A DNA stretch of 64,000 nucleotides, from contig CAZWTT010000001.1 of NCBI GenBank assembly GCA_964637315.1, forward strand, positions 149,366-213,365. The letters run 5' to 3'. How positions within the stretch are numbered: the stretch's first letter is position 1; each line of letters opens with the position of its first letter. The translations under genes were made by a program, and so were the position numbers. Positions 1-64,000 of this stretch are shown here, piece after piece. This DNA is from an uncultured Dehalococcoidia bacterium (GTDB taxonomy: Bacteria; Chloroflexota; Dehalococcoidia; Lucifugimonadales; UBA2962). Below the pieces are notes generated by a model, which saw nothing but the letters and a program-made list of their open reading frames with translations, was not told the origin of the DNA and made no database searches.

Positions 1-96
1 ATTGCGGAAACTTTCCCGTTGCAGCATGCCGCTGATGCCCACTGCCTGATGGGAGAGACAAACTTCTTCGGCAAGATAGTTTTATCCGTCTCGTAA
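1..96 (+). CDS. C-terminal end of a zinc-binding/MDR (quinone oxidoreductase-like) dehydrogenase, cut by the window edge
   Basis: Frame 1 reads IAETFPLQHAADAHCLMGETNFFGKIVLSVS*, matching the typical MDR C-terminus FPLxxAxxAH...GKIVL. Confidence 0.7.
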   Translation: MAETFPLQHAADAHCLMGETNFFGKIVLSVS

Positions 97-129
97 CGGC
101 AGTCGTCAGTTTTCAGCGCAGCGGAGACA

Positions 130-897
130 GTGATGCCTGAATCGAGATTCGACGGCAAGGTCGCCCTGGTGACCGGTGGCGGCGCCGGACTTGGCCGTGC
201 GACCTGCCTGGCCTTCGCCGCCGGAGGCGCTGACGTCGTCGCCGCAGACCACGACGCCGAGGGCGCGGCACAGACCGCCGCGTTGATCAAGGCCGACGGC
301 GGAAGGGCCGCGTTCGTCGAGACCGACGTGACGCGGGCATCCGACTGTGAGCGCATGGTGGAAACGGCGATGCGCCGTTACGGACGATTGGACTTTGGCT
401 ACAACAATGCCGGTATGGGCGGTGAGGGCCTGCCCACTCACGAGACCACCCTGGCCCACTGGGACGCCCTCATTGCCGTCAACCTCACCGGCGTGTTCCT
501 GTCGATGAAGCACGAGATCCCGGCCATGCTGGAGACCGGTGGCGGGGCGATCGTCAACACTTCGTCCATCCGTGGCGTCGTCTCCTACCCCAACTTGTCC
601 GCCTACACCGCTTCTAAGCATGCCGTGCTAGGCTTGACCAGAGCCGCCGCTCTCGAATACGCCGACATGGGCATCCGGGTGAACGCCGTCTGCCCCGGTG
701 TGGTTAGGACCGCGCTGGTCGAGCGCAGCTTCGCCCGCATCGCCGGCTTCGAGGAGCGTGCGCTCTCCCTTCATCCCGCTGGCCGCTTCGGGACGCCTGA
801 GGAGATCGCCGCGACCGTTGAGTGGCTTTGCTCAGACGATGCGTCGTATGTGACCGGAACCGGACTGGTCGTCGACGGCGGCTGGGTGGCGCAGTAG
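130..897 (+). CDS. Short-chain dehydrogenase/reductase (classical SDR) 1
   Basis: TGGGAGLG, NNAG, YTASK, GIRVNAVCPG, VDGG motifs. Confidence 0.95.
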   Translation: MMPESRFDGKVALVTGGGAGLGRATCLAFAAGGADVVAADHDAEGAAQTAALIKADGGRAAFVETDVTRASDCERMVETAMRRYGRLDFGYNNAGMGGEGLPTHETTLAHWDALIAVNLTGVFLSMKHEIPAMLETGGGAIVNTSSIRGVVSYPNLSAYTASKHAVLGLTRAAALEYADMGIRVNAVCPGVVRTALVERSFARIAGFEERALSLHPAGRFGTPEEIAATVEWLCSDDASYVTGTGLVVDGGWVAQ

Positions 898-973
898 GGC
901 GGGGCCGGTTAGGATTCCTGCGCCAGTGCTCCAGAAACTGGGGTTACAAACAAAGCTGGAAATGTACTAACCA

Positions 974-1732
974 ATGGGCGACCTCGACGGAAAAGTAACT
1001 CTCATTACCGGCGCCGGCTCGGGTATCGGCCGTGCGACCGCCCTCGTCTTCGCCCGCGAGGGTGCGACGGTCGCGTGCTCCGACATCGACGCCGAGTCGG
1101 GCGAGGCGACCGTCCGCATGATCGAGGATCTCGGTGGCACTGCATCCTTCGTCCGTGCCGACGTCTCCATCGCCGCAGACGTGGAGGCGATGGTGCGGGC
1201 CGTCGTCAAGCGCTACGGCCGGTTGGACGTGGCCCACAACAACGCTGGCATTGGTGGTCTCGGTAAGCCAATAGACCAGTACACACTGGCCGAGTTTGAG
1301 CGCACCATGGCCGTCAACACCAAGGGCGTTTTCCTCTGCATGAAGTACCAGATTCCGCAGATGATGACGCAGGGTGGGGGAGCGATCGTCAACACCTCTT
1401 CAATGATGGGCCTAGTCGGCCTAGCAGGGATCAGCGCCTACGCCGCCAGCAAGCACGCCGTGGTCGGTCTGACGAGATCGGTGGCATTGGAATACGCCTC
1501 CAAGGGCATACGGATCAACTGCATCTGCCCCGGCATCACCCGCACCCCTATCAACCAGAAGTACTGGGACGAGTTCCCCGAGGCCGAGGAGGAGTGGCTG
1601 ACCATCGAGCCCATCGGGCGCTATGCCGAGCCCGAGGAGATCGCCGAGGTTGTGGCCTGGCTCGCCTCCGACGACGCCTCTTTCGTGCACGGCCACGCCA
1701 TGACGATAGACGGCGGTGCGACGGCCCAGTAG
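974..1732 (+). CDS. SDR 2
   Basis: TGAGSGIG, NNAG, YAASK, IDGG motifs. Confidence 0.95.
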   Translation: MGDLDGKVTLITGAGSGIGRATALVFAREGATVACSDIDAESGEATVRMIEDLGGTASFVRADVSIAADVEAMVRAVVKRYGRLDVAHNNAGIGGLGKPIDQYTLAEFERTMAVNTKGVFLCMKYQIPQMMTQGGGAIVNTSSMMGLVGLAGISAYAASKHAVVGLTRSVALEYASKGIRINCICPGITRTPINQKYWDEFPEAEEEWLTIEPIGRYAEPEEIAEVVAWLASDDASFVHGHAMTIDGGATAQ

Positions 1733-1780
1733 TGCCGCGGCTCACCAGCATGAAAGCCAAACGAGGTTATTAACCGGGAG

Positions 1781-2536
1781 ATGGACGTTTTCGACGAAAA
1801 GATCGCGCTGGTTACCGGCGCCTCGCGGGGCATCGGCCGGGCGGCGGCGCTCCGTTTCGCCCGCGACGGTGCCACGGTGGTGTGCTCCGACGTCGCCGAT
1901 GAGGGCGGTTACGAGACCGTCGAGATGATCGCCGGTATGGGTGGCACGGCGTCCTACGTCCATGCCGACGTCTCCTCAGAATCCGATGTGGAAGGGCTCA
2001 TCGCTGCCGCTTTGAGGTTTTACGGCAAGCTCGACATCGCATTCAACAACGCCGGTATCGGGCTATTCGGCAAAGCCATAGACGACCACACAGAGGCCGA
2101 CTACGACCGGGTGATGTCGATCAACAGCACGGGCGTCTTCCTCTGCATGAAGTACGAGATCCCGGCCATGCTTGAGGGCGGCGGCTGCATCGTCAACACT
2201 GCTTCACAGGCCGGCCTCGTCGGTAACGCCGGCCTGTCAGTCTATTCGGCCAGCAAGCACGCGGTCGTGGGCATGACTAAGGCCGCGGCCCTCGAATACG
2301 CGCGCAAGGGGATAAGAGTCAACTGCGTCGCCCCTGGCATGATCGACACCGAGATCAACACACCCTTCTGGGAGGCCCACCCGGGGACGTACGAGGAATG
2401 GAAGTCGAAACCCCCGATGGGTCGATACGGCACCGCCGGGGAGGTCGCCGAGGCCGTCGCCTGGCTCTGCACTGACGCCGCCGCGTTCGTGCACGGTCAC
2501 GCCATGTCCGTGGACGCCGGCATGGGAGCGATGTAG
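1781..2536 (+). CDS. SDR 3
   Basis: TGASRGIG, NNAG, YSASK motifs. Confidence 0.95.
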   Translation: MDVFDEKIALVTGASRGIGRAAALRFARDGATVVCSDVADEGGYETVEMIAGMGGTASYVHADVSSESDVEGLIAAALRFYGKLDIAFNNAGIGLFGKAIDDHTEADYDRVMSINSTGVFLCMKYEIPAMLEGGGCIVNTASQAGLVGNAGLSVYSASKHAVVGMTKAAALEYARKGIRVNCVAPGMIDTEINTPFWEAHPGTYEEWKSKPPMGRYGTAGEVAEAVAWLCTDAAAFVHGHAMSVDAGMGAM

Positions 2537-3300
2537 TGACCGCCTTGCTCGACGGAAAGGTGGCGGTGATCACCGGTGGCACCTATGGCATCGGCCGTGC
2601 CGTGTCCATGCGCGCCGCCGCCGAGGGCGCGAAAGTGGCCATCGGCGCTCGTGGTGAGGAGACCGGCGCCGAGCTGGTGCGAGAAATCCAAACCGCCGGA
2701 GGTGAGGCCATCTTTATCCCCACCGACGTCGCCGAGCCCGACCAGGTCGCGGCTCTGATCGACGGGGCCGTGGCCACTTATGGCCGGCTGGACCTCGCCT
2801 GCAACAATGCCGGCATCGGTGCCGAACCTCTCGTCATCCATGAGGTGACCGAGGAAGACTTTGAGTTGGTCATGGCGGTCAACCTGCGCGGCGCCTTTGT
2901 GTGCGTAAAACTCGAACTGCAACAGATGCTCAAGACCGGTGGCGGCAGCATCGTCAACATGGCGAGCGCCAACGGCCTCATCGGCACCGCGCTCTTCGCC
3001 GCCTATACCGCCAGCAAGCACGGCATGGTCGGTCTGACCAAGTCGGCTGCGCTGGAGTATGCTGACAAGGGCATCCGGGTGAACGCGGTCTGTCCCGGCG
3101 GGGTAGACACCCCGCTATTCGAGCAGACCTACGGGCCCGAGGGCACCGATGCGCGGGAGGCGGCCACGGCCTTCCACCCCATCGGCAGGATCGGGAGACC
3201 GGAGGAGATCGCTTCCGCGGTCGTCTTTCTCTGGTCTGACAGGGCGTCGTACATCACCGGCTCCTGCCTCACCATCGACGGTGGTCTAACGGCCACCTAG
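2536..3300 (+). CDS. SDR 4
   Basis: TGGTYGIG, NNAG, YTASK motifs; GTG start overlaps the SDR3 stop by 1 nt. Confidence 0.95.
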   Translation: MTALLDGKVAVITGGTYGIGRAVSMRAAAEGAKVAIGARGEETGAELVREIQTAGGEAIFIPTDVAEPDQVAALIDGAVATYGRLDLACNNAGIGAEPLVIHEVTEEDFELVMAVNLRGAFVCVKLELQQMLKTGGGSIVNMASANGLIGTALFAAYTASKHGMVGLTKSAALEYADKGIRVNAVCPGGVDTPLFEQTYGPEGTDAREAATAFHPIGRIGRPEEIASAVVFLWSDRASYITGSCLTIDGGLTAT

Positions 3301-3446
3301 CGCCGGATACGGCGGTCGTGGAACAGGCAATGGTTCGCCCAGCCGGCGTACCTTCTCGCCACGTCGCTGCCAGCGAAACCCCAGCCCACTGTCCAGTGTC
3401 GCTTCTAGGTCCAGCGGGCTGGGCAGGGTGATCAGCATTGAGGGGT

Positions 3447-6326
3447 CTATTTCCCCAAGAACTCGCGAATCGCGCTCGGCACCTCGTCGAGGGGTAGTTG
3501 AGTAAACGTCGCCGGTGGAAGCGACCTGACGAACGTCTTGCCATACCCCTTCGATACTATGCGCCGGTCCAATATCACCGCCACACCCGTATCCGAACTG
3601 GTTCGGATCAGTCGGCCGAAACCCTGGCGCAGCCTGAGGACCGCCTCCGGCACCGAGTACTGGCGAAACGAGTCCTCGAACAACTCCGACCGGGCCGAGA
3701 AGATGGGGTCGGTCGGCACCGAGAATGGTAACCGCGCCACCAGTAGCACCTGCAACGACTCCCCGGATAGGTCGACGCCCTCCCAGAAGCTGGCGGTGCC
3801 TAATATCACCGACTTCGGGTTCGCCAGGAAGTCGGCGACGATGCGATGGGGCGTGCCGTCAGCGCCCTGTGCCAGGACCGAGATGCCGTGCGGTGCCAGC
3901 GCCGGTCGCACGGCCTGGGTCGCCTGCTGCAGCGAGGCGTAGGACGTGAACAGGGCCATCGTCCGGCCGCCTGCGGCCACCGATGCGTCGACAATCGCCT
4001 GTTCGACGGCGCCCTGGTAGGCCCAGGACGACGGCTCGGGCACGTCGGTTGGGAGACAGACCAGCGCCGATTTCGGGTAGTCGAACGGCGATCCCAGCAA
4101 CAGGTGCTCGGCGTCGTCGAAGCCCGTTCGATCGACGAGGTGGTCGAACGTCCCGTCGGCCGCCAGGGTGGCGCTGGTCATCACCACCGCGCCGGTGCGG
4201 GAATACACCATGTCCTCCAGTGTGTCGCCGACATGCAGGGGCGCGGCGTTGAGCGATATCTCCGGCGTCCGTCTGCCCTGTCTCGCCGAGCGCGACACCC
4301 AGTACACGCTGTCCCTGTTCGGGTGTGGAAAGAACTCCGCCATACGGGCGCGGATCTGGTCGTTGGACTGGAACAGCTCAGCCGCCTCCACCAGCAGCCC
4401 CTCGTACCCCGGGAGGCTCGACTCTTCCAAATCGTCCAACGCCGTTAGAAGACGGGTGAGCGCAACGGACAGCTCGGACAGGGCCACGTCCACTTTCTCC
4501 CATTTCGCCTCTAGGCCCGACCAGGCGGGCTGCGCTCTGGTTCCGCTTGTGATCCTGATTTCCTGCGTCCGCCCGCCCGCCTTTCGTTCGTTCGACCTGG
4601 TCTCGTCGGCCATCGCGCCCACGTTGGCCAGCAGGCCGGCCAGCGCCTCCCGCACCTTGGGGGCCATGGCGGCAGTGTCGTCGGCCACCTTCCGCACCGT
4701 CTGACGGCGGCTGTCGGCCACAGACTCCGCTTTCAGCACCCCCACCGCGGTGGCGAGCAAGCTCCCGTCGCCAGAGATCGCCGCGAGGTGGTCCTGCATC
4801 GCGGGCAGACTCAGCTCGAACCCCAGCTGTCTGGTGGCCGACTCCTCCAAATGATGGGCTTCGTCGATTATTAGAAGGTCGTGGTCCGGCAGGATCGAGT
4901 TGTCCGTGGCAAGGTCCGCCATCAGCAGCGCGTGGTTCACGATGACAAGATGGGCCGAGGCTGCCCGTTCGCGGGCGGCCCTCAGAAAGCATACCCCCGA
5001 CACGCCGTTACAGTCGCTTGCGCCCTGCGCCGAGAGCCGGTCCCAGGGCGTCGCGACGGCTCGTCCACCGAGATTGAGCTCGGACCGGTCGCCCGTCGCG
5101 GTCTCCCTCAGCCACACGAGTAGCTTCGACAGCATGCGGGCCTCCGGCTCCGATGGCGACTCGCTAGCCCTCAACCTGAGCAGCCGGTTGAGGCATAGGT
5201 AGTTCGACCGACCCTTCAACTGGGTGGCCCGCAGGCCTTTCTGGTCCACGCCGTCTGATTCCGCCGCCTGGAGTGCCTGTATGAGAACCGGCAGGTCCTT
5301 GTTGAGCAGTTGCTCCTGCAGATTGATCGTGTTCGTCGACACCACCACCCTGGCGTCGTTTTTTAGAGCGAACAGGACCGCCGGCAGCAGGTACGCCAGT
5401 GACTTGCCCACGCCCGTGCCCGCTTCGACTATTAGACGACCATTGCCCGTCGCTCCGGAGTTCACCGCCTCGGCTACGGCGCGGGCCATCCCCACCTGCT
5501 CTTCCCGGTGCTCGAAGCTCGGCAGGGAGGCGGCCAGCGGCCCGTCCTCGCCCAGCATCCTGGCGACCATCTCGACGTCCACCGGCTTCGGCTCCCGGGT
5601 GGACCTTAGTGCCGGAGCCCTCTGGATGCGTGCCCGGATTGCCGCCAGATTGAACCCGATCGTGGGTGCCGCATCGCCTTTTCGTTCGGACCGCAGCTCG
5701 GCAAGCCGTTGGTCGACCAGCCCTGAAGCGACATAGGCGAGCCGCGCATTGGATCGGCGCGCGGCCCTGTCGATCTCGACAAGCAAGTCTGTTTCCAACT
5801 CGGCCGCCCGTTTGACCATCTCTACGAACAGGCGGCCCGTCACAATGGCGTCCTCCAGCGCCCGGTGTGGCCGATCGTGGGCCACCCCAAGCTCAGCGGC
5901 GATCTTGGCCAGCCCATAAGCCGGGGAGCCCGGCCGCAGCACGTACGCAAGGTCCCACGTATCGGAGGTCGGGTTGGCCGGACGGAGACCCCCGGCGGCT
6001 AGAAAGCCAAGGTCGAACCCGACGTTGTGGCCGACTATCGGCGCTCCCCCTATGAAGGCGGTAAGCTCGGGGATGACCTCGGAAAACAGGGGCGCCGCGT
6101 CCACATTGACCTGGGTGATGCCCGTATACCCGGCGATGAAATCGCTCAGCTTGCGCCCGGGATTGATGAAAGTCTCGAAGGTGCCGAGCCTCTCGTCACC
6201 CCGGAACCGGACGGCACCGATCTCGATGATCGCTTCAGACTTCGGGGACAGCCCCGTCGTCTCAAGATCGAGGGCAATCCACTCCTCTTCCAGGATCGGC
6301 GTGCGGGTCGGAAGTAACTGTCTTAT
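3447..6326 (-). CDS. dinG: DEDDh exonuclease-DinG family helicase fusion; start uncertain (ATA 6326 or CTG 6293)
   Basis: The frame is open upstream of the track's GTG (6104) and reads WIALDLETTGLSP..IIEIGAVRF (ExoI); also HNVGFD, HRALED, EAGTGVGKS, DEAHH, QGFGRLIR. Confidence 0.9.
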   Translation of the reverse strand: MRQLLPTRTPILEEEWIALDLETTGLSPKSEAIIEIGAVRFRGDERLGTFETFINPGRKLSDFIAGYTGITQVNVDAAPLFSEVIPELTAFIGGAPIVGHNVGFDLGFLAAGGLRPANPTSDTWDLAYVLRPGSPAYGLAKIAAELGVAHDRPHRALEDAIVTGRLFVEMVKRAAELETDLLVEIDRAARRSNARLAYVASGLVDQRLAELRSERKGDAAPTIGFNLAAIRARIQRAPALRSTREPKPVDVEMVARMLGEDGPLAASLPSFEHREEQVGMARAVAEAVNSGATGNGRLIVEAGTGVGKSLAYLLPAVLFALKNDARVVVSTNTINLQEQLLNKDLPVLIQALQAAESDGVDQKGLRATQLKGRSNYLCLNRLLRLRASESPSEPEARMLSKLLVWLRETATGDRSELNLGGRAVATPWDRLSAQGASDCNGVSGVCFLRAARERAASAHLVIVNHALLMADLATDNSILPDHDLLIIDEAHHLEESATRQLGFELSLPAMQDHLAAISGDGSLLATAVGVLKAESVADSRRQTVRKVADDTAAMAPKVREALAGLLANVGAMADETRSNERKAGGRTQEIRITSGTRAQPAWSGLEAKWEKVDVALSELSVALTRLLTALDDLEESSLPGYEGLLVEAAELFQSNDQIRARMAEFFPHPNRDSVYWVSRSARQGRRTPEISLNAAPLHVGDTLEDMVYSRTGAVVMTSATLAADGTFDHLVDRTGFDDAEHLLLGSPFDYPKSALVCLPTDVPEPSSWAYQGAVEQAIVDASVAAGGRTMALFTSYASLQQATQAVRPALAPHGISVLAQGADGTPHRIVADFLANPKSVILGTASFWEGVDLSGESLQVLLVARLPFSVPTDPIFSARSELFEDSFRQYSVPEAVLRLRQGFGRLIRTSSDTGVAVILDRRIVSKGYGKTFVRSLPPATFTQLPLDEVPSAIREFLGK

Positions 6327-6356
6327 TGTCGGTTCATCCCTTCGAGCTTGCCCAGT

Positions 6357-6773
6357 CTAGCTCGCGAAATGTGGTAGCGCCCAGCCGAAGACACCGGCGA
6401 ACGATAGCCCCATGACGATCACCGCCGGCGCGGAGCGCCGTAGCAAGTAGGCTGCAGGTGTCGCCATCAGGACGGCAAGACCGACGAGTACAACCGTATA
6501 CACAAGGTTGGGACTTCCCATGCCGGCGCCCGGTGCCCCGCGCTCGATGGCCACCAGCACCAGTCCCATGACCGCCCCTATCGTCGCCCAGGCCGGGTAG
6601 AAAGCCAGAACGATCGTCACGAAACGGGTGGTGTTGCCGTCACGTGCGGCCAGCAGCTGGACGGTCGGCGACTTGGGGTCTACATATGGCAGCAGGATGA
6701 CCGCGCCCACGGCCACGAAGATTGAGGCCATCAGCATTCCTAGGAACGCCCCTGCCAGCACGGCGTCGGTCAC
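6357..6773 (-). CDS. Hypothetical membrane protein (about 4 TM)
   Basis: 138 aa hydrophobic ORF co-oriented between ispE and dinG. Confidence 0.7.
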   Translation of the reverse strand: MTDAVLAGAFLGMLMASIFVAVGAVILLPYVDPKSPTVQLLAARDGNTTRFVTIVLAFYPAWATIGAVMGLVLVAIERGAPGAGMGSPNLVYTVVLVGLAVLMATPAAYLLRRSAPAVIVMGLSFAGVFGWALPHFAS

Positions 6774-6822
6774 GTGGCGTTCCCGTTGCAGCGTCCCTGT
6801 TGCGGCGTCCCTCGCGCCGTAC

Positions 6823-7695
6823 TCAAAACGACCAATCGACCGGCGGCGTGGGCGAGACTAAGTGAGCGCGCCAGCCGCACCTGTGCCGGAGCAGCAGCTC
6901 CAGTGCCGTCCCGACCTCCCGCCGAGACACCAGGGTGAACAGCGACGGACCGGCGCCGCACAGGTGAATCTCAGTCGCTCCCATGCTCGCAAGCGAGACC
7001 CTGTACTCCGATAGCGCCGGATACGCCTCGGCGGCGATGTCGTCGAAGCGGTTGTAGAGGAATTGGGCGGGTACGTCGACTCCTCCCCGTATCCGCGCCT
7101 CCAGCTTTCGGGTCAGTGCTCCTCTGGTGGAGGCCTGAGGCCTCAACAGGCCGAACAACGTCGCCGTCTTGTTCTCGACCGGGATGTCGGGACACAGGAT
7201 GAGAGCGTGTTTGATGTCGGCCGCCGGCAGGGGCCGGACGATCTCCCCTCGGCCCTGCATCATCGCGGTGCCGCCGTGGAGAAAGAACGGCACGTCAGAG
7301 CCCAACTCCGCCGCGATCGGGGTCAGGTCATCCACCGTCATGCCTAGGCCCCACAGCCGATTCAAGCCGGTCAGCACCGCCGCCGCGTCGCTGGAGCCGC
7401 CGCCCAATCCAGCCGCCGCCGGGATTTTTTTTTGCAGCGATATGCGAACCCCATCGCTCTTTCCGACCTCCTCCCGGAGCCTGTCGGCCGCCAGATAAGC
7501 AAGGTTGTCAGAACCCGCGAACTCCGGCACATTGCACTCCAGCGTCAGATCGTCGGCATCCTCCAACGTAAGCTCGTCGGCCAGATCGACGGCGACCAGA
7601 ATCGATGCCAGGTCGTGGTAGCCATCGGCCCTTTTCCCCAGCACCTCCAGCGTCAGGTTGATCTTGGCGGGCGCCGTTACATGCACGTCGCTCAT
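6823..7695 (-). CDS. ispE: 4-diphosphocytidyl-2-C-methyl-D-erythritol kinase
   Basis: APAKINLTL, DGYH, KKIPAAAGLGGGSSDAA, LGSDVPFF. Confidence 0.95.
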   Translation of the reverse strand: MSDVHVTAPAKINLTLEVLGKRADGYHDLASILVAVDLADELTLEDADDLTLECNVPEFAGSDNLAYLAADRLREEVGKSDGVRISLQKKIPAAAGLGGGSSDAAAVLTGLNRLWGLGMTVDDLTPIAAELGSDVPFFLHGGTAMMQGRGEIVRPLPAADIKHALILCPDIPVENKTATLFGLLRPQASTRGALTRKLEARIRGGVDVPAQFLYNRFDDIAAEAYPALSEYRVSLASMGATEIHLCGAGPSLFTLVSRREVGTALELLLRHRCGWRAHLVSPTPPVDWSF

Positions 7696-8522
7696 GCTCG
7701 CGGTTCCAATTTAAGTAAGGCGTAGTACACTGCGCTCCACTCCGTCAGCGACAGCGTTTGTGCCCGCCGCGTGTCGTCGATGCCAGATGCCTGGAGTATG
7801 TCGTCTACCGGGGCGGCATCCATATCAAGACCGTTCCTGAGGCTGTTACGCAGTTGCTTGCGCCGCGCCGAGAACCCGGCCCGCACCAGTTCGAGGAATT
7901 GCTCTTCCGAGTCGAGATCGAGTACGGGCTCCGGATGTGGGGTTATTTCGACGACGGCGGAGGTGACCTTCGGCCGAGGCCTGAACGCCGCCGGAGGGAC
8001 CGTGAACAGCTTGCGCACGTGAGCACGTAACTGCACCTCTACCGACAGGTACGTCATGTCACCCGGAACGGCGGTCATAGACTCGGCCACCTCGCGTTGA
8101 AGCATCACCACCAACAGGTCCGGCCGTTGGGGGGCCGTTAGGAACCGACGGATGATGGGCGAAGCGACGTTGTAGGGCAGATTGCCCACTAGCTTGTATG
8201 GCCTGCCCGACTCGACGAGACCGGCAGGATCGACTTCCAGAGCGTTGCCGTGCACGATCTTAACCGAGGCATCAGACGCGAAGCGGCCCACCAATGCAGG
8301 AGCGAGAGAATCATCCATCTCGACGGCCGTCAGATGGCCCGCCCACTTCGCCAGCAGATTCGTGAGGGCGCCCCGCCCCGGCCCGATCTCCACCACTGCG
8401 TCGGTCGGGGCAAGGTCGAGGGCGTCGACGATCCTCAGTGCGACAGTGTGGTCGTGCAAGAAGTTTTGACCAAGCGAGCGCTTGGGTCGTGAGTCGGTCT
8501 TGTTACGCGTTGCTGACCCCAT
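7692..8522 (-). CDS. rsmA: 16S rRNA adenine dimethyltransferase
   Basis: LGQNFL, EIGPGRG, GNLPYN, F.PRPKVTS, RRKQLRN. Confidence 0.96.
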   Translation of the reverse strand: MGSATRNKTDSRPKRSLGQNFLHDHTVALRIVDALDLAPTDAVVEIGPGRGALTNLLAKWAGHLTAVEMDDSLAPALVGRFASDASVKIVHGNALEVDPAGLVESGRPYKLVGNLPYNVASPIIRRFLTAPQRPDLLVVMLQREVAESMTAVPGDMTYLSVEVQLRAHVRKLFTVPPAAFRPRPKVTSAVVEITPHPEPVLDLDSEEQFLELVRAGFSARRKQLRNSLRNGLDMDAAPVDDILQASGIDDTRRAQTLSLTEWSAVYYALLKLEPRA

Positions 8523-8562
8523 CGCCGCAGAGTATCGTGAATTCAGGGAAGGTGTGTGAGGT

Positions 8563-8831
8563 GGCCGTGCACCCCTGTTTCGATCTCCTCCTGAGACATG
8601 ACCGTCGGGGCCGGCTCAAGCCAGGTGGACCCACGGCACCCGAAAGACTCTGCTTACCGCTGCTTCCTTCCGGACCTGACGGGGTTCACAGGCTCTCGCC
8701 GCGTGGGACCCGGCCCTCAACGCCGGCGTCCGGGGACAGTGGTCTCGGAAGGGGGACCTCCGAGGGGAATTCAGCCTCGCTAAAGCGGATTGCGAGTACA
8801 GGGCACCGCTAGCTCCCCGCCTAGCACGGCC
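8563..8831 (-). ncRNA. ffs: Large (Bacillus-type, Alu-domain) signal recognition particle RNA
   Basis: Minus strand reads GCCGUGCUAGGCGGGGAGCUAGCGGUGCCCUGUA...GAACCCCGUCAGGUCCGGAAGGAAGCAGCGG...GUGCACGGC; 5' and 3' ends pair; helix 8 motif present. Confidence 0.95.
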
Positions 8832-8837
8832 GTCTTC

Positions 8838-8866
8838 ATGGTAGGCAACGGGACACCCGGACGCAA
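8838..8866 (-). promoter_or_regulatory. Putative sigma70 promoter of ffs
   Basis: TTGCGT-N17-TACCAT on the minus strand, 6 nt before the RNA 5' end. Confidence 0.55.
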
Positions 8867-8995
8867 CCGGGTGCGCAACCGCCACAAACCCTTCACGCGG
8901 TCACCCCAAAGGGTCACGATTTGCGCACCAAGCACTCCGCTAATGTTCTCGACACGCGTAAAGGGTTGGGCGTAGCCACCCGGGACGCAAGCGCC

Positions 8996-9149
8996 ATGGC
9001 AAACGTCACCCAGACAGAGTGCCTGAGGAAAGTCTACGGCGACAACGTCGCCGTGGACGATGTTTCGTTCTCCGTCGCTGAGGGCGAGATTTACGGCTTG
9101 CTTGGTCGCAACGGAGCGGGCAAGATCACCTCGGTCGAGTGCGTGCAGG
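8996..9149 (+). pseudogene. N-terminal fragment of an ABC transporter ATP-binding protein
   Basis: LRKVYGDNVAVDDVSFSVAEGEIYGLLGRNGAGKIT (Walker A); homology ends after about 50 aa. Confidence 0.8.
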
Positions 9150-9457
9150 TGCCTCAGGAAGTCGGCAGCGACCCCAGCAAGAGCCTTTTCAACCCTGTCC
9201 AGTTCTTTCGACCTAGTCGTAACGTCCCGCTTCTTGGCGGTGTCAAGATGCAGCCTGACCAGCTTTGGATCGGTGAACTTCTCCAGATACGCTAGGATCG
9301 CATGTTCTAGCCGGTTGGCAGCGTGACCGTTGTAGGTATCGCAAACGTCCCGGCTTTTTTACGCTCTGGGGCACCAGTAATTCTTGTACAGGGTGCCATC
9401 CTTTCTCTTGTATCCGGCTTTGCCCACCATTGGGCCGCCGCAGTTGCCGCACTTCGC
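9150..9457 (-). pseudogene. Remnant of a large serine recombinase (zinc-ribbon plus coiled-coil region)
   Basis: Translation AKCGNCGGPMVGK...YKNYWCPRA*KSRDVC...ANRLEHAILAYL...KELDRVEKAL; in-frame TAA at 9359-9361; not in the ORF track. Confidence 0.75.
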
Positions 9458-9500
9458 CTGGTGGAGGCTATGCACCGACGGGTAGCGTGATCGCGATCGG

Positions 9501-11360
9501 TCACCGCTCGACCTTTAGGATGCTGAGGAACGCCTCTTGGGGGATCTCCACCCGGCCGACTCGTTTCATGCGCTTTTTGCCCTGGGCCTGCTTCTCCAGC
9601 AGCTTGCGCTTGCGGGTCACGTCGCCGCCGTAGCACTTGGCCAGCACGTTTTTGCGCAGAGCCCTGACCGTCTCACGGGCGAGAATCTTGTTGCCGATGG
9701 CGGCCTGGATGGGGACCTCGAAAAGCTGACGAGGGATCAACTCTTTTAACCGCGTCACTAGGTCGCGCCCCTGCTGGTAGGCGGTGTCGCGGTGGGCGAT
9801 CATCGACAGCGCGTCCACCGGTTCCCCGCTGACCAGTATGTCTACTTTGACCAGCTTTCCCGGCCGGTACTCGGCCAGAGAGTAGTCCATCGAGGCGTAC
9901 CCCTGCGTGCGTGACTTGAGCTGGTCGGCAAAGTCGACCAGCACCTCCGACAGGGGCACCGCGTACTCTAGCATCACCCGCTGGCCTTGGGCCACGGCGA
10001 GGCCCCCGGCATTGCCGCCATCCTGTGTGCCGTTTGCCGTGGTGTTCTGGATGTACTCCATCCGCTTCATCTCGCCACGTCTGCCCGTCACCAGTTCCAT
10101 TACTGGGCCGATATAGCTGTCGGGCACCAGAATCGTCAGGTCGAGCCAGGGCTCACGCACCTCGTCGATGGTCTGTGTCGGCGGCATGTCGGCGGGATTG
10201 TCGACCTCGACCACCGTGCCATCCGTCATCGCCACCCGGTAGGCGACGCTGGGGGCCGTAGCCAGCAGCGACAACTCGTACTCGCGCTCGAGCCGCTCCT
10301 GAACGATGTCCATGTGCAACAGGCCGAGGAATCCGCAGCGATAGCCCGGTCCCAGCGCGACCGACTGCTCCGGCTGGTAGACAAGAGCGGCGTCGTTGAG
10401 CACCAGCCGCTCCAGTGCTTCGCGCAGGTCGGCGTAGGACTCCCCGTCGGCCGGATAGAGGCCGGCGAAGACCATCGGCTTCATCGGCTCGTAGGAGTCC
10501 CACGGTTCCGCGGCTCCGTGATTGACGAGGGTTATGGTGTCACCCACCGGCGCATCGCCAACCCTCTTGAATCCGGTGGCCACGTAGCCGACCTCCCCTG
10601 TTTGCAGGCCTTTTACCGGGATCTCCTTCGGCGAAAAGACACCGATCTCGAGAGTTTCCCCCACGGTCCCCTTGCCCATCACTTTGATCTTCGCCCCCGA
10701 CGGGATCGACCCGGCGAACACACGCACATACGCCATTACGCCCTTGTACGAGTCGTATTTGGAGTCGAATATGAGAGCCTTCAGAGGCGCATCCGAGTTG
10801 CCGGAGGGCGGTGGGACCCGCTCAACCACCGCCTCAAGAAGGTCGTGCACGCCGTCGCCGGTCTTGCCGGAGGCGTAGATCACCTCGCTCTCGTCGAAGC
10901 CGAAGGTCTGGCAGACTTCGCGGGCGACTCGCGTGGGCTCGGCGGCCACCATATCGGTCTTGTTCACCACCGGGATGATGGCCAGGTCCTTCTCCAACGC
11001 CAGGTAGACGTTGGCGAGGGTCTGCGCTTGGATGCCCTGCGTCGCGTCGACCAGCAGCAGCGCGCCCTCACAAGCGGCTAGGGAGCGCGACACCTCGTAG
11101 GTGAAGTCGACGTGGCCCGGCGTGTCGATCAGGTTGAGTTGATAGCTCTCGCCGTCGTCCGCCTTACAGGCCAGTCGCACCGCCTGCGCCTTGATGGTGA
11201 TGCCCCGTTCCCTCTCGAGGTCCATTGAGTCGAGGTGCTGCTCCTGCAGGTCACGTGGGTCGACGGCGCCGGTCTCGGCCAGCAGTCGGTCGGCCAGCGT
11301 CGACTTGCCGTGGTCGATGTGGGCGATGATGCAGAAGTTGCGGATGCGGGACGCTTCCAT
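9501..11360 (-). CDS. lepA: Elongation factor 4
   Basis: [45 protein letters not shown]. Confidence 0.98.
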
Positions 11361-11453
11361 GGCGTTCAATTATAGGTGGTAGGACGCTGCCCTCTGGCCG
11401 CCCCCACCCATCGGGAGTGGACCTAATACCTTGAGTGGTGAGGAGTAAGCGAG

Positions 11454-11761
11454 AGGGCAGCAATCAGGCGAGCGGAAGCGGTCTGGCAGGGTGACCTCAT
11501 GTCCGGAAGCGGCGTGGTCAGCGTGGTGAGCAGCGTGGCCTTCTCCGAACTCCCCGTGAGTTGGGCGACCCGAACCGAGCAACCCGGCGGCAAGACCAGC
11601 CCTGAGGAGATGGCAGCGGCGGCTCACGCAAACTGCTTTTGCATGGCCCTCTCGGCGGGCCTCGGCGGTGCCGGCACGCTCCCGAGCGCCTAGAGGTGAG
11701 CGCCGAGGTCACTTTCGCCCCCCAACAAGGCGGCGACCTCAAAGTTCAGTCCAGCGCTCTG
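11454..11761 (+). pseudogene. OsmC family peroxiredoxin pseudogene
   Basis: AEAVWQGDLMSGSG...TSPEEMAAAAHANCFCMALS; AGG sits where ATG is expected after GAGGAG; frameshift near 11680 into PERLEVSAEVTF; truncated. Confidence 0.8.
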
Positions 11762-11886
11762 CAACGCGGCCCTAGTCCTGCTGTCGCGGGACAGGTATTC
11801 ATCAAAGGGAAAATCTGAGAACTCAGGTTGCTTCAAGACAGGCCTCCTACCGTGGAGTGACCGGAAAATATGACCTCGACAACCCA

Positions 11887-11943
11887 TGGTGGGGAAGGCG
11901 GGACTCGAACCCGCACGCTCTTTCGAGCACATGATCCTAAATC
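11887..11943 (-). repeat. 3' half of tRNA-Leu with CCA (att direct repeat)
   Basis: 11890-11943 matches 15333-15386 at 52/54 nt (hand count). Confidence 0.92.
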
Positions 11944-12397
11944 CCATTCGAACCGTTTTGCAAGGTGCGCCTAAGTACGGATCACTAGGGTTGGGGCTCG
12001 ATTTCGTCCGTTACTGTCCGCCCGTGTGTCGCTGCGTTGCTGTCAACATTGATGTCAAATTATTTGAAACTGGATCCCGGACTGGCCGGTTGCAAAGTGC
12101 AATACAGAGTCTTTCAAGGAGTTGCTCTGCGCCGAGTCAATTCAGGGCGCTCCAAGGGGACTCCAACTTCAACGATTTCCACGATCACGCTGGTTTTCCC
12201 AATGCCAAAGCATGCTCGATGGATCGGCGTTACTTGACCGTCTGTCCAAGCAGAATCCAGTTCATGTTCGAAATTTGCCCGCAGCCTTCGGAGGGTGCCA
12301 ACCCAGTCGGGCAAATCCCTGCATACCAAGACTACGTCGTCTGGTGAGGCATCCTTGTCCCTAAAAAATGCGCGCATCGTGCTGACTGTGAGCCGTA

Positions 12398-12517
12398 CGC
12401 CTCCCTGAGCTCGTTGATGATCTGCTCTGGCGTGTGTCTCTTCCTCGGCATTTCGCCCCCTTTCTCTCCAACCCAGCACTAACTTTAGTTCTGGACCAGT
12501 TTTTGGGGGGCAGGTCA
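12398..12517 (-). mobile_element. IS3-family left end remnant (IRL plus start of OrfA)
   Basis: TGACCTGCCCCCCAAAAAACTGGTCCA followed by ATG at 12451 reading MPRKRHTPEQIINELREA, then homology is lost. Confidence 0.75.
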
Positions 12518-12579
12518 AGGTGTGCGTTAGACTCCCAACCTCCTGAATCTGGCATTGGGGTGCAGGTCAGTGACGTTGA

Positions 12580-13965
12580 CTACACTCGTTTGCGTCTGAC
12601 CTTCTTCAGCTTGCCAAACACCGCTCCTTTGACGAGTTTCCGGTCCTCGCCGTCGAAACGAAAAAACGAGGAGGCGTCGATTCTCAGGCTGAGGCCAAGC
12701 CGGGCGACGAGCCGGTATTTCACCAGGGTCAAGATGACGGTGGTGATCACCGTTTCTACCGCTGCGCCTATCACTCCTATTCCAAGCATTAGGGCGGGCG
12801 ATAGCGCGAAGTAGGACAGCCTGCGAACGGCAAACATGATGAATAAGATCCGCTGGGACTGCATCGCCTCTACAAGCGGGGTTGTAACGGTGTTGTATGC
12901 GTTCAAGATGTAACGCAACAGCAGCAGTAGGAACAGTGGCAGAACCAGAGGGAAGAAGTCAGGGAAAAGGAATTTGAATACCGGGTAAGCTAAGGCGCCC
13001 CCAGCCATAGCCATCAGCACATTGAGCTGGACGCTGTACTGTAGAGTCTTGTTGAATATTCGCCGGAGCTGGGCCGGATCGCCGACCCGCCTGGCCATTA
13101 GCGGTGACAGGACTGTTTTTAAGGGCAGCCCGACTTTGACGAACCCGACGGATCGCTTAGCAAGTGTGTAGACGCCCACAGCCTCGACATCAAGAATGCC
13201 GGCCATAATCCAATTGGTGGCACTCTCGGTCAGCTGGGTGGCAATGGCAGTGAGCGCATCCCATTTTCCGTGCGCTTTGAATATGCCGGGCAAAATCCAG
13301 CCCGGGTGAGGAGTGTGAAATCGCAGATAGGCTGAGGATCGAACGAGGACGGGAAGAGATACCGCCAGCCAGATAGCGTTTGCGATGATGTCGGCTTCCA
13401 GGACGCCCCGGACTCCCCGGTCCAGTACCAGAACCAGCACCAGGATCGCGATAAGCTTAGTGACCGCATTTAGCACAGGGCGAGCGGCGAGCGCACCGAA
13501 TTTTCCGTGGCTGGTGAGGCCGGTCTGGGCAATGTTATCGAGTCCGGACATGGCAACGAGGATCGCAACAAGGCTCATCCATTCCGGCGGCACCGAGGGC
13601 GGAAGGCGGTCGCCGAAAACGAAAGTGAACAGAGCAACCCCGCCGCCTATCACCAATCCTAAGACCAACTGAAGGGCCGAGAACTCCAACAGAAGACGTC
13701 TGACACGTCCAAACTTCTTGGCGCCTATCTCTATGGAGATGTCGGCCGTGACTGTACGCGTGGCGCCGAGTTTGAAGACGGAACTGACGGCGAGGTTTAC
13801 CGCAAAGGCGATCACGTACAGGCCGTAGTCGCGAACGCCGAGTTCCCAGGTCAGAATTACCATCGTGGCCATTCGAATGGCGATACTCAGATACTGGGAG
13901 ACGGCGAGTGGAATCGAGCCGCGAGCCACGCTCGAGCCGGTAACTTTATCCGGAACGTTCTTCAA
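12580..13965 (-). CDS. Wzx-type oligosaccharide flippase (polysaccharide biosynthesis protein)
   Basis: 461 aa, about 12 hydrophobic segments, LGVRDYGLY and EAVGVYTLA motifs of PST/MOP flippases. Confidence 0.8.
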   Translation of the reverse strand: MKNVPDKVTGSSVARGSIPLAVSQYLSIAIRMATMVILTWELGVRDYGLYVIAFAVNLAVSSVFKLGATRTVTADISIEIGAKKFGRVRRLLLEFSALQLVLGLVIGGGVALFTFVFGDRLPPSVPPEWMSLVAILVAMSGLDNIAQTGLTSHGKFGALAARPVLNAVTKLIAILVLVLVLDRGVRGVLEADIIANAIWLAVSLPVLVRSSAYLRFHTPHPGWILPGIFKAHGKWDALTAIATQLTESATNWIMAGILDVEAVGVYTLAKRSVGFVKVGLPLKTVLSPLMARRVGDPAQLRRIFNKTLQYSVQLNVLMAMAGGALAYPVFKFLFPDFFPLVLPLFLLLLLRYILNAYNTVTTPLVEAMQSQRILFIMFAVRRLSYFALSPALMLGIGVIGAAVETVITTVILTLVKYRLVARLGLSLRIDASSFFRFDGEDRKLVKGAVFGKLKKVRRKRV

Positions 13966-14095
13966 AGGGTCAGTTGTCCACCAGGGCCAGCCGGTGACCC
14001 ATTCGGCACGCGACGGCGAGAAAAGAATGCGACTCCCAATCTACCAGCAACCGGTTCCTATAGGCTGGTTGTGAATTCGATTGGGGGTGTCATAG

Positions 14096-14308
14096 TTGTG
14101 TTGTCGATGGGCCAACAGATTCGTAGCCCTTGAACGGGATGCTCAGGCGTTGGCCGAGGCCATAAAGAGATTGACCACAGACCCAACGAAGAGGATTGAA
14201 GTGGACGCTCATAGCCGAAAACCGGCCGCTGAGTATGGCTGGAGCCACTTGGCCACGATATTCAAGAGACCGAACCTCAGGGTGAGAGCCTCCGAAGAAC
14301 ACGGATGA
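14096..14308 (+). pseudogene. C-terminal remnant of a GT4 glycosyltransferase
   Basis: DAQALAEAIKRLTTDP...EYGW matches the GT4 C-terminal pattern. Confidence 0.6.
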
Positions 14309-14865
14309 TCGATATCGCCACGACAATTAACGGCTCCCGGCCCACGTATGGAGGCGTCACCTTTGCCTCGAAACCGGCGGCGCTGCGTCAACTGCAGATG
14401 GTACGGGAGATTGAGACTCACCTCGGGGACACCCCCGGGGCAGTCGGGCTCGAGGTCGGTGCGAAGAGTGTGGAACCTTCGACGCTGCTCGACGCGTTCG
14501 GCATTCGATGCGTGCGGCTGGACGTTCAAGACAGGGAGGACCGCCGAGGGTTGATTCTGGGCGATGGGGGCCAGTTACCGTTTCGGACCGCCTGCCTCGA
14601 CTATGTGGTGGCCTCCAATGTCCTGGCCCATGTAGATGACGTGGAGGCCGCCCATCCCGAGGGTGGCTCACCCTCAATCGCCAAGCCGGGATTAGCGGGC
14701 AGATGGCCGCTCCCGTTGGTTTTGCTGACGGCCCCTTTTCATTCAATTGCTCTCAAGAGTCTCGAAATCGCTATCAGGGCCGTACTTAAGGCGAAGTGGG
14801 AACCGCCCACCGGAGAAGGCGACAAACATCCAGAGTCCTACTCTGGATGGGAGGGGCAGGGGTAG
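14305..14865 (+). pseudogene. Class I SAM-dependent methyltransferase, probably degraded
   Basis: LEVGA, LDV, GDGGQLPF..LDYVVASNVLAHVDD; the sequence loses methyltransferase character after about residue 115. Confidence 0.6.
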
Positions 14866-15222
14866 GGAGATAGGTGGCGGGCGTGAAGGATCTTCTTCAT
14901 TCCGAGGTCAGCACCCTGCTGCATTGAGCCTGACCACGGGTGATCGGAGCAGTGGTGCGTCTGGATCGCTAGCCAACGCCGGTTGAGCTAGGATGGCCTC
15001 TCTTGGGGGCGGTGTAGCCTCGCTCGGAAAACTGCTCCTATTTCATCGGGGTTACCAGCAGGATCTTCACGTCGCCCACCTACCGTTTCCCGACGACCAA
15101 CCACTGCGTCGCGAAAACCTTTGGTACCCGGCCCTCCAGAAGGCGCCTTTGACCGGCACTCGAAGCCAACAGAGTGGTCACTCCGTCACCGGTTTCCTCA
15201 AATCCTGGTTATTGCTAAGGCT

Positions 15223-15309
15223 TCATAGTTCGATGTTATGCCGCAGCAACCTCGCACGCAGCTCAACTCCGTTGATCAACGTAATGGATTCATTGTTGGC
15301 GAAGTCGTA
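15223..15309 (-). pseudogene. C-terminal remnant of an Mrr-like restriction endonuclease
   Basis: YDFANNESITLINGVELRARLLRHNIEL* resembles the Mrr_cat C-terminus (FA...I.LI.G..L..LL..H). Confidence 0.5.
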
Positions 15310-15332
15310 AGGGAGGCCAGTCTATTGTGGAG

Positions 15333-15416
15333 TGGGGAAGGCGGGACTCGAACCCGCACGCCCTTTCGGGCACATGATCCTAAATCATGCTCGTCTACCG
15401 ATTCCGACACTTCCCC
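15333..15416 (-). tRNA. tRNA-Leu (anticodon TAG)
   Basis: GGGGAAG acceptor stem, CATGA-TTTAGGA-TCATG anticodon arm, long variable arm, GGTTCGAGTCC T-arm; TATAAT upstream. Confidence 0.96.
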
Positions 15417-15521
15417 GCGACCAAACTGACCGCTTGATTATATCTCCAACAGGTTCCGGGATCGGCGGCCATTGAGGTAAGCTGGCCCCGTGCTCACAGG
15501 TGTGCACGGGCTCGGCCCGCT

Positions 15522-16304
15522 TTGACGGCAGCTCTCCTCCTAGGCGCCCTCCAGGGCGTTTTCGAGTGGCTGCCTGTTTCCTCCGAGGGCGTCGTGTCGG
15601 CCAGCTACTCGTTTTTCTTCGACAAGTCGTTCGACGAGGCCGTCCAATTCGCCCTCTGGCTTCACATAGGAACCGTGCCCTCGGTGCTCGTCGTGTTCCG
15701 ACGTGACTGCGTGGGGATTCTGAAGGAGGTGAAAAACCTTCGGGGCTGCCCGTCGCCGTTCCTCACTTTCCTGATCGTGGCAACCATAGTCAGCGCCCCT
15801 ATCGGCCTCGGTCTGTTGATCGGCCTGGAAGAACTGTCCCAGCGCGCGGGCGCCTCGGCGATGGCCGTGGTGGGAGTGCTGATGCTGGTGACCGGCTACA
15901 CGCAACTGCGTAGTAAGGACTCCGGTGAGAGAGGTCGCGCCGACCTGTCAATCCCGGACGCCGTTATCGCCGGTGTCGGCCAGGGCCTCGCTGTGTTGCC
16001 GGGCCTGAGCCGCTCCGGCACCACCATCGCCGCGTTGCTCGCCCGGCGCATCGACCGGCGCGAGGCTCTGGCGCTGAGCTTCCTGATGAGCATACCGGCG
16101 TCCCTCGGAGCGGCCCTGTGGGCCGGTCTGAGGGAGAGCTTCGCCTGGTCGGGCGAGGCACTTGTATCGGCCGCAATCGCCTTTGTAGTAGGGTTGGTCG
16201 TCATCCGGCTGTTCATGGAGGTGGCCGACCGGGTCAACCTGGGCGCATTCGTCATCTTCGTCGGGCTCATCATCCTCGCCGGCGGCATTTGGCAGGCAGT
16301 ATAG
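15522..16304 (+). CDS. uppP: Undecaprenyl-diphosphate phosphatase
   Basis: LQGVFEWLPVSSEG, LHIGT, PGLSRSGTTI, SFLMSIPA. Confidence 0.93.
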   Translation: MTAALLLGALQGVFEWLPVSSEGVVSASYSFFFDKSFDEAVQFALWLHIGTVPSVLVVFRRDCVGILKEVKNLRGCPSPFLTFLIVATIVSAPIGLGLLIGLEELSQRAGASAMAVVGVLMLVTGYTQLRSKDSGERGRADLSIPDAVIAGVGQGLAVLPGLSRSGTTIAALLARRIDRREALALSFLMSIPASLGAALWAGLRESFAWSGEALVSAAIAFVVGLVVIRLFMEVADRVNLGAFVIFVGLIILAGGIWQAV

Positions 16305-16340
16305 CCACCCTGAGCCTAGCGTCGATATAATCGAGCGGAA

Positions 16341-16472
16341 ATGGCTGGCGAACCAGAAAACAGGACTGGCGTCCGCGTGGTCTGCACCGACTGCGGGGCC
16401 GAGTTCGTGGTCACGAGAGGCGGCGACGGTGCCCTCAAGTGCTGCGACAGGCCTCTCGAGGTGAAGAAGTAG
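16341..16472 (+). CDS. 43-aa desulforedoxin-like microprotein
   Basis: MAGEPENRTGVRVVCTDCGAEFVVTRGGDGALKCCDRPLEVKK*; CxxC...CC; TATAAT 9 nt upstream; below the ORF-track cutoff. Confidence 0.8.
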   Translation: MAGEPENRTGVRVVCTDCGAEFVVTRGGDGALKCCDRPLEVKK

Positions 16473-16474
16473 CC

Positions 16475-16618
16475 GTGGCCACCCAGCTGGGCAAGCGCTA
16501 CCGCTCCCTCGACACCGGCGTCACGCTGCTGTGCACAAAGGCGGGCACCGGCGTCCTGAAGTGCAACGACCAGGAGATGGTCGTCCAGCAGCCAAAACGC
16601 CTCCCCTCCTCCGACTAG
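16475..16618 (+). CDS. 47-aa desulforedoxin-like paralog ending LPSSD
   Basis: MATQLGKRYRSLDTGVTLLCTKAGTGVLKCNDQEMVVQQPKRLPSSD*; GTG start 2 nt after the previous stop. Confidence 0.8.
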   Translation: MATQLGKRYRSLDTGVTLLCTKAGTGVLKCNDQEMVVQQPKRLPSSD

Positions 16619-16728
16619 CCATTAAGTGGCAACAAATGTCGGCGCGCTACGGAGCGTGCTTGATGCGCTGGACCCCCGCCGACCCGGGTGGGGCCTTAAA
16701 GAGTCGCTCCGGTCGCCCCTTTTCGGTA

Positions 16729-17907
16729 TTAGACCTGAACCAAAACTGGTTTTCTCTGCATCGCCGTCGTAACCTCGGGGCCGTCCTCAGACAAAAACAC
16801 GTCGATCTCCGAGCGCACTCCGAATTCCGGCAGGTAGATGCCGGGCTCTACTGAAAAGCAAATACCTGGAATGATCTGCCGGGTGTCTCTGGTCTCGTAG
16901 CCGTCCAAGTTGACCGCGTTGGAGTGAATCTCTCTCCCGATGCTGTGGCCCAGCCGGTGTCTAAAATAGTCTCCGTAGCCGGCGTCCGATATGTACGCTC
17001 TGGCCACCTCGTCCAGTTCGAAGCCCATCAACGCCTGCCCACGCGAATGATCGATACGGAGATGCTCGACCGCTGCGTCGCGGGCTCCGATCACGACGTC
17101 GAATACCTTGAGGTATTCGGCGGGCACCTCTGTGCCGACATATCCCGTCCAGGTGATGTCGGCCGACATTGTTTGCTCGCCCTCCATATGCGACCACAGG
17201 TCGATGAGCACCCAGTCGCCTGGCTGGATGGTCGCCGAATGTTCAGGCGTCGGCTCGTAATGGGGGTCAGCCGAGTTGGCGTTGGCGGCGACCACGGGGC
17301 CGTCCAGTACGGCCATCCCCTCCGCCTTAAACCGGTGGTGGATGAACTGTGCCACGTCGTGCTCCCTGACGCCGCTCGATAGCCGCTCGCCGATGAAGGC
17401 GTAAGCCTCCAGCACGACCTTCGATAGGCGATCGGCCGCCTCCTTGTGCGAGGCGAGTTGGTCCGGCCCCCAGCGCTGGGTGGCGTACTGGAATAGATCG
17501 GCCGACGATACCACCTCGACTCCCGCCTCGCGTACCAGCTCCACCGTGCCGGCATCGACGCGGGCGGCCCGGGGAAGCTCGGCGCGTGGTGAGTACTCCA
17601 TCGCCACGGTGCCTGCGTCAGCGATGGCGCCGTGAACAAGAGCGATCATCTCGTCCCGTCGTGACCACGCCCGCTTTTCTACAGCAACGTCTTTGAATCG
17701 GCTCAGGTCGACCGTGCTCAGCATCAGCACCGGTTCGCCCTCGACCGGAATCCACAGCCAGCAGGGGCGGGTGAGGAACGCGACCGGTCCCAGGGCGTCC
17801 CACATGACCGGATTCGAGTACCGGTAGTCGTATAGGAGCCAACCACCGATGCCTCGCTCAACCATAAACAGGCTCGCCTGTTTCGCAATCTCCGAAAACG
17901 GCGCCAT
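16729..17907 (-). CDS. M24 family (Xaa-Pro) metallopeptidase
   Basis: DPHY, LIDLW, ADITWT, HRLGHSIG, SVEPGIY, GVRSE. Confidence 0.92.
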   Translation of the reverse strand: MAPFSEIAKQASLFMVERGIGGWLLYDYRYSNPVMWDALGPVAFLTRPCWLWIPVEGEPVLMLSTVDLSRFKDVAVEKRAWSRRDEMIALVHGAIADAGTVAMEYSPRAELPRAARVDAGTVELVREAGVEVVSSADLFQYATQRWGPDQLASHKEAADRLSKVVLEAYAFIGERLSSGVREHDVAQFIHHRFKAEGMAVLDGPVVAANANSADPHYEPTPEHSATIQPGDWVLIDLWSHMEGEQTMSADITWTGYVGTEVPAEYLKVFDVVIGARDAAVEHLRIDHSRGQALMGFELDEVARAYISDAGYGDYFRHRLGHSIGREIHSNAVNLDGYETRDTRQIIPGICFSVEPGIYLPEFGVRSEIDVFLSEDGPEVTTAMQRKPVLVQV

Positions 17908-17956
17908 CAGTTGAATTTCACGTGCGAATGGTCATTCTTGACGGGGCGGCGCCCCC

Positions 17957-18748
17957 TCAGAGCATGGAGCGGACGAAGCCGCCGTCCACCGGGATGGTCG
18001 TGCCGGTGATGTAGCTGGCGGCGTCCGAGGCGAGGAATGCGACTAGCGACGCTAGCTCCTCCGGCCTGCCCACTCGTCCCATCGGTATCGACCCGGTCAG
18101 GTCAGACAGCGCCTCGTCCTCGGTCATGTCCGAACCCTCGGCACGGCCACGCACCACCTCCATCATGCGCTCGGTGGTCAGGAAGCCTGGTGCGATGTTG
18201 TTGACGAGGATACCATCGCGCGCCAGCTCGTCCGACAGCGCCTTGGCATACCCCACGGCTCCGAGCCGGGTGGCACCTGAGAGCATTAACCCTGGGAAAG
18301 GCTGCTTAACCGTGCTCGCCAGGAGATTGATGATCCGGCCGCCGCCGACCCGCCGCATGTGCGGGACCGCGGCCCGGCTCATGCGGGCGAAGAACATCAG
18401 CGAGAGCTGGACCGCCCGGTCCCACTGTGCCTCGGTCGCCTCCATCGGCGTTGCCACGGGCGGTCCCCCCGAGTTGCAGACCACGATGTCCAGGCGGCCG
18501 AAGTGGTCGACCGCTGCCGCCATCAGCTTCTGGATCTCCTCTTGCTGGGACAGGTCGGCCGACACTGGTAGCACGTCGACACCGCCAGCTTCAGCGATCT
18601 CGCCCGCCGCCGTTGTTATCCGCTCCTCGTCGCGGCTGCATACCGCGAGGTTGGCCCCCTCGGCCCCGAGCGCCTCGGCGCAGGCACGTCCCAGGCCCAT
18701 GCTGGCTCCTCCGATCACCGCCACTTTTCCCTTCAAGCCAAGCTCCAA
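17957..18748 (-). CDS. SDR family oxidoreductase (BKR-like)
   Basis: TTG start after GGAGG; [26 protein letters not shown]. Confidence 0.9.
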
Positions 18749-18857
18749 ATCCGTCCTCCCAAGCCGATTGATCAGCATCATAGCGGCACCGGCGCGCCTG
18801 CTACAATTTTGCGTGGCCGGCGGCGTGTGAGCCTTCGGTTTAGGCAAAAGGAGCCAG

Positions 18858-19784
18858 TTGAGGAAATCCACAGCTGACAAGGTAATGACGGCGGCCGAGG
18901 CGGTCGAGCGCTTCGTGCCGGACGGCGCCGTGCTTGGGATGGGCGGCCAGAGCATCGGCCGCTGTCCCATGGCGCTGGCCTTTGAGATCGTCCGCCAGGC
19001 CAAGGGAGATCTAACCATCGTTGGCTGCAACCTGGCCATGTCCATGGATGTGTTGGTCGGGTCGGGCTTGGTGCGGCGCACCGAGTGCGGCACCGGCAAC
19101 CTGGAGCGTTACGGTACCGCCTTCCGCTGGCGGGCGGCGGCGGAGTCGGGCGAGTTGACCGTGGTCGACTACAGCCACCTCGGCATGGCCTCCCGGTTTC
19201 TGGCGGCCTCCCTCGGGCTGCCGTTCATGCCCGTCAAGAGCCTGCTCGGATCCGACATACTCTCGACCAAACGAACTGATGGTCCGGACCCCGACTACGT
19301 GCTCATCGACAACCCCTTTTCCGGAGGAGAACCTGTGGCGCTGTTGCCTGCGCTCAGCCCCGACGTGTCCATCATCCATGTCCAGAAGGCCGATGCCGCG
19401 GGCAATCTGTCGATCGGAGGCTTCTCCACTCATGAGCCTGAGATGGTCAAGGCGTCCAAATCGGTGATCGTCAGTTGCGAGGAGTTGGTCGATCCAGAGT
19501 ATTTCCGCGACAACCCGGGCGAGACGACCGTGCCGTTCCTGTTCGTCGACGCGGTGGTGCATCAGCCGTTCGGTGGCTACCCCACGTCAGTGTACGGGCG
19601 GTACGAGCACGACCGCGAGCACATCGTTGAGTACCAACGCGTTGCCCGTGCCGGTGGCGATGAGTACGTAGACTACCTGTGGCGAGCCGTCCACGAGTCA
19701 AGTGATTTTGGGAGCTTCCTTGACTGGACTCTGACCGACGAGAAGCGTGTCGCGTTGCGCGAAGAGATGGAGCGTCTCCTTTGA
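18858..19784 (+). CDS. Class I CoA-transferase subunit A (glutaconate CoA-transferase-like)
   Basis: [41 protein letters not shown]. Confidence 0.88.
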
Positions 19785-19836
19785 GGTTCTTGTCCCCCAT
19801 CAATCCCGCCGAAGTGAGGGTTAGGGTGACGCGAAG

Positions 19837-20625
19837 TTGGGTCACGAGCCGTTGACGACCGCTTGGAGACCCGACGAATTGATGGTCGTCGAGGCGGCGC
19901 GCCACATCAGTGACGGCGACGTGGTGCTCGTGGGCACCGGCCTGCCCATGGTGGCGGGGTTGCTGGCCCAGAGAACGCATGCGCCAAACATGTGCTACGT
20001 GGTCGAGACCGGCCCGGTAGCGCCTCGTGTACTGTCGACGCCGACCTCTGTTTCCGACCCGCGAGTCATGCACGGGGCGGTCAGCCACGGCTCGCTGCTC
20101 GACTCGCTGGGCGGGGTGCTCCAGCGCGGCATGGCCGATGTCTCGTTCTTAGGGGGTGCCCAGATCGACCGCCACGCGAACCTCAATTCCACGGTCATTG
20201 GTGATCCCGTAAAGCCGAAAGTGAGGCTGCCGGGCAGTGGCGGCGCCAACGACCTCGCCTCCCACTCGCCCCGCATCCTCATCATCACCCGTCACGAGCG
20301 CCGACGATTCCCCGAGCGCTGCGACTACATCACCAGCCCCGGCTACCTCGACGGTCCCGACGCCAGGAAGAGGGCCGGTCTGTCCGTCCCGTATCCTCGG
20401 ATATCGGTCATCACTGACCTGTGTGTCATGGAGATCGACAGCGCGACCGGGACTCTCGGTGTGGCCCGACTCGCGCCTAGCGTAACCTTCGACGCCGTGC
20501 AAGAAAAGACCGGCTTCGATCTGATCCGGCCGACCGAAATCCCGGAGATCAAGCCACCGTCTGACGAGATCGTAGAACTTCTGCGCCGTGAGGTAGACCC
20601 CGGCGGTATTTACCTCAAGGGGTGA
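19837..20625 (+). CDS. Class I CoA-transferase subunit B
   Basis: VGTGLP, catalytic VVETG, FLGGAQIDRHANLNST, RLPGSGGAND. Confidence 0.9.
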   Translation: MGHEPLTTAWRPDELMVVEAARHISDGDVVLVGTGLPMVAGLLAQRTHAPNMCYVVETGPVAPRVLSTPTSVSDPRVMHGAVSHGSLLDSLGGVLQRGMADVSFLGGAQIDRHANLNSTVIGDPVKPKVRLPGSGGANDLASHSPRILIITRHERRRFPERCDYITSPGYLDGPDARKRAGLSVPYPRISVITDLCVMEIDSATGTLGVARLAPSVTFDAVQEKTGFDLIRPTEIPEIKPPSDEIVELLRREVDPGGIYLKG

Positions 20626-20656
20626 AGCACCCACCAAACGAATTGGAGGTCAGGGA

Positions 20657-21742
20657 TTGCCGGAAGTAAGAAAGCTGTTGCAGGAGCTAACCAACGCCTA
20701 CGGGCCCACCGGGTTCGAGGGGCCGGTACGGAACATCCTGCGACGCGAGCTAATGCCCGTCGCCGACTCAGTAGAGACCGACGGCATCGGCTCCCTTGTT
20801 GCCACGCAGAAAGGTCGATCCGACCGACCACGGGTCATGCTCGCCGCCCACATGGACGAGCTTGGGTTGATGGTCAAATACATCACCGACGATGGCTATG
20901 TTAGATTCCTGCCCCTGGGCAGCTGGCTCGACCAGTCCATCATCAACCAGAGGTGGGTGGTGCTGACCCGGAACGGCCCGGTGGCTGGGTTGACCGGCAT
21001 CAAGTCGATGCACGTCATGTTGGAGGCTGACGATCGTAATAAACTCTTCAAGCGTGACGAGATGTTCTTGGACGTCGGGGCGACTAGCAAAGAGGATGCC
21101 GAAAAACGGTTGGGCGTCAGGCCGGGAGACCCGGTGGCACCGGACAGTCGCTTCGCCGAACTGACTGGTGGTGGTCGCTACATGGCCAAGGCCTTGGACG
21201 ACCGGGTCGGCTGCGCCGCCCTGATCGAGGTAATGAAATCTCTCAAGGCCGAACCAGGCCCGAACACGGTCATTGGAGTCGGCACTGTGCAGGAAGAGGT
21301 GGGTCTCCGGGGCGCCCAGACCTCCAGCCACCAGGTCGAGCCGGATATCGGCATTAGCTTGGAGGTCGGCGTTGCCGGCGACCACCCGGGCATTACGACG
21401 GACGAAGCTCAGGAGCGCCTGGGATCGGGGCCTGGCATCTTCCTGCACGACGCCTCGATGATGCCCAACCCTAGGTTCCGCGACCTGTTCGTCGAGACGG
21501 CCGAGAGCGAGGCCATTCCCTTCCAGTACAATGTGCTCGCCGGTTACGGGGAGGACGGCGCCGAGATGCAAAAGAGCCGTGCCGGGGTGCCTTCCATCAA
21601 CGTCACCGTGCCGACGCGATACCTGCACAGTCATAGCGGCGTGATAGATCGGTCCGATCTTGACGGTCTGGTGGCTTTGGTGGCCGCCGTCGTGCGCCGA
21701 CTGAACGCCGGCACCGTTGAGTTCCTGCGGACCTTCGACTGA
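20657..21742 (+). CDS. M42 family aminopeptidase
   Basis: AAHMDELG, KALDDRVG, VQEEVGLRGA, RYLHS. Confidence 0.95.
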   Translation: MPEVRKLLQELTNAYGPTGFEGPVRNILRRELMPVADSVETDGIGSLVATQKGRSDRPRVMLAAHMDELGLMVKYITDDGYVRFLPLGSWLDQSIINQRWVVLTRNGPVAGLTGIKSMHVMLEADDRNKLFKRDEMFLDVGATSKEDAEKRLGVRPGDPVAPDSRFAELTGGGRYMAKALDDRVGCAALIEVMKSLKAEPGPNTVIGVGTVQEEVGLRGAQTSSHQVEPDIGISLEVGVAGDHPGITTDEAQERLGSGPGIFLHDASMMPNPRFRDLFVETAESEAIPFQYNVLAGYGEDGAEMQKSRAGVPSINVTVPTRYLHSHSGVIDRSDLDGLVALVAAVVRRLNAGTVEFLRTFD

Positions 21743-21809
21743 TCGGGCTCGATCGCTCCCCGGTTTGATGGCGATACGACCGCGATGTTAGGTTGTAGAC
21801 GTACACGGA

Positions 21810-22274
21810 ATGACGATCAAACAGGCACGCAAGCTCGACCCTGAGTCCGCCGGTTCCACCAACGGAGGTGGACGCTCCATGGTCGCCGCCCTGCAAGATC
21901 AGGGGCACCGCGTCACCGGGCCACGCTTGGACGTCATCGATCTGATCAAGGGCAAGAGCGGCGCGTTCTCGGCCGAGACATTGAGCGAAGAGCTACCGGA
22001 AGTCGGCCGGGCGACTGTCTACCGAACCCTGAAGCTTCTATTGGAAGCCGGGGTCGTGTGTAAGCTGCAGATGCTTGCCGGAGGGCCCAAGTACAGCCTC
22101 GCCCGGGTCGAGCACCACCACCACACCGTCTGCCTCGGCTGCGGCCGGGTGCAGGACTTCCGGGATGCCACCATCGAACGGTTGATGAGGGCGATCGGCT
22201 CTGAGGTCGCGGGGGACATCGTTGGTCATCGCATCGAAATCGACGTCCTGTGCGACCGCTGCAAGGGAGGCTGA
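21810..22274 (+). CDS. Fur family transcriptional regulator (Zur/FurB-like)
   Basis: GRATVYRTL, HHHHTVCLGCG, C-terminal CDRC. Confidence 0.92.
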   Translation: MTIKQARKLDPESAGSTNGGGRSMVAALQDQGHRVTGPRLDVIDLIKGKSGAFSAETLSEELPEVGRATVYRTLKLLLEAGVVCKLQMLAGGPKYSLARVEHHHHTVCLGCGRVQDFRDATIERLMRAIGSEVAGDIVGHRIEIDVLCDRCKGG

Positions 22275-22648
22275 CGGTTAAGGCGTCGGATCTCCCAACG
22301 AAATCGTGACCGGTTTGCGCTCCATGGTCCAAGTGCCGTTGTTGGTTGCCGAAAATTCGAGGTCGTGACTACGGCCCACGACTTCGAACTTAGCGGATAC
22401 TTTCGTTGGTAGATTGGTCAACTGTATTTCGATAGGTTAGGCACCACACAGGACTAGAATTGGCAGGACAAACTCGCAATTGCGCCAGTCAACCTTAAAT
22501 TTCATCCACATTGAAGGCAGGGTCTCGCGGGTCGTAAGAATCCCAGTCACCTAGTAGGCCGTCTACGTGCCAAAGATTGTCGTGAGATCTGATCCTCAAT
22601 TGCAGCGTCACCCCCGGTCGGGCCGTCGAATACTAAGACGGTCAATAT

Positions 22649-23263
22649 TCAGGTATAACTCTTCGCCCTACGATAACTCAACTCGTACTCCTCCGGGGTG
22701 TTGAGGTCCAGGCGGACGTTTGGTTCGTCGATCGGCACCCGGTGAACCTCGGAATGGTGGCGTCCAATGACCTCTCGTATCCCCTGGTTCTCCTCGGTTA
22801 TCTCTTTTAGCTCAGGAATCAGGCGGGCGTCTAAAACTATGGGATGGCCTCCCCGGACCCCGTGGATAGGGGAGGTGACGGCTGCGCGGCTCTCGCAGTG
22901 GGCCTGGATCACCCGGCGGATGATCGACGCCGGTCGCGGCTGGTCCACGGCGAGCAGGACGATCGTTTCAGCTTTGGAATCCAATTGACTCAGTCCGGCT
23001 TTGATAGAGGTCGTCTTGCCTGCTGCGTAGTCGGGATTGACTACGTAACGGACTCCAGGACCTTCAACGTGCGGGATGATGTCTTCCGCCCGGTGGCCCA
23101 GCACGACGACGACCTCGTCGACGCCGCCGGCCCGTAGCTGGGAGATTTGGTATTGCACCAGAGTGATGTCCGAGCCGGAGCCGTCCGGCCAGGGCAGCAG
23201 GGGCTTGGGTCGTCCCATACGGACGGACTCTCCGGCCGCGGTGAGAATGGTTGCGACGGTCAG
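22649..23263 (-). CDS. Molybdenum cofactor cytidylyltransferase-like (MocA/NTP_transf_3); probable CTG start
   Basis: ILTAAGESVRMGRPKPLL signature lies upstream of the first ATG (23218); VDQP, GHP, DLNTPEEY. Confidence 0.88.
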   Translation of the reverse strand: MTVATILTAAGESVRMGRPKPLLPWPDGSGSDITLVQYQISQLRAGGVDEVVVVLGHRAEDIIPHVEGPGVRYVVNPDYAAGKTTSIKAGLSQLDSKAETIVLLAVDQPRPASIIRRVIQAHCESRAAVTSPIHGVRGGHPIVLDARLIPELKEITEENQGIREVIGRHHSEVHRVPIDEPNVRLDLNTPEEYELSYRRAKSYT

Positions 23264-23290
23264 ATCAAAGCCGCCCGCAAACGGGGAGTG

Positions 23291-24475
23291 CTAGTCCGAG
23301 GAGGAGGCCGCAACTTCGGGCACCAGTTTGGCGGCCCCGTAGGCAAGATATTTGGCGTACGCTTTGTCCACGAGTCGGTTTTCGAGCTTCATTGCGGCGC
23401 CTGTTCCGCCCAGGCGGAACATGAGCATCTCGGCCATGATACTGACGGCGATCTCGTCCGGGGTGCGGGCGTGGATGTCCAGGCCGATCGGCGCGCGCAA
23501 CTCGCGCAGGCGCTCCAGTGAAACCCCCATCCTCAGCAGGTCCTCGTAGATTAGGATGGTCTTGCGCTTTGAGCCCAGCAGGCCGACGTAGCGCGCCGGT
23601 GTCGCCGCGGCGGCGGCGAGGGCGACGTTGTCGTAGCGGTGCCCTCGCGTGGCGATGATGATGAAGGTGTTCGGGTTCGTCGGCAGCGTGGGAAGCGCGT
23701 CTTCAGGTTTGGCGACGATGGTCTGAACGGTATCGGGGAAGCGCTCGGGGCTGGCGAACTCGGCCCTGTCGTCGGTGACGTAGACTTGGAAGCCCAATTT
23801 CGCGGCTAAAGGAGCGATGGAGTTGGAGATGTGACCGCCGCCTGCGAGAATCAGCCTTGGCGGGGTGGTGTAGGCCTCGATGAAGTATTCGGTACCGTTC
23901 TGGTTCACGACGTATTCGTTACGGCCGTGGGCCATCAGGCCCATCGCCCGCTCGACCGCGTCGCGGTCTAGTTGCTTGGTCCCAAGGGACCCGTTGGTCG
24001 TGCCGTCCTCCCGGATGAAAAGCTTTCGCCCCGTCCCGGCCCCGGACAGCAGCGGTCCGTCCTCCTCGGCGGGGAGCTTGATCAGGGACGCCAGCGCCAC
24101 CGAGCCGTGGCCATCGTAGGCCGCCTCGATCTCTTCGGCGTAGGAAAGCAACTCCTCGGGACGGTATATCGGGTCGATGAGGAAGTACATCGTCCCGCCG
24201 CATATCAGGCCGTCTTCGGCGGCCAGGTCCTCGTTTAGCTCGTACTCGCGGTACTGGGCCGAGCCCCCGCGATCGAGAAGCTCCCTGGCAGCGAACCAGA
24301 TGTCGCCCTCTACACATCCCCCACCGAGAGTGCCTACGCCGGTGCCGTCCTCTCGCACGAGCAACTTGGCCCCCGGCTTTTGCGGAGTCGACCCTTTGGT
24401 GCGCACAACGGTCGCGACCACGGCTTTGTGGCCGTCGGCGAGCTGGGCCCTCGCATCCTGGAACACGTCTTTCAT
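23291..24475 (-). CDS. XdhC/CoxI family Moco maturation factor
   Basis: GSTPQKPGAK, GTLGGGCVE, CGG, GGGH, ATRGH, GSKRK, APIGLDI..TPDEIAVSI. Confidence 0.93.
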   Translation of the reverse strand: MKDVFQDARAQLADGHKAVVATVVRTKGSTPQKPGAKLLVREDGTGVGTLGGGCVEGDIWFAARELLDRGGSAQYREYELNEDLAAEDGLICGGTMYFLIDPIYRPEELLSYAEEIEAAYDGHGSVALASLIKLPAEEDGPLLSGAGTGRKLFIREDGTTNGSLGTKQLDRDAVERAMGLMAHGRNEYVVNQNGTEYFIEAYTTPPRLILAGGGHISNSIAPLAAKLGFQVYVTDDRAEFASPERFPDTVQTIVAKPEDALPTLPTNPNTFIIIATRGHRYDNVALAAAAATPARYVGLLGSKRKTILIYEDLLRMGVSLERLRELRAPIGLDIHARTPDEIAVSIMAEMLMFRLGGTGAAMKLENRLVDKAYAKYLAYGAAKLVPEVAASSSD

Positions 24476-24575
24476 GGCGTTAGGGTATCAACTTATTGGA
24501 TTGCGGGCACTCGACGAGGGGTCCAAACTCACTCTTAGTCGAGGAATAGTGGCCACCGTCAGTGGGCGCGACGGC

Positions 24576-25877
24576 CTACAGATTGAGGCTGACTTCGAGA
24601 CGACGCTGCCCACGACACGGGCCGACTACTGCCATGCTCAGGCCGTCGGCAACGAAGACCTCTCTCGCCACCCTGTCGATGTCTCCCGGCGTGAGGGCGT
24701 CGAGCTTGGCCACGGCATCGTCCAGGTCCAGGATCTCTCCCGTGAGCATTGCCTGGGCGCCGAACCATGAGGAGACGGCTCGAGAGTCCTCCATTCTTAG
24801 CATCAACCGTCCAGAGGTGAGCCGTCGCGCCCGGTCGAACTCCCCCTGCGATATGCCGTCCCTCATGGATGCCACTTCGGCGACTATGGTGTCGACGGCG
24901 TCATAGACTCTGCGGGGCTCCGTGCCGGCGGCGATTTGGAACGCACCGCAGTCCCGGAAATGAGAGACGCCTGAGTGCACGTCGTAGGCTAGGCCGCGCC
25001 GCTCCCGCAGCTCCAGGAACAACCTGGAGCTCATGCCCTCGCCGAGCGCCACGCTGAGTATTCCTAGCGCGTAGCGGTCGGGGTGAAAAAGCGAAACTCC
25101 TGGCAAAGCGATGGATAGGTGGGCCTGCTCGGTACGTCGATAGTCCATCCGTACCTGAGGATGTCGTGACATGCGTTCGAATAGAGTCCACTCCGGGAGT
25201 GGTCCTGCCTCCCAGTCGCCCGTCAGGCGCTCCAGCTCGCTCACGACGGTGTTGTGCTCCACCGCCCCGGCCACGCTGACCACGGTGTTGTTCGGGGCGT
25301 AGTAGCGATTGAGATGGCCGACCAGGACGTCGCGACTCAGTGCGGAGACCGTCTCATTGGTGCCCCCTATATCCCTGCCGAGCGGGTGGTCCGGCCAGAG
25401 CATCTCATCTATCAGCGACTCGACCTTGTAGTCGGGATGGTCGTGGATCATCGCCAGCTCGTCGATGACCACACAGCGCTCCCGCTCGATCTCCTCGGGC
25501 GCCATCAGTGGGTTGCGGACCAGGTCGATGAGCAGGTCGAGGCTATCGAAGAAATAGGGCTCAGGCACCTTGCACCAGTAGACGGTCATCTCCTGCTCCG
25601 TTTCGGCGTTCAGGACGCCGCCAACGCTCTCCACCGGCCCGCTGATCATCTCCGGCTCAGGTCGCCGAGTGGTGCCCTTGAAAAGCAGGTGTTCAAGGAA
25701 GTGGGAGGCGCCGCCGTCCTCGTCCGTCTCGTGCCTGGAGCCCACGCCCACAAAGACGCTGATGCTCACGGACCGGGTATGCGGCATCGCGCCCGTCACC
25801 ACGCGCAGCCCGTTTTCGAGCGTCGTTTTGCAGTGTACCGGACCTGCGGTGGAAGGGCTGACTGAGGAGGTCGCCAT
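24576..25877 (-). CDS. M16 family (pitrilysin-like) zinc peptidase
   Basis: HFLEH motif, GMSSRLF.ELRERRGLAY; ATG 7 nt after TGcTAGAAT. Confidence 0.93.
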   Translation of the reverse strand: MATSSVSPSTAGPVHCKTTLENGLRVVTGAMPHTRSVSISVFVGVGSRHETDEDGGASHFLEHLLFKGTTRRPEPEMISGPVESVGGVLNAETEQEMTVYWCKVPEPYFFDSLDLLIDLVRNPLMAPEEIERERCVVIDELAMIHDHPDYKVESLIDEMLWPDHPLGRDIGGTNETVSALSRDVLVGHLNRYYAPNNTVVSVAGAVEHNTVVSELERLTGDWEAGPLPEWTLFERMSRHPQVRMDYRRTEQAHLSIALPGVSLFHPDRYALGILSVALGEGMSSRLFLELRERRGLAYDVHSGVSHFRDCGAFQIAAGTEPRRVYDAVDTIVAEVASMRDGISQGEFDRARRLTSGRLMLRMEDSRAVSSWFGAQAMLTGEILDLDDAVAKLDALTPGDIDRVAREVFVADGLSMAVVGPCRGQRRLEVSLNL

Positions 25878-26046
25878 TGGGAGAATTCTAGCATCGGGAA
25901 GATGTGCCGCCATTCGTGTACAGTCGTCGCCCGTTTTCGCCAATAGATGGGGGCCAGCCCGGTGGCGTCCGGGGGATGGCTTGGGTATACGATGGAACGT
26001 AAGCCTCGTTGCGGCCTGGCCGCGGCATTGATCGAAGGACACTCCC

Positions 26047-27447
26047 ATTTACGACTACGACATGTTCGTGATCGGTTCCGGGCCGGCCGGTCAGCGTGCC
26101 GCCATCCAGGCCGCCAAGCTCGATAAGCGCGTCGCCCTCGCCGAGCGCAAGACGGTGGTGGGCGGCGTTTGTATCAACACCGGGACCATTCCCAGCAAGT
26201 CGCTTCGTGAGGCCGCCCTCTATCTGTCAGGCACCCGGCTCAAGGGCGTCTACGGGGCCTCGTACACGGTTAAGGATGACATTGGCATAGATGACCTGAC
26301 GTTCCGCACCGATCATGTGGTGAAAAACGAGATCGAGGTGATTCGCGACCAACTCCACAGGAACGGCGTGCAGGTTATAGGCGCCAGCGCACAGTTCGAC
26401 GGCGCACACGAAATCAGCCTCGACCTGGTGGGGGAAAACGCGCGTCGCCGGATTACGGCTGACAAGATCGTCGTCGCCACCGGCAGCGGTTCGTCGATCG
26501 AAGGCAACGTGGACCTGGATGGTCAGGTCGCATTCGTTGCCGAGAACATCCTGCAGTTGGAGCAACTCCCCAAGACCCTCGCAGTGGTCGGGGCGGGGGT
26601 GATCGGGTGCGAGTATGCTAGCATCTTCGCCGCGCTCGGGGTCAAGGTGACCATGATCGACATGCGCCATGCCATGCTCCCCTTCGTCGACCGGGAGATC
26701 GTCGAGTCCCTCACCTACCACCTGCGGCAGAACCGGACGATGCTCAGGATGGGAGAAGAGGTCACCGGAATCAGCCAATACCAGAACGGACGCGGGCCGG
26801 GTGTGAAAATCGAGTTGGCCAGCGGAAAACAGATCGCCGCCGACAAAGTCCTCTACGCGGCCGGTCGCAGCGGCGCCACGGCGTCACTGAACCTGGAGGC
26901 GGCTGGCGTGAGGCCGGACGACAAGGGCAGACTCTCCGTCAACCGCGACTACCAGACCGAGGTGCCTAACATCTATGCGGTAGGGGACGTGATCGGCTTC
27001 CCGTCACTCGCGTCCACCTCGATGGAGCAAGGTAGGCACGCCGCCCTGCACGCCTTCGGCCGGGAGGCCCATCACCTGCCGGAGCTGTTCCCGTTCGCCA
27101 TCTACACCATCCCCGAAATCTCCATGGTTGGGCGAACGGAAGAAGAACTCACGGAAGAGGGTGTTCCATACGAAGTCGGAAAAGCCTACTATCGCGAGAT
27201 CGCCCGGGGCCAGATCATCGGGGACACAACGGGGTTTCTGAAGCTGATCTTCCACCTGAAAACGATGAAGCTTCTGGGAGTCCACATAATCGGCGAGGGC
27301 GCCAGTGAACTAGTTCACATCGGACAGGCGGTCCTTACCTTTGGGGGAACGGTGGACTACTTCCTAGAGACCGTGTTCAACTATCCCACGCTGGCCGAGT
27401 GCTACAAGACGGCCGCGTTGGACGGCGTGAACCGCCGCGCCGGTTAG
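26047..27447 (+). CDS. sthA: Soluble pyridine nucleotide transhydrogenase; probable ATT start (first ATG at 26062)
   Basis: YDYDMFVIGSGPAG, GGVCINTGTIPSK (single Cys), GFPSLASTSMEQG, FNYPTLAE. Confidence 0.92.
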   Translation: MYDYDMFVIGSGPAGQRAAIQAAKLDKRVALAERKTVVGGVCINTGTIPSKSLREAALYLSGTRLKGVYGASYTVKDDIGIDDLTFRTDHVVKNEIEVIRDQLHRNGVQVIGASAQFDGAHEISLDLVGENARRRITADKIVVATGSGSSIEGNVDLDGQVAFVAENILQLEQLPKTLAVVGAGVIGCEYASIFAALGVKVTMIDMRHAMLPFVDREIVESLTYHLRQNRTMLRMGEEVTGISQYQNGRGPGVKIELASGKQIAADKVLYAAGRSGATASLNLEAAGVRPDDKGRLSVNRDYQTEVPNIYAVGDVIGFPSLASTSMEQGRHAALHAFGREAHHLPELFPFAIYTIPEISMVGRTEEELTEEGVPYEVGKAYYREIARGQIIGDTTGFLKLIFHLKTMKLLGVHIIGEGASELVHIGQAVLTFGGTVDYFLETVFNYPTLAECYKTAALDGVNRRAG

Positions 27448-27514
27448 TCGCTTCGGTCAGGCAGCCGCGCCGGACCGTGGAGCTCGGCACACTGCGATAG
27501 GCGAGTGTATTTTG

Positions 27515-28123
27515 ATGCTCAACAAGCTCGGTAGAGTCAATCGAACCAGGTCTCGCGAGGACGGTGTTCCTCCTGGCCAGTTCGTTACTGAAAAGTTCCC
27601 CGTTCTGACGTTTGGCAGCACTCCTCATGTCGACCATGGCGATTGGAGGATGAGTGTCTCTGGATTGGTGGAGTCCGAGACCGAGATGAACTGGGACGAG
27701 TTCACAGGCCTGGGCCGGGCTACCGTGGATGCCGAATTCCACTGCGTGACCCAATGGAGCAGACTGGTAAACAGTTGGGAGGGCGTGCCCATCTGGGCGG
27801 TGCTCGACGCCGTTAAGCCATTACCCAAAGCAAGATACGTAATGGTGCACTGCTATGGCGGATACTCCACCAACGTCTCACTTGACGTGCTCGACGACGA
27901 TGACGTCCTGTTCGCCTACCGCCATGACGGGGAGTCGTTGCCTCGCGAACACGGGGGCCCGCTCAGGCTGGTGGTGCCGAAACGCTACGCTTGGAAGAGT
28001 GCCAAGTGGGTCAACGGCCTAGAGTTCATGGCCGAGGACGCCGCCGGCTTCTGGGAAGTCCGCGGCTACCACATGGAGGGCGACCCGTGGAAAGAGCAGC
28101 GCTTCAGCGACGACTTTCGGTAA
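27515..28123 (+). CDS. Sulfite oxidase-like molybdopterin oxidoreductase (YuiH-like)
   Basis: PPGQ, FHCVTQWS, EHGGPLRL, WKSAKW, GFWE.RGYH. Confidence 0.92.
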   Translation: MLNKLGRVNRTRSREDGVPPGQFVTEKFPVLTFGSTPHVDHGDWRMSVSGLVESETEMNWDEFTGLGRATVDAEFHCVTQWSRLVNSWEGVPIWAVLDAVKPLPKARYVMVHCYGGYSTNVSLDVLDDDDVLFAYRHDGESLPREHGGPLRLVVPKRYAWKSAKWVNGLEFMAEDAAGFWEVRGYHMEGDPWKEQRFSDDFR

Positions 28124-28128
28124 TAGAA

Positions 28129-28156
28129 AGAGGCCCGCTCGACCGAGCGGGCCTCT
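28129..28156. terminator. Hairpin terminator between convergent genes
   Basis: AGAGGCCCGCTC-GACC-GAGCGGGCCTCT, perfect 12-bp stem. Confidence 0.8.
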
Positions 28157-28179
28157 GATTCGACTTCCTGCTCTGTCGG

Positions 28180-28350
28180 CTATGCGGCTGCGGGCTTTTT
28201 GGACCTGTTTCTGGCCCGGGACTGCATCTTGTACGTATCTTTCAGGTACTCCATGTGGCCACACTGCAGGCACTCGGCGTACGCGCCGTACACATCCCTG
28301 TTGGAATGCATGTCACCTTTGCACCTGGAGCAGTTCTTCAGCTTCAACAT
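28180..28350 (-). CDS. 56-aa zinc-ribbon microprotein
   Basis: MLKLKNCSRCKGDMHSNRDVYGAYAECLQCGHMEYLKDTYKMQSRARNRSKKPAAA*; AGAGGA SD; followed by a terminator; absent from the ORF track. Confidence 0.8.
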   Translation of the reverse strand: MLKLKNCSRCKGDMHSNRDVYGAYAECLQCGHMEYLKDTYKMQSRARNRSKKPAAA

Positions 28351-28599
28351 CTCTGGTTCCTCTTTTTTCCATCCGGCCCTGTTGCCGGACCACCATTCTT
28401 TACCGCACCGAACATTTTGTTAAGTGATTTTTAGTGATATTCAGTATTCGATATTCAAATACTGATATCTTCACCGCCGCCGTCCTCTTCGCTCGTACGG
28501 GCCTGTATGAACAGCTACTACGTTCGATGTACGGCCTCGGATTGAGATTCGAATATTTCGGCCGACCTCCCGGGGTCCGGGCCAAATCAAGTGAAGTAA

Positions 28600-28629
28600 A
28601 TTGACACGTTATGTGTCAACTTTTACACT
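28600..28629 (+). promoter_or_regulatory. sigma70 promoter of hspR-grpE-dnaK overlapped by a HAIR-like inverted repeat
   Basis: TTGACA(28601)-N17-TACACT(28624); aTTGACA-N7-TGTCAAc palindrome at 28600-28620. Confidence 0.8.
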
Positions 28630-28775
28630 CATAAGAGTAGATTGGTCGATCCCGGTTGCTCCTAGTCCGACGGAGTAGTACAGGAGTAGTACAACGGATG
28701 GGCATGGTGGAGGTTAGGGCGTCGAGAGGAGACCCCGGTGTACGAGAGTGGCCGAGGAGGAGGCATGGGAGCCTG

Positions 28776-29147
28776 ATGAGAGGGCCAGCCAGCTACCATA
28801 CGACGAGCGACGGTGTTTACATCATCAGCGTCGCCGCGCGCATCCTTGAGATGCACCCCCAAACCCTGCGCAAGTACGAGCGGATCGGCTTGGTCTCTCC
28901 GTTCAGGACCGGCGGAATGCTTCGTCGCCTCTATTCGGAAGAGGATATCGCCCGTCTCAGGCTCATCAAGCATCTGGTGGGAGACCTGGGTTTGAACCTT
29001 GCGGGCGTTGAGTTGGTGCTCGGGTTGTTCAACCGACTGCTCAGGTTGCGGGCCGGTTCGGAGTCTCTGCATGGAGAGCGGCTAAAACAGGTGGTTGACC
29101 AGAGCCTAAATGAATTGTTCGAGATGCTTGGAGTGGGAGCAAGGTAA
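28776..29147 (+). CDS. hspR: MerR-family heat-shock repressor
   Basis: VYIISVAARILEMHPQTLRKYER.GLV.P.RT, LGLNLAGVE; upstream of grpE-dnaK; start uncertain. Confidence 0.85.
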   Translation: MRGPASYHTTSDGVYIISVAARILEMHPQTLRKYERIGLVSPFRTGGMLRRLYSEEDIARLRLIKHLVGDLGLNLAGVELVLGLFNRLLRLRAGSESLHGERLKQVVDQSLNELFEMLGVGAR

Positions 29148-29195
29148 CGTCCAGAACCCCTTTTGCGAAAGAAGCGGTGGGCGGAGCGCCGAGAA

Positions 29196-29744
29196 ATGAG
29201 CGAAGAGGAAATACAGCAGACGGGTGACGCGGACGAGGCGAGCGGGAACGCCGCCGAATCGGAAACCGAATCAATAGACGATGATCTCCAGGCCGTGCTG
29301 GAGGAAGCCCTGCGGGAGAAAGATCAGTTCCGAGCGCTCGCCCAGAGGGTGCAGGCAGACCTTGAAAATCACAAACGGCGGGCGATCGAAGAGCGAGAGG
29401 AGCTACGCAGATTCGGCCAATCCCAGGTCATGTTGAAAGTGTTGGGTGTGTTGGACGATTTCCGGCGAGCCATGGAGATGGTCCCCGAAGGGGCCGTCGC
29501 TCCCGGGTGGCGAGAGGGCCTTGAGCTTGTGCAACGGGGTATCGACCACCTGCTGGAGACCGAGGGAGTGAACGCCATTGAGGCCGAGGGTGAGCCCTTC
29601 GAACCGTCCGAGCACGAGGCGGTCATGTTCCAGGAAACAACTGAACTGGAGGCCGGCCGCGTTTTGTCGGTTATCCGAACCGGATATAAACAAAACGGAC
29701 GGATCATACGCGCCGCCCAGGTGATGGTGTCGAAAGCACCATAG
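29196..29744 (+). CDS. grpE: Nucleotide exchange factor GrpE
   Basis: RVQADLEN.KRR, FEPSEHEAV, GYKQNGRIIRAAQV.V. Confidence 0.93.
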   Translation: MSEEEIQQTGDADEASGNAAESETESIDDDLQAVLEEALREKDQFRALAQRVQADLENHKRRAIEEREELRRFGQSQVMLKVLGVLDDFRRAMEMVPEGAVAPGWREGLELVQRGIDHLLETEGVNAIEAEGEPFEPSEHEAVMFQETTELEAGRVLSVIRTGYKQNGRIIRAAQVMVSKAP

Positions 29745-29786
29745 CCGGGCCAATTTAAACAAACTCAACTACGGAGCCAATTACGT

Positions 29787-31703
29787 ATGCCAAAGATTTT
29801 AGGAATAGACCTGGGGACCACCAACTCGTGCATGGCCGTCATCGAGAGCGGAGACCCGAGTGTGGTGGAGAACTCGGAGGGAGCACGGACGACACCTTCG
29901 GTGGTGGCCGTCAATCCCAAGAGCGGTGAGCGCTACGTCGGGTTGACCGCTAAGCGACAGGCGGTCACCAACCCGGAGAACACGGTCTACTCGGTCAAAC
30001 GCTTCATGGGCAGACGACACAACGAGGACACCATAAAGCAGGACCTGGAGTTGACTCCTTATCAGATCTCGGCGGCGTCCAATGGCGACGTGGCCGTGAC
30101 GATGGCGGACAAGAAATACGCTCCTCCCGAGGTCTCTGCGATGATCCTTCAGAAGATGAAGGCCGACGCCGAGGCCAAGCTGGGGGAGACGATTACCCAA
30201 GCGGTCATAACCGTACCGGCCTATTTCGACGACAGCCAGCGCAACGCCACCAAGGACGCCGGCAGGATAGCGGGACTGGAGGTGCTGCGGATCATCAACG
30301 AGCCCACGGCGGCCTCGTTGGCGTACGGCTTGGAGAAGAAGGGCGACGAGACGATTGCCGTCTTCGATCTCGGCGGCGGGACGTTCGATATCACCATCCT
30401 CCAGCTGGGTGAGGGGGTGTTCGAGGTTAAGGCCACTAATGGTGACACCCATCTCGGGGGTGACGATTTCGACCAGCGGATAATCGACTGGATTGCCTCA
30501 GAGTTCAAAAAGAGCGATGGTATCGATCTCAAAGCGGACCGGATGGCGTTGCAGCGCCTGCGAGAAGGGGCCGAGCGGGCTAAGATTGAGCTGTCGACCC
30601 TGATGCAGACCGAGATCAATCTGCCCTTCATCACGGCCGATTCTTCCGGGCCGAAACACTTGGTCATGACCCTTTCACGGGCCAACTTGGAGAGCCTGGT
30701 GGGCGACCTGGTCCAGCGGTCGATGGACCCATGCAGAAAGGCTATAAAGGACGCCGGCGTCGCCTCCTCGGAGATCGACGAGATTATCCTCGTCGGCGGT
30801 ATGACCAGAATGCCGGCGGTTCAGAAGGCCGTGGTGGACCTGTTCGGCAAGGATCCCAACCAGGGAGTCAATCCGGACGAGGTGGTGGCGATGGGCGCGG
30901 CCATCCAGGGCGGCGTGTTGCAGGGCGAGGTGCAGGATCTGCTCTTGCTCGACGTGACCCCGCTCACCCTGGGAATCGAGACGATGGGGGCGGTCACGAC
31001 CCCGCTCATCCCTCGCAACACCACCATACCGACGGCCAAGAGCGAGACTTTCACTACCGCCGCCGACGGCCAGACCGCCGTGGACGTCCACGTTCTGCAG
31101 GGTGAGCGGGCCAATGCCGGGGACAACAAGACTATCGGCAAGTTCAAGCTGGATGGCATCCTGCCGGCCCCCCGGGGAAAGCCCCAGATCGAGGTGTCAT
31201 TCGACCTGGACGCCAACGGTATCCTCAACGTGTCGGCCAAGGACAAGGGCACGGGCAAGGAACAGAAGATTACAATCACCGCATCATCCGGCCTGTCCGA
31301 TAGTGAGATCGACCAGATGGTCAAAGACGCCGAGGCTCACGCCGAGGAGGACGAGGAGCGGCGCAAAGCCGTTCAAACCCGTAACGAGGCGGAAGGCGCG
31401 GCCCACGCGGCCGAGAAGATGATCGCCGACAACCCGGACTCCGTTTCCGAGGAGCAAAAGACCGAGATCGAAGGGAAGGTCGCCGAGGTGCGCAGCGCTC
31501 TGGAGACGGACGACACAGGTCGCATCAACCTCGCGGTGCAGGAGCTACAGGAGGCGATGCAACGCGTCGGTCAGGCCGTCTATGCAGAGCAGGCTGCAGC
31601 CGCCGGAGCCGACCCCGACGGTGCGCCACCACCACCCGGCGGCGGACCGGAAGACGGCGAGTCCGAGGACGGCACCATAGAAGGCGAATTCAAAGAGGTT
31701 TAA
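29787..31703 (+). CDS. dnaK: Chaperone DnaK
   Basis: [30 protein letters not shown]. Confidence 0.99.
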
Positions 31704-31738
31704 CGACCTAGCCTTGCCACTCTGAAGCCACGGACCGA

Positions 31739-31757
31739 GCCCGTCCAACTGACGGGC
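31739..31757 (+). terminator. Putative terminator after dnaK
   Basis: GCCCGTC-CAACT-GACGGGC followed by a T-rich tract. Confidence 0.5.
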
Positions 31758-31964
31758 CCGGTTATTGTTGAGTTTCGTCGCGCTAGGTCATCCTAAGAAT
31801 GGTCGTAGATGATGGCAGCGCCTGATAAGTTGCCTGCACGGCGAGGCTGCCCGACACGGTGGGTAAGACGAAGCAGTGCTACGCTGTGGAGAAGACTCTT
31901 AACCTCCAACCCTGAAGGACTATTCCTCCGGGCGGAAGGGCGGGTAGCGGTCGGTGCCCAGGGC

Positions 31965-33626
31965 TCAGTACTGCTTGGTGTTTAACACCCAGCGTGTGAG
32001 GGGGCTCGGCGACGGACTGGTGCGGACGTTGACCACCGACGGCCGGCCGGATCCGAAGGCCCGCTTTAGCGCCGGGCCGATCTCGGCGGCGTTCTCGACG
32101 TATTCGCCGTGCGCGCCGAGGGCCTCGGCGATTAGATCGTAGCGGGTGCCGGACTGAAGCTCGGTGGCCACTGAGCGGCCGAAGAACCTGACTTGCTGGT
32201 GATAGTCGATGCCCCATACCGAGTCGTTGCCGACGACGATTACCACCGGGATGTTGTGGCGCACCGCGGTGTCGATCTCCATGCCGTTAAAGCCGAACGA
32301 GCCGTCGCCCGCTATCACCACCACGCGAGAGTCGGGCAGCGCCGCCTGCGCTCCGACCCCGAACGGGATTGCCCAACCCAACATCCCCATCACGCCGTTG
32401 GTGAACCAGCGGTCCTTTTTTACCGAGGACAGGTACGCTGCACCGTAGAAGCCGACGTCGGCTCCCTCCAGCACCAGGGCATCGTCGCGGTCCAGCAGTG
32501 GCTCGACGACGGTGTGGATTTTCATCGTGTGGATGCCGGGGCCCGTTTCGGCGGCCGCAGCCAGATCGGCCCGCTCTCGGTCCCGGCTCTCTCGCAACTC
32601 GGCTACCAGCGATCCCTCGGTCCATCTCCTGTCCTCGGCCGCGGCAGTTAGCTGGGCGACCGCCGCTCGCATGTCGGCGACGATTCCGACGTCGGCATCT
32701 CTCGTGTGACCGATCACGGTGAGCTCCGGGTCGACCTGCACGATGCGGGCGTCGGCCGCGATGACGGGAGGCTCTCCGAAGTTAAGGGTGAAGTCGAGTT
32801 TCTTGCCCAGCAGGAGCAACGCGTTGGCCGTGCCGATGAGCTTGGCCGCGTCGACCACGCGTGGGTCGGCGATCCCGCCACAGTAGGGGTGGTCGTCGGT
32901 GATCACTCCCCGTGCCGCCTCCTCCGTGAGTACCGGGATTCGAGTAATCTCGGCCAGTCGGTCGAGGTCGCCCTGCCGCAGCGTCCATGCGCCATTGCCG
33001 GCTAAGATCACCGGGCGGCTCGCGGTGTTCAGGATGCCGATTGCCGCTTTGATTGATGTGGGGTCGGCCTCCATAGGCGACGACACGTTTTGGTACGCCG
33101 GGTGTGGCCGCACGTCACCTTCATCCACGCTCGCCGTCTGTACGTCGACGGGGATGGTGAGGTGCACGGGGCCGCGCCGGCCCGACATGGCCGTGCGGAA
33201 GGCGCTAGAAAGGATCTCGGGTAGTCGACGAGTATCGGATACCATCCAGGCAGCCTTGGTCACCGGGGTGGCCATGCCCACCTGGTCGATCTCCTGCGCC
33301 GCCCACTGTCCCAGCCGGTCTTGGGCGGCGCAGCCGGTGATGTTTACCAGCGGAGATTCGAGCTGGTGGGCGAAGGTCAGGCCCGGTATCGCGTTGGCAT
33401 GGCCGGGAGTGGTGAACATCGAGACGCCAACGCCGCGGATGCGGCCCCAGGCGTTCGCCATGTCCACCGCGCCCTGTTCGTGCCGGGTGTCGATGAAGCG
33501 GAAGCCGTCGCCCGCCAAGCGGTCCATGAGCGGCAGCGTGTGATCACCGGCGATGGCGAAAATGGTGTCCACTCCCCAGTCGGTCAATGACCGCGAAATA
33601 AGCTCTGAGCCGGTGATCTTGGGCAT
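31965..33626 (-). CDS. Thiamine pyrophosphate-binding protein (acetolactate synthase/2-hydroxyacyl-CoA lyase-like)
   Basis: DTRHEQGA, GPVHLTIP.D, GDGSFGF...GNDS TPP motif. Confidence 0.9.
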   Translation of the reverse strand: MPKITGSELISRSLTDWGVDTIFAIAGDHTLPLMDRLAGDGFRFIDTRHEQGAVDMANAWGRIRGVGVSMFTTPGHANAIPGLTFAHQLESPLVNITGCAAQDRLGQWAAQEIDQVGMATPVTKAAWMVSDTRRLPEILSSAFRTAMSGRRGPVHLTIPVDVQTASVDEGDVRPHPAYQNVSSPMEADPTSIKAAIGILNTASRPVILAGNGAWTLRQGDLDRLAEITRIPVLTEEAARGVITDDHPYCGGIADPRVVDAAKLIGTANALLLLGKKLDFTLNFGEPPVIAADARIVQVDPELTVIGHTRDADVGIVADMRAAVAQLTAAAEDRRWTEGSLVAELRESRDRERADLAAAAETGPGIHTMKIHTVVEPLLDRDDALVLEGADVGFYGAAYLSSVKKDRWFTNGVMGMLGWAIPFGVGAQAALPDSRVVVIAGDGSFGFNGMEIDTAVRHNIPVVIVVGNDSVWGIDYHQQVRFFGRSVATELQSGTRYDLIAEALGAHGEYVENAAEIGPALKRAFGSGRPSVVNVRTSPSPSPLTRWVLNTKQY

Positions 33627-34759
33627 TACGCCGGGCGGATGCCGTGTATGGGGAAGATCAATCCGTGCAGCGCCTGCACGCCGCCCTCGGCGTAGGTGCG
33701 TGCTTCGCGGCTCACTTCGTCCTTGATCGGCAGATCGTCGGGGTCGAGCAGGGACTCAATGCGGTAGTCACCGGCGTATGGCTCCGGTATTGCTGGCGCC
33801 AACTCTTGGCCGGACATGATGGCGAAGGCCTGGGCCCAGCAGCGGGCGACGGCCTGCAGGTCGTAGCCGCCACCTCCCAGCGCGAGCCAGGGATGGGGCA
33901 TCTTTGAGAAGACCCGGACCACGTCAGAAAATCCCTGCACCGTTTGCGCCAGATGGGTGATGGGGTCGCGGTAGTGGGTGTCGATGCCGAGCTGGGTCAC
34001 CAGTATGTCAGGGGCGAAGCGCTTGATCAGAGGTGGCACCACTTCGCTGAACGCCCAAAAATATGTATCCGGGGTGGTATGGGGGTAAAGAGGCAGGTTG
34101 ACCGAGTAGCCCCGGCCCCTGCCCGCGCCGGTTTCCTGCGCCCAGCCGGTGCCGGGAAACAGGTAGGCGCCGGACTCGTGCAGGGAGATTGTCATCACCC
34201 GGTCGGTCTCATAGAACGCGTTCTGGACGCCGTCACCGTGGTGGCAGTCGACATCCACGTATGCCACTTTCAGGCCTTTCGCTACCATGGCCTTGATGGC
34301 CACCACCGGGTCGTTGAACACGCAAAAGCCGTACGCGTAGCCGGGCATTGCGTGGTGCAGCCCACCGGACACGCTGATCGCCGCGTCCACGTCGCCGGTC
34401 ATGAGCATCTCGGCGGCAACGATGGACGCCCCCGTGGAAAGGGCCGAGGCGTCGAAGACGCCGAGGTAGGCGGGGTTGTCGCCGGGGCCGAAGTTGTACC
34501 GGTGGGCGTCGGCCGGGACCTCTCCCCGTCCGTACGACTTCACCGCTTCGATGTACTCGGGCGTGTGGTAGCCGCCGATCTCTGCGTCGGTGGCGGGCCG
34601 CGGCTCGATGAGCAGGGCGTTGTCGGGCTTGAACGCGCCGTAGGCTTGGAGAAGCTCGTGTGTGTAACGGAGCCGCTCCGGCTTCATCGGGTGGGTGTCG
34701 CTGAGAACGTGCTGAGACAGCGCGTCGGAGTAGACGAAGGCCGAACGCCGAAGGGACAC
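33626..34759 (-). CDS. acuC: AcuC-like zinc-dependent deacetylase (HDAC family)
   Basis: HPMKPER, GGLHHA, GFCVFND, DVDCHHGDG, GGGGY; GTG start at 34759. Confidence 0.88.
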   Translation of the reverse strand: MSLRRSAFVYSDALSQHVLSDTHPMKPERLRYTHELLQAYGAFKPDNALLIEPRPATDAEIGGYHTPEYIEAVKSYGRGEVPADAHRYNFGPGDNPAYLGVFDASALSTGASIVAAEMLMTGDVDAAISVSGGLHHAMPGYAYGFCVFNDPVVAIKAMVAKGLKVAYVDVDCHHGDGVQNAFYETDRVMTISLHESGAYLFPGTGWAQETGAGRGRGYSVNLPLYPHTTPDTYFWAFSEVVPPLIKRFAPDILVTQLGIDTHYRDPITHLAQTVQGFSDVVRVFSKMPHPWLALGGGGYDLQAVARCWAQAFAIMSGQELAPAIPEPYAGDYRIESLLDPDDLPIKDEVSREARTYAEGGVQALHGLIFPIHGIRPA

Positions 34760-34763
34760 GCCC

Positions 34764-35531
34764 CTACCGACGAACCGGCTTGAGGTCGAGCGTTTCGCCC
34801 GGGTTCGCGACGGAGACATCCGCATCCCTGCTCGTGGCCAGGGCAGCAATCTCGCTTCGAACGACGGCTTCCCAGGGCGGGTTCATGTGGGTGACCAGCA
34901 CTCTTGGGATGTAGCCTCTTGCCGAACGAAAGTCGTTCAGCTCCGTCTCCAGCAGGCGGGGGGTGAGGTGCCCTTGGAGGTTGGCGATTTTGTGGTTTTC
35001 GTTTCCGAAAGTAACCTCGATGAGCAGGGCGTCTGGCTCGATCTTCCGCCAGATGTCGCCCAGGCCTGGGCCGGTGTCGCCAGTGTAGAACAGGGACACT
35101 TCGCCGTCGGAGACGTAGTAGCCGGTACACGGGACGCTATGGTGGACCCGCAGCGACTGGACCTCGTGTCGGCCAACGGTGAACCGGTCGCCGTTGTCGA
35201 TGGGCCTGGGGGTTACGGTGTTCCAAGGCACGCCGCGCACCTTGGACTCCGGAAGGTAACGGTCCATGATGTAGTCCAGGGTCTCGGGCAGGCCGTAGAC
35301 GTCGAAGGTGCCGCCGGTGTAGCTGATGTTGTGCTTGAGCGTGGGCAGGTCGCGCACGTGGTCGTTGTGCTCGTGAGTGATGAGCACAGCGGCGATGCGG
35401 CGCTGCTCGTCGAACGTTAGTCCGCGGGAGCTACTGCCGGCATCCAGTGCCAGAACGTCGTCAACGACGTACCCGGCCATGCGGGTGTCGTCGCTCTCCA
35501 TGTTGTTGACGCCGAGGATGCGCAGCTTCAT
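34764..35531 (-). CDS. MBL-fold hydrolase, class II cyclic-nucleotide phosphodiesterase-like
   Basis: LALDAGS, THEHNDH, HSVP, YTGDT, EVTF.N, GHLTP. Confidence 0.75.
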   Translation of the reverse strand: MKLRILGVNNMESDDTRMAGYVVDDVLALDAGSSSRGLTFDEQRRIAAVLITHEHNDHVRDLPTLKHNISYTGGTFDVYGLPETLDYIMDRYLPESKVRGVPWNTVTPRPIDNGDRFTVGRHEVQSLRVHHSVPCTGYYVSDGEVSLFYTGDTGPGLGDIWRKIEPDALLIEVTFGNENHKIANLQGHLTPRLLETELNDFRSARGYIPRVLVTHMNPPWEAVVRSEIAALATSRDADVSVANPGETLDLKPVRR

Positions 35532-35623
35532 TCAGGCTATTTTAGGCGGGGGTCCACGCGGCGGCAATCGAGCCAGCACCTCGATTGTTGGGGATTGTGC
35601 GCAGTCGTTGCTGTGGCTTGCGA

Positions 35624-37036
35624 CTAGGGGGGTGTGTCGAAACGGGGGTCGAAACGCTCCAGCTCGTCGCCACGGGGAGTGGTGGTGACACGGCGCCGAC
35701 GCAGCAGCCAGCCAGCTCCCGTAACGGCGGCGGCAAAGGCGGCGGCAAGGGCCAGCAGCAGCGAAGTGCCGAAGGTGCCGGGGTCTGCCCGGAACCCTTG
35801 CTCGAAGCCGTCGCGCTCCGGTGTCGGTGGTGTGGGGTCGATCGGCGGCTCCCCGCCATCGGTCCCGACGGGATCCGACCCGGCCGGGTCGGCGGATGGC
35901 ACCACGCCAAGGGTTAGGCGCCACTCTTCGTCGAGCACTTCGAGAGACCGTCCATAGGCGCTGGCGACGGTGTCCTCGAACCGCGACCCGAGACTCAAGG
36001 CGCGGACCACTCGCGAGACGCTGCTTTCGCCATAATGCTGAACCATGTAGCGGACTAGGCTGCGGGCCTGGGCGTAGAACAACCGAACGTCGGCGGGCCG
36101 TCCCGGCTGGCCTCTCATCGCGGTTAGCGACAGCAGCGAACCGGAGCGGGCGGCCGCCAATACGTCTGGGTCGGTGCGAGACCCACCGGACTCGAAGTAC
36201 ATGGCCAGCCCCTCGTTGAACCAGGCTGGTACGCGGCCCAGCGGCGAGACGACGGCCTCGTCCAGCAGCAAGTGTGTCATCTCGTGCACCATGCCGTCCA
36301 CCCCGAGGCCGACGAGAACGAAGAGGTCGTATTCCCCGTAGGCGAACCCGGCGTACAGGTGGCTGTCGGTGGCGGCGGAGCTGATGGGCGGGAAGCTGCG
36401 GGTCGCCTCCCGCCGGTCGTTGAGGATCACCGCCCGCATCACCGGCGCCGAGTCCAGTCCGAAGACATTCTGGATCTCGGTCAATCGGTTGTTGACCCGT
36501 TTGGCGGCGGTCTCCACGCGGTCGCTCGGGCGGTCGTGCCACAACACCTCGATGTTGTCCATGGTCATGGTCTGCCAGTCGAACGCCGGGTCGAGGTAGA
36601 GAAGGTTCTGTGTGCCCGATTTCAACCGCTGACCGAGCGCGTTTTCGATGACGTAGTGATATTGGATCTCAACGCCGCTCGGGATGTACGCTGCCCGTCT
36701 GGCGTCGATGGAGAATTCGGCGGCGACGGTTGTGCCCTGCTCGAAGGTCGGGTAGCCGTACACGGATATGGGATGAGAGCCGAGTCGGTAGTAGAAGGTG
36801 ATCGCGGTGATCGGGCTCTCGGATTCGGCCACCAGCAGGAAGTCGATGCGGTCTGGAAAGATCACATCATGACTTGAGGTCACAACGCTAATGCCGGATC
36901 GAGACTCGACCACCGGGGTCCCGGACTCGGCCGAGTCCGGGACCCCGGGAGGCGCGGCCGCCATTGCTGTGCCGACTAACACGGCCAGTACAAGGGGCAG
37001 CAAAAGGGTGGTCATGCGTGTCATGTGAATACGCAA
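35624..37036 (-). CDS. Secreted, membrane-anchored peptidase MA family metalloprotease
   Basis: Signal peptide, HEMTH...WFNEGLA gluzincin motif, C-terminal TM followed by RRRR. Confidence 0.82.
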   Translation of the reverse strand: MRIHMTRMTTLLLPLVLAVLVGTAMAAAPPGVPDSAESGTPVVESRSGISVVTSSHDVIFPDRIDFLLVAESESPITAITFYYRLGSHPISVYGYPTFEQGTTVAAEFSIDARRAAYIPSGVEIQYHYVIENALGQRLKSGTQNLLYLDPAFDWQTMTMDNIEVLWHDRPSDRVETAAKRVNNRLTEIQNVFGLDSAPVMRAVILNDRREATRSFPPISSAATDSHLYAGFAYGEYDLFVLVGLGVDGMVHEMTHLLLDEAVVSPLGRVPAWFNEGLAMYFESGGSRTDPDVLAAARSGSLLSLTAMRGQPGRPADVRLFYAQARSLVRYMVQHYGESSVSRVVRALSLGSRFEDTVASAYGRSLEVLDEEWRLTLGVVPSADPAGSDPVGTDGGEPPIDPTPPTPERDGFEQGFRADPGTFGTSLLLALAAAFAAAVTGAGWLLRRRRVTTTPRGDELERFDPRFDTPP

Positions 37037-37050
37037 GGGTTGGTTACCGG

Positions 37051-37707
37051 CTATATGCCGGTGATGCGGATCGAGGTGTGGGCCCTGTGGATGCGGTTGA
37101 TGTTCATCAGCAGCGCGGTCAGGTCCTCGGCGTAACGGGCGTTGACGAGGCCGCCCCCGTCGATTGCCCGCGCCCCCCGGATGAGGCCGGTCAACTCGGC
37201 GACTTCGGATTTGGCCCGCTCGTCGTCAGAAAACACGAAGACGTCGGAGTCCACAGATGCCTCCGGCCTGAGCAGGTCCCGGGCTGCCACGTTGTGGAAC
37301 GCGGCCGCCACCCTCGCGTTAGGCAGCAGGGCCGCCGCCTGCAGTGCGGCCGAGCCCTCGGGAACGGATAGGGCGGCGGCGACGCCGTTGTCGAAAGTGA
37401 CCGGGGCGACCACCGTCACCACCAGTTTGCCGGTAAGCTTTGGGGCGATCGATTCGAGGGTCGGGCGCTGACCAGCATATGGAACAGCGATGAAGACAAT
37501 GTTCGCCTCGGTCGCGACTACGTCGTTGTGGGCGCCGGTGATCGAGCCAGGCGGCGCCTTGTCGGCGATCTTGGCGACCGCCGTGTTCGCTCTCTTCTCG
37601 TCGCGAGAGCCGATCATGACCGTGAGTTCGGCCAGGGCGAACCTGAGGGCGAGCCCGCGACCCTCGGGGCCGGTACCACCAATGAAGCCGACTGTCGATG
37701 TTGTCAT
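37051..37707 (-). CDS. npdG: NADPH-dependent F420 reductase
   Basis: GGTGPEGRGLA, IGSR, AVPY, GSAA, AAFHNV. Confidence 0.9.
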   Translation of the reverse strand: MTTSTVGFIGGTGPEGRGLALRFALAELTVMIGSRDEKRANTAVAKIADKAPPGSITGAHNDVVATEANIVFIAVPYAGQRPTLESIAPKLTGKLVVTVVAPVTFDNGVAAALSVPEGSAALQAAALLPNARVAAAFHNVAARDLLRPEASVDSDVFVFSDDERAKSEVAELTGLIRGARAIDGGGLVNARYAEDLTALLMNINRIHRAHTSIRITGI

Positions 37708-37868
37708 CCTTCAATTGTCCTCTCGCTGCTGGTGGTACGGCAAGGTGGTGGGTGTGCAAAGCTCGATTGCGTCCCCACCTGACCGCCACTACAATGACCC
37801 GACCCTCGCCCGGCCTGTAAAAGGTGGCGCGCCGGGTGCGAGGCTCACTCGATCGAGGAGGACCGAGT

Positions 37869-39884
37869 ATGGCCGAGTTTGGCGTGGAAAAGCTGCGAAA
37901 TGTGGCCTTGCTTTCTCATAGCGGGGCGGGCAAGACGATGATCGCAGAGGCGATGCTCTTTGCGGCGGGACAGACGTCTCGTATCGGTAGTACCGACGAC
38001 GGTACGACCGTCTCCGACTACGAACCGGAGGAAGTCAAGCGGACCGCCAGCGTCCAGACCTCAGTGATACCGGTCGTCACGGCAGGGCACAAGCTCAACC
38101 TACTGGACACGCCGGGCTTCGCCGACTTCCGTGGCGACGTCGTGTCGGCACTGCGAGTCGCCGATGGAGTCGTCGAGGTGGTCTCAGCCAACTCAGGAGT
38201 GGAAGTGGGCACCATCCAGACATGGAACATGGCCGGAGAAACCGGGCTACCCAGGCTGATCTTCGTTAACAAGATGGACCGCGAGAACGCCGATTTCGAC
38301 CGGGCGATGAGATCGATCACTACGGCATTCGGAAGAGAGTGCGTGGCGGTCAACATCCCCATCGGCGCGGAGGCCTCGTTCTCCAGGGTTCACGACGTAC
38401 TCGTCGCCAATCCCCCGGTTGAGGTGGGGGATCAGGTGGCATCGGCTTACGAGAGGCTGGTCGAGGCGGTGGCCGAGAGCGACGACGACCTCGCAACTAG
38501 ATACCTTGAAGGGGAGGACCTGTCCGCCGAGGACGTTTCGTCCGGCCTTAAGAAAGCCGTTGCCTCAGGAGGCGTCATCCCCGTGCTGTTCGGGTCGGCC
38601 ACCAAGGGCGCAGGCATCGAGGAATTGCAGGACGCCATCATCTCCCTCCTCCCGTCCCCGGCCGCGGTTGAGGGTGCGAGGGGCGAGGAACAGGGTGCCG
38701 CCGACGACAAGCTGGCGGCCTTCGTGTTTAAGACCTCGGCCGACCCGTTCGTGGGCAAGCTCTCTTACTTCCGGGTAATGGCCGGGACGCTAAAGAGCGA
38801 TTCCCAGGCGTGGAATGCCGGCGCAGGTGAGGCGGAGCGCGTCGGCCAAGTATTCGTCGTTACCGGCAAAGACACTAAGGCGGTCCCGGCGTTGGGGCCT
38901 GGAGACATAGGAGCCGTCTCCAAGCTCAACTCCGTTCAGACGGGCCACACACTAACGGTAAAGGACGGTCCGGTAACTCTGGCCGGTACCGATTTCCCGG
39001 CCCCCGTCTACCACATGGCCGTTCGCCCCACGGCCAAGACGGACGTGGACAAGCTCACCAGCGCCCTCGCTCGCATATCCGAGGAGGACCCGACCTTGAC
39101 GGTCGGACGCCAACCCGACACGGGCGAGTTGCTCATCGGCGGCCTCGGTGACACGCACGTGGTCGTGGCGATGGAGAAGATGAACCGCAAGTTCGCCGTC
39201 GACGTCGACCTAGCGGTGCCCAAGGTCGCGTACAAAGAGACAGTCAGATCCAATTCGAGGGTTGAGCACAAACACAAAAAGCAGTCCGGCGGCCATGGCC
39301 AGTATGGTCACGTGTGGCTGGAAGTCGGGCCACTGCCTAGGGGCGCTGGTTTCGAGTTCGAGGCCAAGGTGGTCGGGGGATCGGTTCCCAGAGAGTACAT
39401 CCCCTCGGTTGAGAAGGGTGTGTCCAAGGCGATGGGTGATGGAGTGCTGGCGGGCTTCCCGGTGGTGGACGTCAAGACCGTTTTGGTGGATGGAAGCAGC
39501 CACCCGGTCGACTCCTCGGGAATCTGCTACGAGATCGCCGGCTCCCAGGCGTTCCAAAAGGGCATAAAGGCGGCCAACCCCATTCTGTTGGAGCCCATCA
39601 TGACGCTCACGGTGACGGTGCCCGACGACGCGGCGGGGGACATCATGGGCGATGTGAACGGGCGGCGGGGGCGCATTCAGGGAATGACCCCACAGGGTGA
39701 TGGCACCACCGTGATTGAGGCCGAGGTCCCACAGGCAGAAGTGCTGCAGTACGCCACCGACCTGCGGTCACAGACGCAGGGACAGGGTACTTTCACGATG
39801 GCGGTGGCGCGACTGGTGCCGGTACCGGACCACCTAGTCGGACGCATAGTGGAGGCCCACGAAAAAGAGGCGGTAGCCGTCTAA
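37869..39884 (+). CDS. fusA: Elongation factor G-like protein (EF-G2 type)
   Basis: HSGAGKT, DTPGF, NKMDR, KKQSGGHGQY, LLEPIM; not in an str operon. Confidence 0.9.
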   Translation: MAEFGVEKLRNVALLSHSGAGKTMIAEAMLFAAGQTSRIGSTDDGTTVSDYEPEEVKRTASVQTSVIPVVTAGHKLNLLDTPGFADFRGDVVSALRVADGVVEVVSANSGVEVGTIQTWNMAGETGLPRLIFVNKMDRENADFDRAMRSITTAFGRECVAVNIPIGAEASFSRVHDVLVANPPVEVGDQVASAYERLVEAVAESDDDLATRYLEGEDLSAEDVSSGLKKAVASGGVIPVLFGSATKGAGIEELQDAIISLLPSPAAVEGARGEEQGAADDKLAAFVFKTSADPFVGKLSYFRVMAGTLKSDSQAWNAGAGEAERVGQVFVVTGKDTKAVPALGPGDIGAVSKLNSVQTGHTLTVKDGPVTLAGTDFPAPVYHMAVRPTAKTDVDKLTSALARISEEDPTLTVGRQPDTGELLIGGLGDTHVVVAMEKMNRKFAVDVDLAVPKVAYKETVRSNSRVEHKHKKQSGGHGQYGHVWLEVGPLPRGAGFEFEAKVVGGSVPREYIPSVEKGVSKAMGDGVLAGFPVVDVKTVLVDGSSHPVDSSGICYEIAGSQAFQKGIKAANPILLEPIMTLTVTVPDDAAGDIMGDVNGRRGRIQGMTPQGDGTTVIEAEVPQAEVLQYATDLRSQTQGQGTFTMAVARLVPVPDHLVGRIVEAHEKEAVAV

Positions 39885-39921
39885 AAGATAAGGCCCGACC
39901 TCAGGTCGGGCCTTATCTTTT
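39883..39921. terminator. Bidirectional intrinsic terminator
   Basis: AAAAGATAAGGCCCGACC-TCA-GGTCGGGCCTTATCTTTT, perfect inverted repeat. Confidence 0.92.
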
Positions 39922-39923
39922 CA

Positions 39924-40370
39924 CTAGGGTGTGCGCTGGCTGGTCCAGATGGTGTGGTAGTTGTCGCCCATCACCACCCGGGCCATTTCGGCCTTCTCTT
40001 GACGCCGCAACTCCTGCAGCGCCTTGTCCATGTACTCTGCGGCTCGCTTGTGGCCCGCCCCCTTTAGGCGTTCGACCAGTTGCTGCCAGATGCCGTGCGC
40101 CCGGAGGCTGTCGACGTATCGTGGCCAAGCTATGACCGACAGGCTGTGTCGACGAGGAAATCCGGGGCGCAGCCTGCGAATGGACCTCATCCGTTCTTGA
40201 GGGGAGGCGACCATGGACATGATCTTGACCATGGGCCCCGAGTGCTCCGTCGAGCGCAGGTCTAGGACAAGCGACTTGCGGAACATCGGAAAGAAGATCG
40301 ATAGGACGTCGGCGCCCTTCAGATCGGTTAGGATTTCGTCGACGTCGAACTCGAAGTCTCCGTCCATCAA
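39924..40370 (-). CDS. Hypothetical protein
   Basis: 148 aa ORF with GGAGAG SD ending at the terminator. Confidence 0.7.
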   Translation of the reverse strand: MMDGDFEFDVDEILTDLKGADVLSIFFPMFRKSLVLDLRSTEHSGPMVKIMSMVASPQERMRSIRRLRPGFPRRHSLSVIAWPRYVDSLRAHGIWQQLVERLKGAGHKRAAEYMDKALQELRRQEKAEMARVVMGDNYHTIWTSQRTP

Positions 40371-40499
40371 CAGGCACTCTCCATAGCAGTTGCGTTGGGT
40401 GGGCCGGTGAGGCCGTCGACGAGCCGCGGATGCGATATCTGACCTTGATCCGGCACCTCCATTTTACGTCTTTATGGAGGAGTTCGCCAAGTGGCAGTT

Positions 40500-41477
40500 T
40501 CAGCCGCTCCTGAGTTCTCGTACGGTCGCGAGGAAGGCTGGTAGCACCGCCTTCCAATCGCCCACCACCCCGTACCGGGATTCCTTGAAAATGTTCGCGC
40601 TCTCGTCGCTGTTTATAGAGACGATGTTCTTCGCCCCGGAGCAGCCGGACATGTGCTGGCTGGCGCCGGAGATACCCACCGTTATGTAGATGTCCGGCGT
40701 AATGGTCTTGCCTGTTAGACCCACCTGGGACGCATGGTCGATCCAGCCGGCGTCACAGGCCGCTCGGGACGCACCCACCGCACCGCCGAGGAGAGTCGCC
40801 AGATCGGCAAGATGCTCAAACGGCTCTGGCCCGCCTAGTCCCCTTCCTCCACTCACGACCGCGGCCGCATCTTCCAGCCTGATGCCGGTGGTGGTCTGGA
40901 CTACCTTTCGTATGGAACGAACCCGAACCCGGCCCGGATCGATCTTGGGCTCCATCTCAACGATCTCGCCGGTGCGCGTGGAGTCCGCGTCGAGGGGCTC
41001 GTATACCTTGCCCCGGACTATCGCCACGCCTGTTTGACCCGGCCCGAACGACATTCGCGCCACCGCGTTGCCGCCGTAGACGGGCCTGGTGGCCGTCAAC
41101 CGGCCGTCGGAATCGAGGCCGACCGCCGTGCAGTCCTGTGCCAGCGCCGCGCCGATGCGGGTCGCCAGTCGAGGGCCGATATCGGCTCCGGCATCCGTCT
41201 TTGACAACAGCACCGCTGAAGGGTCGCTCTCACTGCATACAAGTTCGTAAGCTTGCAGTGTGCCATCCAGACCGGCTCTGGCCAGAGCCTCGCCGCCGAA
41301 CAGGTAGACGCGGTTCGCGCCCAGTGCGATCGTCTGTTCGGCGGTGTCTTGGTCGCCGACCAGGGCCAGATCGACCTCTTCCCCGAGGGTGCGCGCCAGG
41401 GCGATGAGCTCGCCGGTGCCCGGATCTAATTGCGACGAGTCGTCCAGCTCTCCGATGACGAGTACGCGCTCGATCAG
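40500..41477 (-). CDS. etfA: Electron transfer flavoprotein alpha subunit; probable CTG start
   Basis: Frame is open from 41477 (LIERVLVIGE...); VSGGRGLG, GASRAA, QVGLTGK, GISGASQH. Confidence 0.93.
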   Translation of the reverse strand: MIERVLVIGELDDSSQLDPGTGELIALARTLGEEVDLALVGDQDTAEQTIALGANRVYLFGGEALARAGLDGTLQAYELVCSESDPSAVLLSKTDAGADIGPRLATRIGAALAQDCTAVGLDSDGRLTATRPVYGGNAVARMSFGPGQTGVAIVRGKVYEPLDADSTRTGEIVEMEPKIDPGRVRVRSIRKVVQTTTGIRLEDAAAVVSGGRGLGGPEPFEHLADLATLLGGAVGASRAACDAGWIDHASQVGLTGKTITPDIYITVGISGASQHMSGCSGAKNIVSINSDESANIFKESRYGVVGDWKAVLPAFLATVRELRSG

Positions 41478-42280
41478 ATCAAACCGTCCTCTCTCAGCCT
41501 CAGGGCCAGCAGTCGACCGGAGTCTTCTTCACTGTCGCCCTCCACAAATTCACATCTGCGATCTGACTCGGGAACGTATATGTCCTCCAGTGTGAGCCTC
41601 GGTTTCAGTCGGTCGCTTTCCAACCCGAGGTCAGCAGGCGTGAGATAGGTGGGAGTCTTTTTCCCGGCGCCCATGATGCCTCGCAAAGTGGGGTAACGTG
41701 GCTCACCCAGCTCGTTGGTTACGGTGACCACGGCCGGCAGGTCGGCCTCCATCTCCTCGTAGCCGGAGGGAATGACTCGTTCGACTCTTGCCATCCCGTC
41801 CACCACAGTCACCGATTGGGCGACGGTGATGCAGGCCACTTCCAGCATCTCGGCCAAGATGAGGGGGACCTGGGCGTTGTCCCAGTCCGAGGCCTGCCTG
41901 CCGCACAGGACTAAATTGACGTCGCCGATGTCCCTAATGACATGGGACAGTACGTATGCGGTGGCGAACGGGTCCAGGTCCACTAGGGCCGGGTCCTCCA
42001 CCAGCACCAACTCGTCGGCGCCCATGGACAACGGTTTCTTCATGACCGGCACGATACCACCCGCATCAGTGAACCCGTGACCGACGGACAGGACGGTGAT
42101 ATGGGCGTCCGTCGAGTCCTTGATTCGGAGAGCGGCCTCGGTGGCGTTTTCGTCGAAGCCATTGACCACCGGCGGTATGCTCGGAGAGGAGGCCACTCGT
42201 CGTAGTTGCGGGTCGATCTTGAACGCCGAGACCGGGGTCTCGGGGTCGACTACCTGTTTGGCACAAACGACGATCTTCAC
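41474..42280 (-). CDS. etfB: Electron transfer flavoprotein beta subunit
   Basis: MKIVVCAKQVVD, FDENA.EAAL, MGAD, GRQASD, EPRYPTL. Confidence 0.94.
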   Translation of the reverse strand: MKIVVCAKQVVDPETPVSAFKIDPQLRRVASSPSIPPVVNGFDENATEAALRIKDSTDAHITVLSVGHGFTDAGGIVPVMKKPLSMGADELVLVEDPALVDLDPFATAYVLSHVIRDIGDVNLVLCGRQASDWDNAQVPLILAEMLEVACITVAQSVTVVDGMARVERVIPSGYEEMEADLPAVVTVTNELGEPRYPTLRGIMGAGKKTPTYLTPADLGLESDRLKPRLTLEDIYVPESDRRCEFVEGDSEEDSGRLLALRLREDGLI

Positions 42281-42557
42281 GGTGGCGGGCGGAATGTAGC
42301 ACCGCCTTGGGGAGGTGTCAATCCGGTTTGACGGCGCCGACGTGCGCCCTTTTTCAGGACGCCGTAATCTTAAATACGGGACTCGAAATCGTAGAACAAC
42401 CGTCCCACTAATAGACCTTCTCGGACCTTCTCTCATGGGTTCTGCATCGCACTATGGTGTGGTTAACGACCTTTGTGCAAACGGTCACTAACGTACCCCG
42501 GTGAGTCTGGGAAGGGAAATCTGGGCTGAAAATCAACCGAAATCTTTGAAAAAAGTA

Positions 42558-42577
42558 TTGACAAAGTTTCAAACTTT
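42558..42577 (+). promoter_or_regulatory. TTGACA -35 box with an adjacent perfect palindrome (putative operator)
   Basis: TTGACA at 42558-42563; AAAGTTT-C-AAACTTT at 42563-42577; -10 element unclear. Confidence 0.55.
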
Positions 42578-42657
42578 ATTTAGTTATTGTCCGAAAACTA
42601 ATTGGAATGGCGTTTTGGGCGACCAGACGATTCGTAACGCCGATGCGGAGGAACCAC

Positions 42658-43161
42658 ATGGTCATTCAGGCCACTCCTACAACCTTCAGGCCTGGAACGC
42701 CGCCACCGGTGGTGGTCAAGCCACGAGTGGAGCCGGGATCCAAGGTCATTCGACGCCCGGTACTCGTCCCTGGTACCCGGCTTCAGTGCCCCCGGTGCAG
42801 TGACACACTGGTAAAGGGCTTTAATGAGCCCGAGTGCCTAAAGTGTGGCTACGTCGATTACGGGTACGTGGACCGCTCCAAGAACAGTCGCCCGACGAAC
42901 CTCGTGAGCGCGGGCACACGGTACGTCCTGCGATACGTTGGCGACTCCAAGGGCCTGATGGAGACCCTGGCCTACGTACAAGCGGTTCGGCTGCGCAACC
43001 GGGCTGTGTACGAAGTATGCTGCCCATTCTGCTCGACCACCATGGAGCAGTCGTCCCTGTCTGGCAAGCGACGCGACATCCGGGAGGAACGTTTTAAGTG
43101 CGTGCAGGGGCATCGCGTGTCCCTCACCCCCGGCAGGAACAACTCGCTGGGCTGGAAGTAG
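42658..43161 (+). CDS. Hypothetical double zinc-ribbon protein
   Basis: GGAGGA SD; CPRC...CLKC and CPFC...CVQGH. Confidence 0.75.
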   Translation: MVIQATPTTFRPGTPPPVVVKPRVEPGSKVIRRPVLVPGTRLQCPRCSDTLVKGFNEPECLKCGYVDYGYVDRSKNSRPTNLVSAGTRYVLRYVGDSKGLMETLAYVQAVRLRNRAVYEVCCPFCSTTMEQSSLSGKRRDIREERFKCVQGHRVSLTPGRNNSLGWK

Positions 43162-43201
43162 TCGAACGTCTGACATCTGGCGAACACACCAGAGTCATAG
43201 G

Positions 43202-43233
43202 GACCGGGGAGCACCCAGCTCCCCGGTCTTTTT
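43202..43233 (+). terminator. Intrinsic terminator
   Basis: GACCGGGGAGC-ACCCA-GCTCCCCGGTC-TTTTT. Confidence 0.9.
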
Positions 43234-43283
43234 GTTGCCTACTCTCTTTTGTTTTGCTTACGGGGGCCAGTACACTGGCGCCC

Positions 43284-44150
43284 ATGACGTCGGTCGTGGA
43301 GTGGTGCGAACAAGCCGGGGGCGAGCCGGTATTTGTCTGTGATTTCTCCCCACCCAGGGGCGGCGACCCGGCCCTCTTGTCGAGCGCATCGGATATCCCG
43401 GCCGACTTAATATCCGTTGCGTACAATCCAGGTAAGTCACCAAGACTGAACTCGGTGGCCGGCGCCCACTGGATCGCCCAGAACACCGGACGGGACGTGC
43501 TGTTCACCGTCTCGACAAGGGACGTGAATAGGATGGCGATGCAGAGCCTGCTTCTAGGAGCTGACCTGCTGGGCCTGGAAAACGTCGTTGTTGTTAAAGG
43601 CGACCCGTTCCGAGGGAGGGACCTAGAGTGGGCGGTTTCGGTCGACGACTACCGACCGACCGGGCTAATCGCGGCGATAAACGACCTCAACGAGGGCCTC
43701 GATTTCAAGGGGCTTAAGCTGCGCTCCCGGTCCGGCTTCTGCGTGGGAGCTACTATCGACCTGAGATCGCGGTTGGACAGACAGGTCCAACTCACACGTC
43801 GCAAGGTGGAGTCCGGAGCCAGATACTTTCTGCTACAAGCCCTGTTCGAGCCGGAGCGGCTGACCACCTTTACCGAGGCCTACGCCGATGCCTGTGGCGA
43901 GGAGTTGGCGCGACCCATCTTCTGTGGCGTGCAGGTGCTGGTGCACGACGGCATAATTTTTGGCGATCCGCCGAAGTGGGTGTCGGATGAGTTAGCAAAA
44001 GGCCGAGATGGGGTGGAAATAGCCGTTGAGTTGATCGGGCGCTATGCCGACGCTGGATACAAGAACGTGTATCTCGTGCCACCGATCTTCAAAGGAGGCC
44101 GGAGAGACTACGAGTCGGCGGCCCGGGTCTTGCAGGCGTTCGGCCGATGA
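43284..44150 (+). CDS. metF: Methylenetetrahydrofolate reductase family protein
   Basis: DFSPPRG, TRDVNR.A.QS.LLGA..LG..NV..VKGD, KVESGA.YF..Q. Confidence 0.8.
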   Translation: MTSVVEWCEQAGGEPVFVCDFSPPRGGDPALLSSASDIPADLISVAYNPGKSPRLNSVAGAHWIAQNTGRDVLFTVSTRDVNRMAMQSLLLGADLLGLENVVVVKGDPFRGRDLEWAVSVDDYRPTGLIAAINDLNEGLDFKGLKLRSRSGFCVGATIDLRSRLDRQVQLTRRKVESGARYFLLQALFEPERLTTFTEAYADACGEELARPIFCGVQVLVHDGIIFGDPPKWVSDELAKGRDGVEIAVELIGRYADAGYKNVYLVPPIFKGGRRDYESAARVLQAFGR

Positions 44151-44225
44151 GGAAGCTGACAGGTTGAGTAGCTCAATCTGGCCAGGGCTGGTAGCAAACC
44201 AATAGATGAATCGCGAGGGATAACA

Positions 44226-45419
44226 ATGCCTGTGTATGAGGATTTTGGGATTAGGACGATCATCAACGTGTCCGGGCTTTCGACTCGGGTGAGCGGCGCT
44301 CTCATGCCGCCGGCGGTAGTGGACGCGATGGCCGACGCGGCGACCGAGTCGGTGTCCATGGTCGATCTGCAGGCCGGGGCCAGCCGCTACCTGGCCGAGG
44401 TAACGGGGGCAGAAGCGGGCTATGTGACCGCGGGAGCCTCCTCCAGCTTGACGCTGGCCTCCGCGGCCATCCTGGCCGGGCTGGACCCGGGAATAATGGA
44501 TCGACTCCCGGATACGACTGGGATAAAAAACGAGTTCATCGTCGCCCGTGAGCACCGCAGCGGATACGATCATGCTGCTCGTCTCGCCGGTGCGAAGATG
44601 GTGGAGGTGGGCATGAACGAGGTGGTCGCCAATGCCGGTGTCCGCCGCACCGAGCCCTGGGAATACGAGGCGGCGATAACTCCCAACACAGCCGCCATCT
44701 ATTACGCCAGCGGCCCCGATAGTGCCCCCCAATTGACTAAAGTAATTGAGGTGGCGAGAACGCACAGTCTGCCGGTGATAGTGGACGCCGCGGGCGAGCT
44801 ACCGCCCAAGGCAAACCTGCGCCGGTTCATCGAGGCGGGCGCGGATCTGGTCGCCTTTTCCGGGGGCAAGGCACTTCGGGGCCCGCAATCCAGCGGCATT
44901 TTGTGCGGGCGGCGGGACCTGATCGCCTCTGCCGCCCTGCAGCATCTGGACATGGACGAGCTTTTCGACATCTGGGACCCGCCTGCCGACTTCATACCCA
45001 AGGACTCGCTGCCTGGCATCCCCAGGCAGGGCATCGGGCGTGGCTTCAAGGTGGCTAAGGAGGAGGTGGCGGCCATGCTCACCGCCCTGAAGATCTTCGT
45101 CGAGGACGGCTACGACGACAGCTACGAAGAGCAGCGCGGCTATCTCGAGTACCTGGTCGATGGGCTGAGCGGGCTCCCTGCGGAGGTGGTGATCGATGTG
45201 CCGGACGAAGGCTCGCCGGTTCTAAATCTCGCCTTGGATGAAGAGGCGCTGGGTCGGACGGCTTACGAGGTCGCTCACCAGCTTAAGAACGGCGACCCGA
45301 GAGTCTTCGTGCAGGAAACTGGCCTTGCCGAGGCCGCCCTCGTCGTCAATCCCATCAACCTCAACCAGGCCCGCACCGAAGCTCTCGCCGAGGCTCTGAG
45401 GCAGGTACTAAAAAGCTAA
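44226..45419 (+). CDS. SelA-like PLP-dependent enzyme (DgaE-related)
   Basis: IINVSG..T..SG, VDAAGE, FSGGKALRGPQ, GIGRGFKVAKEE; lacks the long N-terminus of true SelA. Confidence 0.82.
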   Translation: MPVYEDFGIRTIINVSGLSTRVSGALMPPAVVDAMADAATESVSMVDLQAGASRYLAEVTGAEAGYVTAGASSSLTLASAAILAGLDPGIMDRLPDTTGIKNEFIVAREHRSGYDHAARLAGAKMVEVGMNEVVANAGVRRTEPWEYEAAITPNTAAIYYASGPDSAPQLTKVIEVARTHSLPVIVDAAGELPPKANLRRFIEAGADLVAFSGGKALRGPQSSGILCGRRDLIASAALQHLDMDELFDIWDPPADFIPKDSLPGIPRQGIGRGFKVAKEEVAAMLTALKIFVEDGYDDSYEEQRGYLEYLVDGLSGLPAEVVIDVPDEGSPVLNLALDEEALGRTAYEVAHQLKNGDPRVFVQETGLAEAALVVNPINLNQARTEALAEALRQVLKS

Positions 45420-45821
45420 TCGTCCACGCCTAGTCCGGCCGTTTGTGTCGGGTCTAAGCTGGAGCGTAACCTCCTCCAGTGGGCGACCAGTTCGCTTCGC
45501 TCCCCCCTGGAAGATGCCTAGCAGGGGAAACGTGTCCAAGCCGGTGTCGGTGATCACCGCCTCCATGTCACTGACCCAGGCGTCGAAGGACTGGCCGGGA
45601 ACCGATCGGTCGGACAGCCCGGAGCCAAGCTGATCGAATCGGAATAGCAGGTAGTCCTTGCTCAGCTCTTCCCACCAATGCCGCCAAACCGGACTACTCC
45701 ACTCGTATTCGAGGTGGGTCAGCCAGTTCGAGGCCTTGACCAGCGGCGGACCGGAGCCGACGAGGGAGTACGCGATGCGCATCCCGTCGGTGGTGGTGCA
45801 GAAACGGATCTCCTGTTCCAT
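45408..45821 (-). pseudogene. Truncated alpha/beta hydrolase (N-terminal domain of hydrolase-LuxR/cyclase fusions)
   Basis: QEIRFCTT.DG.RIAY...GSGPPLVKA.NWLTHLE; nucleophile motif GIFQGG has Ser replaced by Phe; homology ends at about residue 110. Confidence 0.78.
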
Positions 45822-45855
45822 GCCAGTGGCCCGTCAGGTTGTGAACCCGCCGGAT

Positions 45856-47550
45856 TCAACCGGTGACGGCTCCCTTGGAGGCCGAAGAAACGAGCTTGGC
45901 GTACTTCGCCAGTACGCCACGGGTGTAGTGCGGTGCGGGTGCGGTCCAGGCCTCGCGGCGCCGGGCCAACTCCTCGTCCGTGACCTTGATCGATAGCTCG
46001 CGGGTCGCCACGTCCATGGCCACGGTGTCGCCGTCTTGCACCAGCGCGATGGCTCCCCCGACCATGGCCTCCGGCGCGATGTGGCCGATCATCGGCCCAC
46101 GGGTGGCGCCGGAGAAGCGGCCGTCGGTCAGGAGCAGGGTGGTCTCTCCGAGTCCCGCGCCCATGATGGCGCCGGTGAGGGCGAGCATCTCCTGCATCCC
46201 GGGGCCGCCTTTTGGCCCCTCGTAGCGAACGATGATGACGTCGCCGTCGTTTATCTCGCCGCCGGTGACGGCGTTAAAAGCTCCACGCTCGGAGTTGAAT
46301 ACACGGGCCGGGCCCTCGTGCCGGTAGTGCTTGGTTCCCGACACCTTCATGACCGCGCCCTCGGGTGCGATGTTGCCCTTCAATATCACGAGCCCTCCTG
46401 TGGGGCTACGCGGGTTGTCTATCGGATATATAACCTTGCTGTCGGGCCGTCCTCCCGTGGCGGCGAAGTCATCGGCGAGGTTCTCGGCGATTGTCTTGCC
46501 GGTGACGGTGATGCAGTCACCGTGCAGCAGGTCGGCCTTCATTAACTCTCGCATCAGGGTGGGCACGCCGCCGGTCCTGTCCATGTCGGGCATGACGTAG
46601 CGACCACCTGGACGAAGGTCGGTGAGGTAGGGTGTGACGCGGCTCAGGCGGTCGAAGTCGTCGATGTCCAGCGGCGCCTCCGCCTCGTTGGCGATGGCCA
46701 GCAGGTGCAGGACTGCGTTGGTCGAGCCGCCCATTGAAAGCACCACGGTAATGGCGTTCTCAAAGGCCTCACGGGTCAGGATGTCCTTTGGCTTTAGGTC
46801 TCGCGCCAGGAGCATCTGCATGGCCGGCCCGGCGAGCCGCGCGGCGTCTAGGTTGCGAGAGTCGACGGCCGGTATGGAGGCGGTGCCGGGGAGAGCCATT
46901 CCCATCGCCTCTATGGCCGAGGCCATGGTGTTGGCGGTGAACATGCCGCTGCACGCGCCCTCGCCGGGGCAGGCGATCCGCTCCATGGCGATCAGCTCCT
47001 CAAGCGTTAGCGTGCCCTGCGAGTGGGCACCCACCGCCTCGAACATGTCCTGGACGTTGATGTCCTTGCCTAGGTAGTTTCCGGCCAAGATGGCCCCGCC
47101 GTAGACGAAGATGGACGGCACGTTCAGCCGTGCCATCGCCATCAGGGCGCCGGGCATGTTCTTATCGCAGGCCGCCACCACGATAAGCCCGTCCATGCTC
47201 TCTCCGAACACGACCGTTTCGATGGAGTCCGCGATCACCTCCCGGCTGACGAGAGAGGCCTTCATGCCCTCGGTGCCCATGGAGATGCCGTCACTCACGG
47301 TGATGGTGCCGAACATGAACGGCACCGACTCGGCCGCCCGCACGCCCTGTTTAGCCGCCTGGGCGATGCGGTCGAGGTGGACGTTGCAGGGAGTGACGTC
47401 GCTGGCCAGGTTGGCGACGGCGACGAAGGGTTTTTCGAAGTCCGCATCGTCGAGGCCGGCGCCCCTTAGCATGGCCCTGGCGGCCGCTCGGTCGGGCCCG
47501 TCTATCTGGACGGCGCTATGACGCCTGAGGTTGGGTTTGGTGGTAGTCAT
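45856..47550 (-). CDS. ilvD: Dihydroxy-acid dehydratase
   Basis: [45 protein letters not shown]. Confidence 0.97.
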
Positions 47551-47587
47551 TAAGGGAGACTCTCCATTCAGGTTTGGGAAGCGGACA

Positions 47588-48682
47588 TTATAGCGTCGCC
47601 CCATCGGTGGGCCGACCGATCCTGCGGCCCTTGATCACACCGTTTGCCAGGAAGACGATTCCGCCGAAGACGATCACGCTCAGCAACGTGATCGAGCGGT
47701 CCAGCACCGCGACCGAAGCGGCGTCCGATTTGGGCATGCTAAGGACGAGGAGGCCGGTCATGCCCGTCTCGACCGCCCCGACGCCCCCCGGTGTTGGAAC
47801 GGTGCTGAGGAGGGCATGGCCGAGGGCCACGATCATGACCATCGGCAGGCTCAGGGTCAGGCCGAGTGCCTGCACGACGAAGTAGAGGCGGGCTGCCTCT
47901 AGGCCCCAACCGATTACGCTGAGCACGGTGAGAAGGGGTAGCTGACGGAGCTCGATGCTCCCGATTGTGCCCTGGTGAAAGCCACGATAAATACGCGCCA
48001 GGGTGCTCGGAAGAAGCCTAGCAAACCTCATGCCGAACAGGCGCATCGCCAGCAGCAGCCCAACGAGCCCGACAGACATGCCCGCGGCCGCGATTAGCAG
48101 GTAACGCAGCACGGTGATGTCGGTGGTCGCGGTGGCCACTAGGATGGCTATGATCAGCAGGAGCGCCACGGTGGCCATATCCAGCATCCGTTCGGCTAGC
48201 AAAGTGCCCAGCCCCCAGGAAAAACCGCCCCTAGAGTCGTCCGAGAAGGCCCAGGCCCGGTAAGCGTCACCCAGCCGAAGCCAGGCGATGGTGTTGACGA
48301 ACCATCCCATGATGATGAGCTGGGAGAAGCGCAGGACGGAAGGTAACCGGATCGTCTTTCCCTCGGGGTCCGCCTTGGCGGCGGCGCTGCGTGCGAGCAC
48401 CCTCCACCGGTAACCCCGGAATACGAAGCTCAAGTAATACAGAGCCATGGCGATCACGTACGGCCACGCCTTCATGTCGCCGATGTTTTGCAGGGTGGCC
48501 GACCAGTCCAAGTCTATGCCAGAGGCGATGAAGAAAATGAACGCCCCGGCTATTCCCAGGGAGAGAAGTGTCGGGAGAGAAAAGATGCGCCGACCAAGGG
48601 TCGAGCGCAGATCTATTTCGGCGCCCGTTTCGTCGGACGATCGGAGCAGTCCTACGAATCGCGCGAGTCGTGAGAGTCGCAT
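47588..48682 (-). CDS. Lysylphosphatidylglycerol synthase TM-domain (UPF0104) flippase-like protein
   Basis: [30 protein letters not shown] motifs. Confidence 0.87.
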
Positions 48683-48695
48683 CAGCTATGGCATT

Positions 48696-49415
48696 CTACA
48701 GTGGACGTTTGCGCGGAATCCCCTCCCGCCTCGGGTAGCGAACGGGCGTGGGGCCGATCTTCGGGATGACGACCAAGCGCGCACCGCCGCCTCCACCGAC
48801 CAGCACGTCGTCGATCTCGACCACTCGCGCGTCTCCTCCGCCGGTGGCCTTAATCGCGCTGGCAGCCGCCGTAAGCTCGGGCTCGACACCCAGTCCCTTG
48901 TAGGCGACGCACACGCCGTCGACCCGGCAGAATGGGAGCATCAGTTCGGCCACGGTGGCCAGCCGGGCTACGGCACGGGAGACCACTATGTCAAAACCCT
49001 CCCGGAGCGACGAGTCATGCGCCAGGCCCTCCGCACGCCCACCCGCCACCGTCACGTTCGCCAACCCGAGCTCCCGTTTTACCGTCTGCAAAAAGGCGAC
49101 TTTCTTACCGGTTACTTCGAGTAGCGTCACCTTGCAGTTTGGGAAGGCTATGGCGATAGGGATGCCGGGCAGGCCGGCCCCGGAGCCGACGTCCAGCAGG
49201 CTCGATCGGGATAGGCGGTCGGACTCCACGGCGGCGGCGAGTGTGAGCGAGTCGAGGAAGTGCCGATTCCGTACCTCGTCAAGCCCGGTAGCGGAGATCA
49301 GATTGGCTCTCCTGTTCCCCCCGGTCAGCAGGTCGAGGTAGTTCTGCAACTGGTCGAGTTGCTCTTCGCTCAAGGCCAGTCCAAGACGACCGGCGCCGTC
49401 GTTAATTGTGTTCAG
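48696..49415 (-). CDS. rsmG: 16S rRNA m7G527 methyltransferase; probable CTG start
   Basis: RHFLDSL, DVGSGAGLPGIP, GRAE, SRAVA, YPRREGIPRKRPL. Confidence 0.93.
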   Translation of the reverse strand: MNTINDGAGRLGLALSEEQLDQLQNYLDLLTGGNRRANLISATGLDEVRNRHFLDSLTLAAAVESDRLSRSSLLDVGSGAGLPGIPIAIAFPNCKVTLLEVTGKKVAFLQTVKRELGLANVTVAGGRAEGLAHDSSLREGFDIVVSRAVARLATVAELMLPFCRVDGVCVAYKGLGVEPELTAAASAIKATGGGDARVVEIDDVLVGGGGGARLVVIPKIGPTPVRYPRREGIPRKRPL

Positions 49416-50037
49416 GAGAAGCCTTGTCGCCAGGGGCTGGCCGGCCTGGCGCCTGCGCGGCCACCGGTTCGGCAGTACTAGCCCGGATTGCGCTGACGAC
49501 CCAGAAGACGGTGATGGCAAACATGGTCCCGCTGGGGATGTGCACGATCGACAGCGGGAAGCCCACGAAAGCCAGGGCGGTCATTGTCCAACCGGTGCGC
49601 ACCGGCACGATTTCCGACCAGACAAGGCCCAGGCCGTAGTAGAGGATGCCGAACTGAGCTAGGGCGACGCTCAGTAGATCGAGGTAGAAAAAGGCGGACT
49701 GGCTTCGCGTCGCTGGCGTAATGGCGAAGTTGTTGCCGTCGCTCCAGAACGCACCGATGTCGCCGACCAGCCCCAGGCAGAGGGCTCCGAACGCCAGCCA
49801 GAAGCCCAGGCGTCCCCAGAAAGCGGGCTTGGCTCTCAGGCGACGCCGGAACAGCAACATGCCGGCCAGCGCGCCGATGTAGATCGGGAAGTACATGCGG
49901 CCGATCAGCATGTACGAGTCTGACTCCGCTTGCCATGCCGCCATGAGGAAAGGAGTAACGGCGAGACCGAACCCGCCCGCCGCGATGGCGACCACGCGCA
50001 GCCGAGACGAGTTACTGAAATTTAAACTCAGATTCAC
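49402..50037 (-). CDS. Hypothetical membrane protein
   Basis: 211 aa with about 6 hydrophobic segments. Confidence 0.65.
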   Translation of the reverse strand: MNLSLNFSNSSRLRVVAIAAGGFGLAVTPFLMAAWQAESDSYMLIGRMYFPIYIGALAGMLLFRRRLRAKPAFWGRLGFWLAFGALCLGLVGDIGAFWSDGNNFAITPATRSQSAFFYLDLLSVALAQFGILYYGLGLVWSEIVPVRTGWTMTALAFVGFPLSIVHIPSGTMFAITVFWVVSAIRASTAEPVAAQAPGRPAPGDKASPEHN

Positions 50038-50170
50038 CAGACCAGCCTAATCTCAGCTCGAGCCCGGCGCAAAGGCTCTTCGCGACGGGGCGTCGAGATG
50101 CGAAGATGGACGCTGCGGGCACCCTGGGGCAAATGTCCTGGGTAACACGGGCCCAGCGAACCCGAAAACC

Positions 50171-50845
50171 ATGAACGACAGCCTCAGCGAGATCATACGC
50201 GCCGAGCACGCCGCTGCCTGGGAGCGGGTGGTCACTCACCCCCTGGTACAGGAGCTCGGCGACGGCACCCTGCCGATCAACAAGTTCCGTTCTTACTTCG
50301 TGCAGGACTATATCTTTGTGAAAGACTTGGTGGCGGTGATGGGACTGATGATCGCCAAGTCGCCGGATCTCGGTAGCGCCAGCGCGCCCATAAACCAGTT
50401 CCTAGAAGGTGTCCTGAACCCGGAGAATGACCTCTTTGTGCGTGCCCTGAATGAGCTCAACGCCACCGAGGAGGAGTTGACCGCTGCGGTGGCGTCGCCT
50501 GCGACCCAGGGATTCGTCGACTTCCTGGTCAGGGTTGGGCACGAGGGGACGTTCGACGAGATCGCCACCGTCCTGTACATAACCGAGGGGACGTATCTCG
50601 ACTGGGCGAGCCGCCTGATCGAGGCTGACCGAGTGCCCGACAACCGGTTCTACCGCGAATGGATCGACCTGCACGGCCCCGAGGCGCTCGGCGACATCGT
50701 GGACTGGCTCGCGAAACATCTCGATGCGATTCCGCCGGACCGAAGATCGGAGCGCACCGACTGGCTGGTTCGCACGGCACTGTCCTATGAGTTGATGTTC
50801 TGGGAGCAGGCGTATTCCGGGATGGGTTCGACGTGGCCGACGTAG
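50171..50845 (+). CDS. tenA: TenA family protein (TenA_E-like)
   Basis: HPLV.EL.DGTL..F.SY.VQDY.F, EGTY.DW, YREWIDLH, ELMFW. Confidence 0.88.
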   Translation: MNDSLSEIIRAEHAAAWERVVTHPLVQELGDGTLPINKFRSYFVQDYIFVKDLVAVMGLMIAKSPDLGSASAPINQFLEGVLNPENDLFVRALNELNATEEELTAAVASPATQGFVDFLVRVGHEGTFDEIATVLYITEGTYLDWASRLIEADRVPDNRFYREWIDLHGPEALGDIVDWLAKHLDAIPPDRRSERTDWLVRTALSYELMFWEQAYSGMGSTWPT

Positions 50846-51657
50846 GCAGACCCAGGGTGATGACGGTCGCCGGGTCCGACTCGGGCGCCGGCGCCGGCAT
50901 CCAGGCCGACCTCAAGACGTTCGCCGCCCTCGGCGCCTACGGTACTTCCGTTGTCACAGCTATTACCGCGCAGAACACTCTCGGCGTCACAGCCGTGCAC
51001 GAGGTCCCAATCGCGACCATCGAGAAACAAATAGATAGCGTAATGGAGGACATCGGTGCCGATGCCGTCAAGACCGGTATGCTCGCCAGCGCTGAGATCA
51101 TCGAGGCCGTCGCACAAGGCCTGGGACGGCACGCCGTCAAGCGGTTGGTGGTGGACCCGGTGATGGTCGCGACCTCCGGCGACCGTCTGCTGAAAGAGGA
51201 CGCACAGGAGGCGCTCACTAGGTACCTGGTGCCGATGGCGGCGCTCGTCACACCCAACGTGCAGGAGGCGTCTGTCTTGGCCGACCGGCCCATCGAGACG
51301 ATGGAGCAAGTGCAGGACGCCGCACGGACCATCGCCGATCTGGGTGCGAATGCGGTTGTCATCACCGGGGGTCTGGGCTCCGGCCCGGCGACCGACCTTC
51401 TCTACGCTGGGGGAGAGTTCAAGGCGTTCACCAACGCCCGCATCGCCACTACCAGCACCCACGGCACCGGCTGCACGTTTGCCTCGGCCGCAGCAGTTGG
51501 ACTGGCCAAGGGAATGGGGGTGCGGGAGGCGGTGGCGACGGCCAAGCGCTATGTACTTGCTGCCATTCGTGGCGCATACCCGGTCGGCTCCGGAAACGGA
51601 CCTGTGGATCACTTCCACGGGCTCATCCGCGAGGAAGGCGTTCAAGAGGACAGGTGA
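50833..51657 (+). CDS. thiD: Hydroxymethylpyrimidine/phosphomethylpyrimidine kinase
   Basis: AGSDSGAGAGIQADLK, VKTGML, DPVM, TPN, HGTGC. Confidence 0.96.
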   Translation: MADVGRPRVMTVAGSDSGAGAGIQADLKTFAALGAYGTSVVTAITAQNTLGVTAVHEVPIATIEKQIDSVMEDIGADAVKTGMLASAEIIEAVAQGLGRHAVKRLVVDPVMVATSGDRLLKEDAQEALTRYLVPMAALVTPNVQEASVLADRPIETMEQVQDAARTIADLGANAVVITGGLGSGPATDLLYAGGEFKAFTNARIATTSTHGTGCTFASAAAVGLAKGMGVREAVATAKRYVLAAIRGAYPVGSGNGPVDHFHGLIREEGVQEDR

Positions 51658-51782
51658 AGCGAAGAAAACAAGTGGGTGGCGAGGGAGAGTTTCTACGTGC
51701 CGTGGCACCCGGTATAATTGCCGATGGCTCCGGGTGGACGGCATCCATGCCGCTCGGCTGACCGTAACTCAGGGAGGTCTGC

Positions 51783-51983
51783 ATGGACTCACAGGACAAA
51801 CAAGGGATGGGAAGCTCCCGCAGGGACTTCTTAAAAAAGATACCGCTGGGTGTGGCCGGAGCATTCGTGCTCACCACGCTGGGTGGCGGACTGCTCCGAC
51901 GCGGCCGCGGCGGTCGCGGTCAGATTGAGTTCGCGAAAGACTCGATCTTCCGTCCGCGAGACGGCGGACCGACGGAGGCCTAG
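51783..51983 (+). CDS. 66-aa protein with a twin-arginine (Tat-like) motif
   Basis: GGAGG SD; SRRDFLK followed by a hydrophobic stretch; TATAAT at 51713. Confidence 0.7.
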   Translation: MDSQDKQGMGSSRRDFLKKIPLGVAGAFVLTTLGGGLLRRGRGGRGQIEFAKDSIFRPRDGGPTEA

Positions 51984-51986
51984 GCG

Positions 51987-52667
51987 ATGCAGATGGTCAC
52001 ACGCCCGGGCGCAATGATCCTGGGATCGCGGCCCTGGGCGCTGCTGAGCAAGCCCGGTCTGTCGCTGTTTGAGGCGCTCCATCCGTCCGCGACGTATGTG
52101 CACAAGCTGGCCATGTCCCTGGCGCTCGTCGGAGTGCTGGTGGGCCTGGCGCGAGCGCGTTTTTTCTTGCCAGACAACCCGGTGCCGATAACCTTCCAGG
52201 GTTTTGGAGTGCTGTTGATCGGTGGGGTGCTGGGCTGGCGCTGGGGCCTGTTCTCGATTCTCGTCTACTACTTCATGGGCATGGCCGGTGTGCCGGTTTT
52301 CCAGGGCGGCGGTAATGGCTGGGCCTACACCGGGCAAGGTGTGACCGGCGGATACCTGATCGGCTTCATCGCCTCGGCTTGGCTGGTGGGCTACGTGTCA
52401 CAGCGCGGCTGGAACCGTGGCCGATCGATGTGGACGATGGTCTTGGGGATGTTGGTGGTCTACCTGCCTGCCATGCTGTGGCTCCGGTACGGTGACTTCT
52501 CCTGGCCGGCCGCCGGGGAGCTGTTCTCCTCGGGGATGTACCCGTTCATTCCGGGCGACCTGGTGAAGGCGATGCTCGCGGCCGTGGTCGTCGGGTTGGT
52601 CTGGAAGGTGGCCGACCGACGGGCCGCCGAGCGGGAAGAGAAGCAAGAGCGGAACGATACCGGCTAG
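51987..52667 (+). CDS. bioY: Biotin transporter BioY
   Basis: PVPITFQ, G.PVF.GG, TGGYLIGF, PFIPGDLVK. Confidence 0.92.
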   Translation: MQMVTRPGAMILGSRPWALLSKPGLSLFEALHPSATYVHKLAMSLALVGVLVGLARARFFLPDNPVPITFQGFGVLLIGGVLGWRWGLFSILVYYFMGMAGVPVFQGGGNGWAYTGQGVTGGYLIGFIASAWLVGYVSQRGWNRGRSMWTMVLGMLVVYLPAMLWLRYGDFSWPAAGELFSSGMYPFIPGDLVKAMLAAVVVGLVWKVADRRAAEREEKQERNDTG

Positions 52668-52690
52668 CGGGTACGAATCGAGCAGAACGA

Positions 52691-52721
52691 AAAAGGCCCC
52701 CGGCATTGCTGGGGGCCTTTT
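52691..52721. terminator. Bidirectional intrinsic terminator
   Basis: AAAAGGCCCCCGGC-ATT-GCTGGGGGCCTTTT. Confidence 0.88.
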
Positions 52722-52800
52722 ATTTTAGCTACTCTCCGCTCACTTTGTTCGCTCTATTTACCCTTCGCGCGAGCGCTTATCACTGCTCTGCTCGGCCTCA

Positions 52801-52841
52801 CCTCGCTCGTCAGGACTTCTTCGCGAAAGCGCTCATCGCTT
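52801..52841 (-). repeat. 41-bp repeat copy A (inverted relative to 58156-58196)
   Basis: Reverse complement AAGCGATGAGCGCTTTCGCGAAGAAGTCCTGACGAGCGAGG; 36/41 identical to copy B (hand count). Confidence 0.85.
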
Positions 52842-52858
52842 TGCACAACGACGCCGAA

Positions 52859-53737
52859 TTAGCTTTCGACGAGCTTGAGGCTGGAGTCTAGGTCGTTCCA
52901 GGGGATCATGGCATCCACCCAGCTTCCCAATCGGTTCAGGTAGACGTTGGCGGCATCGAGGAGATCCTTTAGTTCGGCGGTCGACGCCGCCGACTCGGCC
53001 GAGTCGGCCGCTTGGCTGATCAAGTCGGTTGCGGACGGGAAGCCCCACTTGCCCAGGCGAATCTCGGTACGCCGCAGATAGGCGGCGGCCACTTGGCCGG
53101 CCTGTGTGACGGGCAGCTCGTCGGCTAGCTGGCGAGCGACGTGCAGGTTCTCGGTGCCCCAGAACAGGTCGAAGTTGGAGTAGATGATACATGGGAGGTT
53201 GCCCATGGGCGGTCGCCTGTGGGTGCGCATGGCGGTCACGTCGGTGGGCTCTGTCTCCCAGACGTCCGCCGTCGCGACCCGCAGCGCGTCCGTGGCTGCG
53301 TTGCCGGTACTCGAAGGCTGCTTTTGGGTCTTCTCGGTGTAGGTTGTACCTCCCATGCGGACGGTGGCTGGTAGGGCACCGGCCGCCAATATGCGCTTGC
53401 CGGCGGCGACCGCCTTGGGCAGGTCTTCGGGGACGACCTTGGCGAACAGGTTGATGTAGCCGAAGGGCATGATCTCGCCGTAGAACAGACATAGCGTCTG
53501 GCTGCGCGGATAGTAGCCGATGTCCCCCGGCTCGACCGAAGGCACCTGGTTCTCGCCCGGAGGGGTGTAGAACGGGAGCATTGCGATGGTCTCGTCACCG
53601 GCGAACTTGGCGTTCACGCCGAACGTCGTGGTGGGCATGGCGCGCTCGAAGGCGGCGCAGGTCTCGGGAGCGTCGTCGCTGAGCAGTTCGGCCCGGACCG
53701 TCTCGCCGCCCATCTCCATCTCGAATATCTTTCCCAT
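52859..53737 (-). CDS. DUF3830/cyclophilin-like domain plus helical C-terminal domain; McbB/cucumopine synthase-like
   Basis: AELL.D.AP.TC, ENQ...PGDI.YY, LFYG, VVPED, VW.TEP, Y.NRL.SW....PW. Confidence 0.65.
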   Translation of the reverse strand: MGKIFEMEMGGETVRAELLSDDAPETCAAFERAMPTTTFGVNAKFAGDETIAMLPFYTPPGENQVPSVEPGDIGYYPRSQTLCLFYGEIMPFGYINLFAKVVPEDLPKAVAAGKRILAAGALPATVRMGGTTYTEKTQKQPSSTGNAATDALRVATADVWETEPTDVTAMRTHRRPPMGNLPCIIYSNFDLFWGTENLHVARQLADELPVTQAGQVAAAYLRRTEIRLGKWGFPSATDLISQAADSAESAASTAELKDLLDAANVYLNRLGSWVDAMIPWNDLDSSLKLVES

Positions 53738-53753
53738 CAGTTAAGCCACTCCT

Positions 53754-55106
53754 CTAATAAACCTTGTTTGAGCCGACGAGGGGTATTCCGCTCATGGCGG
53801 AGGCATCAACCGACAAGGCACGCAGGTCCTCCGGCTCAAGGTCGTGGATGTCGCGCTTGCCGCAGGCGCGGGCTAGGAGCTGAATCTCCAGAGTCAGTGC
53901 ATTGAGGTAGTTGAACACCCTGTCCGCAGCCTCTTCCGGGTCCAGGCGTGCCTCTAGCGCCGGGTCTTGCGTTGTGATTCCCACGGGACACAGGCCAGTG
54001 TGGCAGTGGTGGCAGGCGCCTGCCCGCGTACCCAGAGCAGCATAGTCTTTGGTATAGATGGCCTTGTTGCAGTTGAGGGCGATCAATGCGGCCGTGCCGA
54101 TGGCCACACCCTTGGCTCCCAACGCCAGCGCCTTGGCCATGTCGGCGCCGTTGGTGAGGCCGCCGGAGACGACCAGGTCGACCTCGTCCTCCAAGCCCAG
54201 TTCCTCGAGTGCGCGAACGGCCTCCGCGGTGGCGGGCATGGTGGGGATGCCGGTGTGGTCGAGCTGCAGCTCCGGCGACGCGCCGGTGCCGCCCTCCATG
54301 CCGTCTATGACGATGACGTCCGCGCCCACCTTGGCCGCGAGCTTGACGTCGGCGGTGACCCGTCCCGCTCCGAGTTTGAGGAATATCGGAACACGGCCAT
54401 CGGTAACTTCCCGCAACTCTTCCATCTTGATCATCAGGTCATCGGCGCCCATCCAGTCGGGGTGCCGAACCGGGCTTCGCTGGTCGACGCCGGCTGGCAG
54501 GTCGCGCTGATCGGCTATGGTGTCGGAGACCTTCAGGCCCAGCAGCAGCCCGCCGGTGCCGGGCTTGGCCCCCTGGCCGATGATGATCTCGAGTGCGTTG
54601 GCCGAGCGCAAGTCGTCAGGGCTGAAGCCGTAACGGCTGGGTAGGACTTGATACATGAGGAGCTTGGACGCCTCGCGCTCGGCCGTCAGCATGCCGCCGT
54701 CGCCGGTGACGGTCATGGTGCCGATGCGGGTGGCCGCCGTTCCTAGTGCGACCTTGGCTGTCGCCGACAACGCTCCGTAGCTCATGCCGGCGATGTAGAC
54801 GGGTGTCTCCAGCCTGATCGGCTCGGAAGCGTTGCGCGAACCCAGCACTGTTTCGGTGCTGCACTTCTCCCGGTAGCCTTCGAGTGGCACTCTGCTCATA
54901 CCCGAGGTAATGAACGTCAGGTCGTCGAAGGACGGCAGCTTGCGCAGCGTGCCGAAGCCGCGGATGCGGTAGCGACCCAGCTCTGACTTGGTGTGGATGT
55001 CCTCGATGACCTCGGGGCCGAAAAAGAAGCTCTCTCGCAGGAGCGGTCGGATCTCTTCCGATTCGCCGTTGGTGGGGCCGCCATTATTCGTTGCGCCGTC
55101 GCTCAA
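53754..55106 (-). CDS. glxD: FMN-binding glutamate synthase family protein (N-methylglutamate synthase subunit C-like)
   Basis: LEGYREKC, GMSYGALS, TGDGGM, GQGAKPGTGG, CHHCHTGLCPVGI.TQ; TTGA overlap with glxC. Confidence 0.88.
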   Translation of the reverse strand: MSDGATNNGGPTNGESEEIRPLLRESFFFGPEVIEDIHTKSELGRYRIRGFGTLRKLPSFDDLTFITSGMSRVPLEGYREKCSTETVLGSRNASEPIRLETPVYIAGMSYGALSATAKVALGTAATRIGTMTVTGDGGMLTAEREASKLLMYQVLPSRYGFSPDDLRSANALEIIIGQGAKPGTGGLLLGLKVSDTIADQRDLPAGVDQRSPVRHPDWMGADDLMIKMEELREVTDGRVPIFLKLGAGRVTADVKLAAKVGADVIVIDGMEGGTGASPELQLDHTGIPTMPATAEAVRALEELGLEDEVDLVVSGGLTNGADMAKALALGAKGVAIGTAALIALNCNKAIYTKDYAALGTRAGACHHCHTGLCPVGITTQDPALEARLDPEEAADRVFNYLNALTLEIQLLARACGKRDIHDLEPEDLRALSVDASAMSGIPLVGSNKVY

Positions 55107-55798
55107 AGCGCGGTCCTCCAAATCTTGAAATCGGCTTTGTCAAAGTTGTAGAGACGCTTGTCCGAGACGATCTTCTTGAACTCGGACGCATCCGGCACTC
55201 CGGCGACATGGTAGCGGGCGAGCAGGTCGGTCAACTCCCTCGATTCCTCGGGAGCCATGTCCTCTGTGGTCGCCCCGTTGCCCAGATCACTGACGTTGCC
55301 ACGGACGAACATGCGACTCTCGTATATGGAGTCGGCGAAGGCCTCGCCGGTGTCGCCACAGACGATGAAAACGCCCTTCTGGCTGACGAAGCCCGACATG
55401 TAGTCGACCGTTCCGCCGATCACGATCAACCCGCCCTTTTGCGAGATGCCTGTTCGTGGACCGGTGTTGCCATGGACCACCAGCGTGCCACCTCTGATGG
55501 CCGCGCCCGCGGCCGCGCTTGCGTTGCCATGCACGATGACGCTTCCGGACTGCATGTCCGATGCGACGGACCAGCCAGCGTTGCCGGTGACCTCGATGTC
55601 GGCGAGTTGGAGCATGCCACCGCAGTAGTAACCGACATTGCCTTCCAGCACAACCTTGCCGGGCTGGTTGAGGCCGACCGCTAGGTTGTGACGGGACTCG
55701 GTGTGGGTGACCAGCACCTCGCCGTCGGCGGTGAGGCCGGCCTTGATGGCCGTGTTTACTTCCCGGAGGGTGAGGCCTTTTGCGTCTATCGATGCCAA
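55103..55798 (-). CDS. glxC: GXGXG-motif glutamate synthase subunit (MgsB-like)
   Basis: HNLAVGL, GYYCGGM, GXGXG beta-helix repeats, LYNF. Confidence 0.85.
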   Translation of the reverse strand: MASIDAKGLTLREVNTAIKAGLTADGEVLVTHTESRHNLAVGLNQPGKVVLEGNVGYYCGGMLQLADIEVTGNAGWSVASDMQSGSVIVHGNASAAAGAAIRGGTLVVHGNTGPRTGISQKGGLIVIGGTVDYMSGFVSQKGVFIVCGDTGEAFADSIYESRMFVRGNVSDLGNGATTEDMAPEESRELTDLLARYHVAGVPDASEFKKIVSDKRLYNFDKADFKIWRTAL

Positions 55799-56706
55799 GT
55801 GCGCACCGTCCTTGCCGTGGGTTCGTGGACCCTCGTGTTCGCGGTCATCACCGGCTCCAGTGCCACCTCTTCGGAGGCCATGGCGACGAAGCCGTCGTCC
55901 TCCGCCACGATCAGTGGTTTGGTGGAGAAGCGGTCCTTGGCGAAGCCGATGCCGTCCCTGGTGGCTACGAGATACGTGAAGGTCCCGTCGAGGCCCTCGA
56001 TGGAGTCGGTGAGGGCCTCCTCCAGCGAAACCCCCGCCCTTAGACGGTCGGCGATGAAGACCGCGATCACCTCTGAGTCGTTGGTGGTGAGGAACTCGTA
56101 GCCCCGGCGCTGGAAGGAGCGTCGCAGCTTGTTGTCGTTGGTTAGCTGCCCGTTGTGCACCACGGCGATGTCCGGGAAAGGCCGAGCCCAGAAGGGATGC
56201 GAGTAACAGATATCGACTCTGCTCTCGGTGGCCAGTCGCGTATGCGCGATGCCGTGCGTGCCCCGAAACCCGGCGACGTCGTAGACGGACAGTTCGGCGG
56301 CCGGACCCACGTCCTTGATGATCTCCATGGCGTTGCCGATGCTGAAAAGCTCGACCCCGACCGACTCGACCGCGTGGGTGATGCGGGTCATGTGGTCGAG
56401 GTCATTGATGTCTTCTATGCCACGCAGTTCGACGCGGGCGATGTTACCGGAGTACCGCGCGCTCGCTATCGTGGCGACCTCGCCCACCCGGTCGCGTATC
56501 TCCGCGAGCCTAGCTTCGGAGTCTCCACCTTCGCTCTCCAGGTGGACGCGGAGCGCGAGGTGGCCGGTCGGCAGGTCGCCGTACAGGGCCATGCCGGTGG
56601 AGTCGAGGCCGCGGCTGCCGAGCACGGTGGCCATGTCGGTCAGACGCGTCCCGAGGGGCGTCTCGGAACCGCCGTTTATGTAAAAGAAACCGGCTATGCC
56701 ACACAT
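55786..56706 (-). CDS. glxB: Class II (Ntn) glutamine amidotransferase (MgsA-like)
   Basis: MCGIAG, RGLDSTG, HTRLATES, SHPF, VHNGQLTN, NDSE, LDG.FT. Confidence 0.88.
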   Translation of the reverse strand: MCGIAGFFYINGGSETPLGTRLTDMATVLGSRGLDSTGMALYGDLPTGHLALRVHLESEGGDSEARLAEIRDRVGEVATIASARYSGNIARVELRGIEDINDLDHMTRITHAVESVGVELFSIGNAMEIIKDVGPAAELSVYDVAGFRGTHGIAHTRLATESRVDICYSHPFWARPFPDIAVVHNGQLTNDNKLRRSFQRRGYEFLTTNDSEVIAVFIADRLRAGVSLEEALTDSIEGLDGTFTYLVATRDGIGFAKDRFSTKPLIVAEDDGFVAMASEEVALEPVMTANTRVHEPTARTVRTWHR

Positions 56707-56772
56707 GGTGTTGTCTCGCTGGGAGTGGTTGGGCCCCACGCGGTCGGCAGGGCTTTTTGTGACTAGTAAAGC

Positions 56773-56820
56773 AGTCTATGGTCGCCGGTCGGGGCCAGTC
56801 AATACACGTTTCTGGCCCCG
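56773..56820 (-). promoter_or_regulatory. Promoter of the glxBCD operon with an overlapping inverted repeat
   Basis: Minus strand TTGACT-N18-TAGACT; CGGGGCCAG-N13-CTGGCCCCG spans the -35 box. Confidence 0.6.
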
Positions 56821-56905
56821 CCGGTGCTAGACTTACCATCTCGGCACCGCGACCCGACGGCAACGCCGTCTGCTAAGCGGCAGTACCTCGAATTTGTGAG
56901 GCTTT

Positions 56906-58141
56906 GTGGCTTTGGCCGGTGCTCTTTCTCGCATAAAGACCTTCGAGTCCCTTCGGCTCCGTGACTTCCGGCTGCTGTTCGCGGCGAGCATGGGCACATC
57001 CGGCGGATACTTTTTCCAGCAGGTCATCATCGGGTGGTTAACCTACGACATCACCCGCTCGCCGTTCCTGACGGCTCTCGCCCTGGGGCTCGACACGCTT
57101 CCCAACCTGATTGGAGGGCCGATGGGAGGCGTGTTGGTCGATAATCTCGATCGCCGGAAATTGTTGATACTGATCCCTGCCTACCAGTGCACGCTGAGCG
57201 TGGCCTTCGGCCTGATTGTATTGCTCGGGTGGCTCCAGACCTGGCACATCTTCACGTTCATCGTTTTGATGGGCTTTTCCTGGGTATTGGTGGAGCCGGC
57301 GCGCATGGCGATCACTCCGGGCATCGTGGGTGAGGCTAGGCTGGTGAACGCCTTCTCGCTGATCCAGGTGGCGTTCAACTCGACCCGTTTGGTGGGGCCG
57401 TTCATCGGCGGCGTCGTACTGGCTGCATTTGGTCCCGGTCCAACCCTGTTCGTGGAAGCGGGGTCGCAGTTCATGGCCGTGGGAATGGCGGTAATGATGC
57501 GGGCCCCAGTCCAGTCGGTGACCAGGGTCACGGTCGGGTCCGCGATGAGGGACCTGAGGGAATCGATCAGGCTGGTAAGGGACACTCCCGTGTTGCAAGG
57601 GTTGATGCTGTTTGCGTTGCTCACCCCGCTGGTGGTGGTGCCCTTCGCCTACGGGCTGATGCCTGTATTGGCGGCGGATATCTTCGAAGTGGGGCCGGCC
57701 CGGTATGGGACGCTCCTATCCCTGATCGGAGTGGGCGCCGTGGCTGGCACCGTGGTGCTGGCCTCGATGGGGGACGTCCCGCACAAGGGACTCGCCATTG
57801 TCGTCTCTCTATTCACCGCCGCCGTCGGCCTAGCCATATTGGCCGCCTCGTCGTCGTTCTCAGTCGCCGTCGTGGCCGCGCTGGTGATCGGCGCCGGCTA
57901 TGCCGGGACGCAGACGCTTGTTACATCTCTCCTCCAGCGATTGGTGGCTCCCGAGTTCCGGGGCCGCATCTCGGGGATCTGGATGATGACCTGGGGAACG
58001 GTTGCCGGGGGCGGGCTGGTGGCCGGCTGGCTGGCCGATGCCTATGGGGCGCCGACCTCCGCGGCGGTGGGCGCAACGATCATCGTCGCGGCCGTGCTGG
58101 TGATCGGGGCGACCTACAAGACGGTCCGGTCGTTGGAGTAA
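56906..58141 (+). CDS. MFS transporter (MFS_3-like)
   Basis: FESLR.RDFR, GGVLVDNLDRRK motif A, about 12 TM, EFRGRI. Confidence 0.92.
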   Translation: MALAGALSRIKTFESLRLRDFRLLFAASMGTSGGYFFQQVIIGWLTYDITRSPFLTALALGLDTLPNLIGGPMGGVLVDNLDRRKLLILIPAYQCTLSVAFGLIVLLGWLQTWHIFTFIVLMGFSWVLVEPARMAITPGIVGEARLVNAFSLIQVAFNSTRLVGPFIGGVVLAAFGPGPTLFVEAGSQFMAVGMAVMMRAPVQSVTRVTVGSAMRDLRESIRLVRDTPVLQGLMLFALLTPLVVVPFAYGLMPVLAADIFEVGPARYGTLLSLIGVGAVAGTVVLASMGDVPHKGLAIVVSLFTAAVGLAILAASSSFSVAVVAALVIGAGYAGTQTLVTSLLQRLVAPEFRGRISGIWMMTWGTVAGGGLVAGWLADAYGAPTSAAVGATIIVAAVLVIGATYKTVRSLE

Positions 58142-58155
58142 CCGTTCGAATGCCG

Positions 58156-58196
58156 AAGCGATGAGCGCTTGCGTGAAGAAGCCTTGATGAGCGAGG
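58156..58196 (+). repeat. 41-bp repeat copy B, running into hairpin GCGAGGC-TCC-GCCTCGC
   Basis: AAGCGATGAGCGCTTGCGTGAAGAAGCCTTGATGAGCGAGG. Confidence 0.85.
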
Positions 58197-58212
58197 CTCC
58201 GCCTCGCGGAGC

Positions 58213-59553
58213 TTAATACAACTCCAAATACTCGGCAGACTCCCAGTCGGTGATGTGGGCCCTGAAACGGGCAAGCTCGTATTGCCGCATGACGGTGTAG
58301 GCGGTCACGAAGTCGTTGCCCAGTAGGTCTGCGAACGCCGTGTCCGACTCTAGGGCGGCGAGTGATTCCTCCAGGGTGCCGGGCAGTTTTTCGTATTGAG
58401 CATCGTCCTCCACGGGACCGGCGCTCGGGTCCGGGGTCTCGGCGGCGACGCCCTTTCCCAGTCCAAGCAACCCGGTGGCCAGCACCCCGGCGACCGCGAG
58501 ATACGGGTTGGCGAGGCCGGTGCCGAGCCGGTTTTCCAGGTGCGTGTTGTCGTCACGGGAGTTCTTCGCCCGCACGGCCGCGCTGCGGTCCTGTGGCCCC
58601 CAGCTGATGTTGGACGGGGCGAAATGGTGGGGAACGAACCGGCTGTAGCAGTTGATGGTGGGAGCCAGCAGCGCCATGGACGCCCGGGTATGGTCCAGCA
58701 TGCCCTGTATGAACTGGCGTGCCGTGGACGACAAACCATCCGAGTCCTCTAGATCGAGGAAGACGTTGGCGCCGGTGGCCTTGTCGGTGAGACCGATGTG
58801 AATGTGGCAGCCGGATGCCGCATTGTCGGGGAGCGGCTTGGTCATGAAGGTAGCGTTGTAACCCATCTGGTGAGCGATGGTCTTGACGCCGTTCTTGAAA
58901 GTGAAGCCGTGATCGGCCGCTGCAAGCCCCTCAGCCGGCGCAAAATTGATCTCGAACTGGGATGGAGCGTACTCGCAGTTGGCGGTGATGATGTCGATCC
59001 CGGCGCGCGGCATCTCCTCAAGGATCCTGTCGATGACCGGCAGGTAGCGGTTGCGGATGGTGTTGAAGATGTGCAGGCCGCCGAAGTAGGGTTCGGAGTC
59101 GTCCGGTGACAGGACGTAGAACTCGTACTCGAGGCCCACCTTGACCTCGTAGCCCATTGCGTCTGCCTTCGCCAAGAGCTGGCGTAGTAACCAGCGCGGA
59201 CCCACCCGGTGTGGGGTGCCGTCCTCCCATTCGCCCTCGCAGATAAGGCGCGCCGTATTGTCCAACCAGGGAACGACAATGGCGGTGTCTAGGTCGGGCT
59301 TGAGGTACTGGTCGGCGTAGTTGACCTCTTCGTTGTACAGGGTCCCGGGCACGACTGACGACGCGGTGTCGAGCACGACGGTGCCTCCGTACATGTTCAG
59401 GCCCTTTTCGGCGTAGCTCTCGACGTGGTCAAGGGGGACGAGCTTCGATCGGCTCACCCCGTGCATGTCGGGCAACTCGAACTGGACGTGGGTGATGCCC
59501 TGCTCACCCCAACCCCTGACGAGGTCCGCGATGGTCCTGTTGCTTTTCGCCAT
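58213..59553 (-). CDS. Glutamine synthetase family protein (probable gamma-glutamyl-amine ligase)
   Basis: DMHGVSRSK, GLEYEF, EYAPSQFE, ATFMTKP, SGCHIH, ENR, NPYL; AAGGA SD. Confidence 0.88.
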   Translation of the reverse strand: MAKSNRTIADLVRGWGEQGITHVQFELPDMHGVSRSKLVPLDHVESYAEKGLNMYGGTVVLDTASSVVPGTLYNEEVNYADQYLKPDLDTAIVVPWLDNTARLICEGEWEDGTPHRVGPRWLLRQLLAKADAMGYEVKVGLEYEFYVLSPDDSEPYFGGLHIFNTIRNRYLPVIDRILEEMPRAGIDIITANCEYAPSQFEINFAPAEGLAAADHGFTFKNGVKTIAHQMGYNATFMTKPLPDNAASGCHIHIGLTDKATGANVFLDLEDSDGLSSTARQFIQGMLDHTRASMALLAPTINCYSRFVPHHFAPSNISWGPQDRSAAVRAKNSRDDNTHLENRLGTGLANPYLAVAGVLATGLLGLGKGVAAETPDPSAGPVEDDAQYEKLPGTLEESLAALESDTAFADLLGNDFVTAYTVMRQYELARFRAHITDWESAEYLELY

Positions 59554-59585
59554 TGTTTTATCCTTCCTGTTGATGTGTGGCCGCC

Positions 59586-60641
59586 TTAACTGAAGGCCAG
59601 GGCCCGGGCCGGGTTGTGGATGAGTATCTTGTCGATCTGGGCCCCGGTAAATCCCATGCTCCTCATGCGCGGAACGATATTGTTGATGATGTGGGCGTAG
59701 CCCTTGCCACCGTTGCGACGCATGTGCCACTTGCGGCAGATGTCGTGGGCGATGACCACCTGATCCTCAAAGCCCTCTTCTAGGAGAAAGGCGATCCTGT
59801 GCAGCCTCTCGCCGTCGTTGGGCATGTTGATGACGCGGTCCACGAACGGCCCGGTGTCTTCCCAACTGAAGATGTCGTACTCTAGGAAGCACCCGGTCTC
59901 AGCCAGCGACTTGAGGGCGCCGAAGTCTTCGATAGCCGCATCTAGGTGTCCCAGAATGCAGCGGACGGGGTCCGCGCCACCGGCGACCAGCTCGTCGAGG
60001 ATGCCCGCCGGCGAATCATCGTGCGTGCCGGAGTGGATGGTGACGGGTGCTCCGGTCTCGGCCTGGGCCCTGCCGGACGCGCGCAGGATTTTGATTTCGT
60101 TGTCGGTGAGGGGATAGAAATTGCCCACCTCGCCGATGATGCCGCTCTTGATTCCCGTGTCGCCGACGCCCACGGTCACGTCGGTGACGATCTCGTCGGT
60201 CAGTTGGTCTTCAGTGCGCTCGTCCATGTCCGGCGGGTGGGACCAGGTGACGTAGTAGCTCGACCCCATGACCACGTTCAGGCCGGTCGCGCGAGAGATG
60301 CGCGCCAGTGCAAGAGGGTCGCGGCCGATGCCGACGCTGGTGGTGTCGACGAAAGACCCGCCGCCGACGTGCTTGAATTCCAGTACGCCCTCGATTGCCG
60401 CCGTCTCTTCGAACATCCTGCTGCCATCCAAGTGATGGTTGTAGAGGCCGTCGGGCTGAGACGTCATCTCGGCGTAGAAGGGGATGTCCCTGAGGGCACG
60501 CATACTGGCGTACTCGGACTCGCGGAAGTAGCAGGTTGTGTCCAGCAGCATGTGCTCGTGCATCAGCGTGATGCCGAGTTGTCCCGGCTCAATCGGTCCG
60601 AGAACCGTCTGCACCATGCCTGTGGGGCCTTCGTCGGCCAT
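59586..60641 (-). CDS. Phosphotriesterase-related amidohydrolase (Php-like)
   Basis: VQTVLGPI, MHEH, GIGRDP, GIIGEVG, TIH, GHLD, AHD; GAGGAGG SD. Confidence 0.92.
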   Translation of the reverse strand: MADEGPTGMVQTVLGPIEPGQLGITLMHEHMLLDTTCYFRESEYASMRALRDIPFYAEMTSQPDGLYNHHLDGSRMFEETAAIEGVLEFKHVGGGSFVDTTSVGIGRDPLALARISRATGLNVVMGSSYYVTWSHPPDMDERTEDQLTDEIVTDVTVGVGDTGIKSGIIGEVGNFYPLTDNEIKILRASGRAQAETGAPVTIHSGTHDDSPAGILDELVAGGADPVRCILGHLDAAIEDFGALKSLAETGCFLEYDIFSWEDTGPFVDRVINMPNDGERLHRIAFLLEEGFEDQVVIAHDICRKWHMRRNGGKGYAHIINNIVPRMRSMGFTGAQIDKILIHNPARALAFS

Positions 60642-60785
60642 TGTCGCCTCCTCGACTTCGTCCATGCCCTGGCGTCGGAGCGGCGGTGGCACCGCCTCGC
60701 CGGGGTGAGCACGTTGTATCACGGGCGACTTGTAGCGTCAACGGCGCCCCAAGCGGATGACCCAAGTGGGTGGAAGGAGGGGTGG

Positions 60786-61802
60786 TTAGAGGGACGCGTC
60801 AACGCGGCGTCGCAGACCCTCGATCCAGCGCGAGACTAGGGCGTCTGAGGAGACGATGACGGCGGACCTGGCAATCATCCAGTACACCCACCTTCGAGTC
60901 ACTTTCGCCGCTTGGCCAGAGGTCAGCCACTGGCGTCGCCTCGCCAGGATGGCAAGTGTCTGCAGACCGATCAGCATGGGCCATAGATTCGCCAACCTGA
61001 GTCGCCGTTCGTGCCCTGGGGTGGCGAGGATGTAGCTCTGCGCCTCGGTGTAGTGGTCCAGTGTGATCTTCATCAAGGCCCGCAGCACCGGCCGCGCCCT
61101 GTCGGAGGCCCCGGGGTCGAGGAGGTCTTCGGGCGACAGACCCAGCGCCGTCAGCTCGTCGAGCGGCAGGTAGCAGCGACCGGTGCGCAGGTCGGCGGGT
61201 ACGTCGCGCAGGATGTTGGTGAGCTGGAGCGCCTTGCCGAAACGGATCCCGGTCTCGGACATGGCGGGAACGTCCCAACCGGACAGCGACCGGATGTGGG
61301 CGGCCGATATCTCGGTCCAGAAGTGGCCCACACATCCGGCGACGAGGTATATGTAGCGGTCCGTGGCCTCGAGGTCTGGTAGCGCTGCCATCTGGCCGGA
61401 GTCCTCCGAGGGAAACGTCGTCAGGTCCATCTCCATGCCCTCGGTGAGGGTGGTGACGACCGACCGAATCCTGCCCGCGTCGGCATCGTCGGTCTCCTCA
61501 AGCCGGGCAAACAAAAGGGGAAGCGATCTGAGCAGTTCGGCCTCGGCGAGTGAGGTCCGGGACGAGACTAGGTCACCGGTGATTCTTTCGAGCGCTACTT
61601 CGGACGACGGCCCGGCGACCTGCGCTCGGAACGCCAGCAGGTGCTTGAGTCGTGAGACCGAGGGAACGGCACGGGTATCGGAGATGGTGTCGGCGGCCCG
61701 TGCCAGCAGGTAGGCTAGCCCGACCGGCGGTCGCAGTGGCTCCAGTAGCACACGCAGCGACAGGTAAAATGTCCGGGAGTTGCGCCTAAGTAGGCTTTGC
61801 AG
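60786..61802 (-). CDS. Squalene/phytoene synthase family protein; non-canonical start likely (CTG 61802 or GTA 61820)
   Basis: SRTFYLSL lies upstream of the first GTG; RAADTISD, Y.YLVAGCVG.FW, LQLTNILRD, GRCYLP. Confidence 0.9.
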   Translation of the reverse strand: MQSLLRRNSRTFYLSLRVLLEPLRPPVGLAYLLARAADTISDTRAVPSVSRLKHLLAFRAQVAGPSSEVALERITGDLVSSRTSLAEAELLRSLPLLFARLEETDDADAGRIRSVVTTLTEGMEMDLTTFPSEDSGQMAALPDLEATDRYIYLVAGCVGHFWTEISAAHIRSLSGWDVPAMSETGIRFGKALQLTNILRDVPADLRTGRCYLPLDELTALGLSPEDLLDPGASDRARPVLRALMKITLDHYTEAQSYILATPGHERRLRLANLWPMLIGLQTLAILARRRQWLTSGQAAKVTRRWVYWMIARSAVIVSSDALVSRWIEGLRRRVDASL

Positions 61803-61816
61803 GTCCGTGTTGGTGG

Positions 61817-62983
61817 CTACGGCGTGTACAGCTCCGTTTCGGCCAGGACAGTCTCGGCGATGGCGCTCTGACCGCCAACCAGCAGCACCCGTCCGTCATC
61901 GAGCAGGCTCGCGGTATACCGGTACCGGTCGAAGTTCATGTCCCCGGCCGATTGCCAAGAGTTGGTGGTTGGGTCGTACAGTTCGGCCGACTGACGCCTG
62001 CCGACGCCTCCCGCCACAAGCACCCGTCCGTCGTTGAGAAGTGTGGCGGTGTGCTCGGCGCGCGAGATCGACATCTCGCCCGCGGCAGACCATGTGTTGG
62101 TCGCCGGGTCGTACACATCCGCACTCGCCCTTTTCCCCATGCCGCCGGCGACCATTACGCGGCCGTCCGACAGCAACGTCGCGGTATGCAGGGCCCGTCC
62201 CGTGCTCATCTCCCCCGCCGCCGACCAGCTATCGTTGGCCGGGTCGTACACCTCGGCGGTTGCGATGTAGGGGCCGTCGAACTTGCCGCCACCAGTAACG
62301 AGGACGCGGCCGTCCGACAGGAGTGTGGCGGTGTGCAGGGCCCTGCCGATGCTCATCTCCGCGGTCAGGGTCCACTCGCCCGTCGCCTGATCGTAAATCT
62401 CGGAATGGGCCTGCTGCTGGAAGGTTTTTGACTTGCCCCCGGTCACGATCACGCGACCGTCGGTGAGCACGACCGGCGCCCCCTGCTCCCGGTGCTTGAG
62501 CATCTTGCCGGTCATGGTCCACTCGCCGGTGTCCGGGTCCCATACCTCGGCCGTCTTGTGAGGGTCAAGTCGGTTGTCGTTGCCCCCGGCGAGCAGGACC
62601 TTGCCGTCCGGTAGCACGGCTATGGTGGGGAACTGGCGGTCTTCGAGCGTGACGCCGGTGTTCGTCCATCGGCCCGAGGCCGGGTCGTAAATCTCGGCGG
62701 TCCGGTGGACTATGGGCCATTCGCTGACGCCCTTGCCCCTGCCGCCAACTGCCAAGACGCGACCGTCGGGCAGCTTGACAGCGCCGTGGTACTGGCGGTC
62801 GTTACCCATCTCGCCGGTGAGCGCGAAGGCGCCGACGGCACCCACTCCGCTCACCGGCGAGATGGAGACGCTCTCAGTGCCGTCCGACGTGGCCGTGGTT
62901 TCGGAAGCCGGAGAACTGCTACACGCCACCGCCACGAGTGCCACTAGGGCTAGCGAGGCGGCGAGTGTCCAAAAGCGGCCCAT
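61817..62983 (-). CDS. Kelch-repeat beta-propeller lipoprotein
   Basis: Lipobox VAVAC; 7 repeats of R..HTATLL.DGRVLV.GG...AE.YDP...W. Confidence 0.88.
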   Translation of the reverse strand: MGRFWTLAASLALVALVAVACSSSPASETTATSDGTESVSISPVSGVGAVGAFALTGEMGNDRQYHGAVKLPDGRVLAVGGRGKGVSEWPIVHRTAEIYDPASGRWTNTGVTLEDRQFPTIAVLPDGKVLLAGGNDNRLDPHKTAEVWDPDTGEWTMTGKMLKHREQGAPVVLTDGRVIVTGGKSKTFQQQAHSEIYDQATGEWTLTAEMSIGRALHTATLLSDGRVLVTGGGKFDGPYIATAEVYDPANDSWSAAGEMSTGRALHTATLLSDGRVMVAGGMGKRASADVYDPATNTWSAAGEMSISRAEHTATLLNDGRVLVAGGVGRRQSAELYDPTTNSWQSAGDMNFDRYRYTASLLDDGRVLLVGGQSAIAETVLAETELYTP

Positions 62984-63088
62984 CGCGGGTGCGTGACGAG
63001 GAGTTTTGGTTTGTAAAATCGCTATTTGTATTTCCACGACGCTTCTGCGAGGTTCGATCTCGGCTTGGTGGTATCAGCCCCGAGGGGC

Positions 63089-63159
63089 CTGCCCGGCCAG
63101 GATTCGAACCTGGGTTAAAGGCTCCAAAGGCCTCTGTGCTACCACTACACCACCGGGCA
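63089..63159 (-). tRNA. tRNA-Gln (anticodon TTG)
   Basis: TGCCCGG acceptor stem (U1-A72), GAGGC-CTTTGGA-GCCTT anticodon arm, GGTTCGAATCC; CCA not encoded. Confidence 0.95.
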
Positions 63160-63203
63160 AAGAAGGCAGACGGCTCGTGAGAGTCGCCACATGAGAAAGA
63201 GCC

Positions 63204-63521
63204 TCAGGTCAGCCACTCGTCGTCCCCAGGCATCTCGTCGTCGTCGGCCGGCGTGTATCGTGGCCCTCCCCCGAGGTAGCCGAGCCGCTGAAGCAGCTGG
63301 TGCGCGTTGGGTAACCAGCCGATCCCGAAGGTCGTGGGAGCGAACAGCCGATCATCCGATGGGTTCCACAGTCTTTGCTTCACTTCGTTGATGGAGGGGA
63401 CCCGCCAGTCGAACGGCACACCCAGGAACCGGCCGTGTGACTTTTTCGACTTTATTGAATAGGCGACTGTGGCGACCGTAAACAGGAGTAGGGCGGTCTT
63501 GATTTTGTTTCGCTTGCTCAC
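63204..63521 (-). CDS. Small membrane protein (DUF5808-like)
   Basis: GVPFDWR.P, WNP.D.RLF.P..FGIGW..N; GTG start; TATAAT upstream. Confidence 0.72.
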   Translation of the reverse strand: MSKRNKIKTALLLFTVATVAYSIKSKKSHGRFLGVPFDWRVPSINEVKQRLWNPSDDRLFAPTTFGIGWLPNAHQLLQRLGYLGGGPRYTPADDDEMPGDDEWLT

Positions 63522-63608
63522 GATCGCTATCCCGTAGGCACTAGAACCTGACCACGCATTATACTTGGCCGACCTGTGCAGAGGTGTCTTTATGCCAGGG
63601 GTGTTTGT

Positions 63609-64000
63609 ATGACGGAAGATATCTACTTCGACGTCGTCGTCGTCGGTGCCGGAAACGCGGCGCTCTGTGCGGCCCTGTCGGCTCGGGAAGCGGGCGCAAG
63701 CGTCGTGGTGCTGGAAAAGGCTCCCCGGTCGGCCCAGGGCGGAAACTGCTCCTTCACCGGAGGCGGCTTTCGTTTCACCCACGAAGGGCTTGCCGATATC
63801 CGTACCCTCCTACCGGCCGATGCAGACCTCGGTCGCTCGTCCATGGATCCGTACACGACCGACGACTTCCGGCGGCACTTCCAAGAAGCCACCCACGGCG
63901 ACACCAGTGACGAGCTCGTGGAGGTCGTGATCGCCCAGTCTCGACCGACCGTGGATTGGATGCATGCTCGCGGCGTTACCTGGGAACTGTACGTTAACCC
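63609..64000 (+). CDS. tcuA: FAD-dependent tricarballylate dehydrogenase-like flavoprotein (5' part, runs off the window)
   Basis: FDVVVVGAGNAALCAALSAREAGASVVVLEKAP...GGNCSFTGG. Confidence 0.75.
   Translation, partial: MTEDIYFDVVVVGAGNAALCAALSAREAGASVVVLEKAPRSAQGGNCSFTGGGFRFTHEGLADIRTLLPADADLGRSSMDPYTTDDFRRHFQEATHGDTSDELVEVVIAQSRPTVDWMHARGVTWELYVN

Follow-up and report, generated by a model that had tools for sequence, protein, structure and literature searches.

A McbB-fold protein without the catalytic glutamate of Pictet-Spenglerases is encoded beside glxBCD in Dehalococcoidia and in related loci of other phyla

Genes and Features of the Locus

The 64,000-nucleotide stretch of DNA analysed here (the window) carries on its reverse strand three genes of a GlxBCD-type split glutamate synthase, followed by a gene for a two-domain McbB-fold protein (X). 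The genes glxB (55786..56739, −) and glxC (55103..55798, −) were assigned by domain matches as encoding a class-II (Ntn) glutamine amidotransferase-like subunit and a GXGXG beta-helix subunit, respectively, while glxD (53754..55121, −) encodes the FMN/Glu_synthase-domain subunit, which contains a CxxCxxxxC motif and matches Pfam Glu_synthase with 322 bits. The true start of glxB is likely the Met preceding Cys13, and homologues of glxD begin about 11 residues further in than the window ORF. A predicted promoter-like site lies 5' of glxB (56773..56802, −; consensus match only).

The ATG-started ORF of the McbB-fold protein (52859..53737, −) is 292 aa long and is separated by a gap of 16 nt (53738–53753) from the glxD stop codon TAG (53756–53754). 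Its ribosome-binding site GAGGAG (53749..53754, −) can be read directly, and its first G doubles as the final base of the glxD stop codon. The next gene downstream is BioY, which is convergent, and between the two convergent genes lies a G+C-rich hairpin of 14 bp (52691..52721, strand not given) with an A-run before it and a T-run after it, which by its sequence is likely a bidirectional terminator closing the glxBCD-X operon. The convergent BioY gene and this hairpin therefore make the McbB-fold gene the last of a glxB-glxC-glxD-X operon. The length, spacing, Shine-Dalgarno sequence and terminal position given in a preliminary description of this DNA are thus all borne out by direct reading.

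Upstream of the operon are found an MFS transporter gene (56906..58141, +), which is divergent from glxB and syntenic in 12 Dehalococcoidia loci, a glutamine synthetase (GS)-like gene (58213..59730, −), a candidate gamma-glutamyl-amide synthetase syntenic with glxBCD-X in 15 of the 21 Dehalococcoidia loci, and a gene for a phosphotriesterase-family hydrolase (59586..60722, −; domain match), syntenic in 11 loci. A 13th match to the MFS transporter, in an Actinomycetota-type locus, is weak (31%). That the terminal gene might be a spurious ORF was ruled out by 52 other homologues at E ≤ 0.001 and by its confidently predicted fold.

Homology and Predicted Fold

Our analyses indicate that the protein has the fold of McbB from Marinactinospora thermotolerans (PDB 3X27) over both of its domains. 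In HMMER, the family profile matches McbB (3x27_A) with an E value of 1.1e-9, aligning profile positions 11–280 to chain residues 33–325, and all five of the colinear blocks proposed earlier recur in this alignment. The AlphaFold2 (AF2) model of the protein (mean pLDDT 91.9, pTM 0.89) matches 3x27 in Foldseek with an E value of 1.8e-15 and TM scores of 0.83/0.77, and superposes on McbB (VIA) with a Z score of 30.4 and an rmsd of 2.7 Å over 287 aligned residues (model residues 1–289), the C-terminal bundle included. The model comprises an N-terminal cyclophilin-like barrel (DUF3830; residues 1–130, 53348..53737, −), which also superposes on the KslB barrel (VIA Z 21, rmsd 1.5 Å over 129 residues), a linker of low confidence (residues ~131–146), and a C-terminal helical bundle (residues ~147–289, 52871..53299, −) supported by profile match, model and superposition. 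The order of barrel and bundle is identical in McbB, but the identity between the two proteins is only 17–18%, and McbB sits in a beta-carboline biosynthetic cluster whereas the window protein is part of a glxBCD operon.

Similar relationships are seen with other proteins of known structure. The barrels of KslB and AsKslB (9NS6, 9NST, 9K0A, 9UWA) superpose on that of the window protein with an rmsd of 1.4–1.6 Å over 121–129 residues (VIA Z ~19–21) and their helical bundle is matched by the family profile (E 2e-4 to 6e-4), although the domain order of KslB, in the available text of its description, is swapped. The stand-alone proteins of the DUF3830/TM1367 type (PDB 3KOP, 1ZX8, 2NNZ) have the same cyclophilin-like barrel as the N-terminal domain (3KOP: Z 18.8, 30% identity, 129 residues), but differ from the window family, in which the barrel is invariably accompanied by its cognate helical bundle, as a fusion or as the product of the next gene. 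A generic peptidyl-prolyl isomerase (PPIase) appears unlikely by fold comparison, in which many cyclophilins align to the barrel at Z ~12–13 and 7–15% identity, well below McbB, KslB and 3KOP. In searches with the single sequence, DUF3830 (PF12903, cyclophilin-like clan) is matched by residues 8–125 with 46.2 bits (cut-off 26), as it also is in the scan of the window genome, and Pfam Cucumopine_C gives 14.6 bits (E 0.039), which is below its cut-off of 27. According to precomputed annotation, some family members exceed the Cucumopine_C cut-off. No NCBIfam model for the protein was found, and in the ESM Atlas it matched only clusters of the McbB/DUF3830 type, without a functional lead. The alignments and the structural model thus indicate that this protein shares descent with McbB and KslB from the same two-domain fold.

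Loss of the Catalytic Glutamate

Bacterial Pictet-Spenglerases of this type condense and cyclise Trp or His with an aldehyde or a 2-oxo acid, and they are homodimers whose active site lies where the monomers meet. In McbB and KslB, the amine of an amino acid reacts via an iminium with either an aldehyde or 2-oxoglutarate, and in the three solved enzymes (viz. McbB, KslB, and AsKslB) the amino and carboxylate groups are bound alike, as described in the available text of both reports (PMC12012969, PMC12547825). The catalytic glutamate of these enzymes (Glu97 in McbB, Glu274 in KslB, and E100 in Fcs1) is characterised as indispensable in the literature, which records as inactive the E274Q variant of KslB and every one of 19 Fcs1 variants substituted at E100. 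In the alignment on which the correspondence rests, the McbB motif YGPLTE aligns without gaps to YGEIMP and Glu97 (chain residue 118, offset 21) corresponds to Pro91 (codon 53465..53467, −), which is invariant in 32/32 family members, while the nearby position 88 can be E, D, K, H, or P; the alteration of this region suspected at the outset is hence confirmed. Glu274 of KslB likewise has no counterpart in the window protein, if the published equivalence of KslB and McbB holds. The loop following YG is shorter in the window family than in distant McbB-like proteins, and of 16 distant fused proteins that have the long loop, about 14 carry a Glu at YG+4 or YG+5.

Because Glu97 aligns to an invariant proline, we do not class the protein as a Pictet-Spenglerase. 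Of the earlier assignment to a Pictet-Spenglerase-like protein, homology and a common fold over both domains are retained, and membership, for which the defining glutamate is absent, is not. By alignment, the protein falls into a small family of its own in which the McbB/KslB catalytic glutamate has been lost. The most conserved stretch of this family, G71–F92, corresponds in the alignment to the Glu97-bearing hairpin of McbB, which implies selection on the same pocket, and its residues D72, Y76, Q80, T81, C83, Y86, P91, and F92 are kept across three phyla. Outside this stretch, K44, E49, E196, R227, and R269 are likewise invariant, as is Y75/Y76 within it.

Linkage to glxBCD

At least one glx gene is present in 63 of the 80 homologous loci from three phyla, which upholds the linkage to glxBCD that had been suggested for the window, with a gene order that differs by phylum (viz. 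after glxD, before glxB, or two genes away from glxD). The linkage is found in all 21 Dehalococcoidia loci and in 28 of 31 alphaproteobacterial loci, the other three of which have less than 700 nt of downstream DNA each. A GS-like gene is present in 27/80 loci, and seven loci have a gene of the imine deaminase family (RidA) in the vicinity. The fetched flanks of 13 of the 27 Actinomycetota-type loci are without a glx gene; in L055, glxD lies about 150 nt past the flank. A genome search gave no GlxD match in G003 (L034), although the McbB-fold gene is present, and a single negligible match (E 1e-4) in G004 (L079); both genomes may be incomplete. These two genomes and the 13 flanks count against a strict tie of the McbB-fold protein to the Glx complex. 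In a class-wide sample, none of 120 other genomes had the McbB-fold gene.

Split Genes and Microcompartment Loci

Beyond the Dehalococcoidia, barrel and bundle are almost always encoded by separate adjacent genes, one Vicinamibacterales locus being excepted from splitting. Alphaproteobacteria and Actinomycetota have a gene for the C-terminal bundle on its own, and the stand-alone N-terminal half and the other half measure about 127 and 159 aa, respectively. Genes for bacterial microcompartment (BMC) shell proteins surround both halves in all 27 Actinomycetota-type loci, 24 of which also contain an aldehyde dehydrogenase (AldDH). In loci of types A and A', both halves lie directly between BMC-H and BMC-P, whereas in type B the helical-bundle subunit carries an encapsulation-peptide-like amphipathic N-terminal helix (8 of 9 loci examined), which resembles that on the neighbouring AldDH and is not evident in the short ORF of L064. 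The seven A' loci (L029–L033, L035, and L079) contain AldDH, BMC-H, BMC-P, a DeoC/LacD aldolase, an FGGY kinase, and ADH in a flank without a glx gene; in L033, which has nearly no upstream flank, BMC-P alone is visible.

These Actinomycetota loci resemble the known aldehyde-processing metabolosomes in their BMC-H, BMC-P, and AldDH genes, and some of them also in PduL, acetate kinase, and an encapsulation-peptide-like N-terminus. The window genome (87.75% complete) differs from such metabolosomes in having no match to the shell-gene family PF00936; no aldehyde dehydrogenase was found in the surroundings of the window operon or in the Dehalococcoidia and alphaproteobacterial flanks, and BMC genes are absent from 53 of the 80 loci. 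Many metabolosome loci have no obvious aldehyde-generating enzyme, according to the available text of a 2021 BMC catalogue (PMC8217296).

Relation to the N-Methylglutamate Pathway

In SAR11, the products of glxBCD-glnT have been proposed, in the available text of that study, to be an N-methylglutamate synthase and a gamma-glutamylmethylamide synthetase (PMC3160333). The window locus likewise combines a GS-like gene of the gmaS type with glxB, glxC, and glxD of the mgsABC architecture, the first parts of the N-methylglutamate pathway (gmaS, mgsABC, mgdABCD). In contrast to that pathway, mgdABCD/SoxBDAG is absent from the McbB-fold loci and the McbB-fold gene is found there instead: neither SoxD nor SoxG was detected in the 80 loci, SoxA has one weak match (L053, 1/80) and a similar partial match in L038 that falls below the coverage bar of the SoxA count, and no mgdABCD genes were found within the scanned parts of the window. 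An amidase-GS-SoxDAGB cluster with its own GS-like gene is located on another contig of the window genome, and the Sox enzyme and the McbB-fold protein therefore coexist there.

Two of the genomes with Actinomycetota-type loci, G001 and G002, also contain three GS-glxBCD clusters that have Sox genes in their vicinity. All three are without a McbB-fold gene, and one of them (L101) shows the full colinear order GS-glxBCD-SoxDAGB. In a quick GlxD tree, two of these three Sox-linked sequences are far from the rest and one (L101) lies among the actinobacterial McbB-fold-linked GlxD sequences. With this last grouping, the quick tree, which has only three Sox-linked rows, shows no clean separation of a GlxBCD subtype linked to the McbB-fold gene.

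Proposed Role of the McbB-Fold Protein

Our analyses establish the McbB fold and the loss of Glu97, the linkage to glx genes, the existence of both split and fused forms, and, for the relatives, a setting of microcompartment and aldehyde dehydrogenase genes; catalysis, the substrate, the reaction direction, and the aldehyde product are what we infer from here on. The GlxBCD and microcompartment contexts suggest an amine-breakdown step for which we found no published description. Our tentative reading, to which we give a probability of roughly 40%, is that the McbB-fold protein is a putative cofactor-free enzyme or binding subunit for a glutamate-carbonyl imine or N-substituted glutamate, acting downstream of GlxBCD in place of N-methylglutamate dehydrogenase and probably freeing an aldehyde. 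The route would be of the gamma-glutamyl/N-alkylglutamate type of amine catabolism, in which the amine would be gamma-glutamylated by the GS-like ligase and then placed via an imine on the 2-oxoglutarate/glutamate skeleton by GlxBCD, a split glutamate synthase of the N-methylglutamate-synthase type. The McbB-fold protein would hold the amino-acid end of the resulting glutamate-carbonyl Schiff base or N-substituted glutamate, and the imine may be made, tautomerised, or hydrolysed to yield aldehyde and glutamate. It would thus stand where the canonical pathway has N-methylglutamate dehydrogenase of the SoxBDAG type. In favour of this reading are the McbB fold over both domains, the conserved pocket segment, the linkage to glx and GS-like genes in varying order, the shell and AldDH genes around the Actinomycetota-type halves, the encapsulation-peptide-like helix in type-B loci, and the near absence of Sox genes from the McbB-fold loci, together with the Sox-associated clusters that lack the McbB-fold gene.

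Several observations count against this route. The catalytic glutamate is gone and the alignment points to no candidate base in its place. Imine hydrolysis is usually spontaneous, and an enzyme for that step therefore needs justification. In the A' loci, moreover, the DeoC/LacD aldolase and FGGY kinase could supply an aldehyde instead, so that aldehydes or the compartment, and not GlxBCD, may be what the protein is concerned with. The 13 Actinomycetota-type flanks without a glx gene and the GlxD results for G003 and G004 weigh against the route as well, as do the lack of a shell gene in the window genome and of an aldehyde dehydrogenase near its operon, the coexistence of the Sox enzyme there, and the grouping of one Sox-linked GlxD in the quick tree. 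A bolder form of our reading, which we regard as rather improbable, is that the McbB-fold pair is the putative aldehyde-releasing signature enzyme of the amine route, which would take the GlxBCD ketimine through the reverse of the first half of a Pictet-Spengler reaction (ketimine-aldimine tautomerisation and/or iminium hydrolysis) to aldehyde and glutamate, i.e. a PLP-independent transamination or deamination with glutamate as carrier, enclosed in Actinomycetota in a new type of microcompartment.

The fold is known, the variant is new, and its glxBCD context was not found in print, in keeping with the earlier remark that this context was not known to be described: we found no paper on a McbB-fold gene beside glxBCD, none on DUF3830 in our literature search, and no mention of such a gene in the glxBCD literature. 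Among the matches listed for cucumopine synthase, none concerns glutamate synthase by its title or the start of its abstract. Glutamate synthase, glutamine synthetase, and amidotransferase go unmentioned in the main texts of two BMC catalogues (PMC8217296 and PMC4207490), as does 'cyclophilin' in that of PMC8217296; four supplement files of PMC8217296 contain none of pfam12903, pfam01645, pfam00120, pfam18631, pfam01493, and pfam04126, and the PDF locus diagrams could still show such loci. Clusters of the GlxBCD/GlnT type are found in both marine and soil bacteria, and only for methylamine use is their role settled. A partner conserved at loci that lack the N-methylglutamate dehydrogenase genes provides a testable hypothesis for the processing of other amines. 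If true, our reading would give the McbB/KslB fold its first non-Pictet-Spengler function, and the actinobacterial microcompartment loci a candidate signature enzyme. The carriers in the window lineage are labelled as SAR202-type Dehalococcoidia, in which an amine route would bear on the turnover of marine dissolved organic nitrogen.

Alternatively, the protein could be a non-catalytic partner, i.e. a structural, regulatory, or assembly subunit on GlxBCD or, in Actinomycetota, a recruiter or organiser of microcompartment cargo, with the McbB fold retained for no more than scaffolding or ligand sensing. The replacement of Glu97 by an invariant proline with no other residue standing out as catalytic, the small halves (~127 and ~159 aa) encoded between BMC-H and BMC-P, the encapsulation-peptide-like helix on the C-terminal half in type-B loci, and the variation among BMC loci in their candidate signature enzyme (glxBCD or DeoC) are all consistent with such a role. 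We nevertheless consider it somewhat unlikely: those polar and aromatic residues that are strictly conserved are concentrated in the hairpin corresponding to the McbB active site, and the 53 loci without BMC genes, together with G003, in which GlxD was not detected, and G004, with one negligible match, argue that the protein is not a dedicated subunit of either system.

Retention of catalysis is also assumed by two further explanations. The FMN domain of GlxD-type enzymes takes 2-oxoglutarate as its co-substrate, and cucumopine synthase is said to use it too. Since the protein has the fold of McbB, some family members pass Cucumopine_C, and KslB uses 2-oxoglutarate in the portion of its description available, the protein might be a true Pictet-Spenglerase or related cyclising enzyme with another acid/base residue, which would condense His, Trp, an arylethylamine, or another amine or amino acid with an aldehyde or 2-oxoglutarate to a cyclic opine-like product, or act in reverse in catabolism. 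This is made highly improbable by the invariant proline at the indispensable Glu97/Glu274 position, by a post-YG loop shorter than that of the distant McbB-like proteins (about 14 of the 16 long-loop ones having the Glu), by the lack of tailoring or natural-product genes near the window operon, and by a context of primary catabolism in three phyla. An aldehyde/amino-acid enzyme independent of GlxBCD, for instance one that reversibly traps and releases an aldehyde as an amino-acid adduct, would instead share with glxBCD only a theme (amines to aldehydes), in accord with the seven A' loci that have AldDH/BMC genes in flanks without glx, the RidA gene near seven loci, and the absence of a GlxD match in G003 and of a significant one in G004. 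We judge it clearly unlikely, because glxBCD is the sole constant neighbour in Dehalococcoidia (21/21) and Alphaproteobacteria (28/31), whose flanks lack an aldehyde dehydrogenase, and because the window gene starts only 16 nt past the glxD stop.

Homology to McbB and the catalytic position

Our analyses indicate that the 292 aa protein encoded by the target gene (52859–53737, minus strand, ATG start) is a homolog of the Pictet-Spenglerase McbB. As a single sequence, it exceeds the cut-off of the Pfam family DUF3830 (46.2 bits, cut-off 26) and matches Cucumopine_C weakly, below the cut-off (14.6 bits, cut-off 27); no NCBIfam model matches it. A profile built from 32 homologs and run against PDB sequences matched McbB (3x27_A; E 1.1e-9), with profile positions 11–280 aligned to chain residues 33–325, and this alignment contains all five of the McbB blocks that the preliminary description had listed. 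The AlphaFold2 model of the target, made with the same homolog alignment (pLDDT 91.9, pTM 0.89), shows a beta-barrel (residues 1–130) joined to a helical bundle by a short linker of low confidence, and its top Foldseek match is McbB (E 1.8e-15, TM 0.83/0.77). In VIA-align, the model superposes on McbB over 287 residues covering both domains (Z 30.4, rmsd 2.7 Å), including the C-terminal bundle on which the preliminary description had staked the relationship; since the match spans the bundle, the homology is real. The target barrel alone also superposes on that of KslB (rmsd 1.4–1.6 Å, Z about 19–21); ordinary cyclophilins score lower (Z about 12–13). Barrel and bundle are present in both the target family and KslB, but their order is swapped in KslB; the pairing is obligatory whether the domains are fused, split or swapped.

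In passages of the literature on these enzymes, Glu97 of McbB is the proposed catalytic residue, aligning with the essential Glu274 of KslB (PMC12012969), and is termed the "core catalytic site," all substitutions of the equivalent E100 of Fcs1 being inactive (PMC10372676); a conserved glutamate is given as typical of these enzymes (PMC12547825). In the HMMER alignment, the target motif YGEIMP lies opposite McbB YGPLTE with no gap, which places Glu97 (residue 118 of the chain, given a tag offset of 21) opposite Pro91, a residue invariant in the family (32/32 sequences). The earlier suggestion that the catalytic Glu region is altered in the target is thus, at the level of sequence alignment, correct. 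Residue 88 is variable in the wider family (E, D, K, H or P). Among distant fused relatives from a library of 1.84 billion proteins, 16 have a longer loop after YG, with Glu at YG+4 or YG+5 in about 14 of them; in the target family and a few other subfamilies this loop is shorter and lacks that Glu. The Trp carboxylate of McbB is held by Arg72 and His87, whose chain positions would face Pro66 and Thr81 of the target in the alignment with 3x27_A. The active-site hairpin of McbB is strongly conserved in the target family, with other residues (viz. D72, Y76, Q80, T81, C83, Y86, P91, and F92).

Operon structure

The stop codon of glxD (TAG, 53756–53754, minus strand) precedes the target on the same strand with a spacer of 16 nt, and a GAGGAG ribosome-binding site (53754–53749, minus strand) shares its last base. 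The mutually overlapping upstream genes glxB, glxC, and glxD encode a class-II amidotransferase (GATase_6/7), a GXGXG beta-helix protein and a Glu_synthase/FMN-domain protein (322 bits), respectively, and a promoter-like site lies upstream of glxB. Between the target and the convergent BioY gene is a perfect 14-bp G+C-rich hairpin (52691–52721) with AAAA before and TTTT after it, likely a bidirectional terminator. Given the spacer and ribosome-binding site after glxD, and the hairpin followed by convergent BioY, the target is the final gene of the glxBCD operon, as had been proposed.

Distribution and gene neighborhoods

The target family is small: a library of 1.84 billion proteins yields 635 representatives at E ≤ 1e-3, of which 212 also reach E ≤ 1e-10, and 119 loci were confirmed in 185,579 species genomes; a sample of 120 further genomes from this class contained no copy of the gene. 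The following counts rest on 80 of the 119 loci. In the 21 loci from Dehalococcoidia/Chloroflexota, several of whose carriers are designated SAR202 in sequence records, the protein is fused in all 20 complete ORFs (L017 ends at a contig edge), glxB-glxC-glxD is directly upstream in 21/21, and neighbors include glutamine-synthetase-like (GS-like; 15), PTE hydrolase (11) and MFS transporter (12) genes. In one Dehalococcoidia locus (L018:5921–7852), glxD and the target are separated by an inserted gene for a GmrSD-type restriction endonuclease, and Zn-dependent alcohol dehydrogenase (ADH) and GFO/IDH/MocA oxidoreductase genes are also nearby. The 31 alphaproteobacterial loci encode the two halves as adjacent ORFs separated by a few nt (N, about 127–130 aa; C, about 159 aa), with glxB-glxC-glxD downstream in 28; the other three have less than 700 nt of downstream DNA each. 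Amidase genes are near in 16; at L047 (4599–8131) and 15 more loci, two divergent amidase-signature genes lie upstream of the N/C-glxBCD operon. The 27 Actinomycetota-type loci, including one unclassified MAG (L046), are likewise split, and have bacterial microcompartment (BMC) shell genes in 27/27, aldehyde dehydrogenase (AldDH) genes in 24/27 and at least one glx gene in 14/27; at L055, which is glx-free in the examined flank, glxD lies about 150 nt past the flank edge. The single Vicinamibacterales locus (L034, fused) has none of the glx, GS-like, BMC, AldDH or other listed neighbors. In possibly incomplete assemblies, a GlxD search found no match in its genome (G003) and only one at E 1e-4 in that carrying L079 (G004). 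GlxBCD is the constant company of the target family, and in one phylum the target halves are found inside aldehyde-processing microcompartment loci.

Type A microcompartment loci (Gaiellales/Thermoleophilia) have the order ADH, FGGY kinase, glxB, glxC, glxD, AldDH, BMC-H, N, C, BMC-P; type A′ loci are similar, except that a DeoC/LacD aldolase and a second ADH replace glxBCD and a RidA gene is near. In both, the N/C halves are directly flanked by BMC-H and BMC-P, downstream of AldDH. Type B loci contain glxBCD, a DAO-family flavoprotein, N, C, GS-like or PduL, two BMC-H, AldDH, and BMC-P genes, and in some cases acetate kinase. Examples of the microcompartment loci of all types are L075:7675–9085, L030:7683–9090, L066:8001–13573, and L055:7902–13391. 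In 8 of the 9 type B loci examined (viz. L066:8386–9240, L067:8332–9252, L055:8330–9145, L058:5519–6250, and five more), a conserved amphipathic helix and then a Pro/Ala-rich linker form the N-terminus of the C subunit, which resembles the encapsulation-peptide-like start of the neighboring AldDH; a conserved His/Cys-rich CxxCxxC motif follows in 7/9. The C subunits of L066, L067, and L069 carry an extra domain of about 50 aa, also found ahead of the L075 AldDH. In type B (e.g., L066:5095–5706), a DUF1989 gene and the DAO-family flavoprotein gene separate glxD from the target halves.

Relation to the N-methylglutamate pathway

GlxBCD shares the architecture of mgsABC of the N-methylglutamate pathway, and a passage in PMC3160333 proposes SAR11 glxBCD-glnT to be N-methylglutamate synthase plus gamma-glutamylmethylamide synthetase. 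Three further GS-glxBCD clusters in two genomes (G001 and G002) have Sox genes near and no McbB-fold gene, one of them (L101) in the full colinear order GS-glxBCD-SoxDAGB. Across the 80 target loci, no SoxD or SoxG homolog was found, SoxA-like matches were limited to a weak one (L053) and a similar partial one (L038), and a DAO-family gene was present in seven. In a quick GlxD tree, with three Sox-linked rows from an unfinished search, two Sox-linked GlxD lie far from all others and the remaining one, which belongs to the canonical colinear cluster, is placed with actinobacterial target-linked GlxD; this placement suggests that the target-adjacent GlxBCD is the same kind of enzyme and that the difference lies in the downstream partner.

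In the 1.76-Mb assembly of the genome to which the window belongs (87.75% complete), the target gene is present in a single copy and no BMC shell gene was found. The glxD of the window is the only strong Glu_synthase-domain gene found there, and no canonical gltB was found at 87.75% completeness; hence GlxBCD could be the only glutamate-synthase-like enzyme of the cell and, as the only trio found, may serve several of the at least four full-length GS-like paralogs. Contig 13 carries amidase, GS-like, SoxD, SoxA, SoxG, and SoxB genes on one strand (L099:3129–10959) without glxBCD. The amidases beside this cluster and the alphaproteobacterial N/C-glxBCD operons hint at amines from amide hydrolysis.

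Proposed function

McbB/KslB-fold enzymes are described in PMC12012969 and PMC12547825 as binding an alpha-amino acid and coupling its amine, via an iminium, to either an aldehyde or 2-oxoglutarate. We tentatively propose (probability about 0.4) that the target would bind a glutamate-carbonyl Schiff base, or an N-substituted glutamate, by its glutamate end and would interconvert or hydrolyze it to aldehyde and glutamate, standing where the canonical pathway has a flavin dehydrogenase. The chemistry of GlxBCD, like that of glutamate synthase and N-methylglutamate synthase, passes through 2-iminoglutarate-type intermediates. The earlier reading of the target as a divergent imine-handling enzyme acting on the 2-oxoglutarate or imine intermediate of the Glx complex is plausible. 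What speaks most strongly against a general aldehyde product is that in Dehalococcoidia and Alphaproteobacteria no AldDH gene is found near the operon.

It is rather unlikely that the target is instead a non-catalytic partner or cargo organizer. An aldehyde/amino-acid enzyme independent of GlxBCD would accord with the type A′ loci and with G003 and G004, where no significant GlxD was detected, and these observations weigh most heavily against a strict tie to GlxBCD; we nevertheless consider such an enzyme improbable. On the present evidence the target has a Pictet-Spenglerase fold, yet we do not assign it as a Pictet-Spenglerase, and a true member using another catalytic base is the least credible of these alternatives.

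Full-text literature searches returned nothing on DUF3830, no link of McbB-like or cucumopine-synthase-like genes with glxBCD, and no account of a BMC locus type holding the N/C halves; the main text and text supplements of two BMC catalogs contain no mention of a glutamate-synthase/glutamine-synthetase gene set. The target represents a known fold in a new form that lacks the catalytic Glu, and its context is apparently undescribed; the microcompartment link in its relatives makes its function directly testable.

Other features of the window

The annotated starts of glxD (TTG, 55089–55121 region) and glxB (GTG, 56707–56739 region) are probably too far 5′; GlxD homologs start about 11 residues downstream of the listed TTG, and the true start of GlxB should be the Met preceding the putative Ntn nucleophile Cys13. 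The window also contains four short-chain dehydrogenase genes in tandem (130–3300), ETF alpha and beta genes (40500–42436) and an MTHFR-like gene (43098–44150).

Follow-up and report, generated by a model that had tools for sequence, protein, structure and literature searches.

Gene arrangement of the locus

The window, by which we mean the whole stretch of 64,000 nucleotides analysed here, comes from an uncultured Dehalococcoidia bacterium of the marine SAR202 group. A previous sequence-only reading of this DNA had described seven genes between positions 52,859 and 60,641 as a variant N-methylglutamate-like amine pathway cluster, and we found all seven where it had placed them. Six of these genes lie on the minus strand, in two units. 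The first unit opens with a PTER-like amidohydrolase of the phosphotriesterase family (351 aa, 59586..60641; PF02126, E 5.8e-74), with GAGGAGG upstream of its start. It is followed by a glutamine synthetase (GS)-family ligase (446 aa, 58213..59553; PF00120, E 5.5e-86), a member of a distinct clade that we predict to be a gamma-glutamyl-amine synthetase. The TAA of the hydrolase ends at 59586 and the ATG of the ligase, preceded by AGGAAGG, is at 59553, which agrees with the spacer of 32 nt reported before.

The second unit encodes a GlxB/MgsA-like class-II (Ntn) amidotransferase (306 aa, 55786..56706; GATase_6/7), a GlxC/MgsB-like GXGXG subunit (231 aa, 55103..55798; PF01493), a GlxD/MgsC-like FMN subunit with a glutamate-synthase domain (455 aa, 53754..55121; PF01645, E 5.8e-96) and, as the final gene, a protein with the fold of McbB (292 aa, 52859..53737; Pfam DUF3830/cyclophilin-like, residues 8-125). 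Neighbouring genes in this unit overlap or are separated by a 16-nt gap, the McbB-like gene lying 16 nt 3′ of glxD. A promoter-like site is found by glxB at 56802-56773, and the operon ends at a strong, GC-rich symmetric hairpin (52691..52721, no strand assigned) with a 14-pair stem, including 9 GC pairs, and runs of A and T flanking both sides. This hairpin is probably a two-way terminator for the McbB-like gene and bioY. Between the two units, on the plus strand, is a gene for a major facilitator superfamily (MFS) transporter (MFS_3/DHA3-like, 56906..58141; PF05977, E 4.8e-44).

The ligase belongs to a clade distinct from GmaS, GlnA and PuuA

The N-methylglutamate pathway of methylamine use consists of GmaS, MgsABC (equivalent to GlxBCD) and MgdABCD. 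The locus is like this pathway in having a GS-family ligase adjacent to a three-subunit synthase, but the ligase itself is of another kind. Its scores against the models for GmaS (TIGR03105, 261.5 bits, cut-off 469.6), GlnA (TIGR00653, 245.4 bits, cut-off 429.15) and GGputSyn/PuuA (NF045547, 238.1 bits, cut-off 650) are all below the cut-off. In the phylogeny of GS proteins, which the sequence-only reading had proposed as a check, the ligase falls in a clade of 80 rows with a support of 100, apart from GmaS (for which Methylobacterium GlnT is the single named reference), GlnA and PuuA. A paralogue from the same genome, on contig C13, groups with Methylobacterium GlnT (support 99), and Escherichia coli PuuA forms a long separate branch. 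Score and separate clade together exclude the ligase from being GmaS, and score and the lack of grouping with the E. coli protein exclude PuuA.

The residues that bind ATP, metal and glutamate (E129, E131, E212, E220, H269, H271, R321, R339, R344, E357 and R359, in E. coli GS numbering) all have equivalents in the window ligase and in 21 aligned family members. The residues of the ammonium site, D50, S53, Y179 and E327 in the same numbering, are lost: D50 corresponds to Y55, S53 to T58 and E327 to F311, while Y179 is deleted, with the alignment being less secure around D50 than around E327. The same four residues are also replaced in PuuA and GmaS. Thus the ligase is no plain GlnA, given its score, its own clade and its lost ammonium site.

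In Actinomycetota, Dormibacterota and Bacillota, members of the ligase clade are found next to genes for PuuD-like amidotransferases, class-III aminotransferases, aldehyde dehydrogenase and amino-acid permeases, which are contexts of gamma-glutamylation catabolism. These neighbours, together with the shared replacements at the ammonium site, liken the ligase to the PuuA/PuuD system for putrescine in E. coli. Unlike in that system, the gamma-glutamyl amide made by the window ligase would pass to a synthase of the GlxBCD type, rather than undergo oxidation and then hydrolysis by PuuD.

The GlxBCD synthase follows its partner ligase

The three glx products retain the layout of MgsABC, with adjacent genes for a class-II amidotransferase that has a Cys after its initiator Met (N-terminus MCGIAG, as in Methylobacterium MgsA), a GXGXG protein and an FMN protein with a glutamate-synthase domain. 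Their identities to the Methylobacterium proteins are 38% for GlxB (MgsA), 46% for GlxC (GlxC/MgsB) and 59% for GlxD (MgsC), and GlxD is 58-59% identical to MgsC from full pathway clusters. In a GlxD tree, however, 23 ligase-associated GlxD proteins are split from six glnT-associated MgsC proteins (from Alpha-, Beta- and Gammaproteobacteria, Acidithiobacillia and Mycobacterium) with support of 100/100, and identities between these sister groups are 53-61%. The clade of a GlxD thus tracks its partner ligase across phyla, not taxonomy. Since the ligase and GlxD both lie outside the GmaS and MgsC clades, the caution in the sequence-only reading that the amine is not necessarily methylamine fits.

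Conservation of the module across genomes

The 80 loci that we collected around homologues of the ligase include 22 with GlxD, 22 with the McbB-like gene and 19 with both. When the count is limited to loci flanked on each side by 8 kb or more (n=35), GlxD and the McbB-like gene are each present in 17, and both in 16. Metagenome loci seeded instead with the McbB-like protein, with flanks of 6 kb or more on either side (n=17), contain glx genes in 16 cases, the ligase in 15, both in 14, and a DAO-family oxidase in 9; the McbB-seeded loci show at least three distinct gene orders. In SAR202 and Ktedonobacteraceae alike, conservation of the ligase goes with that of glxBCD and the McbB-like gene. 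Because the arrangement turns up in many genomes, with its genes ordered in several ways, it goes beyond what chance would produce.

In one relative (G003) the cluster is split, with the hydrolase, ligase and MFS genes together in one place and glxBCD and the McbB-like gene together in another. The McbB-like gene was not found in three loci that have glx genes and the ligase (L043, whose flanks are short, L076 and L085). Within Chloroflexota the module is rare: both domains occur in 3 of the 401 genomes searched, the source genome included. A literature search found no published description of the combination of ligase, GlxBCD and McbB-fold protein.

Nitrogen genes elsewhere in the genome

The observation that the window lacks mgd and sox genes proved correct, with matches to SoxD and the soxB family confined to contigs C13, C14, C7, C11 and C20. 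A search of the genome for mgdABCD, also proposed previously, nevertheless revealed mgdABCD-like genes beside a true GmaS: the paralogue on C13 (557.1 bits against TIGR03105, cut-off 469.6) is followed by soxD, soxA, soxG-like and soxB-family genes. Since these genes exist, and the glxBCD set of the window is the only such set in the genome, methylamine could be used through the same GlxBCD.

The locus might therefore be half of an ordinary N-methylglutamate (methylamine) pathway that is spread over two loci, in which the GlxBCD of the window works with GmaS and the mgdABCD-like proteins of C13, and the neighbouring ligase is a second feeder or unrelated. Consistent with this explanation, the window glxD is the sole PF01645 gene of its kind in the genome (88% complete). 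Moreover, each of five complete or near-complete relatives has one GmaS that passes the cut-off (5/5), beside SoxD in three, and we detected no second GlxD-like gene in any of the five; the extra PF01645 gene of genome G001 has a mere 34% identity. The resemblance of GlxD to MgsC of full clusters also agrees with it. However, the clade of GlxD tracks the new ligase, this adjoining ligase is no GmaS, and the tight conservation of the ligase, McbB-like gene and glxBCD would be left unexplained. We consider the two-locus explanation unlikely. It overlaps with the explanation that we prefer, under which this one GlxBCD may work for the genome's true GmaS and Mgd-like enzymes as well.

The ligase and GlxBCD could also be viewed as a divergent glutamine synthetase and a three-subunit ‘split’ glutamate synthase that carry out plain ammonium assimilation. 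The source genome has neither a GS that passes the GlnA cut-off nor a GltB-type gene, the cluster's PF01645 gene is the sole copy on the 3.2-Mb chromosome of relative G002, and GlxD has a CxxCHxxxCP cysteine motif. This motif is no mark of a glutamate synthase, however, since MgsC of full N-methylglutamate clusters has it too. In addition, a glutamate dehydrogenase gene in the source genome is available for glutamate synthesis, and relatives G004 and G005 have, besides the cluster, a GltB frame of 1535-1538 aa next to another gene of the GS family (317-332 bits against TIGR03105, below the cut-off). The ligase has lost all four ammonium-site residues, and the McbB-like gene would be left without a role. 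Ammonium assimilation therefore strikes us as highly improbable.

We found no oxidase gene within the window. Ktedonobacteraceae encode an oxidase within the cluster; its nearest matches are N-methyltryptophan oxidase, ThiO and soxB. The source genome has homologues of it on C14 and C7 (35-36% identical), besides the soxB/D/A/G-family set of C13.

The McbB-like protein has the fold but not the catalytic glutamate of McbB

The label ‘McbB-like’ holds at the level of the fold. The AF2 model of the protein (pLDDT 91.6) has an N-terminal cyclophilin-like barrel (DUF3830) followed by a C-terminal helical bundle, the same order as in McbB, KslB and cucumopine synthase, and its best Foldseek match is McbB (3x27; E 2.1e-15, TM 0.82/0.77). 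Comparison with 3x27 by VIA gave a Z of 30.4 and an rmsd of 2.7 over 286 aligned residues, so the match covers the full length and both domains, and the profile of the protein's family matches 3x27 at E 7.6e-10. In sequence, by contrast, the protein is only 17-18% identical to Pictet-Spenglerases and type III opine synthases, and it scores 14.6 bits against PF18631 (Cucumopine_C), for which the gathering score is 27. Several homologues that are 53-68% identical to it do carry a precomputed PF18631 match. The genomic partners differ as well: the McbB-like gene is accompanied by the GS-family ligase and GlxBCD, unlike mcbB, whose partner genes in the mcb cluster are an amide synthetase and a decarboxylase.

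PMC12012969 equates the catalytic glutamate of McbB, Glu97, with Glu274 of KslB. In a profile-based alignment, where Glu97 is residue E118 of the 3x27 chain by an inferred 21-residue tag offset, Glu97, His87 and Arg72 of McbB align to Pro91, Thr81 and Pro66 of the family. Pro91 is invariant in the family, and the aligned stretch is ungapped between YG and VVPED anchors. Because the protein is without McbB's catalytic Glu, the opine-like product suggested by the sequence-only reading is unsupported, as is a Pictet-Spengler product.

These observations bear on a further alternative, in which these genes make up a small cluster for biosynthesis: an N-substituted glutamate, or an imine with 2-oxoglutarate, would be assembled by the ligase and GlxBCD, the McbB-like protein would cyclize or condense it to an opine- or carboline-like compound, and the MFS transporter would export the product. 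According to PMC12012969 and PMC12536604, characterized relatives in the Pictet-Spenglerase family are all biosynthetic, being cofactor-free enzymes that condense amino acids with 2-oxoglutarate or aldehydes. The transporter scores 176 bits against TIGR00900 and 115 bits against EntS, both below the cut-off; this similarity to EntS/DHA3 proteins makes it an exporter-like type, more in keeping with secreting a product than with taking a compound up. Yet the transporter is retained at the same place in only 10 of the 80 ligase-seeded loci, all from close SAR202 relatives, and we saw no further tailoring or carrier genes. Besides the replaced McbB residues, the neighbours in other genomes (hydrolases, permeases, a flavoenzyme resembling N-alkyl-amino-acid oxidases, and PuuD-like enzymes) also speak against biosynthesis, and we rate it as decidedly unlikely. 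Any role of the McbB-like protein is pure inference, set against this background of biosynthetic relatives.

The PTER-like hydrolase

The hydrolase scores below every NCBIfam cut-off. Its best solved relative is 9efa, a ‘phosphotriesterase-related protein’ to which it aligns end to end (residues 8-350, E 4.1e-68). The motifs that supply the binuclear-metal ligands of the phosphotriesterase family (HxH, a bridging Glu, two His and an Asp) are present as HEH28, GEVG170, IHSG202, GHLD231 and AHD298. PTER is described in PMC12873775 as the N-acetyltaurine/N-acetyl-beta-alanine amidohydrolase of animals, with a helical insertion past the first strand-helix unit and a polar channel of Tyr69, Tyr131 and Arg209. 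Mapped onto the features described there with an inferred offset of 2 between chain and paper numbering, the hydrolase aligns to the insertion region without a long gap and keeps the equivalent of Tyr131, but has Thr for Arg209 and His for Tyr69. It also differs from animal PTER in that the genome, of 1.76 Mb, encodes 22 full-length paralogues, of which it is one.

The sequence-only reading had the hydrolase release an amine, and expected the php-like gene and the ligase to be co-conserved with glxBCD. The latter expectation holds for the ligase but more weakly for the php-like gene, which adjoins the ligase in just 11 of the 80 ligase-seeded loci, all from close relatives (ligase at least 76% identical). 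Amine release would fit the amidohydrolase activity described for PTER. It would also fit the non-homologous amide hydrolases that lie beside the module in other lineages, namely an ArgE/DapE deacylase (L119), AtzE-like amidases (L143 and L159), and a DMFase-like protein and an S15 peptidase (L076). On the other hand, the link to the hydrolase is restricted to one lineage, and the many paralogues weaken the assignment.

A proposed route from organic amines to glutamate

The explanation that we prefer, and whose chances of being right or wrong we see as evenly balanced, is that the locus moves nitrogen from an organic amine into glutamate by way of an N-substituted glutamate, in a manner like the N-methylglutamate pathway but with its own ligase and an additional McbB-fold enzyme. 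The two minus-strand units would cooperate in this. First, the PTER-like amidohydrolase would cleave an N-acylated precursor and so set free a primary amine. The ligase would then use ATP to couple the amine to the gamma-carboxyl of glutamate, a step we infer because its catalytic residues are kept and its ammonium site is lost. By analogy with MgsABC, GlxB would cleave the gamma-glutamyl amide, and GlxC and GlxD would move the amine to 2-oxoglutarate at the FMN site, yielding an N-substituted glutamate. A flavin amine oxidase or dehydrogenase, whose gene is part of the cluster in Ktedonobacteraceae and lies outside it in the source genome, would oxidize this product to glutamate and an aldehyde. 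Least certain is the step of the McbB-fold protein, which might form or hydrolyse an imine (Schiff base); this would amount to Pictet-Spengler chemistry that stops halfway, before ring closure. Because the ligase is different and there is an extra enzyme with a Pictet-Spenglerase fold, the nitrogen probably comes from an amine other than methylamine. This amine is probably larger than methylamine. Points that speak against the route are the exporter-like transporter, the rarity of the module in the Chloroflexota sample, the finding of no oxidase gene in the window and the three loci in which the McbB-like gene was not found. The earlier pathway reading stands in part: the non-GlnA ligase and the co-conservation of ligase, glxBCD and McbB-like gene favour it, while its hydrolase link is weaker and its opine product unsupported.

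A bolder form of this proposal, which we think rather doubtful, is that the ligase, its own type of GlxBCD and the McbB-fold protein make up a new ATP-driven route by which the abundant deep-ocean SAR202 bacteria and soil Ktedonobacteria obtain nitrogen from amines that are N-acylated, such as taurine-like or beta-amino compounds carrying an N-acetyl group. In it, a Pictet-Spenglerase scaffold has been re-used to form or hydrolyse the imine of an N-substituted glutamate, and no ring is closed. The McbB fold is so far known only from alkaloid and opine synthesis. If true, the DUF3830/cucumopine-synthase superfamily would for the first time have a member that acts in primary metabolism.

In the dark ocean few cells are commoner than SAR202 bacteria, whose use of dissolved organic nitrogen is, to our knowledge, poorly understood. 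Three features set the module apart from the textbook methylamine pathway: its ligase comes from a new clade, its synthase from a clade that matches, and it has one enzyme more. If the amine were identified, the genes of the module would serve as markers for one class of organic-nitrogen turnover, both in seawater and in soil; at present such turnover would probably be taken for methylamine use or be recorded as ‘glutamine synthetase’. A weak hint that the locus is expressed, possibly owing to contaminating DNA in the RNA library, comes from metatranscriptome contigs of one sample that match exactly on the McbB-like gene, on glxD and across the hydrolase-ligase junction (59484-59634).

Organization and surroundings of the gene cluster

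The seven-gene layout that a sequence-only reading had claimed for this locus is borne out by the ORF list and family scans. A phosphotriesterase-family hydrolase (59586-60641, minus strand) and a glutamine-synthetase (GS)-family ligase (58213-59553, minus strand) are separated by exactly the 32 nt previously stated, with a good ribosome-binding sequence ahead of both starts. An MFS transporter gene on the plus strand (56906-58141) sits between these genes and a second minus-strand unit, which comprises glxB (55786-56706), whose protein starts M-C-G-I-A-G, glxC (55103-55798), glxD (53754-55121) and, as fourth gene of the operon, the gene for a McbB-like protein of 292 aa (52859-53737). Neighbouring genes within this operon overlap or lie 16 nt apart, and the operon is closed by a 14-pair hairpin (52691-52721). 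This hairpin is perfectly symmetric (AAAAGGCCCCC..GGGGGCCTTTT) and separates the bioY and McbB-like genes, which converge on it, so that it could be a two-way transcription terminator. None of the seven cluster proteins reaches a curated NCBIfam cut-off. An Rfam scan of 51500-63500 returned one tRNA and one sub-threshold match but no riboswitch, and a promoter scan gave a single promoter-like site, with no excess over shuffled sequences.

Upstream of the hydrolase (60786-63037) are a squalene/phytoene-synthase-family gene and a gene for a Kelch-repeat protein with a weak match to the radical copper oxidase GlxA, both of which close relatives retain at this position; a tRNA gene (63089-63159) comes after them. 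The assembly amounts to 1.76 Mb at 88% completeness, and its nearest relatives among public genomes are marine Dehalococcoidia / SAR202. The stretch is found in seawater/marine metagenomes of 13 studies. One sample of a hydrothermal-vent metatranscriptome contains exact-match contigs on the McbB-like gene and glxD, and across the hydrolase-ligase junction; since DNA carry-over is possible, this is a weak hint that the genes are expressed and co-transcribed. The RNA run X21 has no match on the stretch, which is not evidence of absence.

The ligase and GlxBCD belong to a distinct pair

The ligase scores 261.5 bits against the model of GmaS, the gamma-glutamylmethylamide synthetase (cut-off 469.6), 245.4 against GlnA (429.15) and 238.1 against PuuA (650), in each case below the cut-off. 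A phylogeny had been proposed to place it among these three families, and in the resulting 125-row tree it falls outside all of them: a single long-stemmed clade (support 100) unites the ligase with 79 relatives and is separate from E. coli GlnA, E. coli PuuA and Methylobacterium GlnT/GmaS, the last of which groups with a paralogue on another contig (C13) of the same genome. The metal-, ATP- and glutamate-binding residues are all retained. The ammonium-site residues of true glutamine synthetases, however, are replaced (D50 by Tyr, S53 by Thr, E327 by Phe) or, in the case of Y179, deleted. All 22 aligned family sequences share the Tyr, the Phe and the deletion, while the S53 position is Thr, Ala or Val. 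The same four residues are also absent from PuuA and GmaS. As the clade is separate and the ammonium site is lost, the ligase is not a plain GlnA, in agreement with the earlier claim. On a plasmid of a cultured Rhizobium, a ligase of 47% identity has a class-I amidotransferase, ABC transporter genes and glyA as neighbours but no glxBCD, a context that is suggestive only.

These properties bear on another explanation, that the locus serves plain GS-GOGAT ammonium assimilation. Neither a GS reaching the GlnA cut-off nor a GltB-type glutamate synthase was found in the 88%-complete genome. However, GS-GOGAT is unlikely, because the ligase lacks an ammonium site, the genome has a gene for glutamate dehydrogenase (C1:22897-23595), and two relatives have this cluster and a full-length GltB frame as well. 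What remains of a GS C-terminus is spread over two frames at C6:1373-1836.

GlxD, GlxC and GlxB are 59, 46 and 38% identical to MgsC, MgsB and MgsA, the subunits of N-methylglutamate synthase, of a Methylobacterium glxBCD-glnT cluster. In a 29-row GlxD tree, 23 copies neighbouring the new ligase (from Chloroflexota, an actinomycete and two Alphaproteobacteria) split with support 100/100 from six copies neighbouring glnT (from Alpha-, Beta- and Gammaproteobacteria, Acidithiobacillia and a Mycobacterium). This split tracks the partner ligase and not taxonomy, which argues for two co-evolving ligase-synthase pairs. The CxxCHxxxCP motif in GlxD was considered as a mark of a true glutamate synthase and rejected: MgsC of the Acidithiobacillus caldus and Aquabacterium glnT clusters, which are full N-methylglutamate clusters, shares it, and it is absent from Methylobacterium only, so that it is uninformative as to glutamate synthase versus MgsC.

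Conservation of the cluster

Among 401 Chloroflexota genomes searched, the McbB-like family with both of its domains was found in only three, including the genome studied here. Since a phylum-wide sample is thus too sparse for a co-occurrence test, we judged co-occurrence by loci gathered around the ligase and around the McbB-like gene. The 80 ligase-seeded genome loci contain GlxD in 22 cases, all three glx genes in 21, the McbB-like gene in 22, and GlxD together with the McbB-like gene in 19; 35 of the 80 have a second GS paralogue instead. In the 35 ligase-seeded loci whose flanks reach 8 kb or more on both sides, GlxD and the McbB-like gene are each present in 17, both in 16, the second GS paralogue in 13, and neither GlxD nor that paralogue in 5. 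Similarly, a glx gene, a ligase or a DAO-family oxidase is seen in 53 of 77 McbB-like-seeded metagenome loci, and the remaining 24 mostly have flanks no longer than a few kb. In the 17 loci flanked by 6 kb or more on both sides, glx genes are found in 16, the ligase in 15, both in 14 and the oxidase in 9. In SAR202 and Ktedonobacteraceae the ligase is co-conserved with glxBCD and the McbB-like gene, as the earlier interpretation supposed.

Three gene orders recur: the marine order as in the window; a soil Ktedonobacteraceae order of glxBCD, DAO-family oxidase, McbB-like gene (often as two ORFs), ligase and permeases; and one in which the McbB-like gene directly precedes glxBCD. The amino-acid permeases of the Ktedonobacteraceae clusters have weak, mixed NCBIfam matches (tyramine, GABA, ethanolamine, cationic) and give no clue to the substrate. 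In one relative (G003) the cluster is split, with hydrolase, ligase and MFS gene together and glxBCD, the McbB-like gene and bioY 0.4 Mb away. This split marks two units, the McbB-like gene belonging with glxBCD. In the same record, matches to GlxD, GmaS and SoxD occur on both contigs C1 and C3 with near-identical scores (C1:2207671-2208660 and C3:38811-39800; C1:2343412 and C3:3665), which suggests that it holds a duplicated contig. A Rhodospirillaceae MAG (L076, 1757-11329) has a dimethylformamidase-beta-like protein, a GntR regulator and an S15 peptidase before glxBCD and a new-clade ligase, and the McbB-like gene is absent.

The McbB-like protein

Pfam detects in the McbB-like protein only a cyclophilin-like DUF3830 barrel (first 125 residues), with a sub-threshold match to the cucumopine-synthase helical bundle (E 0.039). 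Its AlphaFold model, built from 28 homologues, is confident (pLDDT 91.6) and matches McbB, a bacterial Pictet-Spenglerase, over the full length (Foldseek E 2.1e-15, TM 0.82/0.77; VIA-align Z 30.4, rmsd 2.7 Å, 286 residues aligned). The match to KslB is limited to the barrel half, consistent with the swapped domain order reported for KslB (PMC12012969). Furthermore, the family profile retrieves McbB by sequence (E 7.6e-10), and a protein atlas places the protein among DUF3830 plus Cucumopine_C clusters. The label 'McbB-like' is thus right for fold and homology.

Assuming a 21-residue tag offset, the catalytic Glu97 and the Trp-binding His87 and Arg72 of McbB align to Pro91, Thr81 and Pro66 in the family profile, and Pro91 and Thr81 are invariant across the family. 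As these residues are replaced, we do not file the protein as a Pictet-Spenglerase. K44, E49, E62, D72, Y75, Y76, R227 and R269 of the McbB-like protein are likewise invariant. A complex prediction with GlxD gave a score of 0.00, which, run without controls, carries no weight. The barrel and helical bundle are fused in one gene in SAR202, and occur as two adjacent ORFs in Ktedonobacteraceae-type clusters (L030, L034, L128, L132 and many soil metagenome loci). Our literature search found no paper on DUF3830.

The hydrolase

The sequence-only reading proposed that the hydrolase frees the amine. There is real precedent for this, as among solved structures it is closest to a 'phosphotriesterase-related protein' (PTER; end-to-end alignment, E 4.1e-68), and PTER is reported to be an N-acetyltaurine and N-acetyl-beta-alanine amidohydrolase (PMC12873775). 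Yet a neighbouring hydrolase gene occurs in only 11 of the 80 loci, each of them having a ligase of 76% identity or more, PTER Arg209 aligns to Thr, and the protein is one of many paralogues, so that this link is the weakest part of the reading and had been given too much weight. The 1.76-Mb genome holds 22 full-length tblastn matches to the PTER-like family, the window copy included; the paralogues are mostly 45-54% identical, several in tandem (for example C1:69121-70179, C13:21688-25994, C9:48492-50625 and C3:28954-31073). The literature search returned nothing relevant on a phosphotriesterase expansion in SAR202. In other lineages the module is flanked by amide hydrolases not homologous to this one, namely an ArgE/DapE deacylase, AtzE-like amidases, a dimethylformamidase-like protein and an S15 peptidase.

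Methylamine-pathway-like genes elsewhere and a possible pathway

Although mgd/sox genes are absent from the window, as had been observed, a genome search found methylamine-pathway-like genes outside it. At C13:39161-46960 (L086, 7129-14959), an amidase is followed by the GS paralogue, which passes the GmaS cut-off (557.1 bits), and by soxD, soxA, soxG-like and soxB-family genes, a set that looks like GmaS plus an N-methylglutamate-dehydrogenase-like enzyme and has no glxBCD of its own. The genome has no glxD-type gene besides the one in the window, and five complete or near-complete relatives have one GmaS each and no second GlxD-like gene. The window GlxBCD may therefore also serve methylamine use with the C13 genes, a split pathway that we keep as the chief alternative and that is compatible with a role of the same synthase beside the new ligase.

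Taking the N-methylglutamate and Puu pathways as models, we read the observed gene identities, folds, clades, conserved residues and neighbourhoods as most likely representing a variant of a gamma-glutamyl / N-alkylglutamate amine pathway. The earlier interpretation is largely sound in this respect, although it over-weighted the hydrolase and the GmaS/mgd locus was outside its sight. In the variant pathway, an amine, which some lineages would release beforehand from an N-acyl form, would be gamma-glutamylated by the ligase. GlxB would hand the gamma-glutamyl amine via GlxC and GlxD to 2-oxoglutarate, giving an N-substituted glutamate, which a flavoenzyme would oxidise to glutamate and an aldehyde. 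In Ktedonobacteraceae the cluster itself encodes this flavoenzyme, which there most resembles N-methyltryptophan oxidase, ThiO and soxB; candidates in the genome studied here are genes on contigs C14 and C7, or the C13 set. The literature yielded nothing on glxB/C/D or mgsABC/gmaS in this arrangement, nor any pairing of a Pictet-Spenglerase with a glutamine synthetase.

More speculatively, the McbB-fold protein would act at the imine stage. All known relatives are reported to begin by joining an amine with 2-oxoglutarate or an aldehyde as a Schiff base (PMC12536604), this family has lost the residue required for the later ring closure, and in Ktedonobacteraceae the McbB-like gene abuts the oxidase gene.
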